Made by a program: the position numbers and the translations under genes
In this document: positions 1 through 64,000 of the stretch, piece after piece
Layout of the letters: every line of letters starts with the position of its first letter
How positions within the stretch are numbered: the stretch's first letter is position 1
Notes under the pieces: model-generated
Databases searched by the model: none
Told to the model about the DNA's origin: nothing
What the model saw: the letters and a program-made list of their open reading frames with translations, nothing else
Source: Thermoanaerobaculia bacterium
Lineage (GTDB): Bacteria > Acidobacteriota > Thermoanaerobaculia > Gp7-AA8
NCBI GenBank assembly: GCA_035626775.1
Contig: DASPNA010000078.1
Location: 42,771-106,770 of the forward strand
Direction of reading: 5' to 3'
Length of the DNA stretch: 64,000 bases

Positions 1-419
1 TCATCGAGAAGGCGATCCTGCGCTTCCGGCCGTCGTGGATCTTCACCCATCATCCGAGCGATTTGAACGTCGACCACCGCGTCTGCTATGAAACGACGAT
101 GGCCGCCGCTCGCCTGCCGCAGCGGCTCACGGAAGACGTGCCGGTCACGATGATCGAGCGCATCTACCTCTGCGAGGTACCCTCCTCGACCGACTGGGGA
201 CTGCCGCTGTCCGTTCCGTTTCAGCCGAATTCGTTTTTCAACGTGAGCGCGACGATCGATCAGAAGATCCGGGCCCTCGAGCATTTTCGCGGCGCGTTGA
301 AGCCTGCTCCTCATACGCGGAGTAAAGAGAACGTGCGCGCTCTCGCGCACGTACGCGGCGGCGAAGTCGGCCTCGAGGCGGCAGAGGCTTTTGTATTAGT
401 CAGGCACGTCACACTGTAA
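1..419 (+). CDS. PIG-L/LmbE-family N-acetylglucosaminyl deacetylase, C-terminal part (5' end outside window)
   Basis: Frame is open to position 3. Translation reads ...WIFTHHPSDLNVDHRVCYETTMAAA..., matching the PIG-L HPDD-x-DH signature region. Stop TAA at 417-419. Confidence 0.7.
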   Translation, partial: IEKAILRFRPSWIFTHHPSDLNVDHRVCYETTMAAARLPQRLTEDVPVTMIERIYLCEVPSSTDWGLPLSVPFQPNSFFNVSATIDQKIRALEHFRGALKPAPHTRSKENVRALAHVRGGEVGLEAAEAFVLVRHVTL

Positions 420-1414
420 TGATGAAGGTCGCTCTCATCGGCAGCGTCAGTTTCTCGCGCCATACGCTGGAGCGACTCATCGCCCACAAAGCGGACATCG
501 TAGGCGTTCTCGGTCTCGATGAATCGGCGTCCGAAGGCGTGAGCGACTACAGCAACCTCGAGACAACCGCAAAGGTTGCCGGCGTGCCGTATCGGTCGTT
601 CAAGCGCATCAATACCGATGAGGTTCTCGCGCAGCTCAGAGCGTGGGCGCCGGATGTTCTCTTCGTGGTCGGCTTGTCGCAGATGGTGAGCGACGACATC
701 CGCGCCGTTGCGTCCCGCGGCTCGATCGGTTTCCATCCGACGCGATTGCCGGAAGGCCGCGGGCGCGCGCCTGTGGCGTGGCTGACATGGGATGCGAAGC
801 CCGGCGCGGCAACGTTTTTCGAGCTCGAGAGCGAAGCCGACGCGGGAGGGATCTTTGTACAGGAGCCGTTCGACGTCGCTGACGGTAGCTACGCCGACGA
901 GACCATCGCGGCCGTTCGTGCCGCCATCGACCGCGCGCTCGATCGCTGGCTGCCAGACCTGCTGAAAGGCACCTGGAATCCAATTGCTCAGGATCATACG
1001 CAGGCGTCGTTCTGGGGCAAGCGCGCGGCAGAAGACGGATGGATCGACTGGTCGAAGCCGGCGACAGATATTGCGCGGCTCATTCGCACCGCCGGCCATC
1101 CATATCCGGGCGCCTACACCTATCACCGCGGGCGAAAGCTCATGATCTGGCGCGGCCGAGTGGTCGATCTGCCGCTGCGCGGGGTCATCGGCCGCATCTT
1201 GCAGGTCAATGAGCTCAATCACTTCGTCGTCCAGACCGGAGAGGGACTGTTGGAAGTCGAATCACACTCGATGGCCGGTACACCGGCAGCGAAATTAGCC
1301 GTCGGACAGCGGCTGGGATTCGTGGTCGAGGACGAAATCGCGCGGCTGCACGAACGCTTGTCGGCGCTCGAGCAGCGGCTCGCGCTCATCGAGAAGAGCA
1401 GCCCTGGTCAATGA
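419..1414 (+). CDS. Formyltransferase-family protein (Fmt/ArnA N-domain-like)
   Basis: N-terminal MKVALIGS plus GFHPTRLPEGRGRAPVAW, resembling the formyltransferase HPSLLP-RG motif. ATG overlaps the upstream TAA as TAATG. Confidence 0.75.
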   Translation: MMKVALIGSVSFSRHTLERLIAHKADIVGVLGLDESASEGVSDYSNLETTAKVAGVPYRSFKRINTDEVLAQLRAWAPDVLFVVGLSQMVSDDIRAVASRGSIGFHPTRLPEGRGRAPVAWLTWDAKPGAATFFELESEADAGGIFVQEPFDVADGSYADETIAAVRAAIDRALDRWLPDLLKGTWNPIAQDHTQASFWGKRAAEDGWIDWSKPATDIARLIRTAGHPYPGAYTYHRGRKLMIWRGRVVDLPLRGVIGRILQVNELNHFVVQTGEGLLEVESHSMAGTPAAKLAVGQRLGFVVEDEIARLHERLSALEQRLALIEKSSPGQ

Positions 1415-1672
1415 AGCGAGCGCGATGCAGTCGCGCAGGTAACGATCGGTGATCTCGACGTCTGGAACATCGCGTGGCTTCAGCGCGCCTCGGTAACAGA
1501 GAATGCGCAGATAGAGAAACGCGGCGCCGCGATGTTCCTCCGTCTTCAAAAACTTTCGCGCCGCCGAGCGAAGCGTGCGGTCGCTCACGCTTCCTGTGCG
1601 AATGGCCTCCGCGAGATTCTCACGTGCCTTTTGAAGATCACCCGCCACGAATCGTTGATGCGATTGCTTCAA
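1295..1672 (-). CDS. Hypothetical protein (weak)
   Basis: ATG forms an ATGA 4-nt overlap with the stop of the upstream ORF 1669..2010. However, the 3' end overlaps the convergent formyltransferase by about 120 nt. Confidence 0.25.
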   Translation of the reverse strand: MKQSHQRFVAGDLQKARENLAEAIRTGSVSDRTLRSAARKFLKTEEHRGAAFLYLRILCYRGALKPRDVPDVEITDRYLRDCIALASLTRAALLDEREPLLERRQAFVQPRDFVLDHESQPLSDG

Positions 1673-2010
1673 TAGAGTTTTGACACGCGCGCGGCGCTGC
1701 GCATCGCGCGCGCGCCGATTGTGCGGGCGCGACGGCGCCGTTCCAGACGCGCCTCATCTTCGATCGGATAGAAAGCCGCATCCAGCACTGCCGTTCCATA
1801 AGTCTGCAAACGCCGCTGGTTCCGCCGGATCCGATCGTGCAGCTCGGCATATTCAGTTGGCCGCGCCTCACCTTTCGACAAAAGCGCTCGCATGGAGCTG
1901 AGCGATCGCAACTGCAGGCTGACGTCATCCACGTGCTGCACGAGCGCCCACGCCGTCCATGATCCATCGACGCCCACGTCGCTGATGGATGGCCGGACGA
2001 GCTCGCGCAT
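1669..2010 (-). CDS. Hypothetical protein, possibly DinB-like
   Basis: ORF reads MRELVRPSISDVGVDGSWTAWALVQHVDDV... It is in the same frame as ORF 2047..2337, separated only by a single TGA. Confidence 0.35.
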   Translation of the reverse strand: MRELVRPSISDVGVDGSWTAWALVQHVDDVSLQLRSLSSMRALLSKGEARPTEYAELHDRIRRNQRRLQTYGTAVLDAAFYPIEDEARLERRRRARTIGARAMRSAARVSKLY

Positions 2011-2046
2011 CCGCTCTCGTTGTGTGTGTCGATGCGATCGATCGCT

Positions 2047-2337
2047 TCATAGAGAGGCGCGAGCTGCGGCGAGTCCCATGGGGACATTCAACGCTTTCTG
2101 CTGGTGGGCGAGTTTCGTCCGCGCCGCCTGATCGGCGGACCACATCGAGAGAAGCGCGCGCCGCAACGCCGGCTTCCGCAGCCGCGATTCATGATCTATG
2201 TGCGTCCGAAGGACTCGAAGTCGGGATCGCTCGAGGCCTCCATGGTGAAACGCGCCGCCGCGGGGACGTCGGCCGCTGCAGTCGCGCGCGAGGCGTCGTA
2301 GGCGGCGCATCCCAGGTGCGAACGACGGTGGCCGCAA
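2047..2337 (-). CDS. Hypothetical protein; possibly the N-terminal part of an interrupted gene
   Basis: Same frame as 1669..2010. TGA at 2047-2049, then 12 codons before the next Met. Confidence 0.25.
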   Translation of the reverse strand: MRPPSFAPGMRRLRRLARDCSGRRPRGGAFHHGGLERSRLRVLRTHIDHESRLRKPALRRALLSMWSADQAARTKLAHQQKALNVPMGLAAARASL

Positions 2338-2431
2338 GGAGAAGTACCGCGAGCATGGCCGGGATCGTAACGCTCGGGAAGAAGACGGGATGGAAACTTT
2401 CAGTTAGCTCGGGCTGCACCGCGTCCGACCT

Positions 2432-2842
2432 TCAGGTTGGCAAGGCCCGGGTCGCCGCCTGGAAACCTTCAACCGCGCGCCAACTGGCGGCAAGGAAGCA
2501 AAGGATGGACGCGAGTCCACCGAGCACGGTGACGACGAACATCGCGTTCGACGACCGATGCCAGTCGACGCTGCTCAGACAGTTCGTCAGGAAGATCGTG
2601 CCGTACGCGAGCACGGCGAAGAACGTACCGTAGATGAAGAACTGCAACGCCGAGACGAGCACATGGACGCTGTCGCGCGGCAGCGTCCCTTTCTCCCACA
2701 GATGACCGATGAAGGTCAGGAACGCGACGGTCGCCCCGCCGTTCATGGTGAGCAAAGCGCGAAGTGCAGCCTGCCCGCTGCTGACGACCGTCTCGTACTT
2801 TTTTAGCGGATGAACGTGCGTGACGGTTTCCGGTGTCGACAT
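2432..2842 (-). CDS. Small integral membrane protein
   Basis: Three to four hydrophobic helices (…ATVAFLTFIGHLW…, …FFIYGTFFAVLAYGTIFL…, …VVTVLGGLASILCFLAASW…). Confidence 0.5.
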   Translation of the reverse strand: MSTPETVTHVHPLKKYETVVSSGQAALRALLTMNGGATVAFLTFIGHLWEKGTLPRDSVHVLVSALQFFIYGTFFAVLAYGTIFLTNCLSSVDWHRSSNAMFVVTVLGGLASILCFLAASWRAVEGFQAATRALPT

Positions 2843-2910
2843 GGGGCGCCTCCGCCAAGGTAGTGACCCGTGCGGCGGCCGCGTTTCATCGCACGGCTAT
2901 ACTCAAGACA

Positions 2911-3137
2911 TGGCGCGCTCGAAACTGGCCGAACAACTCCGGCAGGAACAGGCCGCCGCGATCGCGGGGCTGACGCCGCAGGAACGCCTCGACCTCGCGT
3001 TCGAGCTCGGCCGGCGCGGCATCGAGATGTACATGAGCGCGCACCACGTCGACCGCGAGACCGCCGCCCGCGAACTGAAACGCGCCGGCCGGGCCGGGCG
3101 ACGCTACTCGCGTTGCATGGACGACGAGACGCCGTGA
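2911..3137 (+). CDS. Small protein, putative antitoxin-like partner of the downstream nucleotidyltransferase
   Basis: ORF reads MARSKLAEQLRQEQAAAIAGLTPQERLDLAFELGRRGIEMY... Its stop TGA (3135-3137) overlaps GTG 3134 of the next ORF as GTGA, suggesting translational coupling. Confidence 0.4.
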
Positions 3138-3600
3138 ACGCGATCGTGGTACGCGAAATCCTCGATCGCGCAAACATCCAGTTTGCGCTGATCGGCGCGG
3201 CTGCCGTGGCATTGCGTGGCCTGCCGCGCTTCACGCAGGACACCGACTTCTTCACCACGGACCGGCGCGTCCTTCAGCGTGATTTGTGGGACGTCCGATC
3301 AGGTCGATGTCGTCGTCGGCAAGTACAAGTGGGAGCAGCAGCTCCTCGCGCGCGCGGAGCGAATGGATTTGTTCGGCGCATCCGTGCTCGTTCCAGCACG
3401 AAGCGATCTCATTCTGATGAAACTCGCCGCCGGCGGCTACAAAGACCTGATCGACGCGGCCGGTCTGCTGTCGCTTGGGCCACGCGATGAATTGATTGCA
3501 GACGTGGCTTCGCGGATCGGCGACCTGTCCCGCGAAGCGCAGGCAAGCTGGCTCACCTTCTTCGCGAAACGAAGTAACTCAGGCCGGAAAACAGTCGACT
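3134..3600 (+). pseudogene. Pol-beta-superfamily nucleotidyltransferase, frameshifted near 3300
   Basis: Frame 2 reads VNAIVVREILDRANIQFALIGAAAVALRGLPRFTQDTDFFT (G-x-DxD NTase motif). The sequence continues in frame 0 as DQVDVVVGKYKWEQQLLARAERMDLFGASVLVPARSDLILMKLAAGGYKDLID. A single extra base near tcaGgtcgatg breaks the frame. The true 3' end is unclear. Confidence 0.5.
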
Positions 3601-3642
3601 CAACGAGCACAGCCCGCAATGGGCGACGCATATACTCGACGC

Positions 3643-4671
3643 ATGATGCGTCGGAAGTCCACCGCGACAGTCCTTTTCCTCGGGTTTCTCCTATCCGAAA
3701 CGGTGACTGGACAGGAACGACAGCTTCAGCAGGATCTCGCGCCGCTCGAGAAACGCGTGCGCGCCCTCGAGCAGCTTCTGCGGGACGCACCGGAACGTTT
3801 CGTCACGGAATCATTGGAGTTGTCGGCCGCATATCACGAAGCGGCAAAGCGCCACGCGAAGGTCACGCAAAGCGCCGGCGCGCGAAGCGACGCAGTGACA
3901 ATCCTGATACGCGCAGCGTTCGCGACGCGACAGATCCTTCGTCAACCGGAGCGAGCCCTCGATCTCTATCGCCGCGCCGCGGCACTGCATGCGGAACGAT
4001 ATCCTTCCGCGCGCGAGGCGGCGTTCCGGGACGAGATCGCGGACATCCAGCAGTTTGACCTTCGTGACCATGCAGCCGCAGCGAACACCCTCGAGCGGCT
4101 TCGCGAGTTCGAGAAGGCTCACGCGACCAATCAGGGAGAGATGGCGGGATGGAGTGCCTGGAGGGCGCAATGGCTGGACGCGGAGATCACGTATCTCCGT
4201 TCGAAGAAGGCATTCGCCGGCACCGTCAATGCCGCCGCGATGACCGGATTGATCGCACAGATCTATTACGGTGCGGGCACTGTCGGCTCTGTCCCGCTCG
4301 ACCCAGCGTTGAACATTTACAGTGAGACGTCGTTGTCACCCGCCGAGATCGAAACGAAGCTGGCGGCGCTTCCCGCATCACACACGACATTCCTCCAGAC
4401 TTGGATGTTCGCCACCAAATTACCCACGCCGGCCGCCGCACAGAAGTGGTTGACCCGTAATGACCCGGCCGGCTATTGGAGCGCGTCGCTCCTCACTCTG
4501 GCAGCGGTTGCGGAACGCGATCTCGACGCGTCTGCGGACCCGAAGTCCAATGTCGTGGCCAGTCTGATCCGTACGGAATCCAGGAAGCCAACGGCGTTCG
4601 CGCTACTGGCACGCCAATACGCGAAAACGCGTCGCCTGCCGCCGCCGATGCAGTTGAATATCGGTCATTGA
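3643..4671 (+). CDS. Secreted or periplasmic hypothetical protein
   Basis: ATG 3643 followed by MMRRKSTATVLFLGFLLSETVTGQ, a signal-peptide-like N-terminus, in a long open frame. Confidence 0.55.
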   Translation: MMRRKSTATVLFLGFLLSETVTGQERQLQQDLAPLEKRVRALEQLLRDAPERFVTESLELSAAYHEAAKRHAKVTQSAGARSDAVTILIRAAFATRQILRQPERALDLYRRAAALHAERYPSAREAAFRDEIADIQQFDLRDHAAAANTLERLREFEKAHATNQGEMAGWSAWRAQWLDAEITYLRSKKAFAGTVNAAAMTGLIAQIYYGAGTVGSVPLDPALNIYSETSLSPAEIETKLAALPASHTTFLQTWMFATKLPTPAAAQKWLTRNDPAGYWSASLLTLAAVAERDLDASADPKSNVVASLIRTESRKPTAFALLARQYAKTRRLPPPMQLNIGH

Positions 4672-4704
4672 GCGGCGACGGTCACTCAGCCGTTCACATA
4701 AAGA

Positions 4705-4724
4705 GGGCGGCCTTGCGGCCGCCC
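4705..4724. terminator. GC hairpin between convergent genes
   Basis: GGGCGGCC-ttgc-GGCCGCCC. On the minus strand it is followed by a TCTTTATGT stretch, downstream of nrdJ. Confidence 0.35.
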
Positions 4725-4748
4725 TCGCTGTCGTGCATGACGTCAAGA

Positions 4749-7616
<2,868 letters not shown>

Positions 7617-8564
7617 GGCTCTACTCTCCTCATGCCTTTCGCTGCTGCTTTCGAGAACTGACTACGCAGCAGAGGAGGGCCGTTCGATCACTGCAAAGGA
7701 GATCGGCCGGATGCGCTTCGCGAGCTCTGTTACGAACGCCGCCGGGTTGCCCGATGTCCCTCGATCGAATTTCCGTCCCCTGCCTCCCCCAACACGGCTC
7801 GCGGGCGACCCGTTTTTCGACGGCAGCTCCGCTGAATGGGGGCGCTGACGGCGAATCGCGGATGGCGAGGAGCTAAATCACAACATCACCGAAATGCCGG
7901 CCGGAACGACTTGGTGGAAGGGGTTTGAGGCACAGCAGTCTTGACTTTGACCGTCACCTGATAGCCGCGGATCTGGAGACGAACCGAACGGACCGGGGGA
8001 TGGTTTGCAGGACGTGTATCGTGCTTCAAATCCTTCATAGTCCTCCCTCACTTCCTCGCATTGTCGTTGTGGCGAGTAAGCTACGCCCGCACCTCGGGGA
8101 AGTCAAGCCAACACCCCCAACATCTTGTGGTGCCCGCGATGAAGAACACAACATCCTGCGTAACTATTCGACTTTGCAGTAAGTTACGTCTTTGCGTCCC
8201 GTCGGGTCCGGCAGAAGCTTTTCCGCCTCGGTTCCACCGCTTATCCGCCGGTTCTAGACAGGCTTTCCGCAGGCTTTTGCACAGGGTCGATTATGCAGAT
8301 TTCTTCGGGAATCCACATGTTCTCCACAGGATTCGGACTAGTTATCGTGCCATAAATCAGCAGCGATACAGCGCTGATTTTCATCAGCTTTTTCGTGCTT
8401 TTTCCATGCGTAGGGAGGCGGACTGGACTGAAAGAAAAAGGGCGAAAGAAGGGCGGAATCCGAAAACTGCGGAAAAGTCGGCGAGGGCAGACGCGGGCAC
8501 TACATCTTGTGGGCGAGAGAGGCAGTGCACACACAATGTGGCACGTGGAACATTTTTCCGCCTG

Positions 8565-9524
8565 CTAGTAGTCGCCGCTCGCTCCGGCGCCGCCGAAACT
8601 GCCGCCGCCGGTTGAGGGCCGCGGTTCCGGAGCGTGCGTCGCAGGCTGAAATGTGACGGTCGCGCCGATTTCGGCCAGATCGTCGACCGGTGTGAGCCCG
8701 ATCGGCGTGAGGACGAAGCCGCGCGTGTGGCCGCGCAGGAGACGCGAAATCGCGAACGTCAGCGCGAGGAGCAACGCGCCGGCAAGAGCGAACTTCGCTT
8801 CGAGCGGCGTCGGGATCTTCTCGCCGAAATCGCGCGCGGCGATGGCGAACGCGATGATGGCGGCGAAGAACATCGCGTGATGGCGCTTCGCGACGGCGAG
8901 ACCGATCGCGATCAGGCCAAACACCGCGTAGAGAACGATGGTCACATCACGCCACGCCGCGTCCGCGACGAGGCGTCCCGCAATCGGCATCACCAGCGCG
9001 ATGGCGATCCAGAGCGCCTCGGTCGTCGGGCGACGCCAGGTGCGCAGCAGCGTGAGACACGCGCCGAGCGCGATCAGCAACGCGGCGAGCGTGCCGACAT
9101 CGAATCGTTCTTCGAACCAGAGCATCACGAAGATCGCGGAGACCGCGCCGTACAGCGGATTGCGTACGCGCGCGCCGGCGATCGCCGCTGCGGCCGCGAG
9201 CACCAGCATCGATTCCGGCGTGCCGCTGCGCGGCAGCTCGCTGATGAGCGCAAGCAGACCTCCACCCCACAGCGCCGCTTCGACGCCAGTGAAGAACCAT
9301 CGCCGCGCGCCGATCAGGTATTCGGCCAGCACGATCGAAGCGATACCGGTGATCAGTCCTTCATTGAATGCGTAGAACCCGCCGATGGCGATGCACGTGA
9401 GCACGAAGAAGACGAGCTGCGCGAGGATCCCGTACGTGCGCCACGGCACCTCGAGTTGCGCTTCGGTGACGTGCGGGCGAAGCCGCCTGCGCAGATGGAG
9501 ATTGCGCTCGTGTTGCGCGTTCAT
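8565..9524 (-). CDS. Polytopic membrane protein, with a Gly-rich C-terminus ending in GDY
   Basis: Start ATG 9524 makes an ATGA overlap with the stop of the upstream gene (plus-strand tcat at 9521-9524). At least eight hydrophobic helices. Confidence 0.6.
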   Translation of the reverse strand: MNAQHERNLHLRRRLRPHVTEAQLEVPWRTYGILAQLVFFVLTCIAIGGFYAFNEGLITGIASIVLAEYLIGARRWFFTGVEAALWGGGLLALISELPRSGTPESMLVLAAAAAIAGARVRNPLYGAVSAIFVMLWFEERFDVGTLAALLIALGACLTLLRTWRRPTTEALWIAIALVMPIAGRLVADAAWRDVTIVLYAVFGLIAIGLAVAKRHHAMFFAAIIAFAIAARDFGEKIPTPLEAKFALAGALLLALTFAISRLLRGHTRGFVLTPIGLTPVDDLAEIGATVTFQPATHAPEPRPSTGGGSFGGAGASGDY

Positions 9525-10444
9525 GTGCGCCACTCCCGCACGCGCGAGTGAATCGCGAGGAGGCCGGCGATTGCGCCGACCATGGAAAGCGGGACGAACA
9601 GGAACATCCACTCTTTGTCGTCCACCACTTCATAGAACAGGACGTTGATGGCAAGCACCGCATAGAGGAACGAGTAAAGGACGAACAACTCGCCACGCCT
9701 GCTGATCCCCCAGACCGTGACCATTCCGGCGATGATGAGCACCAGCAGACACCCGATGACGGCGGTGTGGTTGTCGAACATCAGCGCGCACGAGCCGGCG
9801 AACGCAATGTTCGCCGCGAAGTGTTCGAACGACGGCGCGAAATCGCGCGCTTCGCGTTGCGGATCGAACCGCTCATGCGCCGAACGCCACATCAGCAGCA
9901 ACAGCGCGCACGCGAACGCGCGGATCGCATAGTCGGTCGCGGCGCTCGATTCCACGTCGCGCACGCCCAGCCACGCCGTCACCGCCGTGATGGACAGCGA
10001 CAGCACGATGCGCGAGCGGAAGACGTACGCCGTGACCGCGTGCCCGATGGCCGTGATCAGAAAGTGCCGTGGCCACGCGTCGCCGAGCAGATGAAACTGC
10101 GACTCGATGAACGCGACGTCGCCGCTGAGCAGCAGCGCGCCGAGGAGGAGGACGTAGTCGTCGACGATTGAGGCGCGTGCACGACGCCACCAGGCGAACG
10201 CGTAACACGCCGCCGCGGCAACCGCCATCAGCACGGCCAGCGCGAGCGGCCCGATGCGATCGAGGTTGTTCTTCAGCACCAGCCCGGCCGCGGTGGCGAG
10301 CAGCAACGCTCCACCCCACGACAGGACGCGCAGCTCGGGATGGAGCGAGAAGACCTCGCGGCGCTCGCGCGCGATCAGCTCGTTCGTGTTCTTGTCGCCG
10401 AGGATGGGACGGAGCTGTTCCAGCTCCGGCTCGTAGGAGAGCAT
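9521..10444 (-). CDS. Polytopic membrane protein, paralog-like neighbour
   Basis: ORF MLSYEPELEQLRPILGDKNTNELIARERREVF... with multiple TM helices. Confidence 0.6.
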   Translation of the reverse strand: MLSYEPELEQLRPILGDKNTNELIARERREVFSLHPELRVLSWGGALLLATAAGLVLKNNLDRIGPLALAVLMAVAAAACYAFAWWRRARASIVDDYVLLLGALLLSGDVAFIESQFHLLGDAWPRHFLITAIGHAVTAYVFRSRIVLSLSITAVTAWLGVRDVESSAATDYAIRAFACALLLLMWRSAHERFDPQREARDFAPSFEHFAANIAFAGSCALMFDNHTAVIGCLLVLIIAGMVTVWGISRRGELFVLYSFLYAVLAINVLFYEVVDDKEWMFLFVPLSMVGAIAGLLAIHSRVREWRT

Positions 10445-10460
10445 CGACGAATGTTACTGC

Positions 10461-10571
10461 GACCCCTCATCCGCCTTCGGCACCTTGTCCCCTCGCCGAG
10501 GGGAGAAGGCTACCCAGGTAGCCCTCGCCCCGCTTGCGGGGAGAGGGTGGCCAAAGGCCGGGTGAGGGGTC
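10461..10571. repeat. Palindromic element family 4 (GACCCCTCATCCG ... CGGGTGAGGGGTC terminal inverted repeats)
   Basis: Terminal inverted repeats GACCCCTCA/TGAGGGGTC, with internal hairpins CCCCTCGCCGAGGGG and CCCCGCTTGCGGGG. Related copies at 27237-27342 and 57204-57294. Confidence 0.7.
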
Positions 10572-10592
10572 GCTCTCAGCCCGTCGCTCCAG
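10569..10592. repeat. Half copy of palindromic element family 3; forms the 3' end of the CreD-like CDS
   Basis: gtcgctctcagcccgtcgctccag. On the minus strand it encodes ...SGATG plus the stop TGA of the CreD-like gene. Confidence 0.65.
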
Positions 10593-19089: not shown

Positions 19090-20745
19090 GTGCCGGGTCT
19101 CAAGAACCGCGAACACTATCCCGCGCTCGTGATCGGGACCGGCATTGCCGGACTCACGACCGCGTTCGCGCTGGCCAGCGCGGGCATCCGCGTGCTGCTG
19201 GTGACGAAGGCCACCGATCCCGCGGACTGCAACACGTCGTGGGCACAGGGCGGCATCATCTATCAGGGTGAGAACGACACGCCGGCGAAGCTGATCGGCG
19301 ACATCATCCGCGCCGGCGCCGGCATCTCCAACGAAGAAGCGGTGCGCTTCCTCGCCGAAGAAGGTCCGAAGGTCGTCAAGCAACTGCTGCTCGAGGAGAT
19401 CCATGTCCCCTTCTCCACGACCGTCGAAGGCGAGCTCGATCTCACGCAGGAAGGCGCGCATTCGGTGTCGCGCATCATTCACGCCGGCGACGCCACCGGC
19501 CGCGCGATCGAGACCTCTCTACTCAATCGCGTAAAGTCCGAGCCGAACATCACGCTCGCGACTGACGTGACCGCGATCGACCTTTTGTCGACGCACCATC
19601 ATCCGAACGACATCCAGGTGCGTTATCGCCTGACGAACGAATGCGTCGGCGTGTATCTGCTCGACAACAAGACCAACGACGTCTACACGATCTTCGCGGA
19701 CTACACGGTCCTGGCGACAGGCGGCGTGGGCCAGATCTATCTCCACACCACCAACACCAAGAACTCCCTCGGCGACGGCGTGGTGATGGCCAGCCGCGCG
19801 GGCGCGCGCATCATGAATGCCGAGTACGTGCAGTTCCACCCCACCGCGCTCGCCGACAAGAAAGCCAATCACTTCCTGATCTCCGAAGCGCTGCGCGGAG
19901 AAGGCGCGCGCCTGCGCAATCAGCGCGGCGAATACTTCATGGAGCGCTATTCGCCGGAGTTGAAGGACCTCGCGCCTCGCGACGTCGTGGCGCGCGCGAT
20001 CGTCGAGGAGATGACCCACAACAAAGAGGAGTTCATCTACCTCGACCTCGCCAATTTCTACCACGGGCCGCAGCCGATCGCGGAGCGCTTCCCGAACATC
20101 CGCGCGGCATGCGCGGCGATCGGGGTGGACATCGAGCGCGATCCGATTCCGGTCGTTCCCGCCGCGCACTATTTCTGCGGCGGCATCCTCGTCAACCCCC
20201 TCGGCGAAACGACATTGAGCCGGCTCTATGCGATCGGCGAAACATCATGCTCGGGAGTGCATGGTGCCAATCGTCTCGCGTCGACTTCACTGCTCGAAGG
20301 ATTGACGTGGGGCTATTACGCGGCGCAATCGATTCGCGAGAAACTCCATCGGCCGGCTTCGAGCGCATCGGCATCCGCGCTGCGCGCATTCTCATCGCTG
20401 CAACCGGGCAGCGGCGCGTTTCCGGATGCAATCGTGTCGACGATCCCCGACTGGCAGCCGCCCGGAAAGCAGAACCTGGAGGACCCCGCACTGATCCTGC
20501 AGGACTGGACGATCATCCAGCACACGATGTGGAACTACGTCGGCATCGTGCGCACGTACGAGCGCCTCAAGCGCGCCCTCGCCGACATGCAGCACCTCGG
20601 CAACCGCCTGACGAAGTACTACCACGAGTCGACGATCAGCAAGTCGATCGTGGAGCTGTTCCACGGGCAGCAGATGGCGTCGATCGTGGCCACGGCGGCG
20701 ATCCGCAACCCGCGCTCGATCGGGGCGCATTTCCGGAACGGCTAG
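19090..20745 (+). CDS. nadB: L-aspartate oxidase
   Basis: ALVIGTGIAGL FAD-binding motif at the N-terminus. Full-length (551 aa) NadB/fumarate-reductase-flavoprotein architecture. Confidence 0.9.
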   Translation: MPGLKNREHYPALVIGTGIAGLTTAFALASAGIRVLLVTKATDPADCNTSWAQGGIIYQGENDTPAKLIGDIIRAGAGISNEEAVRFLAEEGPKVVKQLLLEEIHVPFSTTVEGELDLTQEGAHSVSRIIHAGDATGRAIETSLLNRVKSEPNITLATDVTAIDLLSTHHHPNDIQVRYRLTNECVGVYLLDNKTNDVYTIFADYTVLATGGVGQIYLHTTNTKNSLGDGVVMASRAGARIMNAEYVQFHPTALADKKANHFLISEALRGEGARLRNQRGEYFMERYSPELKDLAPRDVVARAIVEEMTHNKEEFIYLDLANFYHGPQPIAERFPNIRAACAAIGVDIERDPIPVVPAAHYFCGGILVNPLGETTLSRLYAIGETSCSGVHGANRLASTSLLEGLTWGYYAAQSIREKLHRPASSASASALRAFSSLQPGSGAFPDAIVSTIPDWQPPGKQNLEDPALILQDWTIIQHTMWNYVGIVRTYERLKRALADMQHLGNRLTKYYHESTISKSIVELFHGQQMASIVATAAIRNPRSIGAHFRNG

Positions 20746-20914
20746 TTTCAATAACGTTATGGTATAACGCCATAACGCTCAAAAGCGCCACGCTTTTCTT
20801 CGTGGTGGCCCTGCTGTTCGCTCTTTCCACACACACCTCTTGCTCACGAACAAAAACGACGGGCACGAAACGCCGGTGTGGGGTCTCGAGCCGGTTTGTG
20901 TGGTCAGCGCGTGT

Positions 20915-21103
20915 ATCGATCCACGTTTTCGCAACACGCTCCGTATCTACAGCACGATGCAGATGCGCGTCTCGGTCGCGGTAGGCAACGTCACGATTCT
21001 CGTCGAGCACCTCACGGTCCCGTTGCCGATCCAGACGTGGGCGTTCATTACCGTCGCCAACAACGAAACGCAGGCGATCTCCACGATCACGCCGCAGCCG
21101 TAA
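20915..21103 (+). pseudogene. C-terminal fragment of a third IPT-paralog copy
   Basis: IDPRFRNTLRIYST...WAFITVANNETQAISTITPQP* matches the C-termini of the two downstream paralogs. It is followed by the same GGAGAAGA-ttcgATG junction. Confidence 0.5.
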
Positions 21104-21117
21104 CGGAGAAGAATTCG

Positions 21118-22113
21118 ATGCGATTCACGATCAAGCTCACGCTCCTGACGCTGCTCGCGACGTTGCCGCTCGCGGCGCAAACGAGCTACACCATCACTCC
21201 GGACAACGGTCCCACCTCCGGCGGCACACACGTCACGATCAAGGGCGACTTCGGCCAATGGCCGTATAGCGTGGACTTCGGCGACATCTCTGTGCCCGCG
21301 ACTCGCGTTGATGAGCACACGTTGACGGCGATCACGCCGCCGCACATGCCGGGCCGAGTCGACGTCGTGATCTTCGAGTACGACATCGGCATCACGACCG
21401 ATCTCACGTTCGAGTACATCGGGACCATGCCGGATGACTATGCACGGTTGCTTCTTCCGGTGTTTACGCCGGCCGTGCACGGCGCGTTCGGCTCGATCTT
21501 CGTCAGCGACCTGCGCGTGCTCAATTACGGAGGCATGTCGGCATCGATCCACGGCCTGGTGGCGGATTGTGCGCCGGTGATTTGCATCCCCTCCGAAGGT
21601 CCGTACGACCTCAGCCCGGGATCGGAAACGACGAACTTCGTCCCGAATGGCAATCCCGGCCGATTCGTGTACGTGAAGAAGGACCAGGCCGTGGGGCTGG
21701 CGATGAATCTGCGCGTATACGACACGACACGCGAGGCGCTCAACTTCGGCACCGAGATCCCGATCGTGCGCGAAGACGAGATGCCGCTGAACCGCGTCGT
21801 CTTCACGGGCGTCCCGACCGACCCGCGTTTTCGAAACACTTTGCGCATCTATTCGACGTTCCCATTCACGGCGATCGTCACCGTGGGCAATCGCGCGCCG
21901 GTACGCGTGCGGATGTTGGACACGACCGGGATCTACGATCCGTCTTACGCGATCTTCGGTGACTTTCCGGCGGACGGAAATCCCGTGCGCGTGACGATCG
22001 ATGCGGAGCTCGACTTCCAGACGCTGCTGCCGGTCGACGTACCGATCTGGGCGATGATCACGGTCACGAATAACGAAACGCAGATGATCTCGACGATCAC
22101 TCCGCAACCGTAA
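21118..22113 (+). CDS. Secreted IPT/TIG-domain protein, paralog 1
   Basis: Signal peptide MRFTIKLTLLTLLATLPLAAQ, then ITPDNGPTSGGTHVTIKG (IPT-like). About 90% identical to the next gene. Confidence 0.8.
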   Translation: MRFTIKLTLLTLLATLPLAAQTSYTITPDNGPTSGGTHVTIKGDFGQWPYSVDFGDISVPATRVDEHTLTAITPPHMPGRVDVVIFEYDIGITTDLTFEYIGTMPDDYARLLLPVFTPAVHGAFGSIFVSDLRVLNYGGMSASIHGLVADCAPVICIPSEGPYDLSPGSETTNFVPNGNPGRFVYVKKDQAVGLAMNLRVYDTTREALNFGTEIPIVREDEMPLNRVVFTGVPTDPRFRNTLRIYSTFPFTAIVTVGNRAPVRVRMLDTTGIYDPSYAIFGDFPADGNPVRVTIDAELDFQTLLPVDVPIWAMITVTNNETQMISTITPQP

Positions 22114-22127
22114 TGGAGAAGATTTCG

Positions 22128-23123
22128 ATGCGACTTACGCTCAAGCTCACGTTCCTGGTGCTGCTCGCGACATCGCCACTCGCGGCGCAAACGAACTACA
22201 CGATCACTCCGGACAACGGTCCCACCTCAGGCGGCACACACGTCACCATCAAGGGCGACTTCGGCCAATGGCCGTATGGCGTGATCTTCGGCGGCGTCTC
22301 TGTGCCCGCGACGCGCGTCGATGAGCACACGTTGACCGCAGTCACGCCGCCGCACATGCCCGGCAAGGTGGAGGTCGTCATCTTCGAGTTCGACATCGGC
22401 ATCAACACCGATCTCACGTTCGACTACATCGGGCCGGTCCCGGATGACTACGCACGGTTGCTCCTGCCGGTATTCACGCCGCCGGTGCACGGCGCGTTCG
22501 GCTCGCTGTTCTTCAGCAATCTGCGCGTACTGAACTACGGAGGCGCGACAGCATCGATCTACGGGCTCGAAATGGTCTGCGCGCCGATCCTCTGCATCCC
22601 GTTCGAAGGTCCGTTCGACCTCGGCCCCGGCTCAGAATCGACGGACTTCGTCCCGAACGGCAATCCCGGCCGCTTCGTGTACGTGAAGAAGGATCAGGCC
22701 GTGGGGCTGGCGATGAATTTACGCGTGTACGACACGACGCGCGAAGCGCTCAACTTCGGCACCGAGATCCCGATCGTGCGCGAGGAGGAGATGCCGCTGA
22801 ACCGCGTCGTCTTCACGGGCGTCCCGACCGATCCGCGTTTTCGCAACACGCTGCGCATCTATTCGACGTTCCCATTCACGGCGATCGTGACGATCGGAAA
22901 TCGACCGCCGGTGCGCGTGCGGATGTCGGACACCAACGGCATTCACGATCCGTCGTACGCCCAGTTCGGCGACTTTCCGACCGACGGCAATCCAGTACGC
23001 GTGACGATCGACGCGGAGCTCGACTTCCAGACGCTGCTGCCGGTCGACGTACCGATCTGGGCGATGATCACGGTCACGAACAACGAAACGCAGATGATCT
23101 CGACGATCACGCCGCAACCGTGA
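22128..23123 (+). CDS. Secreted IPT/TIG-domain protein, paralog 2
   Basis: MRLTLKLTFLVLLATSPLAAQ...; tandem duplicate of 21118..22113. An alternative ATG at 22113 would overlap as TAATG. Confidence 0.8.
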   Translation: MRLTLKLTFLVLLATSPLAAQTNYTITPDNGPTSGGTHVTIKGDFGQWPYGVIFGGVSVPATRVDEHTLTAVTPPHMPGKVEVVIFEFDIGINTDLTFDYIGPVPDDYARLLLPVFTPPVHGAFGSLFFSNLRVLNYGGATASIYGLEMVCAPILCIPFEGPFDLGPGSESTDFVPNGNPGRFVYVKKDQAVGLAMNLRVYDTTREALNFGTEIPIVREEEMPLNRVVFTGVPTDPRFRNTLRIYSTFPFTAIVTIGNRPPVRVRMSDTNGIHDPSYAQFGDFPTDGNPVRVTIDAELDFQTLLPVDVPIWAMITVTNNETQMISTITPQP

Positions 23124-23220
23124 CGAGGGGTCCCTCGGGTTCCTCGGTTCCTCGGGTTCCTCGGTGGGATAGGTTGCCCAATCGCCCACCCCGAGGAACC
23201 CGAGGAACCCCGAGGAACCG
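23124..23220. repeat. Palindromic element family 1
   Basis: gaggggtccctcgggttcctcggttcctcgggttcctcgg ... ccgaggaacccgaggaaccccgaggaaccg, between convergent genes. Confidence 0.75.
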
Positions 23221-23224
23221 TTTT

Positions 23225-24523
23225 TCAGTCGCAAGGCCGGTCCGGCGTACACAGGACCGCCGGTGCGAGTGCGAGACCGGCGAATGGATTGATGGGGCGC
23301 GCGTGGCCGGCGCAGAGTCTGTCCTCTGACGGCACAGGAACCCAGATCCACCACTTTTCCGGCGTGCCGGAGAGTGAGCCGTACCAGACGCCGGACGCGG
23401 GGCCACTCGTCGACGATGGATGCAGTTCGCGAACGCGCGACACGTCGACGAGCTCCGGCTCCGACCATGTCGCCACCGTCGGATCGAGCGATGTCGCGGT
23501 CTGCGCGTGCATCACATCTGCGAACACATACGCGTGCAGCCAGCGGCCGTTGCCGAATTTCACGTCGCCCGCGCCGAAGCGGAAGCCGGCTTCCTGCACG
23601 CCGTTGTAGAGCTCGAGCACCGCGTTGCCTTCGTCAGGCGGCAACTGTGCGCCGGTCGGATCATCGTCGTACGCCCACACCAGTCTGCCGGAATGCGGCT
23701 GCCAGCGGCCTTCGAGAAAGATCTCGCGCACGCTGCCACCGAATCCAAACGGATGATCGGCGTTGTAATCGAAGCGATAGAGCACCGACGACAACGCGCG
23801 GTCGTAAGTCGGATTGGAACTGCGCGGATGGTAGTACTGGAAAAACACGTAGAAAAGACCGTTCTCGAATGCGACCTGCACCTGTCCGATGCCCGACGGC
23901 GATGTACACGCCGGCGCGCTGAACGGCGCATTCTCGGATTGCGTGTACTTCGCGTAGATCACCGGTCCCCAGTTTTCGGTTTCGGCAACGAGGCCGCGCG
24001 CATAGACCTCCCACACCTCACCGTCATTCGAAACCGCCCAATAGATCTTGCCGTGGATGAAATCGGCGTTGCCGCCGACGAAGGCCATGTAGTAACGGAC
24101 GCCGGTCGGGCTGTTTTCATTCGGCAGCCGGACGACCGACGGACTGGCAAGCGGCCCGGAGTGGAACCATGATTCGAATCCGCAGCGCCTGTACTGTCCG
24201 GTGATCGCGGGACAGACATTCGCGTAAGAGTCGACGTTCGCAGGCAACGTCCACGCGCCATCGAGGCCGTTGCGCGCGCCGCGGAAAAGCGTATCGAGCG
24301 CGACGTCGGTGCAGTAGTTCGGCGCCGCGGCCTGCGCCATGACTCCGAGATCGATCCCGTTCGGCAGGAGATGAATGTCGGGGTCGTACCAGGTGCGGCT
24401 GCACGTATTCGTGCCCGCTGGTGTGGCGATCGGGAGCGAGCGATAGATCGTGCCGATGGAGTACTGGGCGATTGCCTTCGATGAAAGCAGCAGCGCGATG
24501 CCGGCAATGACAACGCGGGACAT
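23225..24523 (-). CDS. Secreted hypothetical protein
   Basis: Signal peptide MSRVVIAGIALLLSSKAIAQ. 432-aa open frame, Trp/Tyr/Gly-rich. Confidence 0.6.
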   Translation of the reverse strand: MSRVVIAGIALLLSSKAIAQYSIGTIYRSLPIATPAGTNTCSRTWYDPDIHLLPNGIDLGVMAQAAAPNYCTDVALDTLFRGARNGLDGAWTLPANVDSYANVCPAITGQYRRCGFESWFHSGPLASPSVVRLPNENSPTGVRYYMAFVGGNADFIHGKIYWAVSNDGEVWEVYARGLVAETENWGPVIYAKYTQSENAPFSAPACTSPSGIGQVQVAFENGLFYVFFQYYHPRSSNPTYDRALSSVLYRFDYNADHPFGFGGSVREIFLEGRWQPHSGRLVWAYDDDPTGAQLPPDEGNAVLELYNGVQEAGFRFGAGDVKFGNGRWLHAYVFADVMHAQTATSLDPTVATWSEPELVDVSRVRELHPSSTSGPASGVWYGSLSGTPEKWWIWVPVPSEDRLCAGHARPINPFAGLALAPAVLCTPDRPCD

Positions 24524-24527
24524 GACT

Positions 24528-25553
24528 TTAGAAGAGTTTGCCTTCGTGCGCGCCGCCGAGCGGGTAGCCGAGATGCGCGTAGGCAGTACGGCTGGCGACG
24601 CGGCCGCGCGGCGTGCGTTGCAGGAAGCCGATCTGGATGAGGTAGGGCTCGTAGAGATCTTCGATCGTGCCGCGATCTTCGCCGATCGACGATGAGAGAG
24701 CGTTCACACCGACCGGGCCGCCGCGGAACCGCTCGATGATCGTCGTGAGCAGCTTGCGATCGATCTCGTCTAGGCCGTACTCATCGACCTCGAGCATGCT
24801 CAGCGCGCCGCGCGCAATCGCCACATCCACTCTCCCCTCATGCCGCACCTCGGCGAAATCACGAACGCGGCGCAGCAGACGATTGGCGATGCGAGGTGTC
24901 CCGCGGGAACGGCGTGCGATCTCCACGGCCGCTTCCGGAGCAACTGCGATGCCGAGGATGTCGGCGGAGCGGCTGACGATGACGGTGAGCGATTCGACGT
25001 CGTAGAAATCGAGGCGATGCACGATGCCGAATCGCGCGCGCAACGGCGCCGTCAATAGTCCCGCTCGCGTCGTTGCGCCAACCAGGGTGAAGCGCGGCAG
25101 CTCGACCTTGAGCGTGCGTGCGGCCGGACCCTGGCCGATGACGACGTCGACGTGAAAGTCTTCCATCGCGGAGTACAGCACTTCTTCGACGATGGGAGGC
25201 AGACGATGGATCTCGTCGATGAACAGCACGTCGCCTGCTTCGAGGTTCGTTACGATCGCGACGAGGTCGCCGGGCTTCTCCAGCGCCGGACCGGAGGTAG
25301 AGCGCATGCTCGCGTTCATCTCGTTCGCGATGATGTTCGCGAGCGTGGTCTTGCCGAGGCCGGGCGGGCCGAAGAGAAGTACGTGATCGAGCGATTCGCT
25401 GCGCTTGCGCGCGGCGCTCAATGAGATCTCGAGGTTCGCTTTGACCTTGTGCTGGCCGATGTACTCGCGCAGAAGGCGCGGCCGCAGCGAGAGCTCGGTC
25501 TGAAGATCTTCCTGGTCTGGTGTCGGAGCGAGGATGCGGTCGTCCGTGGTCAC
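24528..25553 (-). CDS. ruvB: Holliday junction branch-migration helicase
   Basis: [14 protein letters not shown] (Walker A) and DEIHRL, full RuvB length. Confidence 0.95.
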
Positions 25554-27232
25554 TGCGCCGTAGTGTAGCCGAGCGTCGATGATGCGGCCGCGGACGCAAC
25601 GCGCGTGGGCAGCGATACCGTGATCGAGCTGCCCGCGCCTTCGCTCGACGTCACGTCGATCTTCCCTCCATGCTCCTGCACGATGCGATACGAGATGGCC
25701 ATGCCCAGGCCGGTGCCGGTGGGAAAGTTCGTGCGGAAGGGCTGGAAGAGGCGGCGCAGATCGGCTTGCGACATGCCGCGGCCGTTGTCGGAGAACGTGA
25801 TGCGATACGAGCCGTCGACGACAGTCGTGCGGACGGTGAGCACACCACCTTGCGGCATGGCCTGCACCGCGTTGCGCGCCAGGTTCCAGAACACCTGGCG
25901 GATCTGGTCGGCATCGCCGACGAGATGGAACGACGGCGGATCGATGTCGCGGCGGATCTCATGATTGCGATGGAGCTCGGGCGAGTTCTGCAAAAGATCG
26001 AGCGTTTCGGAAAGGTTGGCTGCGACGTCGTACTCCAGCGCGCGTTTTTCCTGCGGACGGACGAAGCGGAGAAAGTCGGAGATCGATTTATTCAACCGCT
26101 CCGATTCTTTCAGCACGATCGACATGAGGCGCTGTTCCTGCGCGGTCAGTGACGTCGATCCTTTGAGCACTTGCACCGATCCTGCGATGGCGGCGAGCGG
26201 ATTTCGGATCTCGTGCGCGATGCCGGCGGACAGCTCGCCCACCGCGGCCATCCTGTCCTTGAGGCGAAGCTCGGCCTCGAGCTTCTTCATCTCGGTGAGG
26301 TCCTGAAAGATGAGCGTGTAGCCCGCGGCAGCACCTTCCAGCGTGCTGAGTGGACTGACCGCGAAGCCGATGTTTCGCGCCGCGCCGGCCACGGTCACGT
26401 CGTCGATCTCCTTGCGCACGACGACACCCGCCGCGAGCTCTTCCCGTGCCTCGTTCCAGTGGTCCATGTCCAGAAAACCGAGCTCCGTCACGTGCCGGCC
26501 GAGAATCGCTTGCGGTTCCATCTGCAGGATCTGCGAGCCGGCGGGATTCACGAACGATGCGGTGCCGAACGACGAGAGCGTGATGAGGCCGGACGGGATC
26601 GATTCGACGACGTTCTGATTGAGCGCGCGGAGCTCGGCGAGGTTCTGGCGATTCGCATCGAGCTCGCGCGCGGTGCGCTGCAATTGTTCGGAGAGATACG
26701 ACGTGAGCAGCGCGGTCGCGTAGAAGCCGAGGAAGTTCGCGGCCATGTTGAAGTAGAGGCGCGAGGCGGACCAGTCGATCTCCAGCGACTGCGACTGCGC
26801 GGGCATCGGCAGCACGCGGTAGTAGAGAAGGTCGACCAGAACGCCGTAAAGGATCACCGCGCCCGATGCGGCGAGCAAACCGCCGCGCCGATAGAGCAGC
26901 ATCGACGCGGTGATGATCGAGACGAGATAGAGAAACGAGAACGGGGAATCGAGTCCGCCGGTAAAGTAGACCAGTAGTGTCTCGACGAGCAGATCGCCGG
27001 CGATCTGGATCATCACGTTCACGGCGCGCGACGGGACCGTAAAAGCGAGCCCGATGTAGAGGAGCGTGAGCGCGTACGTCACGCCGGCGGCGATGTAGAG
27101 GTAGTCGATGGGCAGGACTTCGCCGACCGTGTATTGAATGATGAGCGCGGCCAGCAGCAGCGTGGTGACGACGACCACGCGGACCGCGATGAGCATGCGG
27201 GTGTCGCTGGACATGGTCGGCACGCGACTCAT
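25550..27232 (-). CDS. Sensor histidine kinase (N-terminal TM region, PAS, HisKA, HATPase)
   Basis: [11 protein letters not shown]-box plus a G-x-G-L-G ATPase block. ATG at 27232. 4-nt overlap with ruvB. The extension to 27310 in the ORF track is repeat-derived. Confidence 0.85.
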
Positions 27233-27236
27233 GGTA

Positions 27237-27342
27237 ACCCTCGCCCCGCTTGCGGGGAGAGGGTGGCGCGCAGCGCCGGGTGAGGGGGACCCCTCATCCG
27301 CCTGCGGCACCTTCTCCCCTCGCGGAGGGGAGAAGGCTACCT
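27237..27342. repeat. Palindromic element family 4, permuted or tandem-partial arrangement
   Basis: ccctcgccccgcttgcggggagagggtggc...ccgggtgaggggg acccctcatccgcctgcggcaccttctcccctcgcggaggggagaaggctac. Confidence 0.7.
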
Positions 27343-27351
27343 GGGCGGCGT

Positions 27352-28554
27352 CTATCCGATCTGCGAGATCAGCGAGAACATCGGCATGTACATCGCGATG
27401 ACGATGCCGCCGATGGCGACGCCGAGGAAGGCGATCAGGACCGGCTCGAGGAGTTTCATGAGGCCGGCCACCGCGAGATCGACTTCGTCCTCGTAAAAGT
27501 CGGCGATTTTCGAAAGCATCGTGTCGAGCGCACCGGTCTGCTCGCCGACCGCGATCATCTGCACGACCATCGGCGGGAACACTTCGGTGTCACCGAGCGG
27601 CTCGCTGATCGTCTTGCCCTCTTCGACCGACTTGCGCGTGGCCATGATCGCGTCCTCGATGATTGAATTGCCGGCGGTGCGCGCCGTGATCTGCAGGCCG
27701 TCGAGGATCGGAACGCCCGACGAAGTCAGCGTCGACAACGTGCGGCAGAAACGGGCCACGGCGATCTTGCGCAGCAGCATGCCCAGGACCGGCGCGCGCA
27801 GCAGCAACCCGTCGATGACGCGCTTCCCTTTGTACGTCTCGCGATACTTGCGCACTGCGTAGACGGCGACGATGGCCAGGATGGTGATGAGCCACCAGAA
27901 GTCGCCGATGAAGTTCGACATCGCGATGACGACGCGCGTCGGCAGCGGCAGCTCCGCGCCGAGGCTGGCAAAGAGGGAGGCGAACACCGGGATGACCTTC
28001 CAGAGAATGATCATCACGACGATGACGGCGATGCTGATGACGGCGACCGGATAGATCATCGCCGACTTCACCTGTGAGTTCAGCTTGACCGACTTTTCGA
28101 TGTAGGTGGCCAGGCGCTGCAGGATGGTGTCGAGGATACCGCCCGCCTCACCGGCGGCGACCATGTTCGTGTAGAGATCGTTGAAGACCTTGGGGTGCTT
28201 GCGCATCGCGTCGGCGAGGTTGGAGCCGGACTCGACGTCCTGCCGCACCTGGATCAGCGTGCGCTTGAAAGCCTTGTGATCCTGCTGCGAACCGAGGATC
28301 TCCAGACACTGCACGAGTGGGAGACCGGCGTCGATCATGACCGAGAACTGGCGCGTGAAGATCGCCACCGACTGGGCCGGAACGCCGCCGCCGAACTTCG
28401 GCAGCGCGATCTCCTTCCCTTTTTCCTTGACGGCGGTGACGACGATCTGCTGCCGCCGCATCATGTTGATGACGGCGTCTTTCGAGTCGGCCACCAGCAC
28501 ACCTGTCTGCGTCTGACCGTTTCTCGCTGTGCCCTTCCACTCGAATGTCGGCAT
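27352..28554 (-). CDS. pilC: Type IV pilus assembly platform protein (GspF family)
   Basis: 400 aa. Two GspF-type repeats and three TM segments. Confidence 0.9.
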   Translation of the reverse strand: MPTFEWKGTARNGQTQTGVLVADSKDAVINMMRRQQIVVTAVKEKGKEIALPKFGGGVPAQSVAIFTRQFSVMIDAGLPLVQCLEILGSQQDHKAFKRTLIQVRQDVESGSNLADAMRKHPKVFNDLYTNMVAAGEAGGILDTILQRLATYIEKSVKLNSQVKSAMIYPVAVISIAVIVVMIILWKVIPVFASLFASLGAELPLPTRVVIAMSNFIGDFWWLITILAIVAVYAVRKYRETYKGKRVIDGLLLRAPVLGMLLRKIAVARFCRTLSTLTSSGVPILDGLQITARTAGNSIIEDAIMATRKSVEEGKTISEPLGDTEVFPPMVVQMIAVGEQTGALDTMLSKIADFYEDEVDLAVAGLMKLLEPVLIAFLGVAIGGIVIAMYMPMFSLISQIG

Positions 28555-28571
28555 CGTTTCCTCCCATCGCC

Positions 28572-28637
28572 CTGGAGCGACGGGCTCTCAGCCCGTCGAG
28601 CCCTGCATTTCGACGGGCCGAGAGCCCGTCGCTCCAG
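28572..28637. repeat. Palindromic element family 3, full copy
   Basis: ctggagcgacgggctctcagcccgtcg agccctgcatttcga cgggccgagagcccgtcgctccag. Confidence 0.75.
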
Positions 28638-28651
28638 TTCAGCTCCCGATT

Positions 28652-29779
28652 TTACGCCGGTCTTGGTCTCGCGCCCGCCGACGCAGGCGGACCCTGCGGG
28701 ACGATGGCGCCCGCGCCGCGCGAGATCATCTCCTGCAGCTCGTCCGGATTGGACGAGCGCGCCAACGCGGTCTGCAACGTGATCAGCTTCTTGAAGTACA
28801 GGGTCGCCAGCGACTGATTGAACGTCTGCATGCCGTACTTCGCCTGTCCGGTCTGCATCATCGAGTAGATCTGATGCACCTTGTCTTCACGGATGAGGTT
28901 GCGGATGGCGGGGTTCGGTACGAGGATCTCCATGGCCATGGCGCGGCCTTTTCCGTTCGCCTTGGGCAACAACGCCTGGCAGAGGATGCCTTCCAGCACG
29001 AACGACAACTGCGCGCGGATCTGCGGCTGCTGGTGCGCGGGAAAGACGTCGACGACGCGGTTGATCGTCTGCGCGGCCGAGTTCGTGTGCAGCGTGCCGA
29101 ACGTGAGGTGGCCCGTTTCGGCGATGCGCAGCGCCGACTCGATGGTCTCGAGGTCGCGCATCTCGCCGATGAGTACCACGTCGGGATCCTGACGCAGGGC
29201 GGACTTCAGCGAGTTGCCGAACGAGTGCGTATCGGCGTGCAGCTCGCGCTGGTTGACGATGCAGCTCTTGTGTTGATGGAGGAACTCGACCGGATCTTCG
29301 ATGGTGATGATGTGCTGATGGGTCTCGCGATTGATCTTGTCGATCATCGCGGCGAGCGTCGTCGATTTGCCCGAGCCGGTCGGACCGGTGACGAGCACGA
29401 GGCCGCGCGGCTTGCTGCAGATCTCTTCGACGACCGGCGGCAGTCCGAGCTCCTTGAAGCCGAGGATCTCGTACGGAATCTGCCGGTAGACCGCGGCCGT
29501 CGCGCCGCGCTGGTTGAAGATGTTCGCGCGGAAGCGCGCCAGCCCCTTGATGCCGAACGAAAGGTCGAGCTCGAGGTTTTCCTCGAAGCGATGCTTCTGC
29601 GCGTCGGTGAGCACCGAATACGCGAGCTGCTTGGTCTCCGGCGCGGTGAGCGGCGGGATGTCGAGCGGCACCAGCTTGCCGTCGATGCGAATCTGCGGAG
29701 GGGAGTTGGTCGTGACGTGGAGGTCGGAGCCTCCGCGCTCGACCATCGTCTTGAGGAGCTGGTGCAGTGTGATGGCCAT
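28652..29779 (-). CDS. pilT: Type IV pilus retraction ATPase
   Basis: MAITLHQLLKTMVERGGSDLH..., GPTGSGKSTTLAAMI (Walker A). ATG at 29779. The upstream ORF extension is derived from the AT-rich palindrome. Confidence 0.9.
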   Translation of the reverse strand: MAITLHQLLKTMVERGGSDLHVTTNSPPQIRIDGKLVPLDIPPLTAPETKQLAYSVLTDAQKHRFEENLELDLSFGIKGLARFRANIFNQRGATAAVYRQIPYEILGFKELGLPPVVEEICSKPRGLVLVTGPTGSGKSTTLAAMIDKINRETHQHIITIEDPVEFLHQHKSCIVNQRELHADTHSFGNSLKSALRQDPDVVLIGEMRDLETIESALRIAETGHLTFGTLHTNSAAQTINRVVDVFPAHQQPQIRAQLSFVLEGILCQALLPKANGKGRAMAMEILVPNPAIRNLIREDKVHQIYSMMQTGQAKYGMQTFNQSLATLYFKKLITLQTALARSSNPDELQEMISRGAGAIVPQGPPASAGARPRPA

Positions 29780-29815
29780 TGGTCCTGTCTCTCCAGTGCT
29801 ACATGCTTCGCGAGT

Positions 29816-29918
29816 GGAAATTGAAAATTGAAAATTGAAAATTGAAAAATCGGACTCCGGGTCGCGCGAGGCACCGACTTTCGTTTTTTCAATTTTCAAT
29901 TTTCAATTTTCAATTTCG
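29816..29918. repeat. AT-rich palindrome, (GAAAATT)x4 ... (CAATTTT)x4, family 5
   Basis: ggaaattgaaaattgaaaattgaaaattgaaaaatcgg ... ccgactttcgttttttcaattttcaattttcaattttcaatttcg. A stem of about 33 bp, between pilB and pilT. Confidence 0.8.
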
Positions 29919-29925
29919 TTTTCTC

Positions 29926-31641
29926 CTAAGCGACCGTCTCGCGAACGACTTCCTCGACGGTGGTCATACCTTCCTTGATTTTAATCAGCCCGGAGCGGCG
30001 CAGCGTGATCATGCCGTTCTCGATGGCCTTCTTCTTGATGTCGATGGCGGTGCCGCCTGCGAGAATGAGGTCGCGGATGTCGTCATCGATCTGCATGACT
30101 TCGATGAGACCGACGCGGCCTTTGTAGCCCGTGTTGTTGCACTTCTCGCAGCCTCGGCCTTTGTAAATCGTGAACGTCCCCACTTCCTCTTTCTTGTAGC
30201 CGAGGTTGGCGACGGCCTGATTGGTCATGTCGACGGCCTCCTTGCAGTTGGCGCAGATGCGCCGCACGAGACGCTGTGCGGCGATGAGCTGCGTCGCGGT
30301 GGCCACCAGGAAGGGCTCGATGCCCATGTTCATGAGGCGGTTGATGGTCGAGGGCGCGTCGTTCGTGTGCAGCGTCGACAGCACGAGGTGACCGGTCAGC
30401 GCAGCCTTGATCGCGATCTCCGCGGTTTCGAAGTCGCGGATCTCGCCGACCAGGATGATGTTCGGATCCTGGCGCAGGAACGAGCGCAGCGTGGCCGCGA
30501 AGTTGAGGCCGATCTGCTCCTTCATCTGCACCTGGTTGATCCCCGGCAGGTTGAACTCGACCGGATCTTCGGCGGTCATGATGTTCACTTCGGGCGAATT
30601 CACCTTCGAAAGTGCCGAGTACAGCGTGTTGGTCTTGCCCGAGCCGGTCGGCCCGGTGACGAGCACCATGCCCCACGGCTTGAAGATCGCTTCCTCGAAG
30701 CGCACGAGCGATTCCGGCTCGAATCCGAGCTTGGTCATGTCGAGACGGAGGTTGTCCTTGTCGAGCAGCCGCATGACGATCTTCTCGCCGAAGAGCGTCG
30801 GCAGCACCGAGACGCGGAAATCGAGCTCCTTGTTCTTGTCCTCGAGCTTGATCTTCAGCTTGATGCGGCCGTCCTGCGGCAGGCGCTTCTCCGAGATGTC
30901 GAGCTTCGAGAGAATCTTCATGCGCGAGGTCATGGCGTCCTTCAGCTTCAAGGGCGGATTCATGATCTCGTACAGGATGCCGTCGATGCGGAAGCGGACG
31001 CGATACTCCTTCTCGTACGGCTCGATGTGGATGTCGGAAGCACCGCGCTTGATGGCATCGGTAAGAATCAGGTTGCACAGCTTGACGACCGGCGCCTCCT
31101 CGGCGGAATCCGCGAGGGCGCTGACATCCATCTCCTCGTCTTCCTCGAGCACTTCGAGGTCGGCGCTCTCCTGGGTCTGAAGGTCTTCCATGACCTTCTT
31201 CAGCTCGAGCGAGGAAGTGGTGCCGTAGTAACTGTCGATGGCGGCCTTGATCCCGAGCTCGGAAGCTACGACCGGCTCGACGTTGTAGCCGGTCATGAAC
31301 TTGATGTCGTCCATGGCGAAGACGTTCGTCGGATCGGCCATGGCGATGGTGATCGTGGCGCCGGTCTTGTTGACCGGGAGGATGTTGTACTTGCGGGCGA
31401 CGTCGCCGGGGATCAGCTTGATCACGCCGGCGTCGATCTCGAAGTGCTGGAGGTTGATCGACGGCACACCGAACTGCTGGCTGAGGCACTCGGTGATGTC
31501 TTCTTCGGAGACGAAGCCGAGCTTGATCAGCGTTTCGCCGAGCTTGCCGCCGGTCTCCTTCTGGACGCGGAGCGCTTCCTTGAGCTGATCCTGCGAGATC
31601 AGGCTCGCTTTGGTGAGCAACTCACCGAGACGGACACTCAT
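29926..31641 (-). CDS. pilB: Type IV pilus assembly ATPase (GspE family)
   Basis: N-terminal GSPII_E_N-like domain, GPTGSGKTNTLYSAL Walker A, and a CxxC...CxxC tetracysteine motif. Confidence 0.9.
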   Translation of the reverse strand: MSVRLGELLTKASLISQDQLKEALRVQKETGGKLGETLIKLGFVSEEDITECLSQQFGVPSINLQHFEIDAGVIKLIPGDVARKYNILPVNKTGATITIAMADPTNVFAMDDIKFMTGYNVEPVVASELGIKAAIDSYYGTTSSLELKKVMEDLQTQESADLEVLEEDEEMDVSALADSAEEAPVVKLCNLILTDAIKRGASDIHIEPYEKEYRVRFRIDGILYEIMNPPLKLKDAMTSRMKILSKLDISEKRLPQDGRIKLKIKLEDKNKELDFRVSVLPTLFGEKIVMRLLDKDNLRLDMTKLGFEPESLVRFEEAIFKPWGMVLVTGPTGSGKTNTLYSALSKVNSPEVNIMTAEDPVEFNLPGINQVQMKEQIGLNFAATLRSFLRQDPNIILVGEIRDFETAEIAIKAALTGHLVLSTLHTNDAPSTINRLMNMGIEPFLVATATQLIAAQRLVRRICANCKEAVDMTNQAVANLGYKKEEVGTFTIYKGRGCEKCNNTGYKGRVGLIEVMQIDDDIRDLILAGGTAIDIKKKAIENGMITLRRSGLIKIKEGMTTVEEVVRETVA

Positions 31642-31752
31642 ACTTTTTTTTCTTTGACTCCCGAGGTGAACCTGCTCGCCCGGAACCGACCGGCGAGTTT
31701 AGCACCCGTGGTCGCGGGCGCGGACGGACCAGCGAGTTATTTTAACTGCACG

Positions 31753-32490
31753 TCAGCGCGGCAGCGGCGGCGGGTCACTGGCCGTCACGCCCTCGGTGAC
31801 TTTGTTGAGCGTCGCGGTGATGCTGCCGAACTTCACTTCGGTACGAATGCGCAGCGGCAGACGGCGCTCGTCATCGGAGTACCAGATGAACAGCTTCTCT
31901 TCGCGCTGCACGCCGGCGCTGGCCATCTGCGGCTCCACCAGCAGCGCGTTGAACGTGCCAAGCGGCGTCGTGATCTGCTCGCGCTTCACCACGTTGCCGT
32001 ACACGGTGTAGAGCTTGCCGCCGTCGATCAGTTTCAATTCATACGACTTCCCGGGTGCGAGCTCGAGCGTCCGGAAGTAATAGATGACGGAGATGGGATC
32101 GAAGATCGGACGGGGCACCGGCGTCTTGCGGATCTTCTTCCGCTTGCGAGACGCGACGCCGTCTTCGATGGTGATGGTCTCGCGCATCTTGTCGCCGCGC
32201 TCGTCGAGGCTCTTCACGATCTTGATGGTGGAAAAGTCTTCGCGCGCGACGGTGGTCTCGATCTCGTCCCGGATGCGGAAGAGGCGGCCCAGACCACCCC
32301 CGGACTTGGCCACGGAAGTGATGCGATAGTGCGCGTCGTCGTGCGGCGAGATGGTCATGCGCGCGGTACCGCCCGTGACCTTCATCCAGGTGACGGTGAA
32401 GTCGAGCGTCTCTCCTGCCTCGTACGTATCGTGGAGCGGACCGGCGATGGACGCGGAAACCGCGAAGAGAACCGCGAGCGCAAAAGTCAC
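31753..32490 (-). CDS. DUF3108-family protein
   Basis: Signal-peptide-like N-terminus and DUF3108-like size and composition. 4-nt overlap with the upstream GT9 gene. Confidence 0.65.
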   Translation of the reverse strand: MTFALAVLFAVSASIAGPLHDTYEAGETLDFTVTWMKVTGGTARMTISPHDDAHYRITSVAKSGGGLGRLFRIRDEIETTVAREDFSTIKIVKSLDERGDKMRETITIEDGVASRKRKKIRKTPVPRPIFDPISVIYYFRTLELAPGKSYELKLIDGGKLYTVYGNVVKREQITTPLGTFNALLVEPQMASAGVQREEKLFIWYSDDERRLPLRIRTEVKFGSITATLNKVTEGVTASDPPPLPR

Positions 32491-33407
32491 TCCGCGGTGA
32501 CCCTTCCCAGCATCGTCATCACCTCTTCAACACTTATCGAGTCCATCCATTTCGTGGTGGAAAAACGGTCGATGCAATGTTGCAGTTGGTGATACGGACC
32601 GTTGCGCCGTGGATTGGTCGGGCCGTAGAGGCCGATGACCTTCGTCCCGAGCGCGTCCGCGAGGTGCAGCGGGCCGGTGTCGCCGCCGATGACGACCTCT
32701 GCACTTTGGAGCAGACCTGCAAGCTCACGCAGGTTCGTCGACGGCGCGATACGAGCTCCGATCGCTTCCGCGAGCTCCCGTTCTCCCGGCCCCCACGCCG
32801 CGACCGCGCGCGGACCGATGCGCTTTGCGAGCTCGCGAAAACGCTCGACGGGCCACAGTTTGTTGGCCTTTCCGGCACCCGGGAGCAGGACGATGGAGTT
32901 TTCATAGCCAGGAACCGGAACCGCGAAATCGTCCCAATTCTGGAGCGACGGGCTCTCAGCCCGTCGGGTCTCGAGGTCGACCGGCTGAGAGCCCGTCGCT
33001 CCAGATGCGAGCTGCAGGTTTTGATCGATGACGTGCGACGCCGCATCGACACGTACGTGGCGGTTCGTGAACAGGAGCGCGGCTTTCTCGCGGATGGCGT
33101 GGCGATCGAATCCGTATCGCGTTTTCGCACCTGACAACCATCCGAGCGCCGCCGATTTGATCAGTCCCTGAAAGTCGACAGATGCATCGAAGCCGCGCGC
33201 GCTGCGAATCGCGCGAATGGCAGCTCGCGGTTCTTTCTTCATGCGCACCGGCAGCACCTCCACACCCGCGACGATCTCCACGAGCTCGCGATACGGCGCT
33301 TCGACGACCCACGTGACGTCCGCCGCGTTCTTGAGCGACACGACCGCGGGGATGGTGTGAATGACGTCGCCGAGTGCTGACAGACGAAGGACGAGCAGAC
33401 GGCTCAT
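32487..33407 (-). CDS. Glycosyltransferase family 9 (ADP-heptose:LPS heptosyltransferase-like)
   Basis: [22 protein letters not shown]...[24 protein letters not shown] (GT9 signature). ATGA overlap with hldC at 33404-33407. Contains an in-frame family-3 repeat. Confidence 0.8.
32940..33004. repeat. Palindromic element family 3, full copy embedded in-frame within the GT9 CDS
   Basis: ctggagcgacgggctctcagcccgtcg ggtctcgaggtcgac cggctgagagcccgtcgctccag. Translated on the minus strand as [21 protein letters not shown]. Confidence 0.75.
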
Positions 33408-33877
33408 CGCGCCCGCAATTTCTGGAGCACTGCGGTCGTCGAATGGTCCTTCGGGTCGCCGACGATTGCCACGCGTCCGCCATAGGACCGCACGATCTCG
33501 GCTTCCGGCACGGAGTCGGCCGTGTAGTCGGTGCCTTTGCACTGCACGTCGGGCCGCAACGTCTGCAGCAAGCGGCCGGGATTCTCCTCGCGAAAGATCG
33601 TGACGTACGCGACACCGCGAATCGCCGCAATGATCTCGGCGCGTTCGTCCTCCGGCATCACAGGCCGCCCCTCGCCTTTCAGCCTGCGCACCGATTCATC
33701 GCCGTTGACGCCGACCACGAGCACGTCCGCTTCGCGTGCCGCATCCTGCAGATAGCGGATGTGGCCGACGTGCAGCACATCGAAACAACCATTCGCGAAC
33801 GCGATCGATTTGCCGTTCGCACGCTCTTGCGCGAGCGCATCGACCAGCGCTTGCTCATCGAGGATCCGAGCGTTCAT
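33404..33877 (-). CDS. hldC: D-glycero-beta-D-manno-heptose 1-phosphate adenylyltransferase (RfaE domain II)
   Basis: [18 protein letters not shown], the cytidylyltransferase HxGH motif. Confidence 0.85.
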
Positions 33878-34890
33878 TCATTCAACTCTTCGTCGCGCTG
33901 AATCGCGTGCGCGAGCTCGTCGTTCGACACCGTTGCCGTCCCCATCTTCATCACCACGATCCCGCCCGCATAGTTCGCGAGCTTTGCCGCTTCCGCGAAC
34001 GACGCACCAGCCGCGAGTCCAAGCGTGAACGTGGCGATGACCGTATCTCCTGCGCCCGTGACATCGGCCACCTGATCGGTGCCCGACACCGGAATCAACA
34101 AAGGCGCACTCGCATCCCGCTCCAGCAACGCCATTCCTCGGCTCCCCCGAGTGATCAGCACCGCATCGCAATCGAGGCCCTGCTGCAGCTTGCGCGCGAC
34201 GCCGCCGACCTTCTCTTCCTCGCCGTTCCATAGCGATGTGCCCGCGGCGGCAGCGGCTTCCTCTTCGTTCGGCGTCGCCGCGGTCACGCCGCGATAGCTG
34301 AGCAGGTCGTAGCGCGAATCGAGCGTGACCGCTTTTCCGTCCGCGCGCGCCGTCAGCTCCGCGACCACGGACGGGCGCACGACCCCGTATCCGTAGTCGC
34401 TGACGAGCGCCGCGTGGCTGTTCGCGATCGCGTTGCGCAGGATGGCCGTGAAGTGTTGCGCTTCTTCGTCCGTCATGACGAACTTGTCTTCGATGTCGTA
34501 GCGCACGATCTGCTGCCGGCTCGCGTGCGGCATGCCGCCGAGGATGCGTACTTTGGTCGGCGTGTCGTAGCGGTCGGTGCGCTGGATGCCGTCGCACGAG
34601 ATGCCGTTCGACGAGAGATGCGCGACGAGCGTGTGCGCCGCGGAATCATTGCCGAGCACCGACACCGGCACCGGCAATGCGCCGAGGGCGTGGATGTTGT
34701 TGATGGCGTTGCCGGCGCCGCCGAGGAGGATGTCGTCGCGGTACTGGCGGAGGATGAGCACCGGCGCCTCGCGCGAGATGCGCTTCGGCGTGCCGTAGAT
34801 GAAACGGTCCGCTACGATGTCGCCGTAGACGACGACCAGCTTCCCCTTCATCGCTTCCGTGAGCTGCAACAGGCGGGAGCGGCTGAACAC
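33874..34890 (-). CDS. hldA: D-glycero-beta-D-manno-heptose-7-phosphate kinase (RfaE domain I, PfkB family)
   Basis: PfkB kinase motifs (GGAGNA..., DVTGAGDT). 4-nt overlap with hldC. Confidence 0.85.
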
Positions 34891-34906
34891 GCGGGGAGTC
34901 TAAACG

Positions 34907-35095
34907 ATGACTGACGAACGGCGCTTGATCGAAGGTGTGGACTTTTACCGCGAGGGACCGTACGTCGTATTCACGGAGAAGTATCTGCGCGAGCGCGGAT
35001 ACTGTTGCGAGTCAGGCTGCCGGCATTGTCCGTATGGGTTCAGCAAGGACCAGCGCAGTGACGTGCCGTGGGAACGCCGCCGTCCCGGCGGCTGA
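34907..35095 (+). CDS. Small Cys-rich protein (DUF5522-like)
   Basis: MTDERRLIEGVDFYREGPYVVFTEKYLRERGYCCESGCRHCPYGF. Confidence 0.5.
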   Translation: MTDERRLIEGVDFYREGPYVVFTEKYLRERGYCCESGCRHCPYGFSKDQRSDVPWERRRPGG

Positions 35096-35145
35096 GCGGG
35101 CGGCGTCTCGCCGCCGTCCCCCTCCCGCGGCGAGACGCCGCGTGC

Positions 35146-35622
35146 TCAGCCGGCGGGGACGCCGGCGTTCCGCAGGTCGGCTTCGCGTAGTTCCACCTTC
35201 TCGTCGCTCGTGAGCACGTTCTCGACGTCGATCAGCAGATAGACCTCTTCGCCGAACGGAATCACCGCGATGAGCAACTCGCCGCGGATGCCGCGAATGA
35301 GCGGCGGCGGCGGGAGGAGCGTGTCGGGCCCCACGTTCACGATGCGCCGCACTTCATCGACTTTCAGGCCGATCACGCCGGCGCTGGTGTGCGTGATCAG
35401 CACCAGCGGCTCGGGCTTGGACTCGAGCTTCGGATAAAGACGCTGGCGCAGGTCGATGATCGGAATCACTTCGTTGCGCAGCACGACGATGCCTTCGATG
35501 AACGCGGGCGCGGTCGGTACCGTGGTCGAGCCGGCGTACGGCACGATCTGCCGCACGGCCATGATGTCGAGCACGAACGTCTCCGGCCCGACGCGGAACG
35601 TGATCATGCGCAGGTCGGCCAT
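35146..35622 (-). CDS. cheW: Chemotaxis coupling protein
   Basis: 158 aa CheW-like domain (…FRVGPETFVLDIMAVRQIV…). Confidence 0.85.
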   Translation of the reverse strand: MADLRMITFRVGPETFVLDIMAVRQIVPYAGSTTVPTAPAFIEGIVVLRNEVIPIIDLRQRLYPKLESKPEPLVLITHTSAGVIGLKVDEVRRIVNVGPDTLLPPPPLIRGIRGELLIAVIPFGEEVYLLIDVENVLTSDEKVELREADLRNAGVPAG

Positions 35623-35628
35623 GACGGA

Positions 35629-37704
35629 TCAGCCCCTGACGCGGAACTTCCTGACTTCACTTTCGAGGCTGCGAATCGCGTCGTTGAGGAGCGTGATGGC
35701 CTCGCTCATGTCGCTCGCCGTGGAACGGTTGCCTTCGGCGATCGCGCGGACCTGCTGCATCGTGGCGACGATCTTCTCGGACTCCGACGACTGATCGGCG
35801 GCGACCTGGAAAATCTCGTGGATCATCTCGATCATCCGCTCCGCGGCCGCCGAGATCATCGACGATCCCGACTTCTGTTCGACCATCGCCTGGCGCACGT
35901 ACTTGGTCACTTCGCGCATCGATTCGACGGCGCGCATGATGTGATCCGAGCCCTGCGCCTGCTGGCGCGTCGCGGCGTTGATCTGGCCGACCATCGACTG
36001 CAACCGCTCGACGGCGCGCGTCACGGTTTCGCTGCCGATGGCCTGCTCGCGCGTCGCGTTCGCGATCTCTTTGCCCATGTTCGAGGCCTTCGACGCCGAG
36101 TCGAGAATGTTGTTCAGTGCTTTGCCCGCTTCATGGGAAAGCGCGACGCCGTTCTCGACGAGCGATGAGCCGGCGGACGTCGCCTTGAGCGCGTTATCGA
36201 CCTCTTCCTGCACGCCGCGAATGAGATTGGCGATGTCGCGCGTCGACGAGGCCGTCCGCTCCGAGAGGTCGCGAATCTCGGCCGCGACGACGGAGAAGCC
36301 TTTGCCGTATTCGCCTGCCTGCGCCGCGAGAATGGCCGCGTTCAGCGCGAGCAGGTTCGTCTGCTCCGCGACGTCTTCGATCACGTTCAGGATCTTGCCG
36401 ATGGCAACGGAACGATCGCCGAGGCGCGAGACGACGGAGTTCGCTTCGACGACGGACTGGCGAATCTGCTCCATGCCGTCGATCGTCTCGCGCACCGCGT
36501 TCATCCCCGACTCCGCTGCGTCGGCTACGGCGAGCGCGAGATCGTACGAGCGCGCCGCGTTCACCTCCACCTCCGCGATCGACGCGGACATCTCCACCAT
36601 CGACGATGACGTGTCGGTGACGAACGTCGTGAGGTAGACGACGTTCTGATCGACTTCGCTGATCGAAGACACCATCTGATGGGTTGCCGACGCGGTGTCT
36701 TCGACGGACGTGAAAAGCGTGTCGGTGTGGCGGCTCACTTCCTCCATCGACGCGACCATCTCGAGCATCGACGATGACGTCTCTTCCGACGATGCCGAAA
36801 GCGCCTCGACGTTGTCGGTGATCTTGCGAACGCCGCCGTTGAGCTGATCGATGGAGAGATACGTCTCGTCGATGACGGAGCGCTGTTCGTCTACACGTGC
36901 GATGACGAGACGCGAGCGGCTGTCCACTGTCTCGACCACGGACTTCAGCTTCGCCTGCGACTGCATCAGGTTCCTGACCGTCCGCTCGAGATCGCTCGCC
37001 ATCGCGTTGAACGCCTCGGCGAGACTGCCGATCTCGTCGGTCGTGCCGACTTCCGCGCGCTGCGTGAGGTCGCCTTTCGCGATCTGCCGCGCCGAGGTCA
37101 CGAGCGCGAGGATCGGCCGCACGATCAGCATCGATGCGAACCACGCCAGCAGACTCGCAAGCGCGAGCACGACGGCGGTGATGCCGAGGTTCATTCGGAA
37201 AAGAGAGGTGAGTGCACTTTGCGCCTGCGACTCGTTCATCAGCAGGCGAAAGTGGCCCTTCGGCGCTCCTGTCGCGGCACCCGTTTCGAAGAATGGCACG
37301 GTGTACACATGGTGCCCTTCGCCGACCAGCGCTCCTTCTTCCGCGCGAATCTCGCGACTCGTGAGGGTCGCGGGGAGTTCCGCTTTCGACGCGGCGAGGA
37401 TCTTTCCGCTGCCGTCGCGGAACTCCGCGTACTCGACGGATGGATTCGTCGCGAGCTTGTTGACGATCGCCTTCAGATCGTCGGTGAGGCCGAAGATCAC
37501 GTAGTAACCGGCGGTCGCTTCGATCGTGCGCGAGATCGCGGAGCCCTGCTCCACGGTCTGCCGGATCATCGCGCGCCGCACGAGATACTGCTGCAGCAGC
37601 AACAGCAACAGCGCGATGAGGATGGTGCCGGTGGCGAACACGAGCACGAACTTGGAGCGCAGGCCGAACCGCACACCTTCGTCATTCTGATTCTCGACCG
37701 CCAT
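35629..37704 (-). CDS. Methyl-accepting chemotaxis protein with HAMP domains
   Basis: N-terminal TM segment, HAMP, and a long MCP signalling domain with repeated ...SSS..E.S.SM.EM... heptads. Confidence 0.85.
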   Translation of the reverse strand: MAVENQNDEGVRFGLRSKFVLVFATGTILIALLLLLLQQYLVRRAMIRQTVEQGSAISRTIEATAGYYVIFGLTDDLKAIVNKLATNPSVEYAEFRDGSGKILAASKAELPATLTSREIRAEEGALVGEGHHVYTVPFFETGAATGAPKGHFRLLMNESQAQSALTSLFRMNLGITAVVLALASLLAWFASMLIVRPILALVTSARQIAKGDLTQRAEVGTTDEIGSLAEAFNAMASDLERTVRNLMQSQAKLKSVVETVDSRSRLVIARVDEQRSVIDETYLSIDQLNGGVRKITDNVEALSASSEETSSSMLEMVASMEEVSRHTDTLFTSVEDTASATHQMVSSISEVDQNVVYLTTFVTDTSSSMVEMSASIAEVEVNAARSYDLALAVADAAESGMNAVRETIDGMEQIRQSVVEANSVVSRLGDRSVAIGKILNVIEDVAEQTNLLALNAAILAAQAGEYGKGFSVVAAEIRDLSERTASSTRDIANLIRGVQEEVDNALKATSAGSSLVENGVALSHEAGKALNNILDSASKASNMGKEIANATREQAIGSETVTRAVERLQSMVGQINAATRQQAQGSDHIMRAVESMREVTKYVRQAMVEQKSGSSMISAAAERMIEMIHEIFQVAADQSSESEKIVATMQQVRAIAEGNRSTASDMSEAITLLNDAIRSLESEVRKFRVRG

Positions 37705-37757
37705 AGGACGGCGGGAGTTTAGCAGCACGGCGTCCGGCCGCTGCTATCATCCCGGCC

Positions 37758-38705
37758 ATGCCTCAGATCCGCTGTCCTAAGTGCGGACAGCTCTACGACA
37801 TCCCCGGCGTCGTGGCCGTGCGGCTGCCGAACTCGATCGCCACGTGTCACTGCGGCGAATGGCTCTCCGGCAGCAAGGCGGCGGTGCTGGCGCGGCTGGT
37901 GGACGTCAATCAGATTCGCGAGATCGATCTGAAGCCGTATCGCGTCGACGCCGCCGAGCCTTCGACCGGAGAAGCGCACAGCGAGCCGATGATTGCGCCG
38001 TCAAGGCCGCGATCGGTGCGCATCGTCGCGCGCGGCACGAAGGAATCGGTCAACATCGTCTTCACGATTCACGAGCATCCGCTCTGGATCGGCCGCAAGG
38101 GATGTCACGTCGAGCTCGCGGAAGCGGAGCTGTCGATCCGCCATTGCTCGATTGCGGTGCGCGGCGAGAACCTCGTCGTGCGCGATGCCGACTCGCACAT
38201 GGGAACGTTCCTGGACGGTCAAGCGATCGACGAGGCAGTCATCGGCGACGGCGTTCATCTGCTGCGCGCCGGCGCCGCGCTGGTCAGTGTCGAGCCGACG
38301 GACGAGCCTGGAGTGCTGGTCGGGCCGATCGCGCTCGACGACGCAAGCGTGACGGACGAAGGGGCGCTTGCCGCGAAAGTGCGCAGCGCACGCTCGACGC
38401 AACCCGCTCCCGCGGCGCGCGTGGTGTTGATCTGCGTCGAAGGCCCGCTCGCAGGCCAGGAGTTCGAGGTGCCGAGCGGCGGTCTGGTCGTCGGACGCGA
38501 AGGACACGTGCGCGTGCCGGACGAGTTTCTCTCGCGGCGACACTTCGAAGTCGCCCGCGAAGACGACGGCGCGATCCGCGTCCGCGACCTCGGCAGCCGC
38601 AACGGCACCTTCCTCAACACGCTTCCCGCGCGCAATACGAAAGTGCACGCGGGCGACGAGATCCGTGCCGGCGTCAACCGGTTCAAGGTCGAACATCGGG
38701 CCTGA
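37758..38705 (+). CDS. Zinc-ribbon protein with two FHA domains
   Basis: CPKCGQ...CHCGEW; two FHA cores (GRKGCHVEL...SIRHCSIAV...DSHMGTF and GREGHVRVPDEFLSRRHFEV...DLGSRNGTF). Confidence 0.8.
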   Translation: MPQIRCPKCGQLYDIPGVVAVRLPNSIATCHCGEWLSGSKAAVLARLVDVNQIREIDLKPYRVDAAEPSTGEAHSEPMIAPSRPRSVRIVARGTKESVNIVFTIHEHPLWIGRKGCHVELAEAELSIRHCSIAVRGENLVVRDADSHMGTFLDGQAIDEAVIGDGVHLLRAGAALVSVEPTDEPGVLVGPIALDDASVTDEGALAAKVRSARSTQPAPAARVVLICVEGPLAGQEFEVPSGGLVVGREGHVRVPDEFLSRRHFEVAREDDGAIRVRDLGSRNGTFLNTLPARNTKVHAGDEIRAGVNRFKVEHRA

Positions 38706-38795
38706 TTCCTTATTGATGGCGCTTCCATCATTGCGCGTTGGCTCGACACGGGCGCGGGTGGCATACTTCGCCCCTCTCTCTCAAGGACAACACGT

Positions 38796-39662
38796 ATGCA
38801 CATGTTCGAATCCGTCGCGGCTCGGGTTCTCGAACCCATTTCCGAGTTGCTGCAGAAGCCTCTCTCTCTCGTCGACGGGCAATCGCATGAAGTCACCAGC
38901 GCGTTTGCGATTCGCCTGACTGCGCCGCGCGTCGCGATCGTCTCATCGGACGGCGTACCGTTCACGGAACGCGAGCGGCGTGTCATTGAAGACCTCTTCG
39001 GCGTGGTGCGGCTGGTGAGCGAAAGCGAGTCGCGATACGAGGAGCTCGAGCAGCGGATGCTCAGCCTGCAGCGCGAGAACCTCGATCTCGTCGTGAAGAA
39101 CCGGATGTTGTCGGAGGTATCGTCGCGCGATTCGCTGACCGGGTTGTACAACCGCTGGTTCGTGATCGAGAAGATCGACAGCGAGATCAATCGCTCGCTG
39201 CGGCACGGGTCGCCGATGTCGCTGCTGATGCTCGACATCGATCACTTCAAGCGCGTCAACGACACCTGGGGACACGGCGCGGGCGATCAGGTGCTGCAGG
39301 CCATCGGGAAGCTGCTGCGCGACAGTTGCCGCGTGTACGACGTGCCGGGGCGTTACGGCGGCGAAGAGTTCTGCATCGTGTTGCCGGAAACGAAGCCGGG
39401 AAACACGACCGTGGTCGCGGAACGGATCCGCGCGCGGCTCGAATCGACGGCGCTCGCGTGTGGCGACGCGTCGATCACAGTGACGGCGTCGATCGGCATC
39501 GCCGGGATGGATACGGCGGATTCCGGCGAGCTGCTCAGTCCGGCGGCACTGATCGAGCGCGCCGACCGCGCCCTCTACTCCGCAAAAAACCGCGGACGCA
39601 ATCGGGTCGAATTATGGGACCATGCGGTACTACAAGTCGGCGGCGAGTCCACCAGCCATTGA
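38796..39662 (+). CDS. GGDEF-domain diguanylate cyclase
   Basis: RYGGEEFCIVLPET (GGEEF) with an intact I-site context. Confidence 0.85.
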   Translation: MHMFESVAARVLEPISELLQKPLSLVDGQSHEVTSAFAIRLTAPRVAIVSSDGVPFTERERRVIEDLFGVVRLVSESESRYEELEQRMLSLQRENLDLVVKNRMLSEVSSRDSLTGLYNRWFVIEKIDSEINRSLRHGSPMSLLMLDIDHFKRVNDTWGHGAGDQVLQAIGKLLRDSCRVYDVPGRYGGEEFCIVLPETKPGNTTVVAERIRARLESTALACGDASITVTASIGIAGMDTADSGELLSPAALIERADRALYSAKNRGRNRVELWDHAVLQVGGESTSH

Positions 39663-39748
39663 ATTTCTCTCGACGGTGAGCCCGGTCACGGCTCGCGGTG
39701 GGCTGTCGCCGTAGATTGAGCAGCACCAAAATCGGACACGAGGGGACA

Positions 39749-40450
39749 ATGCGAATCAAACTTCTTTTTGTCGTACTGTTGACGTTCATTGCGGGCAGCG
39801 CGCTCGCCGACAAGCCTTCGCTCGGCGTTGCCGAGTTCAGAAACGACACTTCCGCGGGCTGGTGGAGCGGCGGCGTCGGCCGCGAGCTGGCCGGCATGCT
39901 CACCAATGAGCTGGCGGGTACGGGCAAGTTCAAGATGGTCGAGCGCGAGAAGCTCGATGCGGTTCTCGAAGAGCAGGACCTCGCTGATTCCGGCCGCGTC
40001 AGCAAGAAGACCGGCGCGAAGATCGGCAAGCTGACGGGCGCGCAGTATCTCGTCGTGGCCACGCTCTCCGCGTTCGAAGAGAACGTGTCGGGCGGCGGTG
40101 GCGGCGTGAGCTTCCGCGGCGTCAGCCTCGGCGGCAAAAAGGAAGAGGCGTACCTGGCCGTCGACCTGCGCGTCATCGACACGACCACCGGGGAAGTCGA
40201 GTTCACCCGCAGCGTCGAAGCGCGCGCGACGAGCAAAGGCCTCGCCGTCGGCGTCTACCGTGGCGGCTTCGGCGGCAACCTCGGCAAGTACGAGAAGACC
40301 CCGACCGGCAAAGCGATCCGCGCCGTGATCATGGAGATCAGCGAGTACCTCGCCTGCGCCATGGTCGACCAGGGCGATTGCATGGCCGAGTACCAGGCCA
40401 AAGAATCGTCGCGCCGCGAGAAGACCAAGAAATCGATCAAACTCGACTGA
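39749..40450 (+). CDS. CsgG/LpoB-family lipoprotein (curli-type secretion channel-like)
   Basis: MRIKLLFVVLLTFIAGSALA; PSLGVAEFRNDT...KFKMVEREKLDAVLEEQDLADSGRV...AQYLVVATLSAFE. Confidence 0.7.
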   Translation: MRIKLLFVVLLTFIAGSALADKPSLGVAEFRNDTSAGWWSGGVGRELAGMLTNELAGTGKFKMVEREKLDAVLEEQDLADSGRVSKKTGAKIGKLTGAQYLVVATLSAFEENVSGGGGGVSFRGVSLGGKKEEAYLAVDLRVIDTTTGEVEFTRSVEARATSKGLAVGVYRGGFGGNLGKYEKTPTGKAIRAVIMEISEYLACAMVDQGDCMAEYQAKESSRREKTKKSIKLD

Positions 40451-40478
40451 GTCGGGTCCGCGACAACTGTGGGAGAAA

Positions 40479-40508
40479 GCCGGCCCGAAAAGGGCCGGCT
40501 TTTGTTTT
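40479..40508 (+). terminator. Rho-independent terminator
   Basis: AGCCGGCCC-gaaaa-GGGCCGGCT followed by TTTTGTTTT. Confidence 0.7.
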
Positions 40509-40540
40509 GGGAGGTGGGAAGACGTTTCCGCCTCATTCTC

Positions 40541-40601
40541 GCGTTACTTACGCTTTTCGTCGTTACTTACGCTTGACTTTCGCCCTGTTACCGCCTACAT
40601 T
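40541..40601 (+). promoter_or_regulatory. Putative lexA promoter, with a direct-repeat candidate operator
   Basis: TTGACT (40573-40578), 17 bp, then TACATT (40596-40601). GCGTTACTTACGCTT is repeated at 40541 and 40560, overlapping the -35 box. Confidence 0.4.
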
Positions 40602-40620
40602 GCGTTCCGGAGCGGCGGAA

Positions 40621-41247
40621 ATGAAATACCTGACAGAGCGGCAGCGTGACATTCTCAACTTCATCCGCGACTTCCAGAAAGAGCGGGGGGTGGCGCCAAC
40701 CCACCGCGAAATCTGCGACCACTTCGGGTTCTCCTCCTACGGCACGGTCTACAAACACCTCTCCCTGCTCGAGAAGAAGGGGCTCATCCGTCGCGACTGG
40801 AACCAGAAGCGAGGTGTCGAGCTCGTGGAGCAGGCGGAGAAGCCGGCAGCGATGCGGGAAAGCGCGCCGAACACGCGCGAGCTCCCGCTCTTCGGCTACA
40901 TCGCAGCGGGCCGGCCGCTCGATGTCGAAGTCTCCGCCGAGACGATCACCGTCCCGGAGCACCTCACCACCCGCGGCGAGAACTACGTGCTGAAGGTGCG
41001 TGGCGACTCGATGGTCGAGGACGGGATCCTCGACGGCGATCTGGTGATCATCGCCCGCCGCGAACGCGCCGACAACGGGGAGATGGTCGTCGCGAACGTG
41101 AACGGGGAAGTCACGCTGAAGCGTCTCTATCAGGAAGGCGAAAAGGTCCGGCTGCAGCCGGCCAATTCGATGATGAATCCGATCTACGCCGCTGCCCGTG
41201 ACGTCGCGGTGCAAGGCGTGGTGGTCGGTCTGATGCGCAGGTTCTGA
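40621..41247 (+). CDS. lexA: LexA repressor
   Basis: MKYLTERQRDILNFIRDF...; the AAGRP cleavage-site region; S24 peptidase VRGDSMVEDGILDGDLVII. Confidence 0.9.
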   Translation: MKYLTERQRDILNFIRDFQKERGVAPTHREICDHFGFSSYGTVYKHLSLLEKKGLIRRDWNQKRGVELVEQAEKPAAMRESAPNTRELPLFGYIAAGRPLDVEVSAETITVPEHLTTRGENYVLKVRGDSMVEDGILDGDLVIIARRERADNGEMVVANVNGEVTLKRLYQEGEKVRLQPANSMMNPIYAAARDVAVQGVVVGLMRRF

Positions 41248-41292
41248 GTCGGTTCTTGTCGAAACAGCGGTTTGCAAAAGGAAGAGGAAGCC

Positions 41293-41742
41293 ATGGATCT
41301 CGTATTGAAACTCCGTGAAATCCGGAAGCTCCGCGGGCTGAGCCAGAAGGATGTTGCCCGCCTCTCCGGCGTCGGAGAGAAAACGATCAGCTCATTCGAA
41401 ACGGGCCAGCGCATCGGATCGCTGAAGCTCGCGCAACTCAAGAGAATGCTCGGCGTGTACGGCTTGACCGAGGCCGAGTTCTTCGGCGGAACGGTGGAAC
41501 GCCAGATTGCGCCGTGGGAGCTCGATGACGAGGAGAACGCAGCACACCGCCTCGTCGAAGAGCTTCGCGTACTTCCGCGGCCGGTGCAGAAGGCGATGGT
41601 CGCAAAGTTCGAGTTGATGCTGGAGACCGCGACCGCCGTCGATCAGGTCAAGCGCGCGGACCAGGTCAAACGGATCAGCGAAAAGCGGCCGTCATACATG
41701 CGCGAAGAGCCCGACTGGCACATGCTGACGTCGCGCAACTGA
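41293..41742 (+). CDS. XRE-family HTH transcriptional regulator
   Basis: LRGLSQKDVARLSGVGEKTISSFETGQ; RBS GGAAGAGGAAG precedes the ATG. Confidence 0.7.
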   Translation: MDLVLKLREIRKLRGLSQKDVARLSGVGEKTISSFETGQRIGSLKLAQLKRMLGVYGLTEAEFFGGTVERQIAPWELDDEENAAHRLVEELRVLPRPVQKAMVAKFELMLETATAVDQVKRADQVKRISEKRPSYMREEPDWHMLTSRN

Positions 41743-41796
41743 CGTCACGATTTGGAGTGCGGCAACGCCTGCTGGTGCCGCACTCCAAAACCCGCC

Positions 41797-43923
41797 TCAC
41801 TGCATCGCCGCCGCTTTTGCGCTCCACCTTGCCGCGGCGCTTCCGTTCTCCACCACAGTCCACGTTTCGGCCGCCAACTGCGCCGTTGCCGCCGAGCGGT
41901 TCGCGTTGAACATCCGTTGAAGCGTCTGCTCCGCATCCGGTCCACGGCCGAGCATCGCGTACAGCACCGCGAGTCGCGTATACGCCTGGCGATTGTTCGG
42001 AAACGCCGCGATCTCCGCGCGAAACGCGCTCTCCGCTTCGGTGATGTGTTCCATCCGCGCGAGCGCATCGCCGCGCGTCATCTCGAGATCCGGCACTGGC
42101 TCTCGCGCGCTCTTCTTCACCTCATCGAGCAGCCGCAGCGCCTCCGCCGGCTTGCCCTGATCGATTGCGATGAGTGCGAGCAGCACACCGCCAGCGTTGC
42201 GGTAGAGCGAGTCGTCCATCGCGAGACGGGCTGCACGCTCGGCACCGGCGCGATCTCCACGCGCGAGCGCAATGCGGCCGAGAAGGTGGTGCGCGGCACC
42301 GGGCTGCGACTTCAGCGCGAGGTTCGCGTGCGCCGCTGCTTCGTCGAGCTGGCCGAGCCGCAACTGCAGCGATCCGACTGACACGGCCATCTGCTGCGCA
42401 AGCATCGGCGCCGCGTTGATTCCGGCGCGGTACGAACGCACCGCATCCTCGAGACGTCCCACTTTTTCCTGCGCGACAGCGAGACGGAACCACGCGTCCG
42501 CAAACTGCGGACTGCTTTTCACGATCGATTCGTACTGCGCGATTGCCGCCGAAATCTGACCGCCTCGCTCGAGGACCGACGCCGCCTTCAGTTGCTCGAG
42601 GTCCGCAATGCGATCTTTCGGATCCGGCAATGCTCCGCCGTCGCCGTTCGCACGCGTCTGCCCGAGGTATCCGAGTGCGGCCAGCTTCGCGGCTTCTTCG
42701 GGATCGACATTCCCCGGCGCGCTCAAATCCGCCGCGTGCGCCGCGATCGCCTGGCGCATGCCAGCCAGCACGCGCCGTTCTTCGGCAGCGATGTTCGTGC
42801 GTTCGCCCGGATCGCCCGCGACGTCATACAACTCGACGCGCGGCGCTTCGATGAAGTGATGACGCGCGTCGACGAGCGAGCGCAAACCGCTCCATCCGAA
42901 ATGAATGCGCGGCAGCATGGTCTCGCTGTAGATGCGACGCGGTTGCTGCGATGCCGCGAGCAGCGAAGTCCCGGCGAGCGGCGCACGCGATGTTGTGCCG
43001 GTCAACGATGCAATCGTCGGCGCGACGTCGATGAGCTGCACGGGATGCGCGATCGTTTCTCCGCCTCGTTCCGACTTCGGCAATTTCAAGAGCAGCGGTA
43101 CGCGCATTACCTCGCGATACAGAAACACGCCGTGCTCACCTTCGCCGTGATCGCCGAGTCCTTCACCGTGGTCGGAGAGCAGCAGCACGGTCGCGCGATC
43201 ATAGACGCCGAGCTCTTTCAGCCGCGCAATGAATCGCCCCACCGCTGCATCGGCAGCAGCAACTTCCGCGTCGTACGAATTCGTGAAGCGCGAACGAAAC
43301 GGCTCAGGCGCTTCATACGGCCAGTGCGGTTCGAAGACATGCAGGAAAAAGAAGAACGGCTTCGATGCATGTTCCGCAACCCACTGGTCGGCCGCCGCAA
43401 CCGTCGCGTTTCCCTCGCGCGCGAGATCGCCGATCGCGACGTTCGAAGCACCGCCGACGCGATCGTCGTAGAAGTCGAAGAGCGGACCGACGCCGGTACC
43501 CGACCGCAGCACGTACGCCGACACCGCCGCGCCAGTCGCGTATCCCGCGCGTTTCAACATCGCGGGCAGCGAATCGAACTTGCTGCCGTCGAACGTGTAT
43601 CCGAGGTTGTTGCGGACTTCGTGCTGATACGGGAGCAGGCCGGTGAGCAGCGAGAGGTGCGACGGCAACGTCATTGGACAGTGCGAATACGCGTTCTCGT
43701 AGAGGATTGCGTCGCGGCGAAGGGCATCGATTGCCGGCGTTTCCACACCGCGATATCCGTACGCTGGTAGCCGATCGGCGCGCAGCGTGTCGATGGAGAT
43801 GATGATCACCGGCGAACCCGGTGACGCAACCGGCGCGGTGTCGCGCGCGGTCTCGCGCCCGCACGCAAGCAGGACGGCGATCGGGATGAGCGTGGCCAGG
43901 CGCCGCAGCATCACGCTAGGCAA
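41797..43923 (-). CDS. Sulfatase-family lipoprotein with C-terminal TPR repeats
   Basis: Lipobox LLACG; sulfatase N-terminal region SIDTLRADRL...CPMTLPSHLSLLTG; TPR-rich C-terminal half. Confidence 0.8.
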   Translation of the reverse strand: MPSVMLRRLATLIPIAVLLACGRETARDTAPVASPGSPVIIISIDTLRADRLPAYGYRGVETPAIDALRRDAILYENAYSHCPMTLPSHLSLLTGLLPYQHEVRNNLGYTFDGSKFDSLPAMLKRAGYATGAAVSAYVLRSGTGVGPLFDFYDDRVGGASNVAIGDLAREGNATVAAADQWVAEHASKPFFFFLHVFEPHWPYEAPEPFRSRFTNSYDAEVAAADAAVGRFIARLKELGVYDRATVLLLSDHGEGLGDHGEGEHGVFLYREVMRVPLLLKLPKSERGGETIAHPVQLIDVAPTIASLTGTTSRAPLAGTSLLAASQQPRRIYSETMLPRIHFGWSGLRSLVDARHHFIEAPRVELYDVAGDPGERTNIAAEERRVLAGMRQAIAAHAADLSAPGNVDPEEAAKLAALGYLGQTRANGDGGALPDPKDRIADLEQLKAASVLERGGQISAAIAQYESIVKSSPQFADAWFRLAVAQEKVGRLEDAVRSYRAGINAAPMLAQQMAVSVGSLQLRLGQLDEAAAHANLALKSQPGAAHHLLGRIALARGDRAGAERAARLAMDDSLYRNAGGVLLALIAIDQGKPAEALRLLDEVKKSAREPVPDLEMTRGDALARMEHITEAESAFRAEIAAFPNNRQAYTRLAVLYAMLGRGPDAEQTLQRMFNANRSAATAQLAAETWTVVENGSAAARWSAKAAAMQ

Positions 43924-43982
43924 TCAAAAAAAATGCCCCGGCGATTCCGCCGGGGCATTCACTGCATGCTGCGAGTCGAAAC

Positions 43983-46900
43983 TTAGAAGCGGAACCCGAA
44001 CGAGAACTGGAACGTACGAGCGAGCTGATAGCTGGCAGAGCTGCCTGCCACCGGCTGGCCGAAGGTCGGGGTGAACGCGTAGTGCGTCCCTTCGATCGGT
44101 TCCGTTCCGGAAAACGGGTTGAAGCTCTGGCAGCGCACCGCAGCGCCTTCGGGGCTAACGCAGGCGAGGTTTCCATTACGACCTGAGATGACGCCGGTCT
44201 GGCCGGCAATCTGCGCCTGGTTGTTGAACGCGTTAAGCACCTCGGCTTCGACGAACATCTCGGCACCGAAGACCGGCAGGCGGTAGTTGACCGCGAGGTC
44301 GGTGCGGTTGATGTCATCCCAGCGGAAGCGGCCGCGCTCACCGACGAAGTAGATGACGCCAGCGTTGTTGGTCGGGGGGCTGACGTAGTTCGTGGCGCCA
44401 GCCGTGGACTTCGCGCAGTTCGTCGGCAGGGCCGCCGTCGCCGCCTGGCCGCAAGGCGTGATCAGCATGGCCGACGAGAACGGACGGCCGGAGTCGAAGC
44501 GGTGCAGCGCGCTGATGTTCAGGATACCGGCCGGGCCGAGCGGGACGTCCACTCCAGCCCACGCACGAAGCTTGTGCGTCTGATCGCCGGAGAGGAAGCC
44601 GATCGGCGCGTTCTGCTCGAAGCCCTGGTACTCGGGATACTGATTGACAAAGCCGCCCGTGGAGACCGGACCGCTGCCCGAAGTCTCGCCCTCGACGTTG
44701 CCGCGGAGCTCAGACCACGTGTAGGAGCCGCCGACCTGCAGGCGGTTGAAGAAGCGCTGGTTGGCCTGGAGCTGAACGCCGCGGTAGGTGCGCTCGAAGA
44801 CGTCGCTGTTTCCGACGATCGTCAGATCGGCGGTTGCACCGGTGCTGGGAAGGGTCACGCGACCAGTTTCTGCGTTCGTGATCGAGGTGTAGAAGTTGTT
44901 CCACTCGCGGTTGATGTAGTCCGCGCGGACATAACCGGTGGGTGAATACTGGAAGCCGGCGCCGATCGTCCACTCGTCCATCGACGGGGCCTTCACGCCA
45001 CCTTCCTGAAGACGCGTGCTGAAACCGCCGATGCTGACGAACTCCGGCGGATTGAGCGTGGCGTTGAAACCGCCGCGGGCATTGAACCAGTCGATGACGG
45101 TCTGGATGATCTGGCGCGAATTGCCGGTCACCGTTTCGCCGTCGTAGTACCAGCTATAGATGTTCGGCGATCCAGCGTTCGCGCTCGCGCCCTGAACGCC
45201 TTCCGCGAGACGGCCAACGTAGCGGCCGAACGTGGCGCCGAAGCGCAGACGTCCATTTCCGGTCGGGTCATACGTCGCACCGAGACGCGGGCTGAAGGAC
45301 GACTCATCAGCGGTGGGGTTGGCGGCCTGGTCGACAGCCTCGGTGGTGTCGAAACGGCCACCGATGTTGAACGAGAAGTTCGGGTTGAGGTCCCACTTGT
45401 CGTTGATGAAGAATGAATCGGTGGTGAGATCCGAACCGAGCGACGGATTGTCGACGCGCCAGTTCACGAGCTCATCGCCCGGATCCAGCGTGAAGATCGG
45501 GGTGTTGTTCACGACGACCGGGTCGGTCGAGTAGTTGTACAGCGTCAGGCCGCTGGCGGACTGCCAGTTGTTGGACTGCAGCAACTCGACATAGCGCTCG
45601 GCGCCCGCGACGAGGTTGTGCGTGCCGAGACGCTGGGTTCCGAGGAAGTACGTGAGTTTGGCAGTGGTCTTTTCGGAGTCGCGGAACTCGTCCGAGCAGA
45701 CGCCGCAGAAGGCCGGCGCATTCGCGAACGTGCTGTGAATGGCGGCGTTCGCCGGACGCCAGATCAGCAGCGGCGTACCGAGAACGAGATCGGTGTTATC
45801 GCCGCCGAAACCGATGAACGTGAACTGGCGCTTATTGTACGAGACCTCGCCGAGCAGGTTGCTCGTGAAGATGCCGTTGTAGTGCAGGGCGCGGAAGCTC
45901 TCGTCCTGCTCCGCGAAGGGATCGACAGCGCCCAGGTCCCACGCGCGGAACTGCGTGTCGTTCGTGAACGACAGCGGGTTGTCGAGGTAGTTCAACATCA
46001 ACGAATGGCTGGGGGTGATCTGACCGGTCAGCTTGGCTTCCCAGCGCGTGTTCTCCGTTTCGGAGTTGATCACCGTGCCGGTCTGGCCGACCAGGTCCGG
46101 ATTGCGCGACGGCGCGGTCGAGTCGGCGTTACGGCCGGCGAGGAAGAACCACAGGCGATCGCGGATGATGCGGCCGCCAAGCGTTGCTTCGTAGACCGGG
46201 TTGGTCTGGTCGACGCCCTTCGGCTCACCCGCGGCGCTGACTTCAGTCCACGACGGATTGGTGAGCGAGTCGCGAAGAGAGCCGGTGAACTCGTTGCCAC
46301 CCGACTTCGTGATGCTGCTGACGACGCCGCCCGTGAAGTTGCCGTACTCCGCCGAAACACCGGCGGAAAGGACGGTCGTCTCCTGGATCGCGTCCTCGAT
46401 GTACAGCGGACGGGACGAGCCGCGGACGTTGTCCTGCACCACGGCACCGTTGACCATGATCAGGTTGTCGCTCGACATCGCACCGGAGATCTGCAGGTTG
46501 TTGCCCGGACCGTTGTTGGTGACGCCGGGCGCGAGGTTCGCGATGGCGACCGGGTTACGGCCAAGCGGAAGATCGTCCACCTGCCGCTTCTGGAAGTTGG
46601 CTTGCACTTCAGTGGTCTCGAGGACCGCCGGCGCGCTGGCCGTGACGGTGATCGACTCCGTCACCGACGACACCTTCAGGTCGACGTCGACGCGAGCCGT
46701 ACCGGCGACCGTGACTCGCGCGGAACGGGTCGCTTCCTGAAGACCTTCCAGGCTGAAGCGAAGCGTGTAGTCGCCTGGTGGCAATGCCGCCAGGTTGTAG
46801 TTTCCGTTCGCATCGGAAACCGCGGTGCGTGTGCCCTGGAGCTGCGGCGACGTCGCGGTGACGAGCACGCCCGGAAGCGGCGCGCCATCGGAAGTCACCC

Positions 46901-46997
46901 CACCGGTGAGCGCACCGGTGACAGCACTCTGTGCAAACGCGCCGACAGTTGCGAGCAGGAGCATCGCAACGACTGCGAGATAGCGATAAAACTTCAT
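43983..46997 (-). CDS. TonB-dependent receptor with an N-terminal carboxypeptidase-regulatory-like domain
   Basis: Signal peptide MKFYRYLAVVAMLLLATVGAFAQ; NGNYNLAALPPGDYTL (CarboxypepD_reg); C-terminal ...FSFGFRF. Confidence 0.85.
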   Translation of the reverse strand: MKFYRYLAVVAMLLLATVGAFAQSAVTGALTGGVTSDGAPLPGVLVTATSPQLQGTRTAVSDANGNYNLAALPPGDYTLRFSLEGLQEATRSARVTVAGTARVDVDLKVSSVTESITVTASAPAVLETTEVQANFQKRQVDDLPLGRNPVAIANLAPGVTNNGPGNNLQISGAMSSDNLIMVNGAVVQDNVRGSSRPLYIEDAIQETTVLSAGVSAEYGNFTGGVVSSITKSGGNEFTGSLRDSLTNPSWTEVSAAGEPKGVDQTNPVYEATLGGRIIRDRLWFFLAGRNADSTAPSRNPDLVGQTGTVINSETENTRWEAKLTGQITPSHSLMLNYLDNPLSFTNDTQFRAWDLGAVDPFAEQDESFRALHYNGIFTSNLLGEVSYNKRQFTFIGFGGDNTDLVLGTPLLIWRPANAAIHSTFANAPAFCGVCSDEFRDSEKTTAKLTYFLGTQRLGTHNLVAGAERYVELLQSNNWQSASGLTLYNYSTDPVVVNNTPIFTLDPGDELVNWRVDNPSLGSDLTTDSFFINDKWDLNPNFSFNIGGRFDTTEAVDQAANPTADESSFSPRLGATYDPTGNGRLRFGATFGRYVGRLAEGVQGASANAGSPNIYSWYYDGETVTGNSRQIIQTVIDWFNARGGFNATLNPPEFVSIGGFSTRLQEGGVKAPSMDEWTIGAGFQYSPTGYVRADYINREWNNFYTSITNAETGRVTLPSTGATADLTIVGNSDVFERTYRGVQLQANQRFFNRLQVGGSYTWSELRGNVEGETSGSGPVSTGGFVNQYPEYQGFEQNAPIGFLSGDQTHKLRAWAGVDVPLGPAGILNISALHRFDSGRPFSSAMLITPCGQAATAALPTNCAKSTAGATNYVSPPTNNAGVIYFVGERGRFRWDDINRTDLAVNYRLPVFGAEMFVEAEVLNAFNNQAQIAGQTGVISGRNGNLACVSPEGAAVRCQSFNPFSGTEPIEGTHYAFTPTFGQPVAGSSASYQLARTFQFSFGFRF

Positions 46998-47171
46998 CCA
47001 ATCCTCCTTTGGTTCTGGGTGGCGGGCCACCGAACGCGGACCCATTGCATGTTCTCGCCCAAATCACCAGTTCGGGCAAGTCTCTCAAGCCGCGCGACTT
47101 ATATCATGCGAAGAAATCGAAGAAAAGTCTCGGCGTTCGGCCTTTTGGAGAGCCGCACGCGGTTTGTTGAA

Positions 47172-48074
47172 TCACGCCCCGCCGAGCTCGCGAGCGAGGG
47201 CCGCATCGAGCGCCGGTCTCGCGAACACGAATCCCTCCGCCGCCGCACGCCGCGGCACCACGCGTTGCCCGCCCAGCAGCACCTCTTCCGCCATCTGCCC
47301 GAACATGACCCGCAGCGCCAACGCCGGCACCGGCATGAATGCCGGACGATGCATCGCCGATCCGAGGGAGCGCGTGAAGTCGCGATTGCGCACTGGTTGC
47401 GGCGATGTCGCGTTGTAGACACCGCGCACGCGGTCGTGATCGATGGCCCACACGATGATCCGCACAACATCTTCGCGATCGATCCACGACATCCACTGCG
47501 CACCGCTCCCGATCGGTCCGCCCGCGCCGAAGCGGAACGGCAGCATCATCTTCTTCAGCGCGCCGCCGCTGCGATCGAGCACGACGCCGAAACGCAGCAC
47601 CACCAATCGCGCCATTCCTTCGGCGCCACGCGCAGCGCTCTCCCATTGCTCGACGAGATCGGCGAGAAATCCATCGCCGCGCGGTGAGCTTTCGTCCAGC
47701 ACTTCATCGCCGCGATTTCCGTAGAAGCCAACCGCGGATGCGTTGACCAGCACGCGCGCGCGCGACGGCGCGCGGCGCAATGCTTCGACGATCGCATTCG
47801 TCGCCTCGATGCGACTCGACACGAGCCGCCGTTTGCGCTCCGCGGTCCAGCGTCCTTCGCCGATATTCTCGCCGGCGAGATTCACGATCGCGTCGGCGCT
47901 CGCGACTGCGTCCGACCACGCGCCCCGCGTTTGCCCATCCCACTCGAGCGGCCGGCCCAGGCGCACGTGCGACGCGTTGCGCGTCAACACCGCAACGTCA
48001 TCGCCGCGCGCGAGCAGCGCCTCGACGAGCGGCTGCCCGACGAACCCCGAGCCTCCGGCGATGACGATCTTCAC
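47172..48074 (-). CDS. TIGR01777/YfcH-family NAD-dependent epimerase-like protein
   Basis: MKIVIAGGSGFVGQPL Rossmann motif; DUF1731-like C-terminus. Confidence 0.8.
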   Translation of the reverse strand: MKIVIAGGSGFVGQPLVEALLARGDDVAVLTRNASHVRLGRPLEWDGQTRGAWSDAVASADAIVNLAGENIGEGRWTAERKRRLVSSRIEATNAIVEALRRAPSRARVLVNASAVGFYGNRGDEVLDESSPRGDGFLADLVEQWESAARGAEGMARLVVLRFGVVLDRSGGALKKMMLPFRFGAGGPIGSGAQWMSWIDREDVVRIIVWAIDHDRVRGVYNATSPQPVRNRDFTRSLGSAMHRPAFMPVPALALRVMFGQMAEEVLLGGQRVVPRRAAAEGFVFARPALDAALARELGGA

Positions 48075-48224
48075 GAAGCGATTCTAAACAAGATCGCCGC
48101 CGGCCCACGCGGCCGGCGGCGATCTTGTTTACTTCAGCAGGAGAGTAGGAGGATTGATCTGTCGCTTCTCGCTTCGTTTTCGTCGCTTCACACATTCAGA
48201 CGAACGGATCGCCGAAAAGTTTCG

Positions 48225-49280
48225 TCAGGCGATCCGAGAACGAGCCTCGACACGCCGCGGATCGCCGGCGTTGCCTTTTTGTAACCCCGCGAACGCGATC
48301 ATGGCCGCGTTGTCGGTGCAATAGCGCTTCTCCGGCAGGCGCACCACCACGCCGCGATGCTCGCCCCACGCGAGCATCCGCTCGCGGATGACTCCGTTGG
48401 CCGCCACACCGCCTGCAAGCGCCACCGCTTCGGGCTTCTCCCCTTCCAACCGCTGCCATATCGAATCGAGGCGATCGAAGAGTTGCGCGACGAGCGCTTC
48501 CTGAAAGGTCGCGCAGAAATCCTGGAACAACGGGCTCTCGGCCCATTCCGGATTTTCGTCGGGCTGAGAGCCCGTCGTTCCAGCCTGGATGGCGTGCTCG
48601 CGCGCGAGCCGGATCGCACCCGCTTTCAGGCCGCTATACGAAAAGTCCAACGACTCGTCGCGGAACTGCGGCACGACGAACGGGAACCGCTTCGCATCGA
48701 CCTTGCCGGCGCGTCCGTGTTTTTCGATCTCCGGCCCTCCGGGATACGGCAGGCCAATGAACTTCGCGACTTTGTCGAAGGTCTCGCCGATCGCATCATC
48801 GCGCGTGCGATTGAGCTGGCGGATGTCGCTGCCGCGCACGTCGTAGATCGCGGAGTGGCCACCGGAGATCACGAGCGAGAGAAAGCGCGCCGGCAACGGC
48901 AGCGCCGCTCCTTCGCGTTGCAGAAAAGGCGAGTAGATGTGACCTTCGAGATGATTGACGGGCATCAGCGGAATGCCCAATCCGTACGCGAGTCCCTGCG
49001 CGCCGGCCACGCCGACGAGCAACGCGCCGATCAATCCCGGACCCGACGTCACCGCAATCGAGTCGACGTCACTCCATTGCGCATTCGCGTCACCAAGCGC
49101 GCGCTCGACGAGCGGAAACAGATGCTGCAGATGCTCGCGCGACGCGATCTCCGGCACCACGCCGCCGAACGGCTGATGCCGCGCGATCTGCGAGTTGATC
49201 AGGTTCACGCGCACGTTCCCGTCGCGCTCGAGCAGAGCGACGGAAGTCTCGTCGCAGGACGTTTCGATTCCGAGGATCAC
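48225..49280 (-). CDS. tsaD: tRNA N6-adenosine threonylcarbamoyltransferase
   Basis: MILGIETSCDETSVAL..., HLEGH and GGVAAN motifs. Confidence 0.9.
   Translation of the reverse strand: MILGIETSCDETSVALLERDGNVRVNLINSQIARHQPFGGVVPEIASREHLQHLFPLVERALGDANAQWSDVDSIAVTSGPGLIGALLVGVAGAQGLAYGLGIPLMPVNHLEGHIYSPFLQREGAALPLPARFLSLVISGGHSAIYDVRGSDIRQLNRTRDDAIGETFDKVAKFIGLPYPGGPEIEKHGRAGKVDAKRFPFVVPQFRDESLDFSYSGLKAGAIRLAREHAIQAGTTGSQPDENPEWAESPLFQDFCATFQEALVAQLFDRLDSIWQRLEGEKPEAVALAGGVAANGVIRERMLAWGEHRGVVVRLPEKRYCTDNAAMIAFAGLQKGNAGDPRRVEARSRIA
48557..48583. repeat. Half copy of palindromic element family 3, in-frame inside tsaD
   Basis: cgtcgggctgagagcccgtcgttccag, translated as ...TTGSQPDENPEWAESPLFQ... 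Confidence 0.65.
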
Positions 49281-49328
49281 TCGCGCGGTAACGCGCGTCG
49301 GGCGGCGGAACGTTCCCGGCGCCGGGCG

Positions 49329-49477
49329 CAGAGTCTCAGAGTCTCAGAGTCTCAGAGGGTCGGTGGGACTCGCCGTTTTCAGAGCGGAGCAATCCGCGTT
49401 ACCGGAAATTCAGAGAAACGCCCGTCCCCACGACCCTCTGAGACTCTGAGACTCTGAGACTCTGAGACTCTGAGACT
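49329..49477. repeat. Palindromic element family 2, large copy
   Basis: (cagagtct)x3-4 gagggtcggtgggac ... gtccccacgaccctc (tgagactc)x4. Confidence 0.8.
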
Positions 49478-49533
49478 TCACGCAACGATCCGCACGCGTC
49501 CATTCGCGCGACGCTCCGAGCACGCGCCCTATA

Positions 49534-52191
49534 ATGCCGGCCCTCGCGATGAAAGAAGAACTCGCCACCCGATACGAGCCGTCCGAATTCGAGCAGCGCA
49601 TCTACGCCTCATGGGAAGAGGGCGGATATTTCACGCCCGTCGCCGACCGCGAGCGGCCGAAGTTCTCGATCGTCATCCCGCCGCCGAACGTCACCGGCCG
49701 GCTGCATATCGGCCACGCCCTCGTGAACACGCTGCAGGACATCATCGTGCGCTGGAAGCGTATGTCGGGCTTCAACACGCTGTGGCTTCCCGGCACCGAC
49801 CACGCCGGCATCGCCACGCAGATGGTCGTCGAAAAGCAGCTCGAGAAAGAAGGCATCTCCCGCTTCGACCTGGGGCGCGAAAAATTCGTCGAGCGCGTCT
49901 GGCAATGGAAGGAACAACACTCCACCGAGATCAAAGACCAGCTCACACGCCTCGGCGCTTCCGCCGATTGGTCGCGCGCGCGCTTTACGCTCGATGAAGG
50001 TCTCTCGCGCGCCGTGCGCTATGTGTTTGTGAAGCTGTACGAGGACGGCCTGATCTATCGCGATCTGGCGATGGTGAACTGGTGCCCGCGTTGCCGCACC
50101 GCGATCTCCGACGTCGAAGTGGAGTTCCGCGAAACGAACGGCAAGCTGTATCACATCGATTACCCGCTCGCCGATTCAGCATCGGGCACGGATCGCCGCC
50201 TGGCCGTTGCCACAACGCGTCCCGAGACGATGCTCGGCGATACCGGCGTGGCCGTGCATCCCGAAGACGAGCGCTATCGCGATCTCATCGGAAAACACGC
50301 GACGCTCCCGATCGTCAATCGCTCCATCCCGATCGTCGCCGATCCGATCCTGGTCGATCGCGAGTTCGGCACCGGCGTCGTGAAAGTCACGCCCGCGCAC
50401 GACAAGAACGACTACGAAGCCGGCCTGCGCAACAATCTTCCGCAGCTTCAGGTCATCGACGAACAAGGACGCATGACCAACGCCGCGGGCGCCGAGTTCA
50501 GCGGCCTCGATCGCAGCGAAGCGCGCGAGAAAGTCGTCGAGCGGTTGCGCGAGCTCGGGCTGCTCATCAAGGTCGAGAGCCACCTGCACAACGTGGCGGT
50601 GCACGAAAAGTGCGACACGCCGATCGAGCCGATGATCTCGCGGCAATGGTTCGTGAAGATCGAGCCGCTCGCGCGTCCCGCCATCGACGCCGTGCGCAAC
50701 GGCGAGGTCACCATCACGCCGCAGGCGTGGGAAGCGACGTACTTCAACTGGATGGAGAACATCCACGACTGGACCATCTCGCGCCAGCTCTGGTGGGGCC
50801 ATCGCATCCCCGCGTTTCATTGCGCGAATGGCCACACCAGCGTGTCCATCGACGATCTCACCACCTGCGCCGAGTGCGGCGCACCAGTCACGCAGGAGAC
50901 CGACGTGCTCGACACGTGGTTCTCGTCCGGACTGTGGCCGTTCTCGACGATGGGCTGGCCCGACGAGGGCTCGCCCGACTATCAAACGTTCTATCCGACC
51001 GACACGCTCATCACCGGTTTCGACATCCTTTTTTTCTGGGTGGCGCGCATGATCATGATGGGCCTGCGCTTCACCGGAAAAGCGCCGTTCTCGCAGGTGT
51101 TCTTGAACGGTCTCGTGCGCGACGAGCAGGGCCGGAAAATGTCGAAGACGATCGGCAACGTCATCGATCCGCTCGACGTCGTGAACGAAGTCGGCGCCGA
51201 CGCGCTCCGCTTCACGCTGGCCGTCAACGCCTCGGGACGCGACATTCCGCTCGGCCGCTCGCGCATCCAGGGTTACTCGGCGTTCGTGAACAAGATCTGG
51301 AACGCGTCGCGCTTCGCGATGATGCATATCGACACGGAGCTGAAGAGCGCCGGCCCGATCGAGCGCGACAATCTCAAGACCGTCGAGCGCTGGATTCTCT
51401 CGCGCCTCAACTCCGTCACGCGCGAAGTGAACAAGCAGCTTTCCGTGTTCCGCTTCGACGAAGCCGCGAACGCGATCTACCAGTTCTTCTGGCACGAGTT
51501 CTGTGACTGGTACATCGAGATGGCCAAGCCCGTGCTCCTCGGCAAGCACGGCACCGATGACGACCGCCGTCTCGCGCGCCGCGTGCTGCTGGAGGTGCTC
51601 GACCGCTCGCTGCGTCTGCTCCATCCGTTCATGCCGTTCGTCACCGAGGAGATCTGGCAGAAGCTCGGCGGCGTCGAGCCGTCGATCATGATCGCGCCGT
51701 ATCCGATCACCGAGGAAGTGCTCGAGGATCCGGATGCCGAGCGGCTGACCAGCGCGGTAAAGGCGATCATCACCACCGTGCGTAATCTGCGCGCGGAGCG
51801 CGGCTTCACGCCGAAGGACCGCTTTACGCTGCACATTCGCGGCAACGATCCACGCGAGTCGAACTTCTTCCGCGAATACGCCTACCTGCTGCTGGAACTG
51901 GCGCGGCTCAACGAAGTGATCGTCGAAGGCACGCCACCCACGGGCGCGCATCAGGACGTCGTCGAAGGCTTCACGATCGCGATCGTGTTCCCGGAGAAAG
52001 TGGTGTCCGAGGAACAGCTCGAAAAGGTACGCCGCGAGATCGAGAAGACGCGCAACGAGCTCGCGTCGATGGATGCGAAGCTCGCCAACGAGCAGTTCGT
52101 GCGCAACGCGCCGCCGCACATCGTGCAGGGCGCGCAGACGCGTCAGGCCGAGCTGCGCGCGCGGCTGGAGACGCTGCAGCAGAATCAATGA
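49534..52191 (+). CDS. valS: Valine--tRNA ligase
   Basis: PPPNVTGRLHIGHA (HIGH) and KMSKT (KMSKS), with a C-terminal coiled coil. Confidence 0.95.
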   Translation: MPALAMKEELATRYEPSEFEQRIYASWEEGGYFTPVADRERPKFSIVIPPPNVTGRLHIGHALVNTLQDIIVRWKRMSGFNTLWLPGTDHAGIATQMVVEKQLEKEGISRFDLGREKFVERVWQWKEQHSTEIKDQLTRLGASADWSRARFTLDEGLSRAVRYVFVKLYEDGLIYRDLAMVNWCPRCRTAISDVEVEFRETNGKLYHIDYPLADSASGTDRRLAVATTRPETMLGDTGVAVHPEDERYRDLIGKHATLPIVNRSIPIVADPILVDREFGTGVVKVTPAHDKNDYEAGLRNNLPQLQVIDEQGRMTNAAGAEFSGLDRSEAREKVVERLRELGLLIKVESHLHNVAVHEKCDTPIEPMISRQWFVKIEPLARPAIDAVRNGEVTITPQAWEATYFNWMENIHDWTISRQLWWGHRIPAFHCANGHTSVSIDDLTTCAECGAPVTQETDVLDTWFSSGLWPFSTMGWPDEGSPDYQTFYPTDTLITGFDILFFWVARMIMMGLRFTGKAPFSQVFLNGLVRDEQGRKMSKTIGNVIDPLDVVNEVGADALRFTLAVNASGRDIPLGRSRIQGYSAFVNKIWNASRFAMMHIDTELKSAGPIERDNLKTVERWILSRLNSVTREVNKQLSVFRFDEAANAIYQFFWHEFCDWYIEMAKPVLLGKHGTDDDRRLARRVLLEVLDRSLRLLHPFMPFVTEEIWQKLGGVEPSIMIAPYPITEEVLEDPDAERLTSAVKAIITTVRNLRAERGFTPKDRFTLHIRGNDPRESNFFREYAYLLLELARLNEVIVEGTPPTGAHQDVVEGFTIAIVFPEKVVSEEQLEKVRREIEKTRNELASMDAKLANEQFVRNAPPHIVQGAQTRQAELRARLETLQQNQ

Positions 52192-52952
52192 TCGACACGA
52201 AGCACATCGTCCCGCGCCTCACGACGATCGAATCGCTCGCGTACATCCCGCGCGTGGCGTCGACGAACCTGATCGGGCGGCGCATCGTGACGGAGTGCGT
52301 GGAGAACGAGCTGTCGCTGCCGCAGGCGATGATCATCGCGGGCGAGCAGTTCGCGGGCCGGGGGCGCAACGAGCGGAGCTGGTCGTCGCCCGCAGGCAAA
52401 GGGATTTACGCGACCACGCTGATCACACGGCCGGCGCAGGAGCTCGCACTCGTGCCGCTCGCGATGGCGAACATCCTGGCCACGTATCTGCGCGAAACGT
52501 TCGCGATCGACGCACGCATCAAGTGGCCGAACGACATCCTCGTCGCGAACAAAAAAATCGCCGGCATTCTCACCGAGGCGCGCGTGCAGGATGAGCGCGC
52601 GTTTCTGATGATCGGCACCGGCATCAATGTCGAGCCGTGGAGTGATGATGCGCGTCCGAGCTCGACATCGATTCGCGAGAACACGTCGCGCACGAGTGAT
52701 GTCGAAACGGCGATCGTCGCGTTTGTCGAGCACGTCGATGCGCAGCTCGCACGGGCGTTCGATCACGATGACGTGCTCGCGCGCTGGCGCGAGATGACGA
52801 TCCATCAACGCGGCGATCGCATTCGCTCCATCCTCGGCGAAAAGACCGTCGACGGCACGTGGTCGCACCTCGATGAAGACGGACGGGCGGTGCTCAATAC
52901 GGCCGATGGTGAGATGGCGGTGAGCGCGGGCGACGTGGTGATTCTCGAATAA
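52188..52952 (+). CDS. birA: Biotin--protein ligase (group I, no HTH)
   Basis: GRGRNERSWSSPAGKGIY. ATGA overlap with valS. Confidence 0.85.
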   Translation: MIDTKHIVPRLTTIESLAYIPRVASTNLIGRRIVTECVENELSLPQAMIIAGEQFAGRGRNERSWSSPAGKGIYATTLITRPAQELALVPLAMANILATYLRETFAIDARIKWPNDILVANKKIAGILTEARVQDERAFLMIGTGINVEPWSDDARPSSTSIRENTSRTSDVETAIVAFVEHVDAQLARAFDHDDVLARWREMTIHQRGDRIRSILGEKTVDGTWSHLDEDGRAVLNTADGEMAVSAGDVVILE

Positions 52953-52966
52953 ACTTCTCCAAGCGA

Positions 52967-53755
52967 ATGTCGTCCAACCTCCTCGTCGTCGATCTCGGCA
53001 ACACGAACATCGTCCTCGGCCTCTATCAGGGCGACGCGCTGGTGAGCTCGTGGCGGCTTGCCACCGCGCGCGAGCGCACCGCCGACGAATACGGCATCCT
53101 CGCCAAACAGCTCATCGGCGACGCGCTCCGCACCCCGCTCGAAGGCGCGATCGTCGCCTCGGTCGTGCCGCCGCTCAACAGCGCGATCACGTTCATGATT
53201 CAGAAGTACTTCAGCATCGATCCGCTGTTCGTCGAGCCGGGCGTGAAGACCGGCATCGCCATTCACGTCGACAACCCGCTCGAAGTCGGCGCCGATCGCA
53301 TCGTCAATTGCGCGGCCGCGCACGACGCATATGGCGGGCCGGCGGTGATCGTCGACTTCGGCACCGCGACCACGTTCGACGTGGTCACCGCGAACGCGGA
53401 GTTCATCGGCGGCGTGATCGCGCCGGGCCTGAACATTTCGGCCGAGGCGTTGTTTGCACGCGCGGCGCGTTTGCCGCGTGTCGATATCCGCCGGCCCGAT
53501 CACGTCATCGGGACGAACACCGTGGTCAACATGCAATCCGGCATCTACTTCGGCTACCTCGGCCTCGTCGACGGCATCCTCGCGCGCATCCGCCGTGAAG
53601 TGCCGGACCTCAAACGCGTCGTCGCCACCGGCGGCCTGGCGTCGCTGTTCGCTGAAGAGAGCGAGCACATCGACGAAGTCGATCCCGAGCTCACGCTGAA
53701 GGGATTGAAGATCATCTACGACCGCAACAGGATTGCGCGCCGCGCACGCAAATGA
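52967..53755 (+). CDS. coaX: Type III pantothenate kinase
   Basis: LLVVDLGNTNIVLGLY and the ...GTAT... block. Confidence 0.85.
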   Translation: MSSNLLVVDLGNTNIVLGLYQGDALVSSWRLATARERTADEYGILAKQLIGDALRTPLEGAIVASVVPPLNSAITFMIQKYFSIDPLFVEPGVKTGIAIHVDNPLEVGADRIVNCAAAHDAYGGPAVIVDFGTATTFDVVTANAEFIGGVIAPGLNISAEALFARAARLPRVDIRRPDHVIGTNTVVNMQSGIYFGYLGLVDGILARIRREVPDLKRVVATGGLASLFAEESEHIDEVDPELTLKGLKIIYDRNRIARRARK

Positions 53756-55305
53756 AACGGGCGCTCATCCTGCTGTTCGCGGCGATGCCGCTGGTTGCGC
53801 AAGTCAACGCGAAGCGTGGTGCGCTTTCGACGGCGCATCCAATCGCGACGAGGGCCGGCCTGAAAGTGCTGCAGCAGGGCGGCACCGCGGCCGACGCGGC
53901 GGTGACCGTCGCCACCGTGCTCGCCGTCGTGCATCCGCAAGCCGGCAACCTCGGCGGCGGCGGCTTTCTCGTTTACTACGACGCAAAAACGCGCGGCGTG
54001 TGGACGCTGGACTTCCGCGAGATCGCACCGCGTGAAGCGGTGCGCGGTGTGTTCGACAAAGTCCCCGCCAGCGGTGCGCGTGCGGCAGGCGTTCCCGGCA
54101 CCGTCGCGGGACTCGACGCGATGCATAAGAAGTTCGGCGCGCGTCCGTGGAAAGAACTGCTCGCGCCCGCGGTCTCCGTTGCACGTGATGGCGCACGAAA
54201 GGATGCAGAGCTCGCGGCGGACATCGCCGATGCGACGCGCGATCGCAAGCTCGATCTCCCGAAGACGCTGCCGGCGCCGGAGCTAGCGGCAACGTTGCAG
54301 CGGCTGGCCGATCACGGCGCGCGCGATTTTTACAGCGGCACGATCGCGAAGAAACTGATCGAAGGCGTGCGTGCGGGTGGCGGCGTCTTCGGCTTCCGCG
54401 ATCTGCACGAATACGAGCCGGTGTGGCGCGCGCCGATCAAGCTGCGCTACGGCGCGTACGAAATCTACACCGTCGCTCCACCATCCGGCGGCGGAATCGT
54501 CCTCGGCGAAACTCTGAACATCCTCGCCAACGACGACCTCTCGGCGCTCGGCTTTCAGACGAAGGCGTCGCTGCACCTGCTGGTCGAGGCGCAACGCCGC
54601 GCCGGCATCGATCGCGAACGTTACATCGGCGATCCGCTCGGCGCGCGCATCCCCTATCGCGATCTGCTCTCCCAGCAACGCGCGGAGAAGTGGCGCAAGA
54701 CCATCGACGCGAATCGCGCCATCGCCACGAGCGTGCTGGCCGAACCGCAACAGCTCGCCGCGGAAGGCGAGCACACGACGCACTTCACGATCGCCGATGC
54801 GCAAGGCAACGTCGTCTCGTTCACCACCAGTCTCGGCGAGAACTTCGGCAGCGGTTTTCTGGTCCCGGAGCTCGGCTTCTTTCTGAACGACGCGCTCACC
54901 GATTTCACGACCGGCGCGAATGCACTCGATCCCGGCAAGCGGCCGGCCACGTCGATGTCGCCCGTGATCGTGCTGCGCGATGGAAAGCCGTTTCTGGCCA
55001 TCGGCACGCGCGGCGGCACCGCCGTTCCGACGACCATTCTGCAGGTCTTTCTGAATGTCGTCGTGTACGGCAAGTCGCTGCCCGCCGCGATCGCCGCGCC
55101 GCGCTATCACCACGGCGGCATGCCGGACGAGCTGGCGTACGAGCTCGATCGGACGCCGCAGCCGATGCTCGAATCGCTGCATGCGATGGGACACGGAGTG
55201 AACGCGCGCAAGTCCATTGGTGACGTCCACGCGATCCTGTTCGAGAATGGCCGCCTCATTGCCGTCGCCGATCCGCGGCGACCCGGCGCAGCGGGAGGAT
55301 ATTGA
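53752..55305 (+). CDS. ggt: Gamma-glutamyltranspeptidase
   Basis: Signal peptide, then TTHFTIADAQGNVVSFTTSLGENFGSG (catalytic Thr region). Confidence 0.85.
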   Translation: MKRALILLFAAMPLVAQVNAKRGALSTAHPIATRAGLKVLQQGGTAADAAVTVATVLAVVHPQAGNLGGGGFLVYYDAKTRGVWTLDFREIAPREAVRGVFDKVPASGARAAGVPGTVAGLDAMHKKFGARPWKELLAPAVSVARDGARKDAELAADIADATRDRKLDLPKTLPAPELAATLQRLADHGARDFYSGTIAKKLIEGVRAGGGVFGFRDLHEYEPVWRAPIKLRYGAYEIYTVAPPSGGGIVLGETLNILANDDLSALGFQTKASLHLLVEAQRRAGIDRERYIGDPLGARIPYRDLLSQQRAEKWRKTIDANRAIATSVLAEPQQLAAEGEHTTHFTIADAQGNVVSFTTSLGENFGSGFLVPELGFFLNDALTDFTTGANALDPGKRPATSMSPVIVLRDGKPFLAIGTRGGTAVPTTILQVFLNVVVYGKSLPAAIAAPRYHHGGMPDELAYELDRTPQPMLESLHAMGHGVNARKSIGDVHAILFENGRLIAVADPRRPGAAGGY

Positions 55306-55979
55306 TGTCGTTGAAGATCGAGGCGGCGCGCGCCGCACTGCAGGAAGTGCGCTCCGGGATGTCGCTCGGCCTCGGCACGGGCACCACGGCCAACGAGTTC
55401 GTCAAGCTCCTCGGACAGGCATTACGCGACGGCACTCTGCGCGACATCCGTTGCACGTGCACTTCGGAAAACACGGAAGCGCTCGCACGCGAGGTAGCGG
55501 TGCCGACGTTTCCGCTCTTCGACATCGTGCCGCTCGACGTCGCGGTCGATGGGGCGGACGAAATCGATGCGCAACTACGCCTCATCAAAGGCCGCGGCGG
55601 CGCGCTGTTGCGCGAGAAGATCGTCGAGCAGCAGGCCAAGCGTTTCATCGTCATCGCGGACGAGTCGAAGATCGTCGACAAGCTCGGCGCCGGATCGCTG
55701 CCCGTGGAAGTGACGCCGTTCGCGCGCGAGGTGCTGGAGCGGCGCTTTCACGAAATGGGACTGGCGCCCGTGCTGCGCATGCATGACGGCTCACCGCGCG
55801 TGACTGATGAAGGACATCTCATCCTCGACGTGAGCGTCCCGAGGAACGCCGACATCGCCGATGTCGTGGCGCGCATTCGCGAGCATGCGGGCGTCGTCGA
55901 GACCGGCTTTTTCCCGCATGAAGCGACGGAAGCGATCATCGCCGCGAGCAACGGCATCCGTCGCGTCAAGCGGCCTTAG
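55302..55979 (+). CDS. rpiA: Ribose-5-phosphate isomerase A
   Basis: GLGTGTTA, DGADE and KGRGGALLREK. Confidence 0.9.
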   Translation: MMSLKIEAARAALQEVRSGMSLGLGTGTTANEFVKLLGQALRDGTLRDIRCTCTSENTEALAREVAVPTFPLFDIVPLDVAVDGADEIDAQLRLIKGRGGALLREKIVEQQAKRFIVIADESKIVDKLGAGSLPVEVTPFAREVLERRFHEMGLAPVLRMHDGSPRVTDEGHLILDVSVPRNADIADVVARIREHAGVVETGFFPHEATEAIIAASNGIRRVKRP

Positions 55980-56562
55980 TCTTCCGCACGTTGACCTCGA
56001 ATTTCCACTGGTGCTTGGCGTACCAGAACGAGACGTTGGAGACGTACGGCGTCTTCAGCGGCTTGTCGATCTTCGTTTCGAACAGTGGATACAGCGCGCG
56101 CGGATTGTCGTAGTGCCACACGAGCTCCGCGTGACCGACCGTTTCTTCGCTGGGATGTCTGACGAAGTTGCGCAGACCGTCGTAGACCTTCTCGCAGATC
56201 TGCGCGCGATAGACGGGACCGCGATGACTGGGCGCGGTGCCGAGAATCGGGAAGCCTTTCTTGGTGACCTTGGCGATGTATTCGGCGGAATCCGAGGTCA
56301 CGGTTTCCGTGACGGTGATGAGGCCTTCGCGCTCCAGGTTGCGCAGCGTGCGCACGGCTTTCTCGTCGTACTCGTCCTTGGGCGCCTTCGGCGTCCACCA
56401 CACGCGTTGCGGCACCTCGGCGTACACAGGTTCCCGCTTGAACATCCAGCTGGAGACGATCTCCTTCGCCTTCGCCTCGGTGAGAGGCTCCCTCTTCTGG
56501 CAGCCGGCCAGCGCAATCAGCACGCTCAGCAGCACCATCACTCGACACGTCATTCTGCGCAT
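55966..56562 (-). CDS. Lipoprotein, hypothetical
   Basis: MRRMTCRVMVLLSVLIALAGCQ (lipobox LAGC). Confidence 0.55.
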   Translation of the reverse strand: MRRMTCRVMVLLSVLIALAGCQKREPLTEAKAKEIVSSWMFKREPVYAEVPQRVWWTPKAPKDEYDEKAVRTLRNLEREGLITVTETVTSDSAEYIAKVTKKGFPILGTAPSHRGPVYRAQICEKVYDGLRNFVRHPSEETVGHAELVWHYDNPRALYPLFETKIDKPLKTPYVSNVSFWYAKHQWKFEVNVRKTKAA

Positions 56563-56620
56563 GCACGCTTTGTAGCAAACACATCGCCATGCTGTCGCGG
56601 ATTTGGTTATGCTTCGCCCC

Positions 56621-57202
56621 ATGAGTCAGAAAGCCCTCACCATTCCGTCCGTCGTGGTCGACCGCCTGGTGCGCGGCCGCGCTGTCGCCGACATGCTGCT
56701 CGTGATCGGTGCAAGCGCGTTGATCGCGATCGCGGCGCAAGTGGCGATTCCGCTTCCCTTCACGCCGGTCCCGCTGACGCTGCAGCCGCTCGCGGTGATC
56801 TTCATCGGCGTCGCACTCGGATCGACGCGCGGCGCGGCCGCCGCGGCCCTCTATCTGCTCGAAGGCTTCAGCGGATTGCCCGTTTTCGCCGAAGGACACG
56901 GCGGGCCGCTATGGCTCATCGGCGCAACCGCCGGTTTTCTCTACTCGTATCCGTTCGCGGCGTGGGTCGCCGGTTTCGTGTCTGAGCGCGGCTGGGGCTC
57001 TTCGCTTCTTCGCGCTGTGACCGGCATGCTGCTCGCGCTCGGCGTGATCTACCTCGGCGGCTGGTCGTGGCTGGCGATGATGACCGACGCGCGCACCGCC
57101 TTCGCACTCGGCGTTGCTCCGTTCGTACTTGCCGACATCGTGAAGGTTGCAATCGGCGCGGCGCTGCTGCCAAAGGCGCAACAGATCCTTTCGCGCGTCT
57201 GA
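56621..57202 (+). CDS. bioY: Biotin transporter, BioY family
   Basis: Six-TM BioY-like profile (…IPLPFTPVPLTLQPLAVIFIGV…). Confidence 0.8.
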   Translation: MSQKALTIPSVVVDRLVRGRAVADMLLVIGASALIAIAAQVAIPLPFTPVPLTLQPLAVIFIGVALGSTRGAAAAALYLLEGFSGLPVFAEGHGGPLWLIGATAGFLYSYPFAAWVAGFVSERGWGSSLLRAVTGMLLALGVIYLGGWSWLAMMTDARTAFALGVAPFVLADIVKVAIGAALLPKAQQILSRV

Positions 57203-57203
57203 T

Positions 57204-57294
57204 CCCCTCATCCGGCGCCTTCGGCCACCTTCGCCCCGCGCCGCGGGGCGAAGGCTACGAGGCGCGTGCCAAGGTGCCGAAGGCGGATGAGGGG
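57204..57294. repeat. Palindromic element family 4, compact variant
   Basis: cccctcatccg gcgccttcggccaccttcgccccgcgccgcggggcgaaggctac ... cggatgagggg. Confidence 0.7.
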
Positions 57295-57298
57295 TGTG

Positions 57299-59761
57299 CT
57301 ACGCCTGCCCCACCGGCACGTGATCGTGGGTCGCCGGTTCCGGCTCCGGCAGCGGATGTGATTCCCGTCCTGCGCGGTCCGTCGTCTTCTGCTCCGCCGC
57401 GTCCTTCGCCAGCAGCGCGATCTGCAGCACGTCTTCGACGTGTTCCACGAAGTGGAACGTCATGTCGCGCTTGATCGGTTCAGGCACGTCGACGAGATCG
57501 CGCTCGTTGAGCTTCGGCAGGATCACGGTGTTGAGCTTCGCCGCACGCGCCGCGAGTACTTTTTCCTTCACGCCTCCGATCGGCAGCACGTCGCCGCGCA
57601 GCGTCACCTCGCCCGTCATCGCCACGTTGCGGCGCACGGGACGTCCGGTGAGCACTGAGATGATCGCGGTCGTAATGGTGATGCCGGCGGACGGTCCGTC
57701 CTTCGGAATCGCACCGGCCGGAACGTGGATGTGAATGTCGTGCGTCTCGAAGTAATCCGGCGGAATTCCGTTCTCGTCCGCATGCGCGCGCGCATACGTC
57801 AGCGCAGCCTGCGCCGATTCCTTCATCACGTCGCCGAGTTGTCCTGTTAGTGAAAGCTTCCCTTTGCCGCGCACCGCCGTGACTTCGATGAAGAGGATGT
57901 CGCCGCCGACCGCGGTCCACGCCAGTCCCGTCGCCACGCCGACCTGATCGCGCTCGAGCAGCTCCTCCGCGAAGTGCTTCATCGGTCCGAGGTATTTGTC
58001 GATATTCGCGTCGGTGATGCGGTAGTTCTGCTCGTTCTTTCCTTCCGCGACCTGCACCGCGATCTTGCGGCAGATCGTGCCGATCTCGCGCTCGAGATTG
58101 CGCAGTCCCGCTTCCTTCGTGTATCCGGTGGTGATGCGCATGATCCCGGAGTCGGTCCAGGTGACCGGCACGTCCTTGATGCCGTTCTCCTCCATCTGCT
58201 TCGGGATGATGTGCGTCTTGGCGATCATCAGCTTCTCCTCGTCCGTGTAGCCGGAGAGGCGGATGACTTCCATGCGATCGAGGAACGCCGGCTGAATGGT
58301 GTCGAGCACGTTCGCCGTGACGATGAACATCACGTTCGAGAGGTCGTACGGCACGCCGAGGTAGTGATCGCGGAAGGAGAAGTTCTGTTCGGGGTCGAGC
58401 ACTTCGAGCAGCGCCGAGGAAGGATCGCCGCGATAGTCGGCGCCGATCTTGTCGACCTCGTCGAGCATGAACACCGGATTGCCGGTCTGCGCCTGGTTGA
58501 TGCCCTGGATGATGCGGCCGGGCAGCGCGCCGACGTACGTGCGGCGATGTCCGCGGATTTCCGCTTCATCGCGCACGCCGCCGAGGGAGATGCGCACGAA
58601 CTTGCGATCGAGGGCACGCGCGATCGAGCGGCCGAGTGATGTCTTGCCGACACCGGGAGGTCCGACGAAGCAGAGGATCGGTCCTTTCATCTTCTGACCA
58701 CGCAGCTTGCGCACCGCCAGATATTCGAGGATGCGTTCCTTGATCTTCTCGAGGTCGTAGTGATCTTCGTCGAGCACGCCGCGGGCGCGCGCGAGATCGT
58801 GATTGTCGGCGGACTGCACGCCCCAGGGGAGGCCGGTCATCCAATCGAGATACGTGCGGATGATCGACGTCTCGGCGGAATCGGGATGCGAGCGCTCCAG
58901 CCGCTTGATCTGTTTCTCGATCTCCTCCTTCGCTTCGCCGGGGATGGACTTCTCTTCGATCTTCTTCCGATAGTTCTCGACTTCTTCCGCGAGCTCTTCG
59001 CCTTCGCCGAGCTCCGACTGGATGGCCTTGAGCTGCTGCCGCAGGAAGTACTCGCGCTGCGACTTGTTCATCTCGCCCTGCGCCGCGGACGAGATCTCCT
59101 GCTGCATGGTGAGCAGGTTGATCTCGCGCGTCAGCATCTCGTTGACTTTCTTGAGGCGCTCGACGGGATCGATTGTTTCGAGAATGCCTTGCGCTTCTTC
59201 GAGCTTGAGGTCGAGGTTCGACGCGGCGAGGTCCGTCAATCGCGCCGGATCGTCGAGGTTCGCCGCGATCACCATCACCTCGGGCGAAATGTTCTTGCCG
59301 AGCGAAACCGCGCGATCGAGATTCTGCTTCACGGCGCGGATGAGCGCTTCGACCTCCAGGCCCTTGTCCTTGGTCACCGGCTCTTCGATGCGCGTGATCT
59401 TCGCTTTGAAGAACGGCGCGGTCTGGATGAAGTAATCGATGCGCGCGCGGGAGAGACCCTGCACCAGGATGCGGATGCGGCCGTCCGGCAGCTTGAGCAT
59501 GCGCATGATGATGGCCACGGTGCCGGTGCGATAAACGTCTTCCTCGCCGGGGTCCTCGTTCTGAAAGTCCTTCTGCGCCGTGAGCATGATGACGCGGTTC
59601 TCGGCCAGCGCCTGATCGACCGCGTTGATCGACTTCTCCCGCGAGACCGAGAGCGGCACGATGATGAACGGAAAGATCACCAGGTCCTTCAGCGGCAGCA
59701 CCGGCAGGACGTCCGGAATCTTGATGGCTTCTTCTTTCGCGGTTTCGTTCGCGTCGGTCAT
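57299..59761 (-). CDS. lon: ATP-dependent Lon protease
   Basis: LON N-domain; GPPGVGKTSL Walker A; C-terminal S16 protease with PKDGPSAG. Confidence 0.95.
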   Translation of the reverse strand: MTDANETAKEEAIKIPDVLPVLPLKDLVIFPFIIVPLSVSREKSINAVDQALAENRVIMLTAQKDFQNEDPGEEDVYRTGTVAIIMRMLKLPDGRIRILVQGLSRARIDYFIQTAPFFKAKITRIEEPVTKDKGLEVEALIRAVKQNLDRAVSLGKNISPEVMVIAANLDDPARLTDLAASNLDLKLEEAQGILETIDPVERLKKVNEMLTREINLLTMQQEISSAAQGEMNKSQREYFLRQQLKAIQSELGEGEELAEEVENYRKKIEEKSIPGEAKEEIEKQIKRLERSHPDSAETSIIRTYLDWMTGLPWGVQSADNHDLARARGVLDEDHYDLEKIKERILEYLAVRKLRGQKMKGPILCFVGPPGVGKTSLGRSIARALDRKFVRISLGGVRDEAEIRGHRRTYVGALPGRIIQGINQAQTGNPVFMLDEVDKIGADYRGDPSSALLEVLDPEQNFSFRDHYLGVPYDLSNVMFIVTANVLDTIQPAFLDRMEVIRLSGYTDEEKLMIAKTHIIPKQMEENGIKDVPVTWTDSGIMRITTGYTKEAGLRNLEREIGTICRKIAVQVAEGKNEQNYRITDANIDKYLGPMKHFAEELLERDQVGVATGLAWTAVGGDILFIEVTAVRGKGKLSLTGQLGDVMKESAQAALTYARAHADENGIPPDYFETHDIHIHVPAGAIPKDGPSAGITITTAIISVLTGRPVRRNVAMTGEVTLRGDVLPIGGVKEKVLAARAAKLNTVILPKLNERDLVDVPEPIKRDMTFHFVEHVEDVLQIALLAKDAAEQKTTDRAGRESHPLPEPEPATHDHVPVGQA

Positions 59762-59826
59762 TCAATCCTCACAAATTCGCGGGAGAACCATGCGGCGGGT
59801 TCTGCAATGGCTGTTCCCGTAGTTGA

Positions 59827-59850
59827 GTACCTCGGAACTCCGAGGAACCG
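59827..59850. repeat. Palindromic element family 1, minimal copy
   Basis: gtaCCTCGGaactCCGAGGaaccg. Confidence 0.5.
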
Positions 59851-59852
59851 TT

Positions 59853-60299
59853 TCATTTCAACCGGTGTAACTCCTTTACGAACGCATCGACGTCCTCGAA
59901 CCGGCGATACACCGATGCGAATCGGACGTACGCGACCGGGTCGAGATCGCGCAATCGATCCATGACCAGCGTGCCGAGCGCCTGCGACGAGATCTCGCGC
60001 TCGGAGGTGTCGGACATGGCCGACTCGATGTTGTCTGCGATGCGTTCGAGCTCCGCCTGCGGCACGGGCCGTTTGCGGCACGCGATCTGGAGCCCACGCA
60101 TGAGCTTATTACGCTCGTAGGCCTCGCGGCGTTGATCGCGCTTCACGACCTGGAACGTCGGCAGCTCGATCTTCTCGTAACTGGTGAAGCGGCGCTCGCA
60201 GCGGGCGCACTCGCGCCGGCGACGGATGACCTCTCCTTCGCGCCCCTCGCGCGAGTCCACCACGCGGTCTTCGAGATTCCCGCAGAACGGGCACCGCAT
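59853..60299 (-). CDS. nrdR: Transcriptional repressor NrdR
   Basis: MRCPFCG...CARCERRFTSYE zinc ribbon plus an ATP-cone. Confidence 0.9.
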   Translation of the reverse strand: MRCPFCGNLEDRVVDSREGREGEVIRRRRECARCERRFTSYEKIELPTFQVVKRDQRREAYERNKLMRGLQIACRKRPVPQAELERIADNIESAMSDTSEREISSQALGTLVMDRLRDLDPVAYVRFASVYRRFEDVDAFVKELHRLK

Positions 60300-60325
60300 A
60301 ATCGGCGCGGTATATCACACGGAGG

Positions 60326-60423
60326 GAGTTCCTCGGGTTCCTCGGTTCCTCGGAGGGGAACGCGATGTGATGCTCCTCCCCTCCGAGGGACCCGAGGTAC
60401 TCCGAGGAACCCGAGGAACTCAC
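60326..60423. repeat. Palindromic element family 1
   Basis: gagttcctcgggttcctcggttcctcggaggggaa ... ccctccgagggacccgaggtactccgaggaacccgaggaactc. Confidence 0.75.
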
Positions 60424-61427
60424 TCGCGCGGCGTCACGTCCTTCCAACGAAAGCCTTCGCGCGCAAACAGGAACAAGCCCGTCGTCAGCACCGGCAGCGT
60501 TCCGATGACGTGAAACAGGACCGCGACGGCGACGCTCGCATCGATGCTGAACTGATAGAAGCGCGTGAGCACGAGCTGACACGCTTTGTGGAATCCGCCG
60601 ATCCCGCCCGGCGTCGGAATGGCCAGCCCCACCGTGGTCACGCCGGTGACGAAGAAGCTCGCGTCATACGGCAACGGCTGGTGAACGGCTTTCGTCGCGA
60701 ACCAGAACTGCGATGTAAGACAGAGCCACACACCCATCGTGCAAAGCACGACCTTCGCGAAGACGCGCCGGTTCTGCGTGATCTTCAGCGTCTCGGTGAA
60801 AGTGTCGAAGAAGTGCATCCAGGCGTTGCGGAAACGCTCGGGCAATAGCCGGCCGAGTTTCTCGTGCAGCCGCCGGACGCTCTCGCGAAAGAAGCTCAGG
60901 CTGATCATGAGGATCGCCAGCGCGACGAGCAACACCGCCGACGCGATGGCACCCGCGCGCACGATGTAGAACCACGCCGCCGTGGAAGCGTCATGCGAGA
61001 ACTCGTTCCAGCGCAGGATGGCGAAGAAAACGAACATCGTCAGGATGCTCGTGAGGTCGAGCACGCGCTCGGTCAGCACGGTACCGAGTGCGCCGGAGAA
61101 ACGATGCGATGTGCGCCGCGCGAGCAGCGCCGGCCGCGCGACATCGGACGCGCGAATGGGCAGGATGATCGAGAACATGTAGCCGACCGTGTTCGCGAAA
61201 AACGTCGCGAAGAACGGCGGAGGGTCATCGGGATCGAGGATGGTCCGCCACCGCAAGGTGCGCAGCAGCAGCGCCGTGGCGTTCGCGATGAAGCCGACGA
61301 TCACCCAGCCCCAGGAAGCGGCGGCGAGGATGCGTCCAACCTGCTGGAGGTCGGCGTTCCGCAGGAAAAGCCAGAGGAAGAAGACCGTCAGCGCCGCAAT
61401 GAACGCGATCTGTAGAATGCGCTTCAA
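60420..61427 (-). CDS. Lysylphosphatidylglycerol-synthase-TM-domain-like (UPF0104) membrane protein
   Basis: Eight TM helices, with a ...PTPGGIGGFH... block. Confidence 0.7.
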   Translation of the reverse strand: MKRILQIAFIAALTVFFLWLFLRNADLQQVGRILAAASWGWVIVGFIANATALLLRTLRWRTILDPDDPPPFFATFFANTVGYMFSIILPIRASDVARPALLARRTSHRFSGALGTVLTERVLDLTSILTMFVFFAILRWNEFSHDASTAAWFYIVRAGAIASAVLLVALAILMISLSFFRESVRRLHEKLGRLLPERFRNAWMHFFDTFTETLKITQNRRVFAKVVLCTMGVWLCLTSQFWFATKAVHQPLPYDASFFVTGVTTVGLAIPTPGGIGGFHKACQLVLTRFYQFSIDASVAVAVLFHVIGTLPVLTTGLFLFAREGFRWKDVTPRE

Positions 61428-61447
61428 ACGAGCGGCATAGTCTCACG

Positions 61448-62380
61448 ATGTTGACGATCTACACGCACCCCGTCTTTGCGCGCCACGATACCGGGTTCGA
61501 CCATCCCGAACGCCCCGCGCGCCTCGACGCCGCACTCGAAGGCGTGACCCGCGCCGGCCTCGCCGACCGCATCGTGCGCAGGCCCGAAACGCATCCCGAC
61601 ACGGAGCGCATTATTCATAAGGTGCACTCCGCCGATTACGAGCGCGAATTCGAACAAGCGGTGCGCGGCGGCTCGCGTTTTTTTCATTCGCTCGACAATC
61701 CCATCTCGTCCGCGACTTTTGCAGCCGCGCGCGCCGCAGTGGCCACTGCGTTGACCGCGGTCGCGGAATCGAAACGCAGCTTCGTCATCGCACGTCCGCC
61801 CGGCCATCACGCCGAACGCGTCGCGGCGATGGGCTTCTGCTTCTTCAATACCATCGCGTGCGTCGCGGAGTGGCTGCGCGAGCAACCCGGCATCGAGCGC
61901 GTGTTCATCTACGACTACGACGTGCATCACGGCAACGGCACACAGCATCTCTTCGAAGAACGCGATGACGTTTATTACGCGTCCATTCATCGCTATCCGT
62001 TCTATCCCGGCACTGGCGCCGCGGATGAAATCGGGACCGGCGCAGGCGGTGGTTTTACGAAGAACATCCCGGTCCGAGGCGGAGAAGGCGACGCGGCGTG
62101 GCTGCGCGCGACTGAAGACGTGATCGTGCGCGCCATCGACGAATACCGCCCGGACGCGATCCTCCTCTCCTCCGGATTCGACGCCCATCGCCGCGATCCC
62201 CTCGGCGGCATGAACGTGACCGAACAGGCGTACGGCGAGCTCACGCGCCGCATCGCGGAAGCCTCGGAGCGACACTGCGAAGGGCGCGTGTTCTCCCTGC
62301 TCGAGGGGGGCTATGACCTCGAAGGGCTGGCCGCCAGCGTGAGCGAGCACGTCAACGCGCTCGATGACGGCGCTCGGTGA
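61448..62380 (+). CDS. Histone-deacetylase-family amidohydrolase (AcuC/HDAC-like)
   Basis: RPPGHHAE and IYDYDVHHGNGTQ. Confidence 0.85.
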   Translation: MLTIYTHPVFARHDTGFDHPERPARLDAALEGVTRAGLADRIVRRPETHPDTERIIHKVHSADYEREFEQAVRGGSRFFHSLDNPISSATFAAARAAVATALTAVAESKRSFVIARPPGHHAERVAAMGFCFFNTIACVAEWLREQPGIERVFIYDYDVHHGNGTQHLFEERDDVYYASIHRYPFYPGTGAADEIGTGAGGGFTKNIPVRGGEGDAAWLRATEDVIVRAIDEYRPDAILLSSGFDAHRRDPLGGMNVTEQAYGELTRRIAEASERHCEGRVFSLLEGGYDLEGLAASVSEHVNALDDGAR

Positions 62381-62433
62381 CGAGCGCAGCATCGTGCAAC
62401 GCACGGACTCATCGCACGTATGAAGCAGGCGTG

Positions 62434-63861
62434 ATGCGAACGATTGGCCTGGCGACGCTCCTTCTCTTCACTGCTTGCGCGACACTGCCGCAGCCATCGC
62501 TCGCACCGTGCACGATCGACGAGGTCGCGGGCGATGTTCGCTGCGGAACGCTCTCGGTACCGGAAAACCGAGCCGCGTCCGGCGGACGCACGATCCCTCT
62601 GCGCATCGTCATCCTCGCGGCGCGCGGCGCCGCCACACGCGATCCGATCTTCATCTTGCAGGGAGGACCAGGGCAGGCCGCATCGACACTGGCCGAGTTC
62701 TACGCGCGCACCTACGACGGCGCACGCGATACACGCGACATCGTGCTCGTCGATCAGCGCGGCACCGGCGCCTCGAACGGATTGCACTGCCGCATGACGA
62801 ACGACATCGATGGCGTCACCGTCATCGGCGAGATGTTCCCACCCGAAAACGTGCGGCGCTGCCTCGACGAAGCGCGCCGGCACGCCGACGTCGCACACTA
62901 CGGCACGGCCGACGCGGTGCTCGACCTCGAGGACGTCCGCCGAGCGCTCGGCTACGAAGCACTCAATCTCTACGGCACGTCCTATGGCACGCGCGTGGCG
63001 ATCGAGTACGCACGCCGTTTCCCACGGCGCGTGCGCACGCTCACCCTCAAAGGAAGCGTGCCGCCGAGCGTCGTCGTCTCCACCGCCTTCGGCCGCGACT
63101 CGCAACGCTCTCTCGATCTGTTGTTCGACGATTGCGCTGCCGATCGCTCCTGCGGCGCCGCGTTCCCTGCTCTTCGAACGGAGTTCGACGCGGTCCTCCG
63201 TCGGTTGCGCGAATCGCCCGTGGCAGTGAGGCTCAGCGATGTACGCGGCGCGACAGGCGAAGTCCTGGTGCGCATCACGCCAGGCTTATTCGCAACGGTG
63301 ACGCGCAGTCTTTTGCAGTCCACCGGCAGCGCCGCGGAATTGCCGCTGCTGATCCACGAGGCGGCCGGCGGCGACTTCGCGCCGTTCGCGCGTCTTGCGG
63401 CGCGTTTGCGCCTCGGCGCCGAGAAGGAGCTCAGCTACGGGATGACATTCGCGGTCAGCTGCTCCGAAGACTCCGCCGCCGCTGCGCTGGCCGCAGACGC
63501 AGGAGAAGGGACGTTTCTCGGCACCTACTGGCGCGATCAGCTGGTGGCCGCTTGCGGCGTGTGGGGCAACAGCTCGGTTACCACACATCGCCAGCCACTC
63601 CGCAGCGAACTGCCGACGCTCCTCATCTCCGGAACGCTCGATCCGGCCACTCCACCGAGCTATGCGGAGGAGTTGCGCGCGCAACTGCCGAACAGCCTGC
63701 ATGTCGAAGTGCGCAACGGTAGCCACTCCTTCTCCGGAATGACGGGCTGCATCGACCGGATCATGGTGGACTTTGTGAGCAAAGGGACGGTGACAGGCCT
63801 CGATCGCGCGTGCGCCGCCGCGATCAAGCGCCCGCCATTCGTCGTGTCGCGCTCGAAGTAG
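62434..63861 (+). CDS. Alpha/beta-hydrolase lipoprotein (S33 tripeptidyl-aminopeptidase-like)
   Basis: Lipobox LLLFTACA and GTSYGT (nucleophile elbow). Confidence 0.75.
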   Translation: MRTIGLATLLLFTACATLPQPSLAPCTIDEVAGDVRCGTLSVPENRAASGGRTIPLRIVILAARGAATRDPIFILQGGPGQAASTLAEFYARTYDGARDTRDIVLVDQRGTGASNGLHCRMTNDIDGVTVIGEMFPPENVRRCLDEARRHADVAHYGTADAVLDLEDVRRALGYEALNLYGTSYGTRVAIEYARRFPRRVRTLTLKGSVPPSVVVSTAFGRDSQRSLDLLFDDCAADRSCGAAFPALRTEFDAVLRRLRESPVAVRLSDVRGATGEVLVRITPGLFATVTRSLLQSTGSAAELPLLIHEAAGGDFAPFARLAARLRLGAEKELSYGMTFAVSCSEDSAAAALAADAGEGTFLGTYWRDQLVAACGVWGNSSVTTHRQPLRSELPTLLISGTLDPATPPSYAEELRAQLPNSLHVEVRNGSHSFSGMTGCIDRIMVDFVSKGTVTGLDRACAAAIKRPPFVVSRSK

Positions 63862-64000
63862 AAGCGCGCTTACCGCTTCTTCGAACGGCAAATGGACCGG
63901 TACAGCTCCTCTAGTCGCGTGATCCGCAACTCCTTAGAGAACCCGTCGGCGACATGCACGCGCGCGGCGCGGCCCACGTCGACCGCGCGCGCAGGGCTCT

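Follow-up and report, generated by a model that had tools for sequence, protein, structure and literature searches.

In the window, that is the whole 64,000-nucleotide stretch of DNA analysed here, the 948-bp gap that separates the ATG of nrdJ (7616) from the stop of the preceding gene (8565) is read as the control region and the 5' part of a two-gene operon of a soil Thermoanaerobaculia (Acidobacteriota) lineage, to which a probability of about 0.6 is given on the basis of the sequence and its conservation among relatives. With the same probability, the operon would be formed by a small gene and nrdJ, be controlled by NrdR and DnaA, and carry an attenuator RNA between its two cistrons. The elements are arranged in the order NrdR pair A, DnaA-type array, NrdR pair B, promoter, small gene, hairpin RNA, and nrdJ. 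The small gene and the folded RNA match no described family.

Architecture of the region upstream of nrdJ

The gene nrdJ encodes a class II (B12-dependent) ribonucleotide reductase, and its relatives at 61-90% identity are mainly found in Thermoanaerobaculia/Acidobacteriota MAGs, the most distant ones belonging to other phyla. The upstream region was compared among 71 distinct relatives and in a clade set of 17 sequences (the window and 16 genome loci); the wider sets comprised 88 loci containing the small gene and nrdJ, and 80 nrdJ loci from several phyla. The features of the region, from the upstream gene towards nrdJ, are as follows.

8542 to 8552, minus strand: conserved TGTTCCACGTG beside NrdR box A1, from the clade alignment
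8497 to 8512 and 8529 to 8544, unstranded: predicted NrdR pair A, GCACTACATCTTGTGG and ACACACAATGTGGCAC, linker of 16 bp, 6/6 and 5/6 conserved positions
8219 to 8476, unstranded: array of DnaA-box-like 9-mers between the two NrdR pairs
8476 to 8468, orientation opposite to the other units: opposed unit TTTTCCGCA of the array
8408 to 8400, 8386 to 8378, 8328 to 8320, 8317 to 8309, 8299 to 8291, 8283 to 8275, 8271 to 8263, 8260 to 8252 and 8249 to 8241, minus strand: array units in the TGTGGATAA orientation
8239 to 8231 and 8227 to 8219, minus strand: weaker array units in the TGTGGATAA orientation
8374 to 8403: 30-bp stretch of 33% GC inside the array
8361 to 8395, plus strand (opposite to nrdJ): hairpin and T-run from the terminator scan, stem at 8361-8388, then TTTTT
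8159 to 8188, unstranded: inverted repeat CGTAACT-N16-AGTTACG, halves at 8159-8165 and 8182-8188, read directly
8115 to 8130 and 8146 to 8161, unstranded: predicted NrdR pair B, CCCCAACATCTTGTGG and ACACAACATCCTGCGT, linker of 15 bp, 6/6 and 5/6 conserved positions
8078 to 8106, minus strand: putative sigma-70-type promoter, -35 TTGACT at 8106-8101, 17-nt spacer, -10 TAGCTT at 8083-8078
8041 to 8047, minus strand: Shine-Dalgarno sequence GGGAGGA of the small gene, conserved as GGGAGGA/GGGAGG upstream of the relatives' ATG
7886 to 8038, minus strand: small gene for the strongly basic 50-aa protein MKDLKHDTRPANHPPVRSVRLQIRGYQVTVKVKTAVPQTPSTKSFRPAFR, called from conservation, codon signature and ribosome-binding site
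7660 to 7793, minus strand: long irregular hairpin RNA of ~135 nt with helices P1-P6, between the small gene and nrdJ (covariance model R1)
7642 to 7672, minus strand: lineage-specific hairpin CUGCUGC...GCAGCAG, from direct reading and folding
7624 to 7631, minus strand: Shine-Dalgarno sequence GAGGAGAG of nrdJ, a conserved (A/G)AGGAG block
4749 to 7616, minus strand: nrdJ, 955 aa (Pfam Ribonuc_red_lgC 3e-144, Ribonuc_red_2_N, TSCPD)

A sequence-only reading had described the gap as a single non-coding leader of ~950 nt in which a non-canonical operator, a small RNA, or the decayed remains of a mobile element might reside. The size holds for the gap as a whole, the repeats are real, and the lower GC content is evident (51-54% at 8000-8500, compared to 60-69% in the flanks); that the region is unusual and carries regulatory information likewise holds, and operators and a structured RNA are indeed present. 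The listed features do exist, at coordinates that were off by 1-2 bases, and what was made of them was largely wrong: a conserved promoter sits mid-gap rather than ahead of one long leader, canonical NrdR boxes and a real gene lie within the gap, and the architecture is syntenic and position-conserved in the 71 distinct relatives, with the RNA element occurring once per locus. The picture as a whole is therefore extremely improbable. A mobile-element remnant or MITE was also rejected on its own account, the RNA element being single-copy in the window and in every locus, and the whole region syntenic. Because of the conserved promoter, it is likely that ~455 nt are transcribed before nrdJ, 153 of which belong to the small gene.

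Predicted NrdR operators and a conserved promoter

NrdR boxes are defined as 16-bp sequences with the conserved positions C4, A6, A8, T9, T11, and G13, arranged in pairs with a linker of 15-16 bp (PMC13584703). Two canonical pairs of such partially palindromic boxes were found in the gap, where the earlier reading had seen none, and each has 11 of the 12 conserved positions. They are the only pairs in the 64 kb that reach at least 11/12, with a chance expectation of 0.13 per 64 kb, and both agree with NrdR operators in their boxes, their linkers, their location in the promoter region of a ribonucleotide reductase, and their presence in a genome that encodes NrdR; they are here referred to as predicted operators. 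The 11-mer ACATCTTGTGG, whose duplication had been noticed before, corresponds to positions 6-16 of an NrdR box and occurs exactly twice in the 64 kb, namely, at 8120-8130 and 8502-8512 (and not at 8121-8131 and 8500-8510 as first given).

Upstream of the small-gene/nrdJ operon, pair B stops 8 bp short of the conserved -35 element and was found in 68 of the 71 relatives, nearly always at the same distance from the small gene, i.e., at -122 to -126 from its ATG in ~63 relatives and shifted in 5; it was not found in the remaining three (L009, L010, and L126). Pair A is the distal one, located 382 bp from pair B. It scores 6+6 in L003 and L013 and is seen in ~20 of the 71 relatives at a looser cut-off (at least 10/12); its distal box alone is conserved much more widely. 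For the TGTTCCACGTG element at 8542-8552 beside box A1, the sequence GTTCCACGTG is nearly invariant in 14 of the 17 aligned clade sequences. Most of the 80 loci of several phyla also have the NrdR core motif ahead of nrdJ. The regulator itself is encoded in the window at 59853-60299 (TIGR00244, 186 bits), 52 kb away and outside the operon, and no boxes reaching the pair criterion were found for nrdR in the scan of the 64 kb.

The arrangement resembles the operators of Streptomyces coelicolor nrdRJ and Listeria monocytogenes nrdAB, which have the same 16-bp boxes and 15-16 bp linker upstream of a ribonucleotide reductase operon, and L. monocytogenes nrdAB likewise has two NrdR pairs in one promoter region, 113 bp apart (PMC13584703). 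It differs from these canonical operators in the 382 bp between the pairs, in the DnaA-type array that lies there, and in an nrdR that is situated outside the operon and lacks boxes of its own.

The promoter motif TTGAC(A/T)-N16-18-TAnnnT is located at -67 to -71 from the ATG of the small gene in 66 of the 71 distinct relatives and is matched in 70 when the four with a shift of 9 or 22 nt are included, L041 being the only one without it. A consensus promoter scan returned nothing in the window or in two relatives, since the -10 element matches the consensus at only 3/6 positions, and the long hairpin was likewise missed by the terminator scan; the calls of both promoter and hairpin rest for this reason on comparative analysis. 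The inverted repeat beside pair B had been reported with a spacer of 15 nt; it is present, with a spacer of 16 nt. Its promoter-proximal half lies within a conserved GAATA(C/G)TTAC motif next to NrdR box B1 that is kept in most relatives, and only TAA(C/G) is kept of the distal half. A resemblance to the CGTTACTTACGC direct repeats upstream of lexA, a candidate LexA (SOS) operator, had also been proposed: the two units in the gap share the 19-bp period of these repeats and carry 3 and 4 mismatches to them, which is at chance level, given an expectation of 1.13 pairs of this kind in 64 kb.

A phased array of DnaA-type 9-mers between the NrdR pairs

Between the two NrdR pairs, 16 of the 17 clade sequences have 4-8 matches to the 9-mer TTWTNCACA (at most 1 mismatch) per ~370 bp and the most divergent one (L041) has two, compared to a background of 0.28 per kb in the window. 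With at most 2 mismatches to the consensus TTATCCACA/TTWTNCACA, 6 matches fall within 236 bp, against 55 on both strands of the whole 64 kb. The window's own array is weaker than that of its relatives, with 1 exact box and 4 boxes with at most 1 mismatch. The units keep fixed positions in the 71 relatives, almost all at -200 to -480, and show a sharp spacing periodicity of 11/22/33/44/55 bp. Outside the clade (loci L016-L080), nrdJ is not preceded by such a cluster. The gap thus contains a cluster of DnaA-box matches that exceeds chance and is conserved across this Thermoanaerobaculia clade. The A-rich 11-mers and the 30-bp low-GC stretch lie inside it, and so does the plus-strand hairpin with T-run, which is present as earlier described. 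The 3' half of its stem is not conserved in relatives (L001, L002, L003, L005, L013, and L039), a functional terminator was therefore discarded, and the hairpin, situated in the A-rich part of the array, is probably incidental.

Joint control of a ribonucleotide reductase by NrdR and by DnaA 9-mers is documented for E. coli nrdAB (PMC2500167). That promoter region combines NrdR boxes, DnaA 9-mers, Fis, and IciA, and it shares with the present locus the combination of NrdR and DnaA-type sites upstream of the promoter (PMC2500167; PMC12176259). The differences are considerable: nrdAB is of class Ia and the gene here is a class II nrdJ; E. coli has two 9-mers near the promoter, whereas here more than 10 phased ones extend over ~260 bp, 110-370 bp upstream of the -35 element, which is far for a classical operator; and a second, predicted NrdR pair lies beyond the array here.

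Phased 9-mers could also be direct-repeat sites of another regulator, such as a winged-helix response regulator of the OmpR/PhoB type. These regulators also use an 11-bp repeat, and Pho-box-type sites are direct repeats, to which the unit CTGTG(C/G)A(A/T)AA with its 11-bp repeat bears a superficial likeness; in addition, the fit of many units to the DnaA consensus is imperfect, with 1-3 deviating positions. However, the commonest strong units match the relaxed DnaA consensus TGTGNAWAA exactly, 6 of the 16 genome loci of the clade share a perfect E. coli R-box TGTGGATAA at one position of the alignment, Pho boxes have C as their fourth base where these units have G, and DnaA control of ribonucleotide reductase already has precedent. 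Such a regulator is accordingly regarded as quite unlikely.

More than 10 phased sites exceed what is known for DnaA-regulated promoters and resemble origins or titration loci, so that the array with its A/T-richer core might instead be the clade's chromosomal origin or a datA/DARS-like DnaA-titrating locus beside nrdJ. At origins such as E. coli oriC, DnaA oligomerises on boxes of the same orientation in an 11-bp repeat arrangement, and the arrays of oriC and datA consist of close same-orientation boxes with ~2-bp gaps. The present array has the same spacing and orientation, with more than 10 such boxes and one opposed box. Boxes are nowhere denser in any of the 12-kb loci, the array includes the 100-200 bp with the second-lowest GC content of the whole window (among them the 33% GC stretch), and nrdJ would be co-oriented with a fork leaving the site. 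Unlike oriC and datA, it has no skew switch and no dnaA or dnaN adjoining it, and its distance from the promoter is fixed. GC skew keeps its sign across the site, both in the window and in 12 related loci, where the mean skew of the nrdJ-sense strand was -0.04 upstream and -0.08 across nrdJ, a weak test with only 4-60 kb readable per side. Four genes beyond the array (8565-14578, minus strand) point towards the site and would be head-on to a fork; the neighbours encode membrane proteins, proteins of unknown function, and a formyltransferase, and no dnaA signature was found in the 64 kb or in the 16 loci. Other Thermoanaerobaculia, including those with closed chromosomes, have no such cluster at nrdJ, and the A/T-rich core is only moderately A/T-rich. 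The DnaA-trio pattern (NAN)x3 of the basal unwinding system (PMC8287927) fits too many sequences to be of diagnostic value. Neither GC skew nor gene orientation nor the lack of dnaA supports an origin, although these tests are weak, and an origin or titration locus is considered improbable; if true, an origin flanked by NrdR sites would tie the sensing of dNTPs directly to initiation. A DnaA-type array that acts on the promoter of the small-gene/nrdJ operon is the reading retained here.

A conserved 50-codon gene precedes nrdJ

The gap had been thought to encode no convincing protein. It does contain an open reading frame of 50 codons with a strong ribosome-binding site, which is present in all 17 clade sequences and lies directly upstream of nrdJ in each of the 88 loci that could be checked. 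Its entropy at codon positions 1, 2, and 3 is 0.28, 0.14, and 1.24 bits, respectively, and its stop, be it TGA, TAA, or TAG, falls in the same alignment column. With this signature of purifying selection and a conserved start, stop, and ribosome-binding site, the ORF is identified as a protein-coding gene. The 417 homologs (45-59 aa) are all annotated as 'hypothetical' or unnamed and none has a Pfam domain, nor did Pfam and NCBIfam match the window's own small protein. A profile search of 1.84 billion representatives gave only 23 clusters at 50% identity and no link to a larger or known protein. AlphaFold2 predicts only a beta-hairpin at residues 16-33, and the predicted structure is mostly disordered. 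The strict linkage to nrdJ suggests that the protein may regulate dNTP synthesis or act as a partner in it.

In the JGI annotation of the window's own contig, this gene was not called. Longer ORFs in the gap (8241-8534 on the minus strand, 8061-8615 and 7925-8182 on the plus strand) gave no match in Pfam and NCBIfam; they were rejected as genes, as they show no protein conservation and run across blocks in which DNA motifs are what is conserved.

Alternatively, the 50-codon ORF might be a cis-acting leader peptide, the translation of which controls read-through into nrdJ by classical attenuation or as an arrest peptide. Leader ORFs followed by an intrinsic terminator form the attenuators of E. 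coli pyrL-pyrBI and tnaC-tnaA, and the present locus likewise has a short ORF and, in most relatives, a terminator just before the structural gene. The ORF is situated in the 5' region of a biosynthetic gene, its C-terminal Arg and nearly invariant central segment recall arrest peptides, and the predicted structure is mostly disordered. On the other hand, the stop codon lies ~20-30 nt (short-spacer group) or 30-120 nt (long-hairpin group) before the terminator stem, often with a variable hairpin in between, so that a terminating ribosome could not reach the stem. Runs of a single regulatory codon are absent, leader peptides are usually shorter than 50 residues, and purifying selection extends over nearly the whole length. 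Compared to pyrL-pyrBI and tnaC-tnaA, the ORF thus ends well before the stem, is 50 codons long, and is conserved as a protein, and the terminator stem is a conserved ~135-nt multi-helix hairpin. A leader peptide is on balance unlikely.

A structured RNA between the two cistrons

Covariance model R1 of the long hairpin scores 93 bits in the window; the scores of 41 other loci are 52-138 bits, and the element is present once in each. The share of paired cells is 90.4%, compared to 81.8±0.4% in shuffles (none of 500 reaching the observed value) and 41-57% in slid controls, and compensatory double changes were found in 26 of 43 pairs, in an alignment that was fitted to the model and thereby favours the structure. 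The sense RNA is indicated by many G-U pairs and by much lower antisense scores (20-34 bits). The hairpin of the window has a predicted folding energy of -53.5 kcal/mol; the complete 300-nt fold computed from the window is not more stable than that of shuffles (z = -0.8). Comparative evidence thus identifies a conserved secondary structure with compensatory changes on the sense strand of the nrdJ 5' region, where a small RNA had been suggested as one possibility.

Neither a cobalamin riboswitch nor any other Rfam family was matched at the gathering score in the 64 kb, and no relevant match, cobalamin included, was obtained at E<=10 in 7400-8800, in agreement with the earlier statement that no B12 riboswitch is present. 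Rfam gave no match on the RNA element in the window or in four relatives either, and no nrdJ-associated RNA motif emerged from a search of the literature. The cobalamin riboswitch upstream of Streptomyces nrdABS (reference cited in PMC13584703) is likewise a structured RNA in the 5' region of a ribonucleotide reductase operon. The RNA here differs from it in lacking any match in sequence or structure (Rfam E>10) and in its architecture of an unbranched hairpin; moreover, known cobalamin switches repress the B12-independent reductase, whereas the gene here encodes the B12-dependent enzyme.

At this place, a hairpin followed by a T-run is found in 61 of the 71 distinct relatives, in most of these spacers 17-50 nt before the ATG of nrdJ, and in the majority of relatives the hairpin probably serves as an intrinsic terminator stem. 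The window copy is excepted: no T-run follows its hairpin, and it does not qualify as an intrinsic terminator. The lineage-specific hairpin sits where most relatives have the U-tract, L081 and L082 have comparable non-U sequence at this position, and these two, like the window, have also lost the apical-loop motif. The (A/G)AGGAG block is retained 7-12 nt ahead of the ATG in all aligned relatives, and when the 5' arm of the element is omitted from the fold, the Shine-Dalgarno sequence GAGGAGAG can pair with its 3' arm CCCUCCUC. Almost the whole RNA element is missing from L084 and L090, and it is therefore dispensable.

The long hairpin might go beyond a constitutive partial terminator and form the sensor of a new riboswitch or protein-responsive attenuator for dNTP, adenosylcobalamin, or a protein. 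Its internal loops and apical loop (GAAMAGGAUCCR) contain conserved nucleotides that a plain terminator would not need, the fact that the window, L081, and L082 have each lost both the U-tract and the loop motif is in line with a sensor, as is the lack of a match to any known RNA family, and the small basic protein, always encoded next to it, is a possible protein ligand. Nevertheless, metabolite aptamers seldom consist of a single unbranched hairpin that lacks a multi-helix junction, and no conserved alternative (antiterminator) pairing was found by eye; the variable upstream hairpin, considered as antiterminator, showed no consistent complementarity to the element. Lineages with a plain terminator hairpin of 19-26 nt, or with no element, keep the small gene and nrdJ all the same, and the ligands named are hypothetical. 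A sensor is thus thought rather unlikely, and an intercistronic attenuator RNA, as stated at the outset, is the reading carried forward.

Proposed regulation and significance

The following mechanism is proposed, each functional step of which is inferred from the sequence and its relatives. NrdR loaded with dATP/ATP would bind the box pairs and repress the promoter, as shown for other bacteria, and DnaA would oligomerise on the phased array and adjust this promoter to the state of replication, as in the case of E. coli nrdAB. In most relatives, the hairpin and U-tract would then terminate part of the transcripts before nrdJ; such partial termination may uncouple the levels of the small protein and NrdJ and may offer a point at which a further factor could act. 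In the window, the hairpin would more probably influence how the mRNA is processed, how stable it is, or how accessible the nrdJ ribosome-binding site is, because the U-tract and the usual apical-loop motif have been lost; the CCCUCCUC arm may pair either with the 5' arm or with the nrdJ ribosome-binding site.

It may tentatively be proposed, although the odds are against it, that the small basic protein and the ~135-nt RNA together make up an undescribed regulatory module for class II ribonucleotide reductase in the form of a ligand- or protein-responsive attenuator. This attenuator might be bound by the small protein, a nucleotide, or cobalamin, and would add a post-initiation layer to control by NrdR and DnaA.

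Ribonucleotide reductase supplies the building blocks of DNA, and NrdR, together with DnaA in E. coli, represents the best-known link between the nucleotide pool and replication. The locus suggests that an uncultured, poorly known soil phylum uses NrdR and DnaA in a much more elaborate layout. Its two parts not described in databases, namely, the nrdJ-linked 50-residue protein and the structured RNA, are candidates for new regulators of ribonucleotide reductase, and the phased DnaA-type array may serve as a defined substrate for DnaA oligomer action away from the origin.

The nrdJ control region

The relatives of its NrdJ place the window within uncultured Thermoanaerobaculia (Acidobacteriota), and the exact NrdJ sequence is recorded only in JGI soil metagenome contigs of 20-200 kb. 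As the neighbouring upstream gene, likewise encoded by the minus strand, has its end at 8565, a gap of 948 bp, read in descending coordinates, precedes nrdJ. The long gap and its AT-richer stretch, as described in the sequence-only reading, are both real (51-54% GC at 8000-8500 vs 60-69% on both sides), and that reading was sound in its observations but not in its interpretation, which failed on two main negatives, namely, the absence of NrdR boxes and of a protein. The long gap is common to 16 genome loci (NrdJ identity 76-90%), in the closest of which most of it can be aligned; searching with a small-ORF profile gave 80 more metagenome loci. The locus is filed here as a variant form of a known type of RNR control region.

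Features of the nrdJ control region (window positions)
4749-7616, minus strand: nrdJ, 955-aa ORF with a class II RNR N-terminal domain, RNR barrel and TSCPD domain
7660-7793, minus strand: unbranched hairpin RNA of ~135 nt with six helices, in the small gene-nrdJ spacer, common to 42 loci
8038-7886, minus strand: small gene of 50 codons, GGGAGGA and ATG about 30 nt past the promoter
8106-8078, minus strand: inferred promoter TTGACT-N17-TAGCTT, 8 bp downstream of the proximal NrdR pair
8115-8130 / 8146-8161: predicted proximal NrdR pair, linker 15 bp (at least 11/12 positions)
8497-8512 / 8529-8544: predicted distal NrdR pair, linker 16 bp (at least 11/12 positions)

Predicted NrdR operators

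An NrdR site consists of two partially palindromic 16-bp boxes, 15-16 bp apart, in which C4, A6, A8, T9, T11, and G13 are conserved (PMC13584703). Scanned for box pairs with at least 11 of 12 conserved positions, the 64 kb yielded exactly two, against a chance expectation of 0.13 per 64 kb of first-order random sequence; both lie in the gap, contrary to the earlier statement that canonical boxes were not obvious. The duplicated 11-mer reported in that reading does occur exactly twice in the window (8120-8130 and 8502-8512), and represents positions 6-16 of one box per pair. The proximal pair is found in 68 of 71 distinct relatives, at a distance to the small gene that is constant in nearly all. 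L003 and L013 have a perfect distal pair (6+6), and a looser cut-off detects this pair in about 20/71 relatives. Core motifs, often in tandem and 31-33 bp apart, precede nrdJ in most of 80 loci from several phyla. These predicted operators are ordinary, textbook ones. Adjoining the distal box, TGTTCCACGTG (8542-8552, minus strand) holds a CACGTG palindrome and is nearly invariant, being retained even where the second box of the distal pair has decayed in relatives. The nrdR gene itself is encoded at 59853-60299 (minus strand), unlinked to nrdJ, with 52 kb between them. Since the 64-kb scan found no box pair upstream of nrdR, autoregulation seems to be absent.

A putative DnaA-type array between the NrdR pairs

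The words enriched between the NrdR pairs in relatives, i.e., GCGGAAA, CTGCGGA, TGTGCAA, and CTGTGGA, all vary on TGTGNAWAA, which is complementary to the DnaA box TTWTNCACA. With at most one mismatch, 4-8 such sites are present in ~370 bp per relative (2 in the most divergent, L041), the background being 0.28 per kb in the whole window, and a perfect TGTGGATAA stands at one aligned position in 6 of the 16 clade genome loci. The sites hold fixed positions, nearly all at -200 to -480 from the small-gene ATG (71 relatives), and the distances between them show sharp maxima at 11, 22, 33-34, 44-45, and 55-56 bp. No comparable cluster was seen upstream of nrdJ in loci outside the clade. The joint control of E. 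coli nrdAB by DnaA and NrdR (PMC2500167) is a precedent for DnaA boxes at an RNR promoter, but none is known for a phased putative array with an NrdR operator on either side.

Array size and phasing recall origins, yet it is improbable that this is a replication origin: the flanking genes point towards the array, no dnaA signature lies near it, its lowest-GC stretch is only moderately A/T-rich, and neither the window nor the 12 loci compared showed a skew inversion. These tests, read on stretches shorter than a chromosome, are weak.

Within the A-rich portion of this putative array sits the plus-strand hairpin with T-run noted earlier, which is indeed present; its 3' half is not conserved in relatives. 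The inverted repeat CGTAACT/AGTTACG (8159-8188) is likewise present and overlaps a conserved GAATA(C/G)TTAC adjoining NrdR box B1. As for its proposed resemblance to the lexA repeats, the lexA promoter carries CGTTACTTACGC twice as a perfect direct repeat, 19 bp apart (40542-40573), and the gap does hold two degenerate copies with the same period, but the link is unproven because 1.13 such pairs are expected by chance per 64 kb. The perfect repeat upstream of lexA (ATG 40622, plus strand) lies directly ahead of a TTGACT and is a LexA operator candidate whose direct-repeat form is unusual.

A conserved small gene upstream of nrdJ

Of 71 relatives, 70 have a match to TTGAC(A/T)-N16-18-TAnnnT, and in 66 its position differs by no more than 4 nt; a simple consensus scan did not report the window's promoter because its -10 matches only 3/6. 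On comparative sequence grounds the 50-codon ORF is a real gene, because it is present in 17/17 clade sequences, lies directly upstream of nrdJ in all 88 loci with enough sequence (spacer 61-472 nt), has an entropy of 0.28/0.14/1.24 bits at codon positions 1/2/3 (70 distinct sequences), and ends in a stop column of TGA, TAA or TAG, which contradicts the view that no convincing protein is encoded here. The public gene call of L161, the window's JGI contig (Ga0196978_1000116), leaves the 948-nt gap empty, although other contigs have a called gene for a small protein of 98% identity (P0062). In L160 (1601-1825) a frameshifted or fused form of the ORF, 74 aa long, extends into the nrdJ start; the assembly may be at fault, or the copy may have decayed.

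The protein family, which is undescribed, comprises 417 members at E≤0.01, each of 45-59 aa and none with a Pfam domain or name. Among 1.84 billion representatives it reduces to 23 clusters, and no larger protein is linked to it. AlphaFold2 gives a beta-hairpin (residues 16-33) as the sole confident element, flanked by basic disordered tails.

Palindromic 7-mer elements

Between two plus-strand ORFs at 29817-29917 lies a palindromic element, (AATTGAA)x4, a GC-rich core of ~38 nt, and (TTCAATT)x4, which is the window's lowest-GC spot (13% over 30 nt). The same architecture occurs in L006, L007, L009, L011-L014, L039, L096, L107-L109, L113, L148, and L155, with different 7-mers (AGCTCTT, AGCTCAC, CTGAAAC, CGGAGAC, CAACCGA) and variable insertion, in the small gene-nrdJ spacer or just past the upstream gene. 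These palindromes look like a REP/MITE-like family of the clade; one copy gave weak microRNA-like Rfam matches.

A structured RNA ahead of nrdJ

Each member of the hairpin RNA folds by itself (-46 to -61 kcal/mol). The covariance model finds one strong sense copy per locus (52-138 bits; window 93), antisense scores of only 20-34 bits, and no additional copies in the window; frequent G-U pairs restrict the fold to the sense RNA. In the alignment fitted to the model, 90.4% of cells are paired vs 81.8±0.4% after shuffling (0/500 shuffles reach the observed value), changes on both sides occur in 26 of 43 pairs, and pairing falls to 41-57% when partners are slid. Neither the window's copy nor those of relatives match any Rfam family. 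Rfam finds nothing at gathering score in the 64 kb or at E≤10 in 7400-8800, so that a cobalamin riboswitch is absent, as had been noted. An Acido-Lenti-1 RNA match in L012 (12006-12053, plus strand) reaches 35.9 bits, slightly below the gathering score of 37.

A hairpin with a T-run no more than 3 nt from its end occurs in 61/71 distinct spacers, the T-run lying mostly 17-50 nt ahead of the nrdJ ATG; the hairpin is the long one or, in a different subclade, a plain GC hairpin of 19-26 nt. In the window, as in L081 and L082, the two relatives closest to it, the T-run is missing, and GAGCUC or GAGAGC replaces the usual apical-loop motif GGAUCC. In fold prediction, the CCCUCCUC 3' arm can pair with the nrdJ ribosome-binding site if the 5' arm is left out.

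The apical part of the hairpin carries an insertion of ~100 nt in L011 (4634-4868) and L151 (582-816), the apical helices are lost in L002/L100 and L118, and the element is almost wholly missing in L084 and L090. The hairpin RNA is undescribed, and these three groups of loci could be used as its natural deletion mutants.

Follow-up and report, generated by a model that had tools for sequence, protein, structure and literature searches.

Two unrelated palindromic repeats, here termed family 3 and family 4, appear to have invaded the junction between creD and the downstream gene coding for a DUF2157 membrane protein in a free-living soil acidobacterium of the class Thermoanaerobaculia, represented by a metagenome-assembled genome (MAG). 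Family 3 appears to have replaced the codons of the CreD tail and to supply the working stop codon of the gene, and we assign this reading as a whole a probability of roughly 85%. The stretch analyzed comprises 64,000 nucleotides with a G+C content of 63.5% (hereafter the window), and the features that make up the junction are the following:

10576..11799, minus strand: gene coding for a CreD-family inner-membrane protein of 407 aa, ending in ...TARVKWGTPSGATG* (ORF list and Pfam)
10578..10597, minus strand: family-3 fragment with strict 20-nt identity (GCCATCTGGAGCGACGGGCT), encoding P-S-G-A-T-G and the T of the stop codon
10572..10577, minus strand: GAGAGC, which supplies the GA of TGA and agrees with the loop as it is oriented in the second arm of family 3 (GGGCTGAGAGCCC)
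10461..10571, no strand assigned: family-4 palindrome, two units of ~54 nt head to head, with the terminal inverted repeat GACCCCTCA/TGAGGGGTC
10445..10456, minus strand: relic of the ancestral creD stop (TAA, 10454-10456) and its 9-nt spacer (CATTCGTCG), aligning with relatives L082 and L081
9521..10444, minus strand: DUF2157 membrane-protein gene (Pfam PF09925), the conserved partner downstream of creD

The creD product is 100% identical to P0001, named by NCBI as 'inner membrane CreD family protein [Thermoanaerobaculia bacterium]', and it matches the Pfam profile PF06123 (CreD) with E=3.4e-12, the profile ending at a W located eight residues before the stop. Its start lies at 11799 (MTRNVV...), giving 407 aa as in the database entry; the start at 11955 proposed by the ORF list was rejected as a TTG-initiated extension across another repeat. 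That upstream repeat belongs to a family built on the unit GGTTCCTCG, with window copies at 11857-11893, 23125-23170 and 60323-60359, and it is the copy upstream of creD that lets the mechanical reading frame reach 11955 (...GTEEPEEP...). On the minus strand, the end of creD reads GTG AAA TGG GGG ACG CCA TCT GGA GCG ACG GGC TGA (...VKWGTPSGATG*), with the stop codon at 10578-10576.

Further repeats were noted across the window. At 12524-12627 and 49295-49514, the 8-nt unit GAGTCTCA is arrayed together with its complement into long inverted repeats; an inverted pair of GAAAATT tandem arrays with 36-nt arms, 97% complementary, lies just upstream of pilT (29815-29917); a repeat with a period of ~80 nt is present in four copies in the gap between a DUF1028 gene and creD (12077-12366); and three tandem copies with a period of ~1010 nt and 81-88% identity (21038-23125) correspond to an apparent triplicated gene or segment ending in ...ISTITPQP*.

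Family 3 is a nested palindrome of ~66 nt composed of two 27-nt arms, CTGGAGCGACGGGCTCTCAGCCCGTCG and the inverted CGACGGGCTGAGAGCCCGTCGCTCCAG, separated by a spacer of 10-11 nt. The arms are 96% complementary, the copy within the GT9 gene folding at -63.6 kcal/mol, and each arm has in addition its own 8-9-bp hairpin, formed by an inner palindrome, GACGGGCT-loop-AGCCCGTC, that all arms share. The stem of this hairpin measures 8 bp (9 with the flanking C/G) and its loop 3 nt (CTC/GAG), which an open closing T-A pair would widen to 5 nt, while the tail GCTCCAG(AT), which includes CCA, spans 7-9 nt and pairs with the other arm; an A-T pair is found at the second stem position only. Besides the creD end, the element was located at these sites, L172 and L173 being contigs that flank the window in the same genome and overlap it with 100% identity:

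15733-15799, no strand assigned: full family-3 doublet filling the gap between convergent stops
28572-28637, no strand assigned: full family-3 doublet within the intergenic pilT-pilC spacer (pilT stop at 28652, pilC start at 28554)
32939-33005, minus strand: full family-3 doublet, 66 nt or 22 codons, in frame in the GT9 heptosyltransferase gene (32487-33407)
48522-48583, minus strand: full, somewhat degenerate family-3 doublet, in frame in tsaD (48225-49280), read as AIQ AGTTGSQPDENPEWAESPLFQ DFCATFQ
L172:2320-2353: single family-3 arm, close to the C-terminus of a short-chain dehydrogenase (SDR) and ~7 kb outside the window on its start side
L173:15358-15391: single family-3 arm directly after a TAG

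Family 3 is therefore present at seven places in ~82 kb of this genome, as four dimers and three single or partial copies, and four of the seven overlap coding sequence. Single arms, also seen in L168, are a natural state of the element.

The match of the creD end to this family is extensive. The string TCTGGAGCGACGGGCT reproduces the outer 16 nt of a family-3 arm without mismatch, and the outer 15-16 nt of all full arms are identical to the creD-end fragment; with the single-arm copy at L173:15358-15391 the identity reaches 20 nt (10578-10597), and the match amounts to 26 nt once GAGAGC is included. A search with an 18-mer allowing up to three mismatches returned six occurrences, all of them in family-3 copies, against 0.17 expected from shuffled sequence. 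Local alignment of the creD end scored 32 with the full doublet and 44 with the single-hairpin form (a 22-nt match), the shuffled controls averaging ~16-17 and none of 300 attaining the observed score. The piece also keeps the frame that family 3 has in the GT9 gene, where SGATGSQP results. The original prediction that a family-3 element encodes the CreD C-terminus, and that the same words give GATGSQP in GT9, is borne out. The coordinates that it gave to the half copy (10569-10592) were a few bases off, the element-derived stretch running from 10572 or 10578, depending on the assignment of GAGAGC, to 10597.

That this resemblance should be coincidental, or that an ancestral tail should have lent its end to the repeat family, is highly improbable. 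The tail is admittedly short and some orthologs finish in similar small residues (..SAATA, ..STATA, ..EEATA), but these use other codons, with AGC instead of TCT for Ser and GCN instead of GGC in the last position, and the shuffled controls never attain the alignment score. A borrowed end is at odds with the creD copy being the truncated element and not the reverse, and with the relic of an old stop downstream. At the protein level, the CreD tail beyond the TAR-x-W motif is hypervariable, covering ~2-20 residues among 120 orthologs, and a C-terminal SGATG is found in none of these 120, nor among 80 species representatives; repeat-free orthologs sharing these end residues, which would have spoken against a contribution of the repeat, were thus not encountered in that set.

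The comparison with relatives suggests the state that preceded the repeats. Neither family 3 nor family 4 is present at this site in the five closest repeat-free relatives (L081, L082, L163, L165 and L166), where 0-16 nt separate the creD stop from DUF2157, and the gene order creD-DUF2157 is the same in L082, L163-L166 and L172:

L082 (80% protein identity): TGG GGC CAG CCG CAG CCG GCA CGG GCG TAA CATCCATCG ATG, with a spacer of 9 nt
L081 (85% protein identity): TAA lost through a 1-nt deletion, the frame running into a TGATG overlap with DUF2157
L163, L165 and L166 (74-77% protein identity): own stop codons, with spacers of 13-16 nt

In the window, creD and DUF2157 lie 131 nt apart, and the order of elements is the creD TGA, GAGC, family 4 (111 nt, taking up most of the spacer) and GCAG TAA CATTCGTCG ATG. 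The final portion, TAACATTCGTCG-ATG, aligns with TAACATCCATCG-ATG of L082 ahead of the DUF2157 start, and hence the old stop and its spacer persist 119 nt downstream of the working creD stop, beyond family 4. Taken together, the relic stop downstream and the repeat-free relatives lead us to conclude that the old stop gave way to repeat DNA, which now provides the end of creD, in agreement with the earlier proposal that a palindrome had remodelled a gene terminus; the creD-end piece also adjoins the family-4 palindrome, as had been claimed, and abuts it directly. The closest relative compared is 85% identical, and the pre-insertion sequence is known at that distance only.

An error of assembly at the repeat junction would be an equally improbable account. 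Repeats are classic sites of mis-joining and the source is a MAG, but the order creD-DUF2157-next gene is that of the relatives, the repeats are far below assembly k-mer or read lengths, and the junction is base-for-base identical, over 11.4 kb, in a separately assembled contig (L172, JGI 3300021067).

The L081 locus (4400-4465) provides a separate observation, for its CreD is six residues longer and its tail has been remodelled independently, in a second way, the long tail arising from the 1-nt loss in TAA. A 9-nt match within that long tail, GAGCCCGTC, was considered as a decayed family-3 copy and discarded, given that 37-56 of 300 shuffles equal it.

The proposal that relatives lacking the element might extend further does not hold: CreD has 407 aa in the window and likewise in the repeat-free P0003, and the tail comprises eight residues past W in the window protein as well as in P0003, P0012 and P0036. 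The change in creD is a like-for-like swap of 5-6 residues, neither a truncation nor an extension. It is probably neutral at the protein level, judging from a tail that is unconserved, lies outside the conserved domain and keeps its length.

Based on these comparisons, a history of the creD end can be put forward, in which the order of events, the mode of movement (REP/REPIN-like, in trans and without target duplications) and the neutrality for the protein are what we infer. In the ancestor, creD and DUF2157 would have been joined by 0-16 nt, as they are in the relatives. A family-3 copy would then have landed in the dispensable CreD tail, either as a single REP-like arm or as a doublet that later collapsed, and would have replaced ~15-18 nt of tail-coding DNA (5-6 codons) with a sequence read as (P)SGATG, the frame of which would run into a TGA carried by family 3 with its second-arm inner loop. 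Family 4 would most likely have inserted into, or deleted, the distal half of that copy, leaving the old TAA and spacer stranded 119 nt downstream. The distal half was sought beyond family 4, where only GCAG, possibly a terminal CAG, was found, a match that is not significant.

The first-arm sequence of family 3 would read GGC TCT CAG CCC (G-S-Q-P) and stay open, and it is the second-arm loop orientation (GGGC TGA GAGCCC, not GGGC TCT CAGCCC) that puts TGA in frame. Of the earlier claim that a half copy of family 3 supplies the stop, the T stands, and the GA corresponds to the second-arm loop orientation or to the family-4 junction, not to first-arm sequence. The TGA may have arisen through the collapse of a doublet across the 9-nt internal direct repeat CGACGGGCT, through a flip of the loop or, less likely, from the end of family 4; simple hairpin forms do occur, as illustrated by the single hairpin of a sister family between convergent genes at 41751-41789. 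From its sequence, GAGAGC (10572-10577) likely, though not certainly, belongs to family 3.

The last of these origins can be developed into an alternative, in our view an unlikely one, according to which the stop was made at the junction of the two repeats, with T from family 3 and GA from an extended family-4 end, and family 4 truncated an earlier in-frame family-3 insertion that had extended the tail. Such a scheme would draw on the fact that family 3 is open in the GATGSQP frame, where an intact arm would have read through, and on a family-4-type copy in L167, each end of which has GAGAGCCG beside CCCCTCA with the offset that GAGAGCGA shows in the window. Conversely, GAGAGC beside CCCCTCA is seen at none of the five other family-4 ends of this genome, and GGGCTGAGAGC is an exact 11-nt match to the second family-3 arm.

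Other family-4 copies were also observed. The L167 copy (3114-3239) is a family-4-type palindrome that encodes the end of an FMO-like monooxygenase, final codons and TAA included (...LRESRPSP*), from which it follows that family-4-type elements also rebuild gene ends. Within the window, further copies are found at 57204-57294 and at 27250-27345, the latter between the pilC stop (27352) and a histidine-kinase gene, where it inflates the N-terminus of the mechanical reading frame 25550-27310 (MPQADEGSPSPGAARHPLPASGARVT...).

A clean insertion of family 3 is contradicted by the absence of the ancestral 5-6 codons from the creD end. Another alternative, slightly less probable than a stop made at the repeat junction, is that templated repair, or gene conversion, copied the new tail from a family-3 element elsewhere at pre-existing microhomology (GCGACGG, GCC), with no transposition-like insertion. 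Such a patch would explain the unchanged codon number, that is, the shared length of eight residues past W. Several repeat-free orthologs, moreover, end in GCG ACN GCN stop (A-T-A*), in register with GCG ACG GGC TGA of the window, GCG AC being in register in the orthologs of L165 and L166. On this sequence comparison, a few of the bases attributed to the element at the creD end may have pre-existed as microhomology. At all four comparable sites, the variable segment was replaced (33 to 66 nt in GT9, 24 to 39 nt in TsaD of L168 and 11 to 67 nt in the Ddl/UbiA spacer, in addition to creD itself), and the end of the TsaD arm, GTCGA, coincides with the GTCGA of the empty site. Against templated repair, the microhomologies span 3-7 nt and are compatible with chance at 64% G+C, the empty sites come from relatives of 77-87% identity that perhaps do not represent the pre-insertion state, and the relic stop 119 nt downstream still needs a real insertion of at least family 4. 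An invasion of the junction by both repeats remains the reading that we favor.

The description of family 3 as a mobile element agrees with its dispersed, near-identical copies and with the empty orthologous sites, and its mobility itself would follow from that distribution. The element was absent from 1.68 Mb of creD neighbourhoods from ~165 other Acidobacteriota and from the viral contigs searched, and an Rfam search of the whole window gave no family. For neither family 3 nor family 4 did a search for target-site duplications give a convincing case, the flanks of the four full family-3 copies (GA/AT, CC/TT, TT/AT and TC/CC) showing no duplication. Transposase genes were likewise not found adjoining the family-3 copies, the neighbours of which are the Ddl-like, UbiA, pilT/pilC, GT9, tsaD, creD and SDR genes, and no RAYT gene was seen among these neighbours. 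To our knowledge, no transposase has been assigned to REPs of the CGTC type, to which family 3 is compared below.

Beyond creD, the copies of family 3 in coding sequence and in gaps between genes show how the element is accommodated. In GT9, the insert lies in the inter-domain linker, where a relative (P0243/L170) has 11 residues. In TsaD, the product of an essential tRNA-modification gene, the insert AGTTGSQPDENPEWAESPLFQ lies in a variable loop, corresponding to a gap in the alignment to Salmonella TsaD (3zet_B), and the protein has 351 aa here against 339 aa in orthologs. The net gain over repeat-free orthologs is thus 11 aa for GT9 and 12 aa for TsaD, and the Pfam matches are full length in both. 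A TsaD that is 93% identical (P0122/L168) has a single arm at the same site (SGTTGSQPVEGP), and the SDR in L172 ends in ...EPSGATDSQPVELAVLT*, with a single family-3 arm in frame. The doublet at 15733-15799 lies exactly between two stops, the TGA (15730-15732) of a Ddl-like gene (14719-15732, plus strand) and the TAG (15800-15802) of a UbiA-like gene on the minus strand, in a place where the spacer of L167 measures 11 nt, its Ddl-like protein being two residues longer.

All four coding occurrences of family 3 share one frame, the three outside creD giving the peptide S/A-G-A/T-T-G/D-S-Q-P (SGATGSQP in GT9, AGTTGSQP in TsaD and PSGATDSQP in the SDR). If three frames were equally likely, four out of four would be expected with p ~0.04, a value that is suggestive only. 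The notion that stop codons force the shared frame was tried and rejected, because three of the four full copies leave 4-5 of the six frames open, and the copy at 15733 only one.

Several observations concern related palindromes. In L171 (126-1046), a GT9 gene of 85% identity has a different 66-nt nested palindrome, TATGGAGTGCGGCAGCGCCAGCTGCCGC...CCGCACTCCATA, within the same linker boundaries as 32939-33005, and it shares with family 3 the TGGAG/CTCCA ends only. The GT9 linkers of P0244, P0248 and P0259 contain shorter or longer palindrome versions, and the 'empty' linker of P0257 (NAVAAATAPEP) resembles one arm of the L171 palindrome. This sister family (TGGAGTGCGGC...), to which the L171 palindrome belongs, is present in this genome at 41751-41789 of the window, at L172:4788-4902 and 8132-8227 and near 12472 in L173, one of the copies ending 2 nt from a stop codon.

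We would raise, as a tentative and rather doubtful idea, though one that we rate above either of the two alternatives to the creD history, that family 3 and the sister family (TATGGAGTGCGGC...) occupy persistent slots, such as loops, linkers, tails and stop-to-stop gaps, in which they are renewed in place in a non-random manner. A slot of this kind would fit a TsaD site with a singlet in one lineage and a doublet in another, a GT9 linker that in two lineages holds two different 66-nt palindromes with identical boundaries, the replacement of, and not the addition to, the variable segment at every comparable site, and the single reading frame of all four copies that overlap coding sequence. If true, it would imply a hairpin-directed, site-conservative replacement, through excision and re-insertion or through conversion, and in addition selection for one tolerated peptide, in a free-living acidobacterium and in a CGTC-tagged class of REPs. 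In-frame, same-frame occupation of loops (TsaD, GT9, SDR), together with turnover at identical sites in relatives, is in our opinion a more interesting lead than the creD end, and the matched empty, singlet and doublet states of orthologous sites could help explain how CGTC-type REPs move.

With respect to function, the likeliest physiological consequence of the creD event concerns operon expression rather than protein function. The two genes would no longer be translationally juxtaposed, and a very stable predicted RNA hairpin would now lie between them: the RNA of 10436-10606 (minus strand) folds at -99.1 kcal/mol (z = -5.4). The tight creD-DUF2157 junction presents no obvious ribosome-binding site in either state, suggesting translational coupling of the two genes, and no terminator-like site was found at the junction. 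In E. coli, a REP situated no more than ~15 nt from a stop codon can reportedly lower the translation of the gene that precedes it. The fold predicted for the junction brings the family-3 piece GGAGCGACGGG into pairing with UUCGUC..GCUCU, around the AUG of DUF2157, whose start region carries three substitutions with respect to L082 (CCATCG to TCGTCG and CTG to CTC) that raise this complementarity, perhaps by chance. As regards annotation, the repeats encode the stop of creD together with 5-22 residues in each of the creD, GT9, TsaD and SDR products, and naive reading-frame calls are here also inflated by repeats at 5' ends.

Regarding its place among known systems, the description that suits family 3 best, by comparison with published accounts, is that of a REP/REPIN-like element carrying the CGTC tag; no published description of such elements was found for this lineage. 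According to Di Nocera, De Gregorio & Rocco 2013 (PMC3733652), CGTC-tagged REPs, which include RPE-4 and RPE-6 of Rickettsia conorii and dRS3 of Neisseria, have a stem of 8-9 bp, a loop of 4-5 nt, a short unpaired CCA tail and A-T pairs at the first two stem positions. As in that account, the stem of family 3 ends in CGTC (AGCCCGTC), head-to-head dimers predominate and contribute ~20-30 aa when intragenic, and the units lie in known genes and at the ends of reading frames with no adjacent transposase gene; the stem measures 8-9 bp, with a small loop of 3 or 5 nt depending on the closing T-A pair. The outer part of family 3, CTGGAG/CTCCAG(AT), contains CCA but is longer than the 3-nt tail described, and of the first two stem positions the second has an A-T pair. 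The same paper states that the termini of REPs frequently contribute a stop codon to the reading frame beside them and that ~10% of intragenic CGTC-tagged units lie at reading-frame ends; it speaks of five CGTC-positive phyla and, in its text, mentions Acidobacteria for tyrosine transposases only (PMC3733652).

REPINs are REP doublets that form hairpins (Bertels & Rainey 2011, PMC3116915), and family 3 likewise consists of two inverted REP-like palindromes with a short spacer that form one long hairpin, singlets (presumed remnants) co-exist, no target-site duplication is seen and the near-identical copies are lineage-specific. In SBW25, however, REPINs are overwhelmingly extragenic, with 14 of 1,067 16-mers overlapping genes, whereas four of the seven family-3 sites overlap coding sequence; and neither end of family 3 has the GTAG tag, nor do the genes around its copies include a cognate RAYT (an IS200-like Y1 transposase), which in the REPIN/RAYT system is flanked by REPs (PMC3116915). 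Family 3 has terminal inverted repeats but, unlike a MITE derived from a DDE transposon, no target-site duplication.

The insertion of family 3 in frame in conserved genes with reading frame and domain intact (GT9, TsaD) recalls the Rickettsia palindromic elements (RPEs; Ogata et al. 2000, as reviewed in PMC10969869), which insert in frame in unrelated housekeeping genes and the peptide of which is apparently tolerated in loops and linkers. The RPE-1 type spans ~100-150 bp against the 66 nt of family 3, the host is here a free-living soil acidobacterium instead of an obligate intracellular alphaproteobacterium, and no sequence relationship between family 3 and RPEs is apparent (PMC10969869). 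The present case would add a free-living soil acidobacterium to the short list of bacteria in which REP-like palindromes are tolerated in frame in housekeeping genes. The same outcome as at creD is seen with QMITE1 and QMITE2 of Coxiella burnetii, which reach 1-50 bp into the 3' ends of functional genes and confer their last residues or stop without a significant change in protein size, although these elements are larger and have terminal inverted repeats and direct repeats, whereas family 3 lacks target duplication (PMC5896051). The creD event is, in sum, a fresh example of a phenomenon already documented for REPs, RPEs and the Coxiella QMITEs.

Follow-up and report, generated by a model that had tools for sequence, protein, structure and literature searches.

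BoxC, PIT and TMECO elements

Elements of the BoxC/PIT/TMECO kind have been known for about 30 years, and neither their function nor their mode of spread has been established. BoxC is said to go back to Bachellier et al. in the 1990s, and PIT elements were reportedly described by Hoyne/Maher in 2000. All three names refer to one intrastrand triplex motif (Holder et al. 2015, NAR 43:10126, PMC4666352), a class II purine-motif intrastrand triplex with the pattern 5'-CCCTCNCCC-N3-6-GGGNGAGGG-N3-GGGNGAGGG-3' and 3,610 occurrences in 262 proteobacterial genomes (PMC4666352). The isolated G-rich strand from E. coli forms a very stable class II triplex by CD and NMR (Tm, 70-82 C), and the E. coli relative arrests polymerases in vitro (PMC4666352). 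In E. coli, the triplex was undetected in duplex DNA and by in vivo DMS footprinting (PMC4666352). TMECO are always intergenic, no transposase was found near any of them, their loci vary between strains more than control spacers do, and inverted pairs in E. coli invariably join a type A with a type B unit (PMC4666352). Among the publications searched, Holder et al. alone treat the motif (PMC4666352), and a literal sequence search of the literature returned unrelated primer and eukaryotic matches only. Both published motif searches limited loops to 1-6 or 0-10 nt (PMC4666352); if the variant described below is real, the family is therefore much larger and taxonomically broader than has been visible.

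Three intergenic loci built from a ~55-nt unit

The window, by which we mean the whole 64-kb stretch of DNA analyzed, is ordinary core chromosome with genes for class II RNR, ValRS, TsaD, Lon, NrdR, RuvB, and type IV pili, among others. Its Lon and PilC proteins are identical to NCBI entries from a "Thermoanaerobaculia bacterium" MAG (Acidobacteriota), the assembly with HYC60501.1 and HYC60475.1. The window carries three intergenic loci: A (10461-10571), between CreD-like and DUF2157 genes; B (27233-27341), between PilC (T2SSF) and PilS-like kinase genes; and C (57203-57295), between BioY and Lon genes, where the element occupies the entire 96-nt gap separating two stop codons. A sequence-only reading had described three ~100-bp elements with inverted termini and internal hairpins at these places, and the loci are indeed real, intergenic, and a dispersed family of palindromic, REP-like repeats, with the hairpins CCCCTCGCCGAGGGG and CCCCGCTTGCGGGG present. 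Other details of that reading need amending. The motif GGGGAGAAGGCTAC, thought to be common to the three copies, occurs in A and B and is missing from C, which has GGGGCGAAGGCTAC; the right end of A, given as CGGATGAGGGGTC, actually reads CGGGTGAGGGGTC; and alignment of the six arms gives a repeat unit of ~55 nt instead of ~100 bp.

Loci A, B, and C together comprise five full copies and one fragment of this unit. Its C-rich strand reads CCCCTCAYCC-G-[GC mini-hairpin]-CA-CCYTCTCCCC-loop-GGGGAGARGG-CTACC, and its G-rich strand reads 5'-(GGTAG)-CCYTCNCCCC-loop-GGGGAGARGG-[TG + GC mini-hairpin + C]-GGRTGAGGGG-3'. The unit comes in a T flavour (CATCC / CCTTC / GAAGG) and a C flavour (CACCC / CCCTC / GAGGG), and both complete pairs (A and B) consist of one T-flavour and one C-flavour unit. 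The order is tail-to-tail in locus A, head-to-head in locus B, and a full unit plus a fragment in locus C. The features are as follows.

Locus A, left unit: 10461-10514, plus strand (plus is the C-rich strand), T flavour, HMM E = 6.8e-16
A left, head CCCCTCATCC: 10463-10472, plus strand
A left, linker mini-hairpin GCCTTCGGCA: 10473-10482, plus strand
A left, Y arm CCTTGTCCCC: 10483-10492, plus strand, with the loop at 10493-10499
A left, R arm GGGGAGAAGG: 10500-10509, plus strand, with the tail CTACC at 10510-10514
Locus A, right unit: 10517-10571, minus strand (plus is the G-rich strand), C flavour, HMM E = 4.6e-15
A right, sequence: GGTAG-CCCTCGCCCC-GCTTGC-GGGGAGAGGG-TGGCCAAAGGCC-GGGTGAGGGG
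A right, tail: 10517-10521
A right, arms: 10522-10531 and 10538-10547
A right, linker hairpin: 10548-10559
A right, third domain: 10560-10569
Locus B, left unit: 27233-27289, minus strand (plus is the G-rich strand), C flavour, HMM E = 1.5e-12
B left, tail GGTAA: 27233-27237
B left, arms: 27238-27247 and 27254-27263
B left, linker hairpin TGGCGCGCAGCGCC: 27264-27277
B left, third domain GGGTGAGGGG: 27278-27287
Locus B, right unit: 27288-27341, plus strand, T flavour, HMM E = 1.7e-16
B right, head: 27290-27299
B right, linker GCCTGCGGCA: 27300-27309
B right, Y arm CCTTCTCCCC: 27310-27319, with the loop at 27320-27326
B right, R arm GGGGAGAAGG: 27327-27336, with the tail CTACC at 27337-27341
Locus C, left unit: 57203-57259, plus strand, T flavour, HMM E = 2.8e-14
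C left, head: 57204-57213
C left, linker hairpin GGCGCCTTCGGCCA: 57214-57227
C left, Y arm CCTTCGCCCC: 57228-57237, with the loop at 57238-57244
C left, R arm GGGGCGAAGG: 57245-57254, with the tail CTACG at 57255-57259
Locus C, right unit: 57262-57295, minus strand, truncated inverted unit of 34 nt, HMM E = 8.7e-07

Several lines of evidence set these loci apart from the rest of the window. With at most one mismatch, CCCCTCATCCG is found at 7 places, a number not attained in any of 100 shuffles (expectation, 1.75 +/- 1.37), and 6 of the 7 matches lie inside loci A, B, and C. A repeat search of the window grouped the three loci as one direct-repeat family (D11) and also returned a 26-nt, 100% complementary inverted match (I23) between loci A and C, where the right unit of C faces the left unit of A. 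An HMM built from the units finds the five full units (E = 1.7e-16 to 1.5e-12) and the one fragment (E = 8.7e-07) and has no further match anywhere else in the 64 kb. As single-stranded DNA, the loci fold at -45.1 (A), -42.2 (B), and -41.8 (C) kcal/mol, with z scores against shuffles of -6.8, -5.4, and -6.75, respectively. The same strain is represented by contigs in three other metagenomes; these are 99.8 to 100% identical, carry identical elements, and say nothing about empty sites. Rfam gave no gathering-level match in the window or over units in 18 loci, and the best match by E-value, skipping-rope, scored 14.5 bits against a gathering score of 36.7.

In each full unit the first two tracts form the main hairpin, of 10 to 13 bp; the first loop between the 10-nt arms is 6 to 7 nt and partly self-paired, so that the stem really amounts to 12 to 13 bp. 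All five full window units (5/5) have a linker of 10 to 14 nt that contains a GC hairpin of 3 to 5 bp. Running antiparallel to the purine arm, the third tract follows it base for base under purine-motif rules (G.G-C, A.A-T, T.A-T), with 10 of 10 triples allowed in the right unit of A and in both units of B and 9 of 10 in the left units of A and C. On the G-rich strand, the exception in the left unit of A is one C.C mismatch at position 6; in the left unit of C, a double change from T-A to G-C preserves the hairpin and breaks one triple. There the hairpin was restored at the cost of a triple, and the hairpin may thus outweigh the triplex. The left unit of B differs from the right unit of A essentially in the linker stem alone (GGCC/GGCC versus GGCGC/GCGCC), a compensatory change, and the right unit of B is 94% identical to the left unit of A. 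The truncated right unit of C retains its head, its linker, and 6 nt of the Y arm, has lost the R arm, and pairs with the head and linker of its neighbor, closing a long hairpin.

The size of ~100 bp and the inverted ends of the intergenic copies A and C would suit a classical MITE, that is, a ~100-bp non-autonomous derivative of a DDE transposon with TIRs and TSDs, and the sequence-only reading had seen MITE-like architecture here, with CCCCTCATCCG as the inverted termini of one element. These motifs prove to belong to separate ~55-nt units, whose 5' heads they form: in copy B they meet at the center (27278-27299) and are therefore internal, and single units elsewhere are one-headed. Although these "termini" are conserved between copies, they are conserved as heads. 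The same arrangement accounts for copy B, at 27237, whose halves do come in a different order, as had been noticed; rather than a circular permutation or two partial copies, it contains two whole units, and their head-to-head orientation, as opposed to tail-to-tail, explains the "swapped halves." No flanking direct repeat of 4 to 8 nt, and hence no TSD of at least 4 nt, occurs at any copy when the boundaries are varied by +/-3 nt, and neither transposases nor integrases are found among the ~45 window ORFs or called genes (Pfam scans of ORFs). Of the two outcomes that the sequence-only reading had named as refuting it, missing TSDs and unconserved termini, the first is observed. Finally, the 55-nt unit is single in most genomes among the matches listed, with hundreds of single copies elsewhere. 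The classical MITE model is effectively excluded.

Relation to TMECO, mirror head, and covariation

The window units contain the three tracts of TMECO in the same G-strand order. The 5' pyrimidine tract is CCCTCGCCCC in the right unit of A and the left unit of B and CCTTCTCCCC or CCTTCGCCCC in T-flavour units, which have one C->T change with matching changes in the other tracts. A first loop (3-6 nt in TMECO, 6 to 7 nt between the arms here) and the purine tract are likewise present (GGGGAGAGGG in the C flavour, GGGGAGAAGG in the T flavour), as is the third tract (GGGTGAGGGG and GGATGAGGGG, respectively). The published counterpart is TMECO no. 3 "B mm," CCCTCGCCCC-TTT-GGGGAGAGGG-CCG-GGGTGAGGGG (PMC4666352). 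The C-flavour G strand of the window, CCCTCGCCCC-GCTTGC-GGGGAGAGGG-(TGGCCAAAGGCC or TGGCGCGCAGCGCC)-GGGTGAGGGG, has tracts identical to it in both C-flavour units, the G.A mismatch included. Like TMECO, the units are intergenic, lack an associated transposase, vary in copy number between lineages, and form inverted pairs of two types, here the T and C flavours of loci A and B; a direct reading of the E. coli hrpB-mrcB BoxC pair shows the head-to-head order of copy B.

The differences concern the linker, the second flavour, the tail, and the host. Whereas the second loop in E. coli is exactly 3 nt (TTA or CCG), the window linker is a GC hairpin of 10 to 14 nt, which neither the published pattern nor the loop limits of the two published searches would admit. 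The second flavour (AAGG/GGAT) has A.A-T in place of one G.G-C triple, and in this species a CTACC tail is appended to the unit. The window comes from a soil Acidobacteriota MAG, and the taxonomic range of the unit goes far past the Proteobacteria from which TMECO were reported. When a window unit, a short query of low complexity, was compared by BLAST with 5,426 E. coli genomes, no match was found. In our view the units very probably belong to the BoxC/PIT/TMECO kind, as a variant with a hairpin linker. Since the tracts are short and low in complexity, their similarity to BoxC could be convergent.

The head of the unit (CCCCTCAYCC) mirrors the 5' hairpin arm, which reads CCCCTCTYCC when reversed. 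Among "unbiased" units, meaning hairpins that had played no part in locus selection, 64 of 240 have an upstream head that fits the mirror/triplex rule at 9 or more of 10 positions, compared with 2 of 240 when the flanks are shuffled. Head position 8, 5'-arm position 3, and 3'-arm position 8 vary together: among the matches listed, the combination is (T,T,A) in 111 of 143 and (C,C,G) in 30 of 143, with 2 exceptions, and in a larger set 189 of 192 units obey the three-way covariation, counts that are raw, ignore kinship, and are biased in part since the genome scan pattern fixed the head sequence. Both flavours occur within 31 of 115 loci among the matches listed, and the covariation is therefore not merely a lineage split. 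Rarer variants are also found, with head TCCCCCTTCC accompanying arm CCTTCCCCCT twice in one locus (L081), where the linkers differ, and head ACCCCCATCC accompanying arm CCTTCCCCCG in two others (L053, L109). At position 5 the covariation is inconsistent, as arms with C-G go with T in the head in 8 units (mainly Clostridia) and with C in 5.

The linker is either 2 to 5 nt long or a hairpin. Long linkers have a stem of at least 3 bp in 161 of 164 cases, against 61 of 164 after shuffling, and their stems comprise 37 different sequences with mostly triloops (TTC, TGC). A linker so varied in sequence and yet either short or hairpinned indicates that a compact turn is conserved and its sequence is not. 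Short-linker versions (TAA, TAG, CTT, and others) co-occur in other genomes carrying the unit. In unbiased units the linker is a hairpin in 24 of 25 of the T flavour, and short-linker units are of the C flavour in 27 of 28. The two flavours could be co-propagating subfamilies and not a structural constraint.

Two observations bear on which strand would fold. Among the matches listed, 187 of 192 units have A at head position 7; in the third tract, as read on the G strand, this A becomes T and gives T.A-T, which is allowed in the purine motif alone and so favors folding of the G-rich strand. In addition, where a mismatch recurs it affects the G-strand pyrimidine arm (CCCTCGCCCC) and leaves the two purine tracts untouched (9 versus 2, unbiased units). 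The same pyrimidine-arm mismatch is found in 13 of 23 E. coli TMECO (PMC4666352). Head position 7 and the placement of the mismatch thus favor the G-rich DNA strand as the strand that would fold. G.T wobbles seemed to be in excess on the G strand (34 to 2), but this was set aside as a selection artifact, the ratio in unbiased units being ~12 to 5.

An intrastrand triple helix requires just the features seen here, namely mirror symmetry, a tight turn, and three-way covariation, and on these comparative grounds we lean slightly toward a G-strand triplex fold as the conserved feature of the unit. In common with H-DNA mirror repeats, the unit has two pyrimidine (or purine) tracts in mirror symmetry and obeys identical triple rules, those of the purine motif. 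Unlike H-DNA, in which the duplex donates half of one strand, the duplex here would be an intrastrand hairpin, all three strands would come from one DNA strand, and the structure would be an intrastrand class II triplex (class IV on the complement). The triplex was not seen in E. coli duplex DNA or in vivo, and the fold may therefore be transient or irrelevant. If the variant is real, its natural variation, both the covariation and the interchange of loop and hairpin, would provide a comparative test for selection on the triplex fold.

Distribution, gene-end spacers, and spread

A pattern fitting all five window units matched at least 120 stretches in GTDB species representatives. The matches listed include many from Rhizobiaceae, Mesorhizobium, Ensifer, Agrobacterium, and Devosia; Thermoanaerobaculia and other Acidobacteriota; Planctomycetota (with a complete Limnoglobus genome among them); Verrucomicrobiota (with Akkermansia), Lysobacteraceae, Legionella, Crenobacter, Fimbriimonas, and Kuenenia; and several Oscillospiraceae, Intestinimonas, and other Clostridia MAGs. 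Viral contigs of IMG/VR with the unit are also among the matches listed. Neighboring units no more than 60 nt apart are inverted in 102 cases and tandem in 2 among the matches listed, a near-absolute inverted-pair rule that limits models of copying. Nearer to the window, 84 related loci totaling 473 kb (PilC 68 to 90% identical or Lon >90%) contain one further unit, which sits in the pilC-pilS spacer (L138), as does copy B. With 3 loci in 64 kb compared with this 1 unit in 473 kb, the family has expanded in this species. Together, the inverted-pair rule and the lineage expansion suggest an active process on a dimer or a folded-back strand.

The spacers in which the elements lie differ from relative to relative. 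Nearly all of 80 relatives have another strong hairpin or palindrome in the pilC-pilS spacer, and since the spacer is filled by these other palindromes there is no clean empty site among the 80. The relatives examined each have a different gene downstream of lon, and in one relative a canonical terminator behind lon takes the position of copy C. These anecdotal cases would place the elements in fast-turnover gene-end spacers, in agreement with the published local variability.

The same spacers raise the question of whether the element acts at the RNA level, its transcript hairpins serving as a 3'-end stabilizer, as a substitute for an attenuator or terminator, or as a downstream translational modulator. 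All three copies lie at gene ends, their hairpins are very stable, and the replacement hairpins between pilC and pilS and the terminator after lon would fit such a role. On either strand of loci A, B, and C, however, no hairpin is followed by the U/T-run of an intrinsic terminator. The units are found in either orientation and also as inverted pairs, Rfam contains no matching family, and PIT/TMECO have neither promoter nor terminator activity in E. coli (PMC4666352). The conserved head argues further against this reading: the A at head position 7 would be a mismatch in an RNA pyrimidine-motif triplex, and purine-motif triplexes are reported not to form in RNA, so that an RNA role would leave the head unexplained. 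For the same reason, that the head fits a DNA purine-motif triplex alone, and given the predominance of triloops, we dropped an RNA motif with UUCG/GNRA loops. We consider an RNA-level role quite unlikely; at gene ends it could come about as a secondary effect.

Mobilization in the manner of REPs and REPINs was weighed as well. Here the unit would be a non-autonomous inverted doublet, cut and copied as single-stranded DNA by a single-copy RAYT (IS200/IS605-like Y1 HUH) encoded elsewhere, and the triplex would be incidental. The units resemble REP/BIME/REPIN elements in several respects: they are short, GC-rich extragenic palindromes, inverted doublets dominate as in REPINs and BIMEs, and the expansion is lineage specific. 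On the G strand, GGTAG(CC) stands directly 5' of the main hairpin in 4 of the 5 full units (GGTAACC in the left unit of B), resembling the GTAG tag of REPs, and RAYT-like genes exist in Acidobacteria (PMC3733652). In most other taxa among the matches listed, however, the GTAG tail is missing from the unit, and the unit sequence is common to several phyla, whereas REP families are usually lineage specific. A survey of GTAG/CGTC REPs contains no matching sequence and no mention of triplexes or BoxC (PMC3733652), and no transposase lies near any TMECO (Holder et al., PMC4666352). With an approximate IS200 TnpA as the phmmer query, which is weak for RAYTs, neither the window nor ~1.4 Mb of loci yielded a Y1-like ORF, and nothing IS200-like was found among 21 candidate ORFs between two units in 2.7 Mb of loci. 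The E. coli RAYT is linked to a different REP than TMECO, and we know of no RAYT for BoxC-type units. REPs have no counterpart to the mirror-symmetric third tract of the window units, and the REP model leaves the mirror-image head and the three-way covariation unexplained. We consider it unlikely.

Our preferred explanation, which we hold to be probable, is that the loci are inverted pairs of a ~55-nt unit that is a structural variant of the BoxC/PIT/TMECO triplex-motif repeats. When replication, transcription, or repair exposes single-stranded DNA, the main hairpin and the linker hairpin would form, the latter acting as a compact turn that substitutes for the 3-nt loop, and the third tract would dock in the major groove of the main hairpin. 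An inverted pair could, in addition, form a cruciform or a three-way junction by extrusion. Polymerase pausing and local sequence turnover would be the likely outcome. The element itself probably survives as selfish or neutral DNA whose persistence depends on structure, and it occupies gene-end spacers where some hairpin is tolerated or useful.

A bolder version, to which we give little credence, would make the hairpin-linker unit one form of a pan-bacterial single-stranded DNA element whose three-stranded fold, and not its sequence, is recognized and copied, spreading as an inverted dimer in a transposase-independent or host-factor-dependent way and moving between phyla possibly on phages or prophages. 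If true, it would provide the first comparative evidence of in vivo selection on a DNA triplex; the evidence for such selection would be the three-way covariation, the linker that is 2 to 5 nt or a hairpin, and the confinement of the mismatch to the pyrimidine arm. The one kind of gene found flanked by two units is an orthologous ~215-aa phage-like gene on related rhizobial prophage contigs, and as it is not a nuclease it was discarded as a candidate.

In Rhizobium, Ensifer, and Agrobacterium loci, a T-flavour unit is often followed by an inverted C-flavour unit ~20 nt away. Annotated intergenic palindromic repeats are known from rhizobial genomes (RIME1/2, Sm-repeats, and AB/C palindromes); a link between the window unit and the rhizobial RIMEs is a guess, no more than a lead.

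The unit also matters for annotation. Peptides that the sequence-only reading had flagged as recurring in spurious ORFs do recur, PLAEGRRLP at 10489 and 27316 and PKADEG(S) at 10460 on the minus strand and 57277 on the plus strand, and the unit explains recurrent spurious ORFs of this kind (PLAEGRRLP, PLIRPSGTFSP-like peptides) in GC-rich genomes.

Further hairpin families in the window

A repeat search of the window recovered a second REPIN-like family, made up of CTGGAGCGACGGGCTCTCAGCCCGTCG inverted doublets in which either half forms a hairpin by itself (groups D13, D14, D19 and I17-I19), together with palindromes whose two arms are both built of 7- to 9-mer tandem arrays:

15733-15799, CTGGAGCGACGGGCTCTCAGCCCGTCG inverted doublet
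28572-28637, CTGGAGCGACGGGCTCTCAGCCCGTCG inverted doublet
32939-33006, CTGGAGCGACGGGCTCTCAGCCCGTCG inverted doublet
48522-48583, CTGGAGCGACGGGCTCTCAGCCCGTCG inverted doublet
10572-10592, CTGGAGCGACGGGCTCTCAGCCCGTCG family half copy, adjoining the intergenic repeat locus A
12524-12627, tandem-array palindrome, GAGTCTCA
49295-49514, tandem-array palindrome, GAGTCTCA
11857-11944, tandem-array palindrome, GGTTCCTCG
23125-23219, tandem-array palindrome, GGTTCCTCG
60323-60421, tandem-array palindrome, GGTTCCTCG
29815-29917, tandem-array palindrome, GAAAATT

The half copy beside locus A supplies the final codons and TGA stop of the CreD-like ORF (10576-11955, minus strand). An 80-bp degenerate tandem repeat (12054-12358; 3.8 copies, 75% matches) adjoins a GAGTCTCA palindrome, and three tandem copies with a 1,010-bp period at 21038-23125 (81 to 88% identity) correspond to paralogous TIG-domain genes.

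In almost every one of 80 relatives, the pilC-pilS spacer contains a different tandem-array-style element, and the lpg-nrdR spacer of the window strain (L205) has a clean insertion of ∼105 nt compared with the relatives L204, L206, and L207. The tandem-array palindromes look like a fast-evolving, lineage-wide class of spacer hairpins, one that may be more unusual than the BoxC-like repeats with their triplex motif.

Gene context of copies B and C

The gene 3′ of lon, BioY in the window (copy C region, 57203-57298), is different in each relative examined (L204, L206, and L207), where GlmS, a TIR-domain gene, and a DNA_pol_A_exo1 gene were found; copy C therefore sits at a synteny breakpoint. 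In the segment beside element B (27212-27232), the PilS-like ORF is probably annotated six codons too long, judging from where relatives start; a start placed as in those relatives would fall at ∼27214, ∼20 nt from the element. Elsewhere in the window, third-position GC bias is weaker across ∼3.3 kb (1414-4749), and the ORFs scanned there gave no Pfam matches; this segment may represent atypical or acquired DNA.

The ∼55-nt unit in other bacteria and in phage contigs

The CCTTCCCCC/GGGGGAAGG arm flavor of the BoxC-like ∼55-nt unit occurs in Clostridia MAGs (L027, L042, L052, L071, L103, and L116), where the head is unchanged (CCCTCATCC), and in Reyranellaceae (L053, L081, and L109), where the head covaries with the arms (CCCCCATCC, TCCCCCTTCC). 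Units are also densely clustered in two IMG/VR contigs labeled as (pro)phage: duplicated segments of L233 (4030-4830) hold seven within ∼700 bp, and L264 (13107-13483) carries three copies in direct orientation with a 171-nt period. In about eight related rhizobial prophage contigs, inverted units flank the same phage-like gene of ∼215 aa.

Follow-up and report, generated by a model that had tools for sequence, protein, structure and literature searches.

What is the origin of two nearly identical genes for secreted IPT/TIG proteins that follow each other in a Thermoanaerobaculia genome, and what might their products do? The pair lies in the 64,000-nucleotide stretch of DNA analyzed here (the window), among nadB, a gene for a 432-aa secreted protein, ruvB, and pilS, and is preceded by part of a third family member. 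The features of the array are:

About 20846..21103, + strand: remnant (pseudogene) of a third family member, from tblastn, HMM, and alignment with P0122 and the upstream gene of L009, the locus of the nearest relative
21104..21117, + strand: junction 1, a 14-nt spacer with Shine-Dalgarno GGAG at 21105-21108, 9 nt before the copy A ATG
21118..22113, + strand: copy A, 996 nt, 331 codons (P0002, annotated "IPT/TIG domain-containing protein"), with signal peptide aa 1-21, IPT/TIG domain aa 24-100, and beta-sandwich C-terminal domain (C-domain) aa 103-331 (21424-22110)
22114..22127, + strand: junction 2, a copy of junction 1 (GGAG at 22115-22118), within the 1010-bp duplicated unit
22128..23123, + strand: copy B, 996 nt, 331 codons (P0001), architecture as in copy A, with TIG 22197-22427 and C-domain 22434-23120
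23129..23226, no strand assigned: long perfect-stem hairpin of GGTTCCTCGG units, then GTTTTTC, from RNA folding and inverted repeats I1, I2, and I4

Tandem copies and an upstream remnant

Copies A and B are identical at 288 of 331 residues (87.0%) and, with no indel, at 873 of 996 bases (87.7%). They form a direct repeat with a period of exactly 1010 bp, which aligns without gaps over 1074 nt at 87.3% identity. A sequence-only reading of this DNA had described two paralogs of ~330 aa that were about 90% identical; the tandem 331-aa pair is as described, with the identity slightly overstated. The conserved junction that it reported is borne out, as stop, GGAG, and ATG read TAAcGGAGAAGAattcgATG at 21101-21120 and TAAtGGAGAAGAtttcgATG at 22111-22130.

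Could the pair be a repeat that was expanded or collapsed during assembly, the outcome that the same reading named as fatal to it? Since three other metagenome assemblies (L001, L002, and L003) carry the array with 100% identity over 2495 nt, it is not an assembly artefact; two of these assemblies diverge from the window elsewhere (4/13001 and 1/7861 bases). In addition, 123 of 996 positions distinguish A from B, well beyond what could mislead an assembler, and dozens of other genomes hold homologous arrays. The chance of an artefact is therefore close to nil.

Close relatives of the copies, P0003, P0004, and P0005, stand at 76-80% identity, and the nearest homolog is P0003 (L009). It differs from A and B at 206 and 217 positions, a divergence of 20.7-21.8%, compared with 12.3% (123/996) between A and B. 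The copies are closer to each other than to P0003 across almost the whole gene, a relationship also supported by a neighbor-joining (NJ) tree. This mutual closeness, relative to the nearest ortholog, and a head-to-tail repeat that includes the junction are the signs expected of recent tandem duplication. We infer that A and B are products of such a duplication, in which a 1010-bp unit consisting of the gene and its 14-nt ribosome-binding junction would have been copied within the conserved nadB/ruvB slot.

An alternative is that the duplication is old and that recurrent gene conversion has kept A and B alike. Tandem TIG copies are indeed mutually closest in the window (about 89%) and in L040 (88%), L014 (77%), L006 (75%), and L004 (67%), and synonymous divergence between A and B dips slightly toward the 5′ end and over the final ~45 codons. 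However, no gene-conversion tract was detectable between A and B, either from the longest run of identical codons (permutation p = 0.45) or from the 3′ tail compared with the rest (Fisher p = 0.40). Site patterns against the outgroup are uniform and evenly mixed, with no mosaic signal, and the 12% divergence is spread evenly. Other arrays retain positional orthology: copies in L023 and L028 are 86% and 89% identical between genomes versus 66% within the array. Moreover, at the position of B, L009 has a different gene, which encodes only a C-domain and is 49% identical. Concerted evolution is thus unlikely, and the gene conversion proposed in the sequence-only reading is unsupported.

If A and B arose by recent duplication, what is the fragment in front of them? 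It sits in one frame within a mechanical open reading frame (20840..21103; TTG start, 87 aa) that GenBank lists as a hypothetical protein. It aligns with residues 209-331 of A and B at about 37% identity (tblastn E 1e-11), matches profile positions 137-160 and 194-233 (HMM), and retains IDPRFRNTLRIYST and ...NNETQAISTITPQP*. What survives is the C-terminal ~40% of the C-domain, from which about 5 and about 33 residues have been lost in frame; the remnant has no signal peptide, TIG domain, ATG, or Shine-Dalgarno sequence. The earlier description of a 63-codon remnant followed by the same junction was right in that the remnant is real and its stop-GGAG-ATG junction matches the one between A and B, but the alignable part reaches further upstream, from about 20846. 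The further claim that it is a decayed copy of the same unit does not fit its ~37% identity to A and B, nor its location in a slot that a separate upstream paralog occupies in L009.

The order in L009 is upstream paralog, single TIG copy, and C-domain-only paralog, and junction 1 is orthologous to the junction between the first two of these genes, CCGTAACGGAGGAACTTCAATG. Judged from these alignments, the remnant corresponds by position to a more divergent paralog upstream and is not a decayed A or B; it would be the wreck of an older gene that is still present in the nearest relative. Since the L009 contig is short (3.2 kb), the ancestral gene order around the array, as inferred here, rests on one close relative. 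Searched against the database, the 87-aa remnant matched nothing but itself and a partial protein of 134 aa (P0122), neither of which directly shows the full-length architecture of its ancestor.

Duplication and decay, the other processes invoked by the sequence-only reading, are both demonstrably active in the family, which has tandem arrays and partial copies. Searches for relatives gave 729 word-indexed hits and, for the C-domain family, 2,513 representatives at 50% identity. The relatives found in GTDB genomes, 113 in number, all belong to MAGs of Acidobacteriota or Thermoanaerobaculia, and a single genome has several loci. The copy-number comparison that the earlier reading had suggested shows 2-5 full-length copies at 29 of 76 related loci (about 38%), with partial copies frequent. 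For only 18 of 80 arrayed copies is the nearest relative within the same array. The slot between nadB and ruvB, which holds 1-3 copies, is conserved, and a second family slot adjoins guaB. From these searches, the family appears to be large, specific to Acidobacteriota/Thermoanaerobaculia, and defined by a ~230-aa all-beta C-terminal domain for which Pfam has no model.

Such a family would evolve by birth and death, through tandem duplication at a few conserved slots, divergence under purifying selection, and sometimes truncation. With other birth-and-death paralog families it shares varying copy number (0-5 full copies per locus), a mixture of old and young duplicates, truncated copies, and purifying selection. 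Although this evolutionary mode is ordinary, the conserved housekeeping slots (nadB/ruvB and guaB) are a particular trait of these arrays. As an evolutionary event, a young tandem duplicate under purifying selection beside a dead older paralog is routine. The array also points to a large family, of about 2,500 clusters at 50% identity, for which neither Pfam nor NCBIfam has a model; it is a family of uncultured soil Thermoanaerobaculia, and its slots change copy number between species.

Selection on the two copies

The sequence-only reading also raised the possibility of diversifying selection and proposed a dN/dS comparison of the paralogs. This comparison, a pairwise test that is blind to site-specific selection, gave 0.21 (NG86) and 0.11 (ML), i.e., purifying selection. 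By part, dN/dS is 0.31 for the TIG domain, 0.16 for the C-domain, and 0.83 for the signal peptide; no 30-codon window reaches 1, and windows in the mature protein do not exceed 0.35.

Could selection for diversity on a surface-exposed protein nonetheless have driven the differences between A and B? The differences are concentrated in aa 121-173 and 256-285, where dN reaches 0.15-0.21. These are the most variable regions of the family, probably loops, and the family is both expanded and secreted. However, overall dN/dS is low, no window reaches 1, and relaxed constraint equally predicts clustering at family-variable columns, which is where the 43 amino-acid differences fall (mean conservation 0.36 versus 0.61, p = 7e-9). 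We consider it improbable that diversifying selection is responsible, and the suggestion in the earlier reading finds no support in these values. A and B would differ chiefly in family-variable loops at aa 136-173 and 256-285.

The C-terminal domain and possible functions

The architecture proposed from the letters, a signal peptide followed by an IPT domain and an uncharacterized C-terminal domain, holds up, with the IPT domain confirmed by its profile. The predicted signal peptide, MRLTLKLTFLVLLATSPLAAQ, was read from the sequence; it ends ...SPLAAQ/TNY, and residues 2-19 form a helix in the AlphaFold model. The first Cys does not occur before residue 151. Residues 24-100 of A and B match PF01833 (IPT/TIG) with E values of 1.7e-11 and 4.2e-10 and scores of 44.4 and 39.9 bits, compared with the Pfam gathering cut-off of 20.9, and this region has the Ig-like E-set beta-sandwich fold. 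The C-domain has 229 aa, is all-beta, and is confidently modelled: for copy B, the AlphaFold2 pLDDT is 92.7 over the whole length and 94.4 for the isolated C-domain. The protein ends ...ETQMISTITPQP, inside a beta-strand of the fold. There is no C-terminal sorting signal of the PEP-CTERM, LPXTG, or T9SS CTD type, no hydrophobic tail, and no corresponding NCBIfam hit.

The C-domain has no match in NCBIfam and, for 20 C-domain sequences at E <= 10, none beyond chance in Pfam. A sequence-profile search of the PDB returned TIG chains only and none for the C-domain, and Foldseek of the C-domain against the PDB gave nothing at E <= 1e-3, such that the fold has no close solved relative. The best matches are sub-domain resemblances to TM1070/ASRT and to carbohydrate-binding modules. 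Within the family, the domain carries the motifs LLPxFxxPVxGAFGSxF, NLRVxDxxR...NFGTEIPxV, GVPxDPRFRNTLRIY, and WAFITVTNNETQxITTITPQ. The Cys pair C49/C54 of the C-domain is kept in at least 90% of members, which fits an extracytoplasmic location. Many polar residues (D202, R205, R239, Y245, W311, N319, and Q322) are invariant, which suggests one conserved site rather than diversified specificities.

How do these features compare with those of known systems? Members of the ASRT superfamily have been argued to bind sugars, and in ASRT/ASRAH domains strand 1 begins with a conserved Trp and strand 2 ends with a conserved Asn (de Souza, Iyer & Aravind 2009, PMC2739507). The C-domain resembles the TM1070 "ASRAH" domain (Pfam DUF1362) at only 12% identity in a match that covers ~40% of its 229 aa; Foldseek misses this likeness, and no sequence-profile link was found with the 20 C-domain sequences at Pfam E <= 10. 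Scores against CBM35, CBM6, CBM77, CBM36, and a Pleurotus ostreatus lectin are at the level of a generic beta-sandwich. In contrast to those proteins, A and B have no sequence similarity to CBMs or lectins, no enzyme domain, and no nearby polysaccharide-utilisation genes, and no Pfam CBM model matched the C-domain to place it in a CAZy CBM family. Unlike the SusE/F-like surface glycan-binding lipoproteins of Bacteroidota (SGBP-B, e.g., BACOVA_02650), A and B lack a lipobox Cys, and neither the array nor 10 related loci have SusC/SusD or a polysaccharide-utilisation locus beside them. Compared with the cell-surface and secreted class of PF01833 proteins, A and B consist of TIG for only one quarter of their length; what is conserved and defines the family is the C-terminal domain.

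One possibility is that A and B are not free ligand-binding proteins but have a structural role in the cell envelope or in a machine for secretion or pili, as does the IPT/TIG belt protein DR_1364 around the Deinococcus secretin. However, the similarity to 8co1 reflects the generic TIG fold only, and a copy number that varies from 1 to 6 would be unusual for a stoichiometric part. Association with the nearby type IV pilus genes was considered and rejected, since ruvB intervenes, the pil genes lie on the other strand, and the family is also represented at unrelated loci (L010, the guaB slot). We regard a role as a machine part as very unlikely.

The account that we favor, and consider probable, combines birth-and-death evolution of a lineage-specific secreted family, a recent A/B duplication, and a non-enzymatic role in binding ligands or glycans. 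The proteins would leave the cytoplasm through Sec, lose their signal peptide to signal peptidase I, and bind their ligands outside the cytoplasm. The TIG domain would act as a spacer, and the C-terminal beta-sandwich as a lectin- or CBM-like module, most likely binding glycans. More tentatively, the C-domain may be an undescribed but very abundant extracytoplasmic ligand-binding domain with a fold remotely related to ASRT/TM1070, and the tandem arrays a fast-turnover repertoire of specificities for soil glycans or surface adhesion that differs between strains. If the C-domain proves to bind glycans or surfaces, it would be a lineage-specific piece of how abundant uncultured soil bacteria meet their surroundings, and a new domain entry would be justified.

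All-against-all clustering of open reading frames from 80+ loci, which is noisy because GC-rich DNA contains long spurious reading frames, found no conserved functional partner. The neighbors recovered are housekeeping genes (UbiA, NYN, FMO, nadB, ruvB, guaB, and PBP4), which give no clue to the function of A and B. Across the family, the C-domain follows a signal peptide and zero, one, or two Ig-like TIG modules; members with no TIG domain at all are 246-270 aa long. In longer relatives, the N-terminal partners are Ig-like modules only (TIG, DUF11, and CARDB), and a search for domain fusions in these proteins yielded nothing beyond extra Ig-like modules or repeated C-domains.

Transcription and the downstream hairpin

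Since the spacers are 14 nt long and carry GGAG, and no terminator lies between the genes, A and B are probably co-transcribed, with transcription probably ending at the hairpin after B. Scanning the array for sigma-70 promoters and simple terminators gave nothing above shuffled expectation; the hairpin at 23129-23226 is beyond the stem and loop limits of the terminator scanner and was detected by folding (-77.5 kcal/mol, z = -5.5). Copy B and the 432-aa gene converge on it, with their stops on either side, and it is probably a bidirectional terminator. It belongs to a set of dispersed palindromic elements, with other copies in the window at 11861-11943 and 60327-60420.

The tandem pair and its expression signals

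The array comprises two paralogous genes for putatively secreted IPT/TIG proteins (A and B), arranged head-to-tail and preceded by the remnant of a third family member:

~20846–21103, +, remnant, found by tblastn, profile and local alignment within mechanical ORF 20840..21103 (TTG start, 87 aa)
21118–22113, +, copy A (996 nt, 331 aa)
22128–23123, +, copy B (996 nt, 331 aa)
23129–23226, hairpin of GGTTCCTCGG units directly after the B stop codon (−77.5 kcal/mol, z = −5.5), then GTTTTTC
23225–24523, −, gene for a 432-aa protein with a signal-like N-terminus, convergent to the array

A and B align without indels and are identical at 288 of 331 residues (87.0%) and 873 of 996 bases (87.7%). The exact repeat period is 1010 bp (repeat finder), and BLASTN gives 87.3% ungapped identity over 1074 nt. 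Each ATG is preceded by a stop codon, GGAG and 9 nt, in junctions TAAcGGAGAAGAattcgATG (A) and TAAtGGAGAAGAtttcgATG (B), confirming the near-identical copies with a common junction described in the sequence-only reading. That reading allowed for an assembly artefact. Because the copies differ at 123 positions, an assembler would not mistake A for B. Three other metagenome assemblies (two ENA, one JGI) contain the whole 2,495-nt array at 100% identity. Two of these depart from the window outside the array (4 of 13,001 and 1 of 7,861 bases) and so represent independent reconstructions of strains that are nearly identical. We conclude that the locus is real, an ordinary young tandem duplication within an expanded, lineage-specific family.

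Diversifying selection and gene conversion had also been raised, with dN/dS between the copies as a check; neither finds support. This ratio is 0.21 by NG86 (dN 0.073, dS 0.352) and 0.11 by maximum likelihood (dN 0.063, dS 0.576), and exceeds 1 in no 30-codon window of the A/B comparison; A and B are under purifying selection. By region, it is 0.83 for the signal peptide, 0.31 for the TIG domain and 0.16 for the ~230-aa C-terminal domain that defines the family (C-domain; residues 103–331 of A). The 43 substitutions are concentrated at residues 121–173 and 256–285 and occupy columns that vary family-wide (mean column conservation 0.36 at substituted versus 0.61 at unchanged positions, p = 7e-9, Mann-Whitney), which is exactly the prediction of relaxed constraint. 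No conversion tract is significant, either by the longest run of identical codons (20, permutation p = 0.45) or by comparing the last 45 codons with the remainder for synonymous differences (p = 0.40), and A/B site patterns relative to the outgroup are evenly interspersed.

Because the spacers are 14 nt long with GGAG and no terminator lies between the genes, a single transcript is suggested, possibly starting from nadB or earlier; a scan of the array found no sigma-70-like promoter. The hairpin occupies the gap between B and the convergently oriented 432-aa gene. The GGTTCCTCGG palindromic element occurs three times in the window (11861–11943, 23129–23226 and 60327–60420), with 8 matches of its arms versus 0.03 expected, and appears to be a family of REP-like repeats of the terminator type in this genome. 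The 432-aa protein has no Pfam or NCBIfam match. Proteins of similar size (420–421 aa) are encoded at the matching position and on the same strand in two related contigs (L008 and L009).

The remnant and the origin of the array

The remnant stays in one reading frame, retains IDPRFRNTLRIYST and terminates in WAFITVANNETQAISTITPQP and a stop codon. It aligns with residues 209–331 of A/B (37% identity, E 1e-11, tblastn), and the C-domain profile covers it at positions 137–160 and 194–233 only. Local alignment takes it back to about 20846 (NKNDGHETPV opposite NLNFGTEIPL) and reveals two in-frame deletions, of some 5 and 33 residues. Signal peptide, TIG domain, ATG and Shine-Dalgarno sequence are all missing. 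The leading remnant previously described is thus real, and only slightly longer than the 63 codons assigned to it. The AIS variant and WAFITV, a short and weak signal, are common to the remnant, its sole database match (P0122) and the upstream family gene of L009.

A and B are mutually closest (89% in the C-domain), followed at 80–83% by P0003, a homolog on L009. The elements of L009 are:

1. 3′ end of the upstream family gene, terminating in WAFITVTNNETQAISTITPQP and a stop codon
2. junction CCGTAACGGAGGAACTTCAATG
3. P0003
4. C-domain-only paralog (252 aa, 49% identical)
5. 421-aa gene, opposite strand

Judging from this gene order, the remnant-to-A junction is the ortholog of the L009 upstream-to-middle junction, and the remnant the positional counterpart of the L009 upstream gene. 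The A-to-B junction is the copy produced when the 1010-bp unit duplicated. The three 68-nt 3′ ends are spaced exactly 1010 bp apart and are 81–84% identical; such conserved ends of adjacent paralogs may have been the substrate for unequal recombination. We consider this evolutionary account of the array probable.

Across the family, the closest relative of an arrayed copy lies in the same array for just 18 of 80 copies, and positional orthologs at L023 and L028 share 86% and 89% identity between genomes versus 66% within the array. The mode is birth-and-death evolution with occasional young duplicates, the A/B pair being among the youngest, and not pervasive concerted evolution. Another very young pair (L040, 6007–7917; C-domains 88% identical) sits in an unrelated Acidobacteriota MAG, so recent duplication recurs independently.

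Protein architecture and the C-terminal domain

What makes the locus moderately interesting is its abundant, uncharacterised C-domain, and nothing else. The only Pfam match in A and B is IPT/TIG (PF01833) at residues 24–100 (E 1.7e-11 and 4.2e-10); an NCBIfam search of both proteins gave no match. The N-terminal sequence, MRLTLKLTFLVLLATSPLAAQ/TNY, has the appearance of a Sec/signal-peptidase I signal, is helical in the structure model and lacks a lipobox cysteine, so the proteins are probably exported by Sec. A cysteine pair kept in at least 90% of family members fits an extracytoplasmic protein. The alignment also shows the strongly conserved motifs LLPxFxxPVxGAFGSxF, NLRVxDxxR...NFGTEIPxV and GVPxDPRFRNTLRIY and, at the very C-terminus, WAFITVTNNETQxITTITPQ.

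Modelled by themselves, residues 103–331 are confidently predicted to form an all-beta domain (pLDDT 94.4, pTM 0.90) without a close known relative. The C-domain has no Pfam match at E <= 10 in 20 family members tested, nor any match in a PDB profile search. Its fold partially resembles that of the ASRT/TM1070 superfamily. Contextual and structural arguments have been put forward that this superfamily binds small molecules, probably sugars, and that it includes secreted versions (PMC2739507). As sequence searches with the C-domain matched nothing, this resemblance is a fold-level lead and not membership. Architecture and this weak similarity hint at non-enzymatic extracytoplasmic binding, with a glycan as the most likely ligand; we put forward a binding function for A and B only tentatively.

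Family size, genomic slots and copy number

A word-indexed search returned 729 homologs, nearly all of about 335 aa with TIG and C-domain; those bearing a name come from Thermoanaerobaculia or Acidobacteriota MAGs. A search with a profile of the C-domain alone found 2,513 representatives at 50% identity, of which 551 reach E <= 1e-30. Among GTDB genomes, taken one per species, all 113 confirmed relatives belong to MAGs of Acidobacteriota or Thermoanaerobaculia; in several genomes the family occupies three or four separate loci. Three architectures occur:

Signal peptide + C-domain, 246–270 aa
Signal peptide + TIG + C-domain, about 335 aa
Signal peptide + two TIG + C-domain, about 431 aa

In longer relatives the extra parts are other Ig-like modules (DUF11, CARDB) or repeated C-domains, and nothing else. 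Polypeptides with two or three C-domains (P0189, 780 aa; P0193, 460 aa; P0201, 682 aa; P0246, 769 aa) may be adjacent array members that have fused, or products of read-through in gene calling.

The window slot has the order UbiA, NYN, FMO-like, nadB, one to three family genes, ruvB(−), pilS(−), pilC(−), pilT(−), pilB(−), kept across the lineage. This order (window ~17592–27310; L001–L008, L012–L014) includes a small membrane protein before nadB, and the pilS product is a pilS-like kinase. Only the family slot varies within the conserved Thermoanaerobaculia order, in content and in position before or after nadB. The nadB/ruvB slot holds one copy in L012 and L008, two in L014 and, in L006, two TIG genes alongside one C-domain-only gene; L004 has two TIG genes ahead of nadB and a C-domain-only gene behind it. 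A second slot adjoins guaB (IMP dehydrogenase) and a PBP4-like D-Ala-D-Ala carboxypeptidase gene; here as many as six C-domain copies or fragments follow one another (L050, 5001–11048; L071, 4937–11811). It is also present in L063, L068, L077, L078, L082, L085 and L087, and its copies, 28–51% identical to one another, are much more divergent.

Full-length C-domains within ±6 kb at 76 distinct loci of GTDB genomes
0 copies: 5 loci
1 copy: 42 loci
2 copies: 22 loci
3 copies: 5 loci
4 copies: 1 locus
5 copies: 1 locus

Partial copies are frequent among these loci, and no conserved non-housekeeping partner gene emerged around them. Between the FMO-like gene and nadB, the window carries a 122-aa hydrophobic ORF without a Pfam match (18701–19069, −), which is called as a gene in L001–L003; ORFs of like size occupy that position in L008 and L012.

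Follow-up and report, generated by a model that had tools for sequence, protein, structure and literature searches.

The pilus motor genes pilB, pilT and pilC of an uncultured Thermoanaerobaculia (Acidobacteriota) genome stand in a co-directional array whose gaps contain palindromic repeats. This raises the question of whether the repeats are inter-cistronic punctuation, acting as terminators or RNase sites as a sequence-only reading of this DNA had proposed, or mobile elements that have inserted between genes. The window analysed here is the whole stretch of 64,000 nucleotides; its PilC matches, at 100% identity, a protein listed by NCBI under Thermoanaerobaculia.

The gene array and its transcription units

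Pfam and NCBIfam identify the array as it had been read, with all genes from hldA to ruvB on the minus strand, and a further gene ends the co-directional run:

33874-34890, minus: hldA-like heptose-7-phosphate kinase, PfkB family (Pfam PF00294; NCBIfam rfaE_dom_I 285 bits, below the cut-off of 345)
33404-33877, minus: hldC-like heptose-1-phosphate adenylyltransferase (Pfam PF01467; NCBIfam rfaE_dom_II 177 bits, below the cut-off of 181.5)
32487-33407, minus: GT9, heptosyltransferase-I-like (Pfam PF01075; TIGR02193 179.9 bits, below the cut-off of 185.3)
31753-32490, minus: DUF3108 protein gene (Pfam PF11306)
29926-31641, minus: pilB, type IVa pilus assembly ATPase with MshEN domain (TIGR02538 798 bits, above the cut-off of 675.65; Pfam)
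28652-29779, minus: pilT, PilT/PilU-family retraction ATPase (TIGR01420 505 bits, above the cut-off of 319)
27352-28554, minus: pilC, pilus platform protein, T2SSF (Pfam PF00482, twice)
25550-27232, minus: PilS-type sensor histidine kinase (6TM_PilS, PAS, HisKA, HATPase_c; Pfam)
24528-25553, minus: ruvB (NF000868 513 bits, above the cut-off of 282), overlapping the kinase stop by 4 nt
23225-24523, minus: open reading frame for a 432-aa protein

The 432-aa protein matched no family in Pfam or NCBIfam, and its orthologue adjoins ruvB on the downstream side in the relatives L001, L003, L005 and L186. Direct reading of the sequence bears out the 4-nt overlaps described for the first four genes (ATGA at hldA/hldC and hldC/GT9, GTGA at GT9/DUF3108), and the heptose genes may form a single translationally coupled unit.

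The array had also been said to carry a repeat in every gap. This is not so, as the gap between DUF3108 and pilB holds none, and its fold is unremarkable (z = -0.7):

31642-31752, minus: DUF3108/pilB gap, 111 nt, repeat-free; conserved motif TGnTAnACTCGCC at 31692-31704 and an AGGAG ribosome-binding site

The columns of TGnTAnACTCGCC are invariant when this gap is aligned across 8 genomes. The motif looks like an extended -10 element, by a consensus that is general to bacteria and may not be that of this phylum, and the gap is a probable pilB promoter and 5' UTR. Because a promoter-like motif is conserved here instead of a repeat, the heptose genes and the pilus genes are probably transcribed as separate units, pilB being driven, we suggest, by this repeat-free region of its own. 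This is the single boundary that looks regulatory, yet it is without a repeat. Nor is the pilus array enriched in repeats relative to the remaining window: counting only gaps of at least 40 nt (n = 27), a dispersed repeat occurs in 10, three of them among the 4 gaps of the array and seven among the other 23 (Fisher p = 0.13).

Elements in the three pilus gaps

The other three gaps contain the elements that had been assigned to them, which belong to three unrelated families:

29817-29917, no strand: pilB/pilT gap, AT-rich tandem-heptamer palindrome, (AAATTGA)x4.4, 35-nt GC-rich spacer, (TTTTCAA)x4.4
28572-28637, no strand: pilT/pilC gap, family-3 inverted REP doublet (REPIN-like), CTGGAG plus hairpin CGACGGGCTCTCAGCCCGTCG, 10-nt spacer, inverted copy
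about 27233-27341, no strand: pilC/kinase gap, family-4 dimer, two variant units of ~52 nt, GGTAGCCTTCTCCCCTCCGCGAGGGGAGAAGGTGCCGCAGGCGGATGAGGGGT plus inverted variant

The palindrome is separated from the pilB stop by 8 nt and from the pilT ATG by 37 nt; the family-3 doublet is separated from the pilT stop by 14 nt and from the pilC ATG by 17 nt; and the family-4 dimer, starting 2-10 nt past the pilC stop, fills its gap and abuts the kinase ATG. With nearly perfect arms of 28-33 nt, all three would be transcribed as long hairpins; their folds are -49.5 kcal/mol (z = -6.25 versus shuffled sequence), -67.8 kcal/mol (z = -8.97) and -81.2 kcal/mol (z = -5.9), respectively.

A terminator scan of positions 23000-36000 found no minus-strand site, and the total count was not above that of shuffles. 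No U-tract follows any of the three gap hairpins, the sequences past the 3' arms being CCACTCGCG, GGCGATGGG and ATGAGTCGC. The hairpins do not fit the intrinsic (Rho-independent) terminator, a GC-rich hairpin with an immediate U-tract.

REP-type elements known to affect mRNA are located just downstream of stop codons, and the presence of strong hairpins in this very position speaks for the punctuation proposal. It raises the possibility that all three repeats are selected, terminating or processing the transcript and thereby setting the pilB:pilT:pilC:kinase ratio. The comparison set consists of 11 genomes, namely the window and ten relatives (PilC 90-96% identical). The synteny comparison with repeat-lacking relatives that had been put forward as a check gives a divided answer: gene order is the same in all ten relatives, but the elements themselves differ. 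The pilB/pilT palindrome is present in 6 of the 11 genomes and missing from 5, and the pilT/pilC element is missing from 8; the family-3 doublet is found there only in the window (0 of 10 relatives), while L005 has a degenerate REP-like hairpin. Gaps without elements measure only 19-39 nt. The family-3 insertion at pilT/pilC and the family-4 insertion at pilC/kinase are limited to the lineage of the window, and are therefore not conserved or built-in parts of the operon.

Two observations do favour selection. The pilB/pilT palindrome has orthologous copies in L001, L004, L005 and L184; in the orthologous palindrome, 6 of 30 pairs are altered on both sides with pairing retained, and compensatory changes preserve the stem in four genomes. 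Further, all 11 of 11 genomes have a strong hairpin between pilC and the kinase gene, made from at least 7 unrelated sequences, which fits a need for a hairpin of some kind at this boundary. Against this stand the absences from pilB/pilT and pilT/pilC, the lack of enrichment in the array, the missing U-tracts and the fact that the repeat families of the array are also found inside genes and between divergent genes. Selection of all three repeats as punctuation thus appears unlikely, and any terminator or RNase action by them is putative. As the hairpin is universal at pilC/kinase and the other gap elements are not conserved, a punctuation role is plausible at this junction only; even there, the universal hairpin could reflect an insertion hot spot, with for instance a pre-existing hairpin as target, instead of selection.

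The likely explanation, in our view, is that the short intergenic spaces of this genome have been colonised by several dispersed palindromic families, by lineage-specific insertion. Three unrelated families would have landed in the three gaps between pilB and the kinase, each a few bases past the upstream stop, where an insertion breaks no gene. Small mobile hairpin repeats just past pilus-gene stops are ordinary behaviour for such repeats. Dispersed palindromic repeats are an already known kind of element; what is new is the lineage and one structural variant, with arms of tandem 7-9-nt units.

Tandem-unit palindromes

The AT-rich palindrome of the pilB/pilT gap, of which L004 has a second copy at a different locus and L019 one copy, is a member of a clade-wide class of miniature foldback-like elements with 3-6 tandem 7-9-nt units per arm and variable loops. 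Six tandem-unit palindromes from three unit families lie in the window, including one, of a 9-mer unit family that recurs at 11860-11944 and 60328-60419, where the 432-aa gene and a TIG-domain gene converge:

23128-23219, no strand: tandem 9-mer palindrome, (GGGTTCCTC)n ... (CCCGAGGAA)n; fold -69.6 kcal/mol, z = -5.9

We counted 107 such palindromes in 934 kb of clade DNA, and the units observed are AAATTGA, GAGTCTCA, GGTTCCTCG, CAGCTCK, GTTGCTG, GTTGTCR, AGGTCTT and GTCCTATNG. They are frequent, at about one every 10 kb here, and can disrupt both assemblies and gene calls. Across the clade their median distance from the preceding stop codon is 8 nt, against 30 nt or more to the start codon that follows. 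About 13% lie between divergent genes, and for those copies a 3'-end role is impossible.

Such palindromes need not be mobile if they arise by replication slippage in place, followed by inverted duplication via template switching, in the manner of ordinary long simple-sequence repeats. Heptamers are reported to be the commonest class of long simple-sequence repeats in bacteria (Mrazek 2007, as cited in PMC4679880), arm-unit number differs among copies, and most loops are unrelated between copies. Slippage accounts for changes in arm length, though not for dispersal, which counts against an in-place origin and makes it improbable: identical units of 7-9 nt turn up in different species and at numerous loci that are unrelated, and some copies in unrelated flanks have related loops. 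The palindromes of L082 and L095 share an identical loop between arms of differing unit number, those of L017 and L045 are similarly related, the loops of L067 and L103 are 85% alike, and a family with 8-mer arms has identical loops at unrelated loci. The palindromes thus have terminal inverted repeats and whole-element copies at unrelated loci, as MITEs do. We suggest that tandem-unit elements copy whole to new loci and that their arms evolve in concert. Comparison of filled with empty sites at pilB/pilT and ddl/UbiA revealed no visible target-site duplication, no transposase could be linked to any of the repeat families, and we know of no transposase for these miniature foldback-like elements.

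Action at the level of DNA is another alternative, with the elements serving as sites for nucleoid, gyrase or IHF-like proteins, or as cruciform or replication-related signals. The BIME/REP elements of E. coli, which bind gyrase and IHF, offer a precedent, and elements between divergent genes would be accommodated. Nevertheless, at least eight unrelated unit sequences would require many different proteins, and the elements in co-directional gaps strongly favour the 3' side of stop codons, which points to constraint or tolerance at the transcript level. We regard this alternative as very improbable.

The tandem-unit palindromes have partial parallels elsewhere. Cyanobacterial STRR heptamers and the inverted GGGAATC pairs of Xanthomonas (Rehm et al. 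2015, PMC4692102) are likewise convergent, stem-loop-capable arrays of ~4 tandem heptamers, and those pairs too are intergenic, nearer the upstream ORF and not at the same genes in related species; our palindromes agree in arrays, position and non-conservation. They differ in that their 7-9-nt units fall into at least eight families, none G-quadruplex-prone as the G-rich GGGAATC is, and in that whole elements with the same loop are found at loci otherwise unrelated, which we did not find in the sections of the Xanthomonas account covered here. Eukaryotic foldback transposons (Drosophila FB, Galileo; PMC3573991) also have arms of short tandem repeats with variable arm length and centre, but measure kilobases where the bacterial elements measure ~100 bp, so the likeness is structural only. 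A repeat with tandem-unit arms has apparently not been described before in this group.

Possible consequences for the pil message

Palindromic repeats transcribed within operons include Correia/NEMIS of Neisseria, ERIC of Yersinia and REP/BIME of E. coli. Their documented effects include changes in message stability, processing by RNase III or RNase E, partial termination and, for repeats no more than ~15 nt from the stop of the upstream gene, altered translation of that gene. The gap elements here are unrelated to these in sequence. Most likely, pil transcription would run through the elements, giving long near-perfect mRNA hairpins that might act as 3'-exonuclease barriers, leaky terminators or RNase III substrates, and the message of the upstream cistron would then be stabler than that of the downstream one. 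The sole hairpin seemingly under selection, that after pilC, could mark the 3' end of the pilBTC message or serve as an attenuator, its sequence being repeatedly replaced by whichever palindromic element inserted.

A joint reading, which we offer tentatively and hold to be less likely than not, combines an undescribed Thermoanaerobaculia foldback superfamily of at least eight unit families with a selected pilC/kinase hairpin supplied by mobile palindromes. Under it, unit families may be common to several species, with whole-unit copying and concerted arm evolution; elements may wedge exactly between stop and start codons; the hldA/hldC ATGA overlap may be split in some relatives, leaving no ribosome-binding site; and unrelated hairpin elements may have replaced each other at pilC/kinase across 11 of 11 genomes.

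If the hairpins shape pil mRNA, they would provide a cheap, fast-evolving way to set how much extension ATPase, retraction ATPase, platform protein and sensor kinase are made relative to one another. To our knowledge, the phylum Acidobacteriota has almost no genetics. The 11 genomes, with the same genes and differing or no hairpins in each gap, are a natural experiment on domestication versus tolerance of REP/MITE-like elements.

REP-like families 3 and 4

Family 4 joins two REP-like units of ~52 nt into a dimer, with further copies at 10461-10514 and 57206-57295 (three loci in the window in total) and in L003, L042 and L186. In family 3, a doublet of a 27-nt REP forms a single long hairpin with 28-nt arms, 96% complementary, and a spacer of 10-11 nt. 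Four copies lie in the window, and 182 kb of a related MAG contains at least 25, which occur singly and in head-to-head and tail-to-tail dimers, with stems that vary by compensatory changes. One doublet exactly fills the space between two convergent stop codons, which abut in L002.

In the REP/REPIN-RAYT system, a cognate RAYT (a Y1 transposase, PF01797) is flanked by REPs in the same genome. An HUH/Y motif scan of ~1.2 Mb of DNA, which covered a small part of any Thermoanaerobaculia genome, gave no cognate RAYT for family 3 in the clade DNA included, the only RAYT being in the Chloroflexota MAG L060. That RAYT is flanked by REP arrays sharing the 19-nt hairpin core of family 3, not its CTGGAG tail; among its best 120 homologues, most of which are listed without an organism name, every name given is Chloroflexota.

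In other respects family 3 resembles REP/REPIN sequences (Bertels & Rainey 2011, PMC3116915; Di Nocera 2013, PMC3733652): a short palindromic hairpin with a conserved 5' tail in many dispersed copies, singletons and both dimer types, inverted pairs forming one hairpin, compensatory stems, a position near the 3' ends of upstream ORFs and occasional in-frame intragenic copies. REP superfamilies carry a terminal GTAG or CGTC tag (PMC3733652). The conserved family-3 tail is CTGGAG, and no terminal GTAG is found; CGTC does occur at the 3' end of the stem (CCCGTCG), although the fit to the A/T first stem positions and 4-5 nt loop of the CGTC family (PMC3733652) is not clear. Family 3 also differs in that 2 of its 4 window copies are intragenic, one of them, which the sequence-only reading does not mention, in GT9:

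32940-33006, no strand: family-3 inverted REP doublet, an in-frame insertion between the two domains of GT9, in their linker; fold -63.6 kcal/mol (z = -8.0)

A recognisable copy of this element is present in L005. In alignment, the GT9 linker has ~20 extra residues versus L006, and L007 is shorter there too. The doublets within GT9 and TsaD are in frame and add ~16-22 residues to a linker or loop; REP-family copies lie in frame within essential genes such as tsaD. These two, and not the gap copies, resemble Rickettsia palindromic elements (RPE) and intragenic REPs (PMC3733652), differing in lineage and sequence.

Genes and repeats of the array

Naming by Pfam and NCBIfam places ten genes in the array, all on the minus strand:

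33874-34890, minus strand, hldA-like kinase
33404-33877, minus strand, hldC-like adenylyltransferase
32487-33407, minus strand, GT9 heptosyltransferase-I-like gene
31753-32490, minus strand, DUF3108 gene
29926-31641, minus strand, pilB
28652-29779, minus strand, pilT
27352-28554, minus strand, pilC
25550-27232, minus strand, PilS-type histidine kinase gene
24528-25553, minus strand, ruvB
23225-24523, minus strand, 432-aa ORF without family assignment

These identities agree with the sequence-only reading, and the 4-nt overlaps that it described between the first four genes (ATGA, ATGA and GTGA) are visible in the sequence itself. PilB, PilT and RuvB pass the NCBIfam curated cut-offs, and the three heptose proteins score slightly under theirs. 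The window's PilC is 100% identical to a protein labelled Thermoanaerobaculia bacterium, Acidobacteriota, at NCBI; G+C content is 61-67% across 1-kb windows. Directly after the PilS-type kinase lies ruvB (the pair spans 24528-27232), not a pilR response regulator; the two ORFs share 4 nt, and this order is kept in all relatives. At 20878-23123 there are three tandem paralogous genes, each of about 1010 nt and 81-88% identical over the compared stretches. An IPT/TIG domain is present in at least the last of them, and relatives carry 0 to 3 copies.

Three gaps hold the repeat that had been assigned to them:

29817-29917, pilB/pilT gap, AT-rich palindrome of 4.4 AAATTGA units, a 35-nt GC-rich spacer and 4.4 TTTTCAA units
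28572-28637, pilT/pilC gap, family-3 palindrome (an inverted REP doublet) of 66 nt, each arm consisting of CTGGAG plus the hairpin CGACGGGCTCTCAGCCCGTCG
about 27233-27341, pilC/kinase gap, family-4 dimer of two variant copies of a ~52-nt unit, adjoining the kinase ATG

Folding energies of the three gaps as RNA are -49.5, -67.8 and -81.2 kcal/mol respectively (z = -6.3, -9.0 and -5.9 against shuffled sequence), and the elements begin 8, 14 and 2-10 nt past the upstream stop codon. What does not hold is the claim of a repeat in every gap: the 111-nt DUF3108/pilB gap has none and folds ordinarily (z = -0.7). The earlier observation is partly confirmed, for the genes, the overlaps and three gap hairpins. 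Dispersed repeats occupy 10 of the 27 window gaps of at least 40 nt, and the array does not stand out as repeat-rich (3/4 gaps versus 7/23 elsewhere in the window; Fisher p = 0.13). An assembly artefact was dismissed: independent JGI assemblies have the same palindrome in the same place, and NCBI and ENA assemblies contain related ones. No Rfam family matched the window at gathering thresholds; a permissive E-value scan of 27100-31800 returned miRNA-hairpin noise far below threshold and an NsiR8 match of 24 bits, where the gathering score is 61, all rejected as chance.

In the repeat-free DUF3108/pilB gap there is, instead, an AGGAG ribosome-binding site together with the motif TGnTAnACTCGCC, whose window copy, TGCTAAACTCGCC, lies upstream of pilB at 31692-31704 on the minus strand. 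Across eight aligned genomes the specified positions of the motif and the GGAG core are invariant, and in most of the eight a small covarying hairpin precedes the motif. Its resemblance to an extended -10 element makes it a candidate promoter or operator for the pilus genes.

Comparison with relatives

Gene order is exactly preserved in ten related contigs, whose PilC proteins are 90-96% and whose DNA is 79-89% identical to the window. The synteny comparison that the sequence-only reading had proposed finds the same order everywhere and relatives from which the elements are absent; the gap elements themselves vary and are lineage-specific. A tandem-heptamer palindrome is present between pilB and pilT in six of 11 genomes, five of the AATTGAA type and one of an unrelated CAGCTCK type, and in the five genomes without one the gap is only 19-39 nt. 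Between pilT and pilC, the REP doublet is found in the window only; one relative's locus (L004) has a CAGCTCK palindrome, another (L005) a degenerate REP-like hairpin, and in the remaining eight genomes the gap is element-free at 23-51 nt. The pilC/kinase gap, by comparison, holds a strong hairpin in all 11 genomes (z = -2.2 to -9.4), formed by at least seven unrelated sequences ranging from an 11-bp GC stem (L007) to various palindromic elements.

In the AATTGAA-type palindrome of the relative's locus L001, the two arms show an A-to-G change in concert. Of 30 pairs in the orthologous pilB/pilT stem, 6 have changed on both sides with pairing retained; as only four sequences are involved and concerted evolution is possible, this does not prove selection on RNA structure.

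At the hldA/hldC junction, five of the nine genomes covering it have the 4-nt overlap (ATGA or GTGA), and the retrieved locus L186 has a 28-nt remnant. In three relatives a palindrome of GT-rich/AC-rich heptamers fills exactly the space from the hldA stop to the hldC ATG:

L003, 4661-4765
L005, 4614-4693
L006, 4776-4860

In all three the HldA and HldC proteins are intact and hldC is without a Shine-Dalgarno sequence, which suggests either maintained coupling of translation across the hairpin or a lower level of hldC expression.

Families 3 and 4

We searched for the 19-nt family-3 core in one genome per species and recovered at least 56 loci, at least 23 of them from the related MAG SMAG_U3424, whose sole locus overlapping the window shares about 83% identity with it. 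In these loci the element is present singly or as a doublet, either head-to-head or tail-to-tail; its CTGGAG tail is kept, and compensatory changes alter the stems (GCGACGGGC versus GTGCCGGGC, for instance). Family 3 behaves as a classical REP, with the organisation published for REPs and REPINs (PMC3116915; PMC3733652).

A motif scan of about 1.2 Mb for the associated RAYT transposase found one solely in a Chloroflexota MAG, and we have not counted it as evidence for Thermoanaerobaculia. Arrays in which two hairpins alternate lie on either side of that gene (PF01797; locus L060, about 2020-3110, CALDFY010000347.1). One of these hairpins, GACGGGCTCTCAGCCCGTC, matches the family-3 REP core of Thermoanaerobaculia exactly; the identity could reflect convergence or a distant relationship. 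The arrays share the hairpin core and not the CTGGAG tail, and few of the best 120 homologues of this RAYT carry an organism name, every named one being Chloroflexota. Membership of a REPIN-RAYT system is therefore unproven for the Thermoanaerobaculia clade.

The window has four family-3 doublets, two of them in frame inside genes. Besides the pilT/pilC copy these are:

32940-33006, in frame in GT9, interdomain linker of the heptosyltransferase
48522-48583, in frame in tsaD (ORF 48225-49280), an essential tRNA-t6A enzyme
15733-15799, exactly filling the 67 nt between the convergent stops of a D-Ala-D-Ala-ligase-like gene and a UbiA prenyltransferase gene

The GT9 and tsaD copies share a reading frame encoding G-x-T-G-S-Q-P ... 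A-E-S-P-x-x-Q, in TsaD adding about 16 residues relative to PDB 3zet, and these in-frame copies resemble Rickettsia palindromic elements. In the relative's locus L002 the D-Ala-D-Ala-ligase-like and UbiA stop codons abut with zero gap. No target-site duplication was visible at 15733-15799 against this empty site, or at pilB/pilT. Family 4 is a hairpin unit occurring mostly as inverted dimers, at three window loci and in the retrieved loci L003, L042 and L186.

Tandem-unit palindromes

The AT-rich palindrome belongs to a larger class, of which the window holds six: palindromes with arms of 3-5 tandem copies of a 7-9-nt unit, from the unit families AAATTGA, GAGTCTCA (two copies) and GGTTCCTCG (three copies). 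The five with 8- or 9-mer arms (GAGTCTCA, GGTTCCTCG) are:

11860-11944
12535-12627
23128-23219
49329-49477, in a divergent promoter region
60328-60419

One of the other four lies between convergent gene ends. Relatives have the window's unit families together with CAGCTCK, GTTGCTG, GTTGTCR, AGGTCTT and a GTCCTATNG 9-mer.

Within each unit family the arms are alike and most loops are unrelated. A metagenome scan for the GAGTCTCA family returned at least 120 stretches; among the matches listed, loci L082 and L095 have an identical 24-nt loop, unrelated flanks and unequal numbers of arm units, and other loci have loops 75-85% alike. Shared loops at distinct loci therefore point to copying of whole units, with arm length altered by slippage and fast loop divergence; identical loops at unrelated loci led us to reject convergent slippage as the sole origin of the arm families.

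Using an inverted-repeat finder combined with arm periodicity, which copes with degenerate arms, we detected 107 such palindromes in 934 kb of clade DNA, a sample biased towards repeat-bearing loci: 65 in co-directional, 13 in convergent and 14 in divergent gaps, 10 intragenic by rough gene calls and five at locus edges. Those in co-directional gaps start a median of 8 nt past the upstream stop, as compared with at least 30 nt to the next start.

The nearest published parallel is in Xanthomonas, where inverted pairs of GGGAATC heptamers (about four units) are intergenic, nearer the upstream ORF and without conservation from species to species (PMC4692102). In architecture the palindromes are also reminiscent of eukaryotic foldback transposons (PMC3573991). 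Neither these repeats in Acidobacteria nor bacterial 'foldback' elements turned up in our literature searches. As is familiar from other bacteria, REP/MITE-like palindromes have colonised the intergenic space, here in a lineage for which we found no earlier account of it; the multi-family, foldback-like tandem-unit palindromes are a structural variant that merits genome-wide study.

Possible function of the gap elements

Sequence comparison shows that the three gap elements belong to dispersed, at least partly mobile palindromic families. Their insertions are specific to the lineage, and each lies a short way 3' of a stop codon. Against terminators, one form of the inter-cistronic punctuation that had been proposed, speak two findings: a U-tract follows none of the hairpins, and about 13% of tandem-unit palindromes lie between divergent genes. 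A promoter and terminator consensus scan gave nothing beyond shuffle expectation, the single promoter-like match inside the AT-rich palindrome being on the antisense strand.

We infer that the heptose and pilus genes would be separate transcription units, split by the conserved promoter-like region, and that pil mRNA would be transcribed through the gap elements. Blocking of 3'-exonucleases, leaky termination and RNase III cutting are reported for REP, BIME, Correia and ERIC elements, and the long, nearly perfect stems could act in any of these ways.

The hairpin after pilC is conserved in structure, not sequence. It is the only one likely to be under selection, probably having been replaced repeatedly by mobile palindromes. 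Alternatively, its presence in all genomes may mark an insertion hot spot at a pre-existing hairpin. Punctuation is plausible at pilC/kinase, and is unsupported as a general design.

Other repeats

An 80-nt-period tandem repeat (12054-12358; 3.8 copies, about 75% identity) occupies a long gap beside two tandem-unit palindromes. At 35084-35157, where the DUF5522 gene and the next minus-strand gene converge, there is a GC-rich hairpin with 31-nt arms that fits none of the repeat families. In L002 (3516-3757), inverted (AACGATG)n arrays bracket the entire small DUF5522 gene, giving a 182-nt 'loop', and the repeating ATGAACG unit runs across its start codon; in L005 (3358-3405) the AACGATG unit forms a compact palindrome next to the DUF5522 gene.
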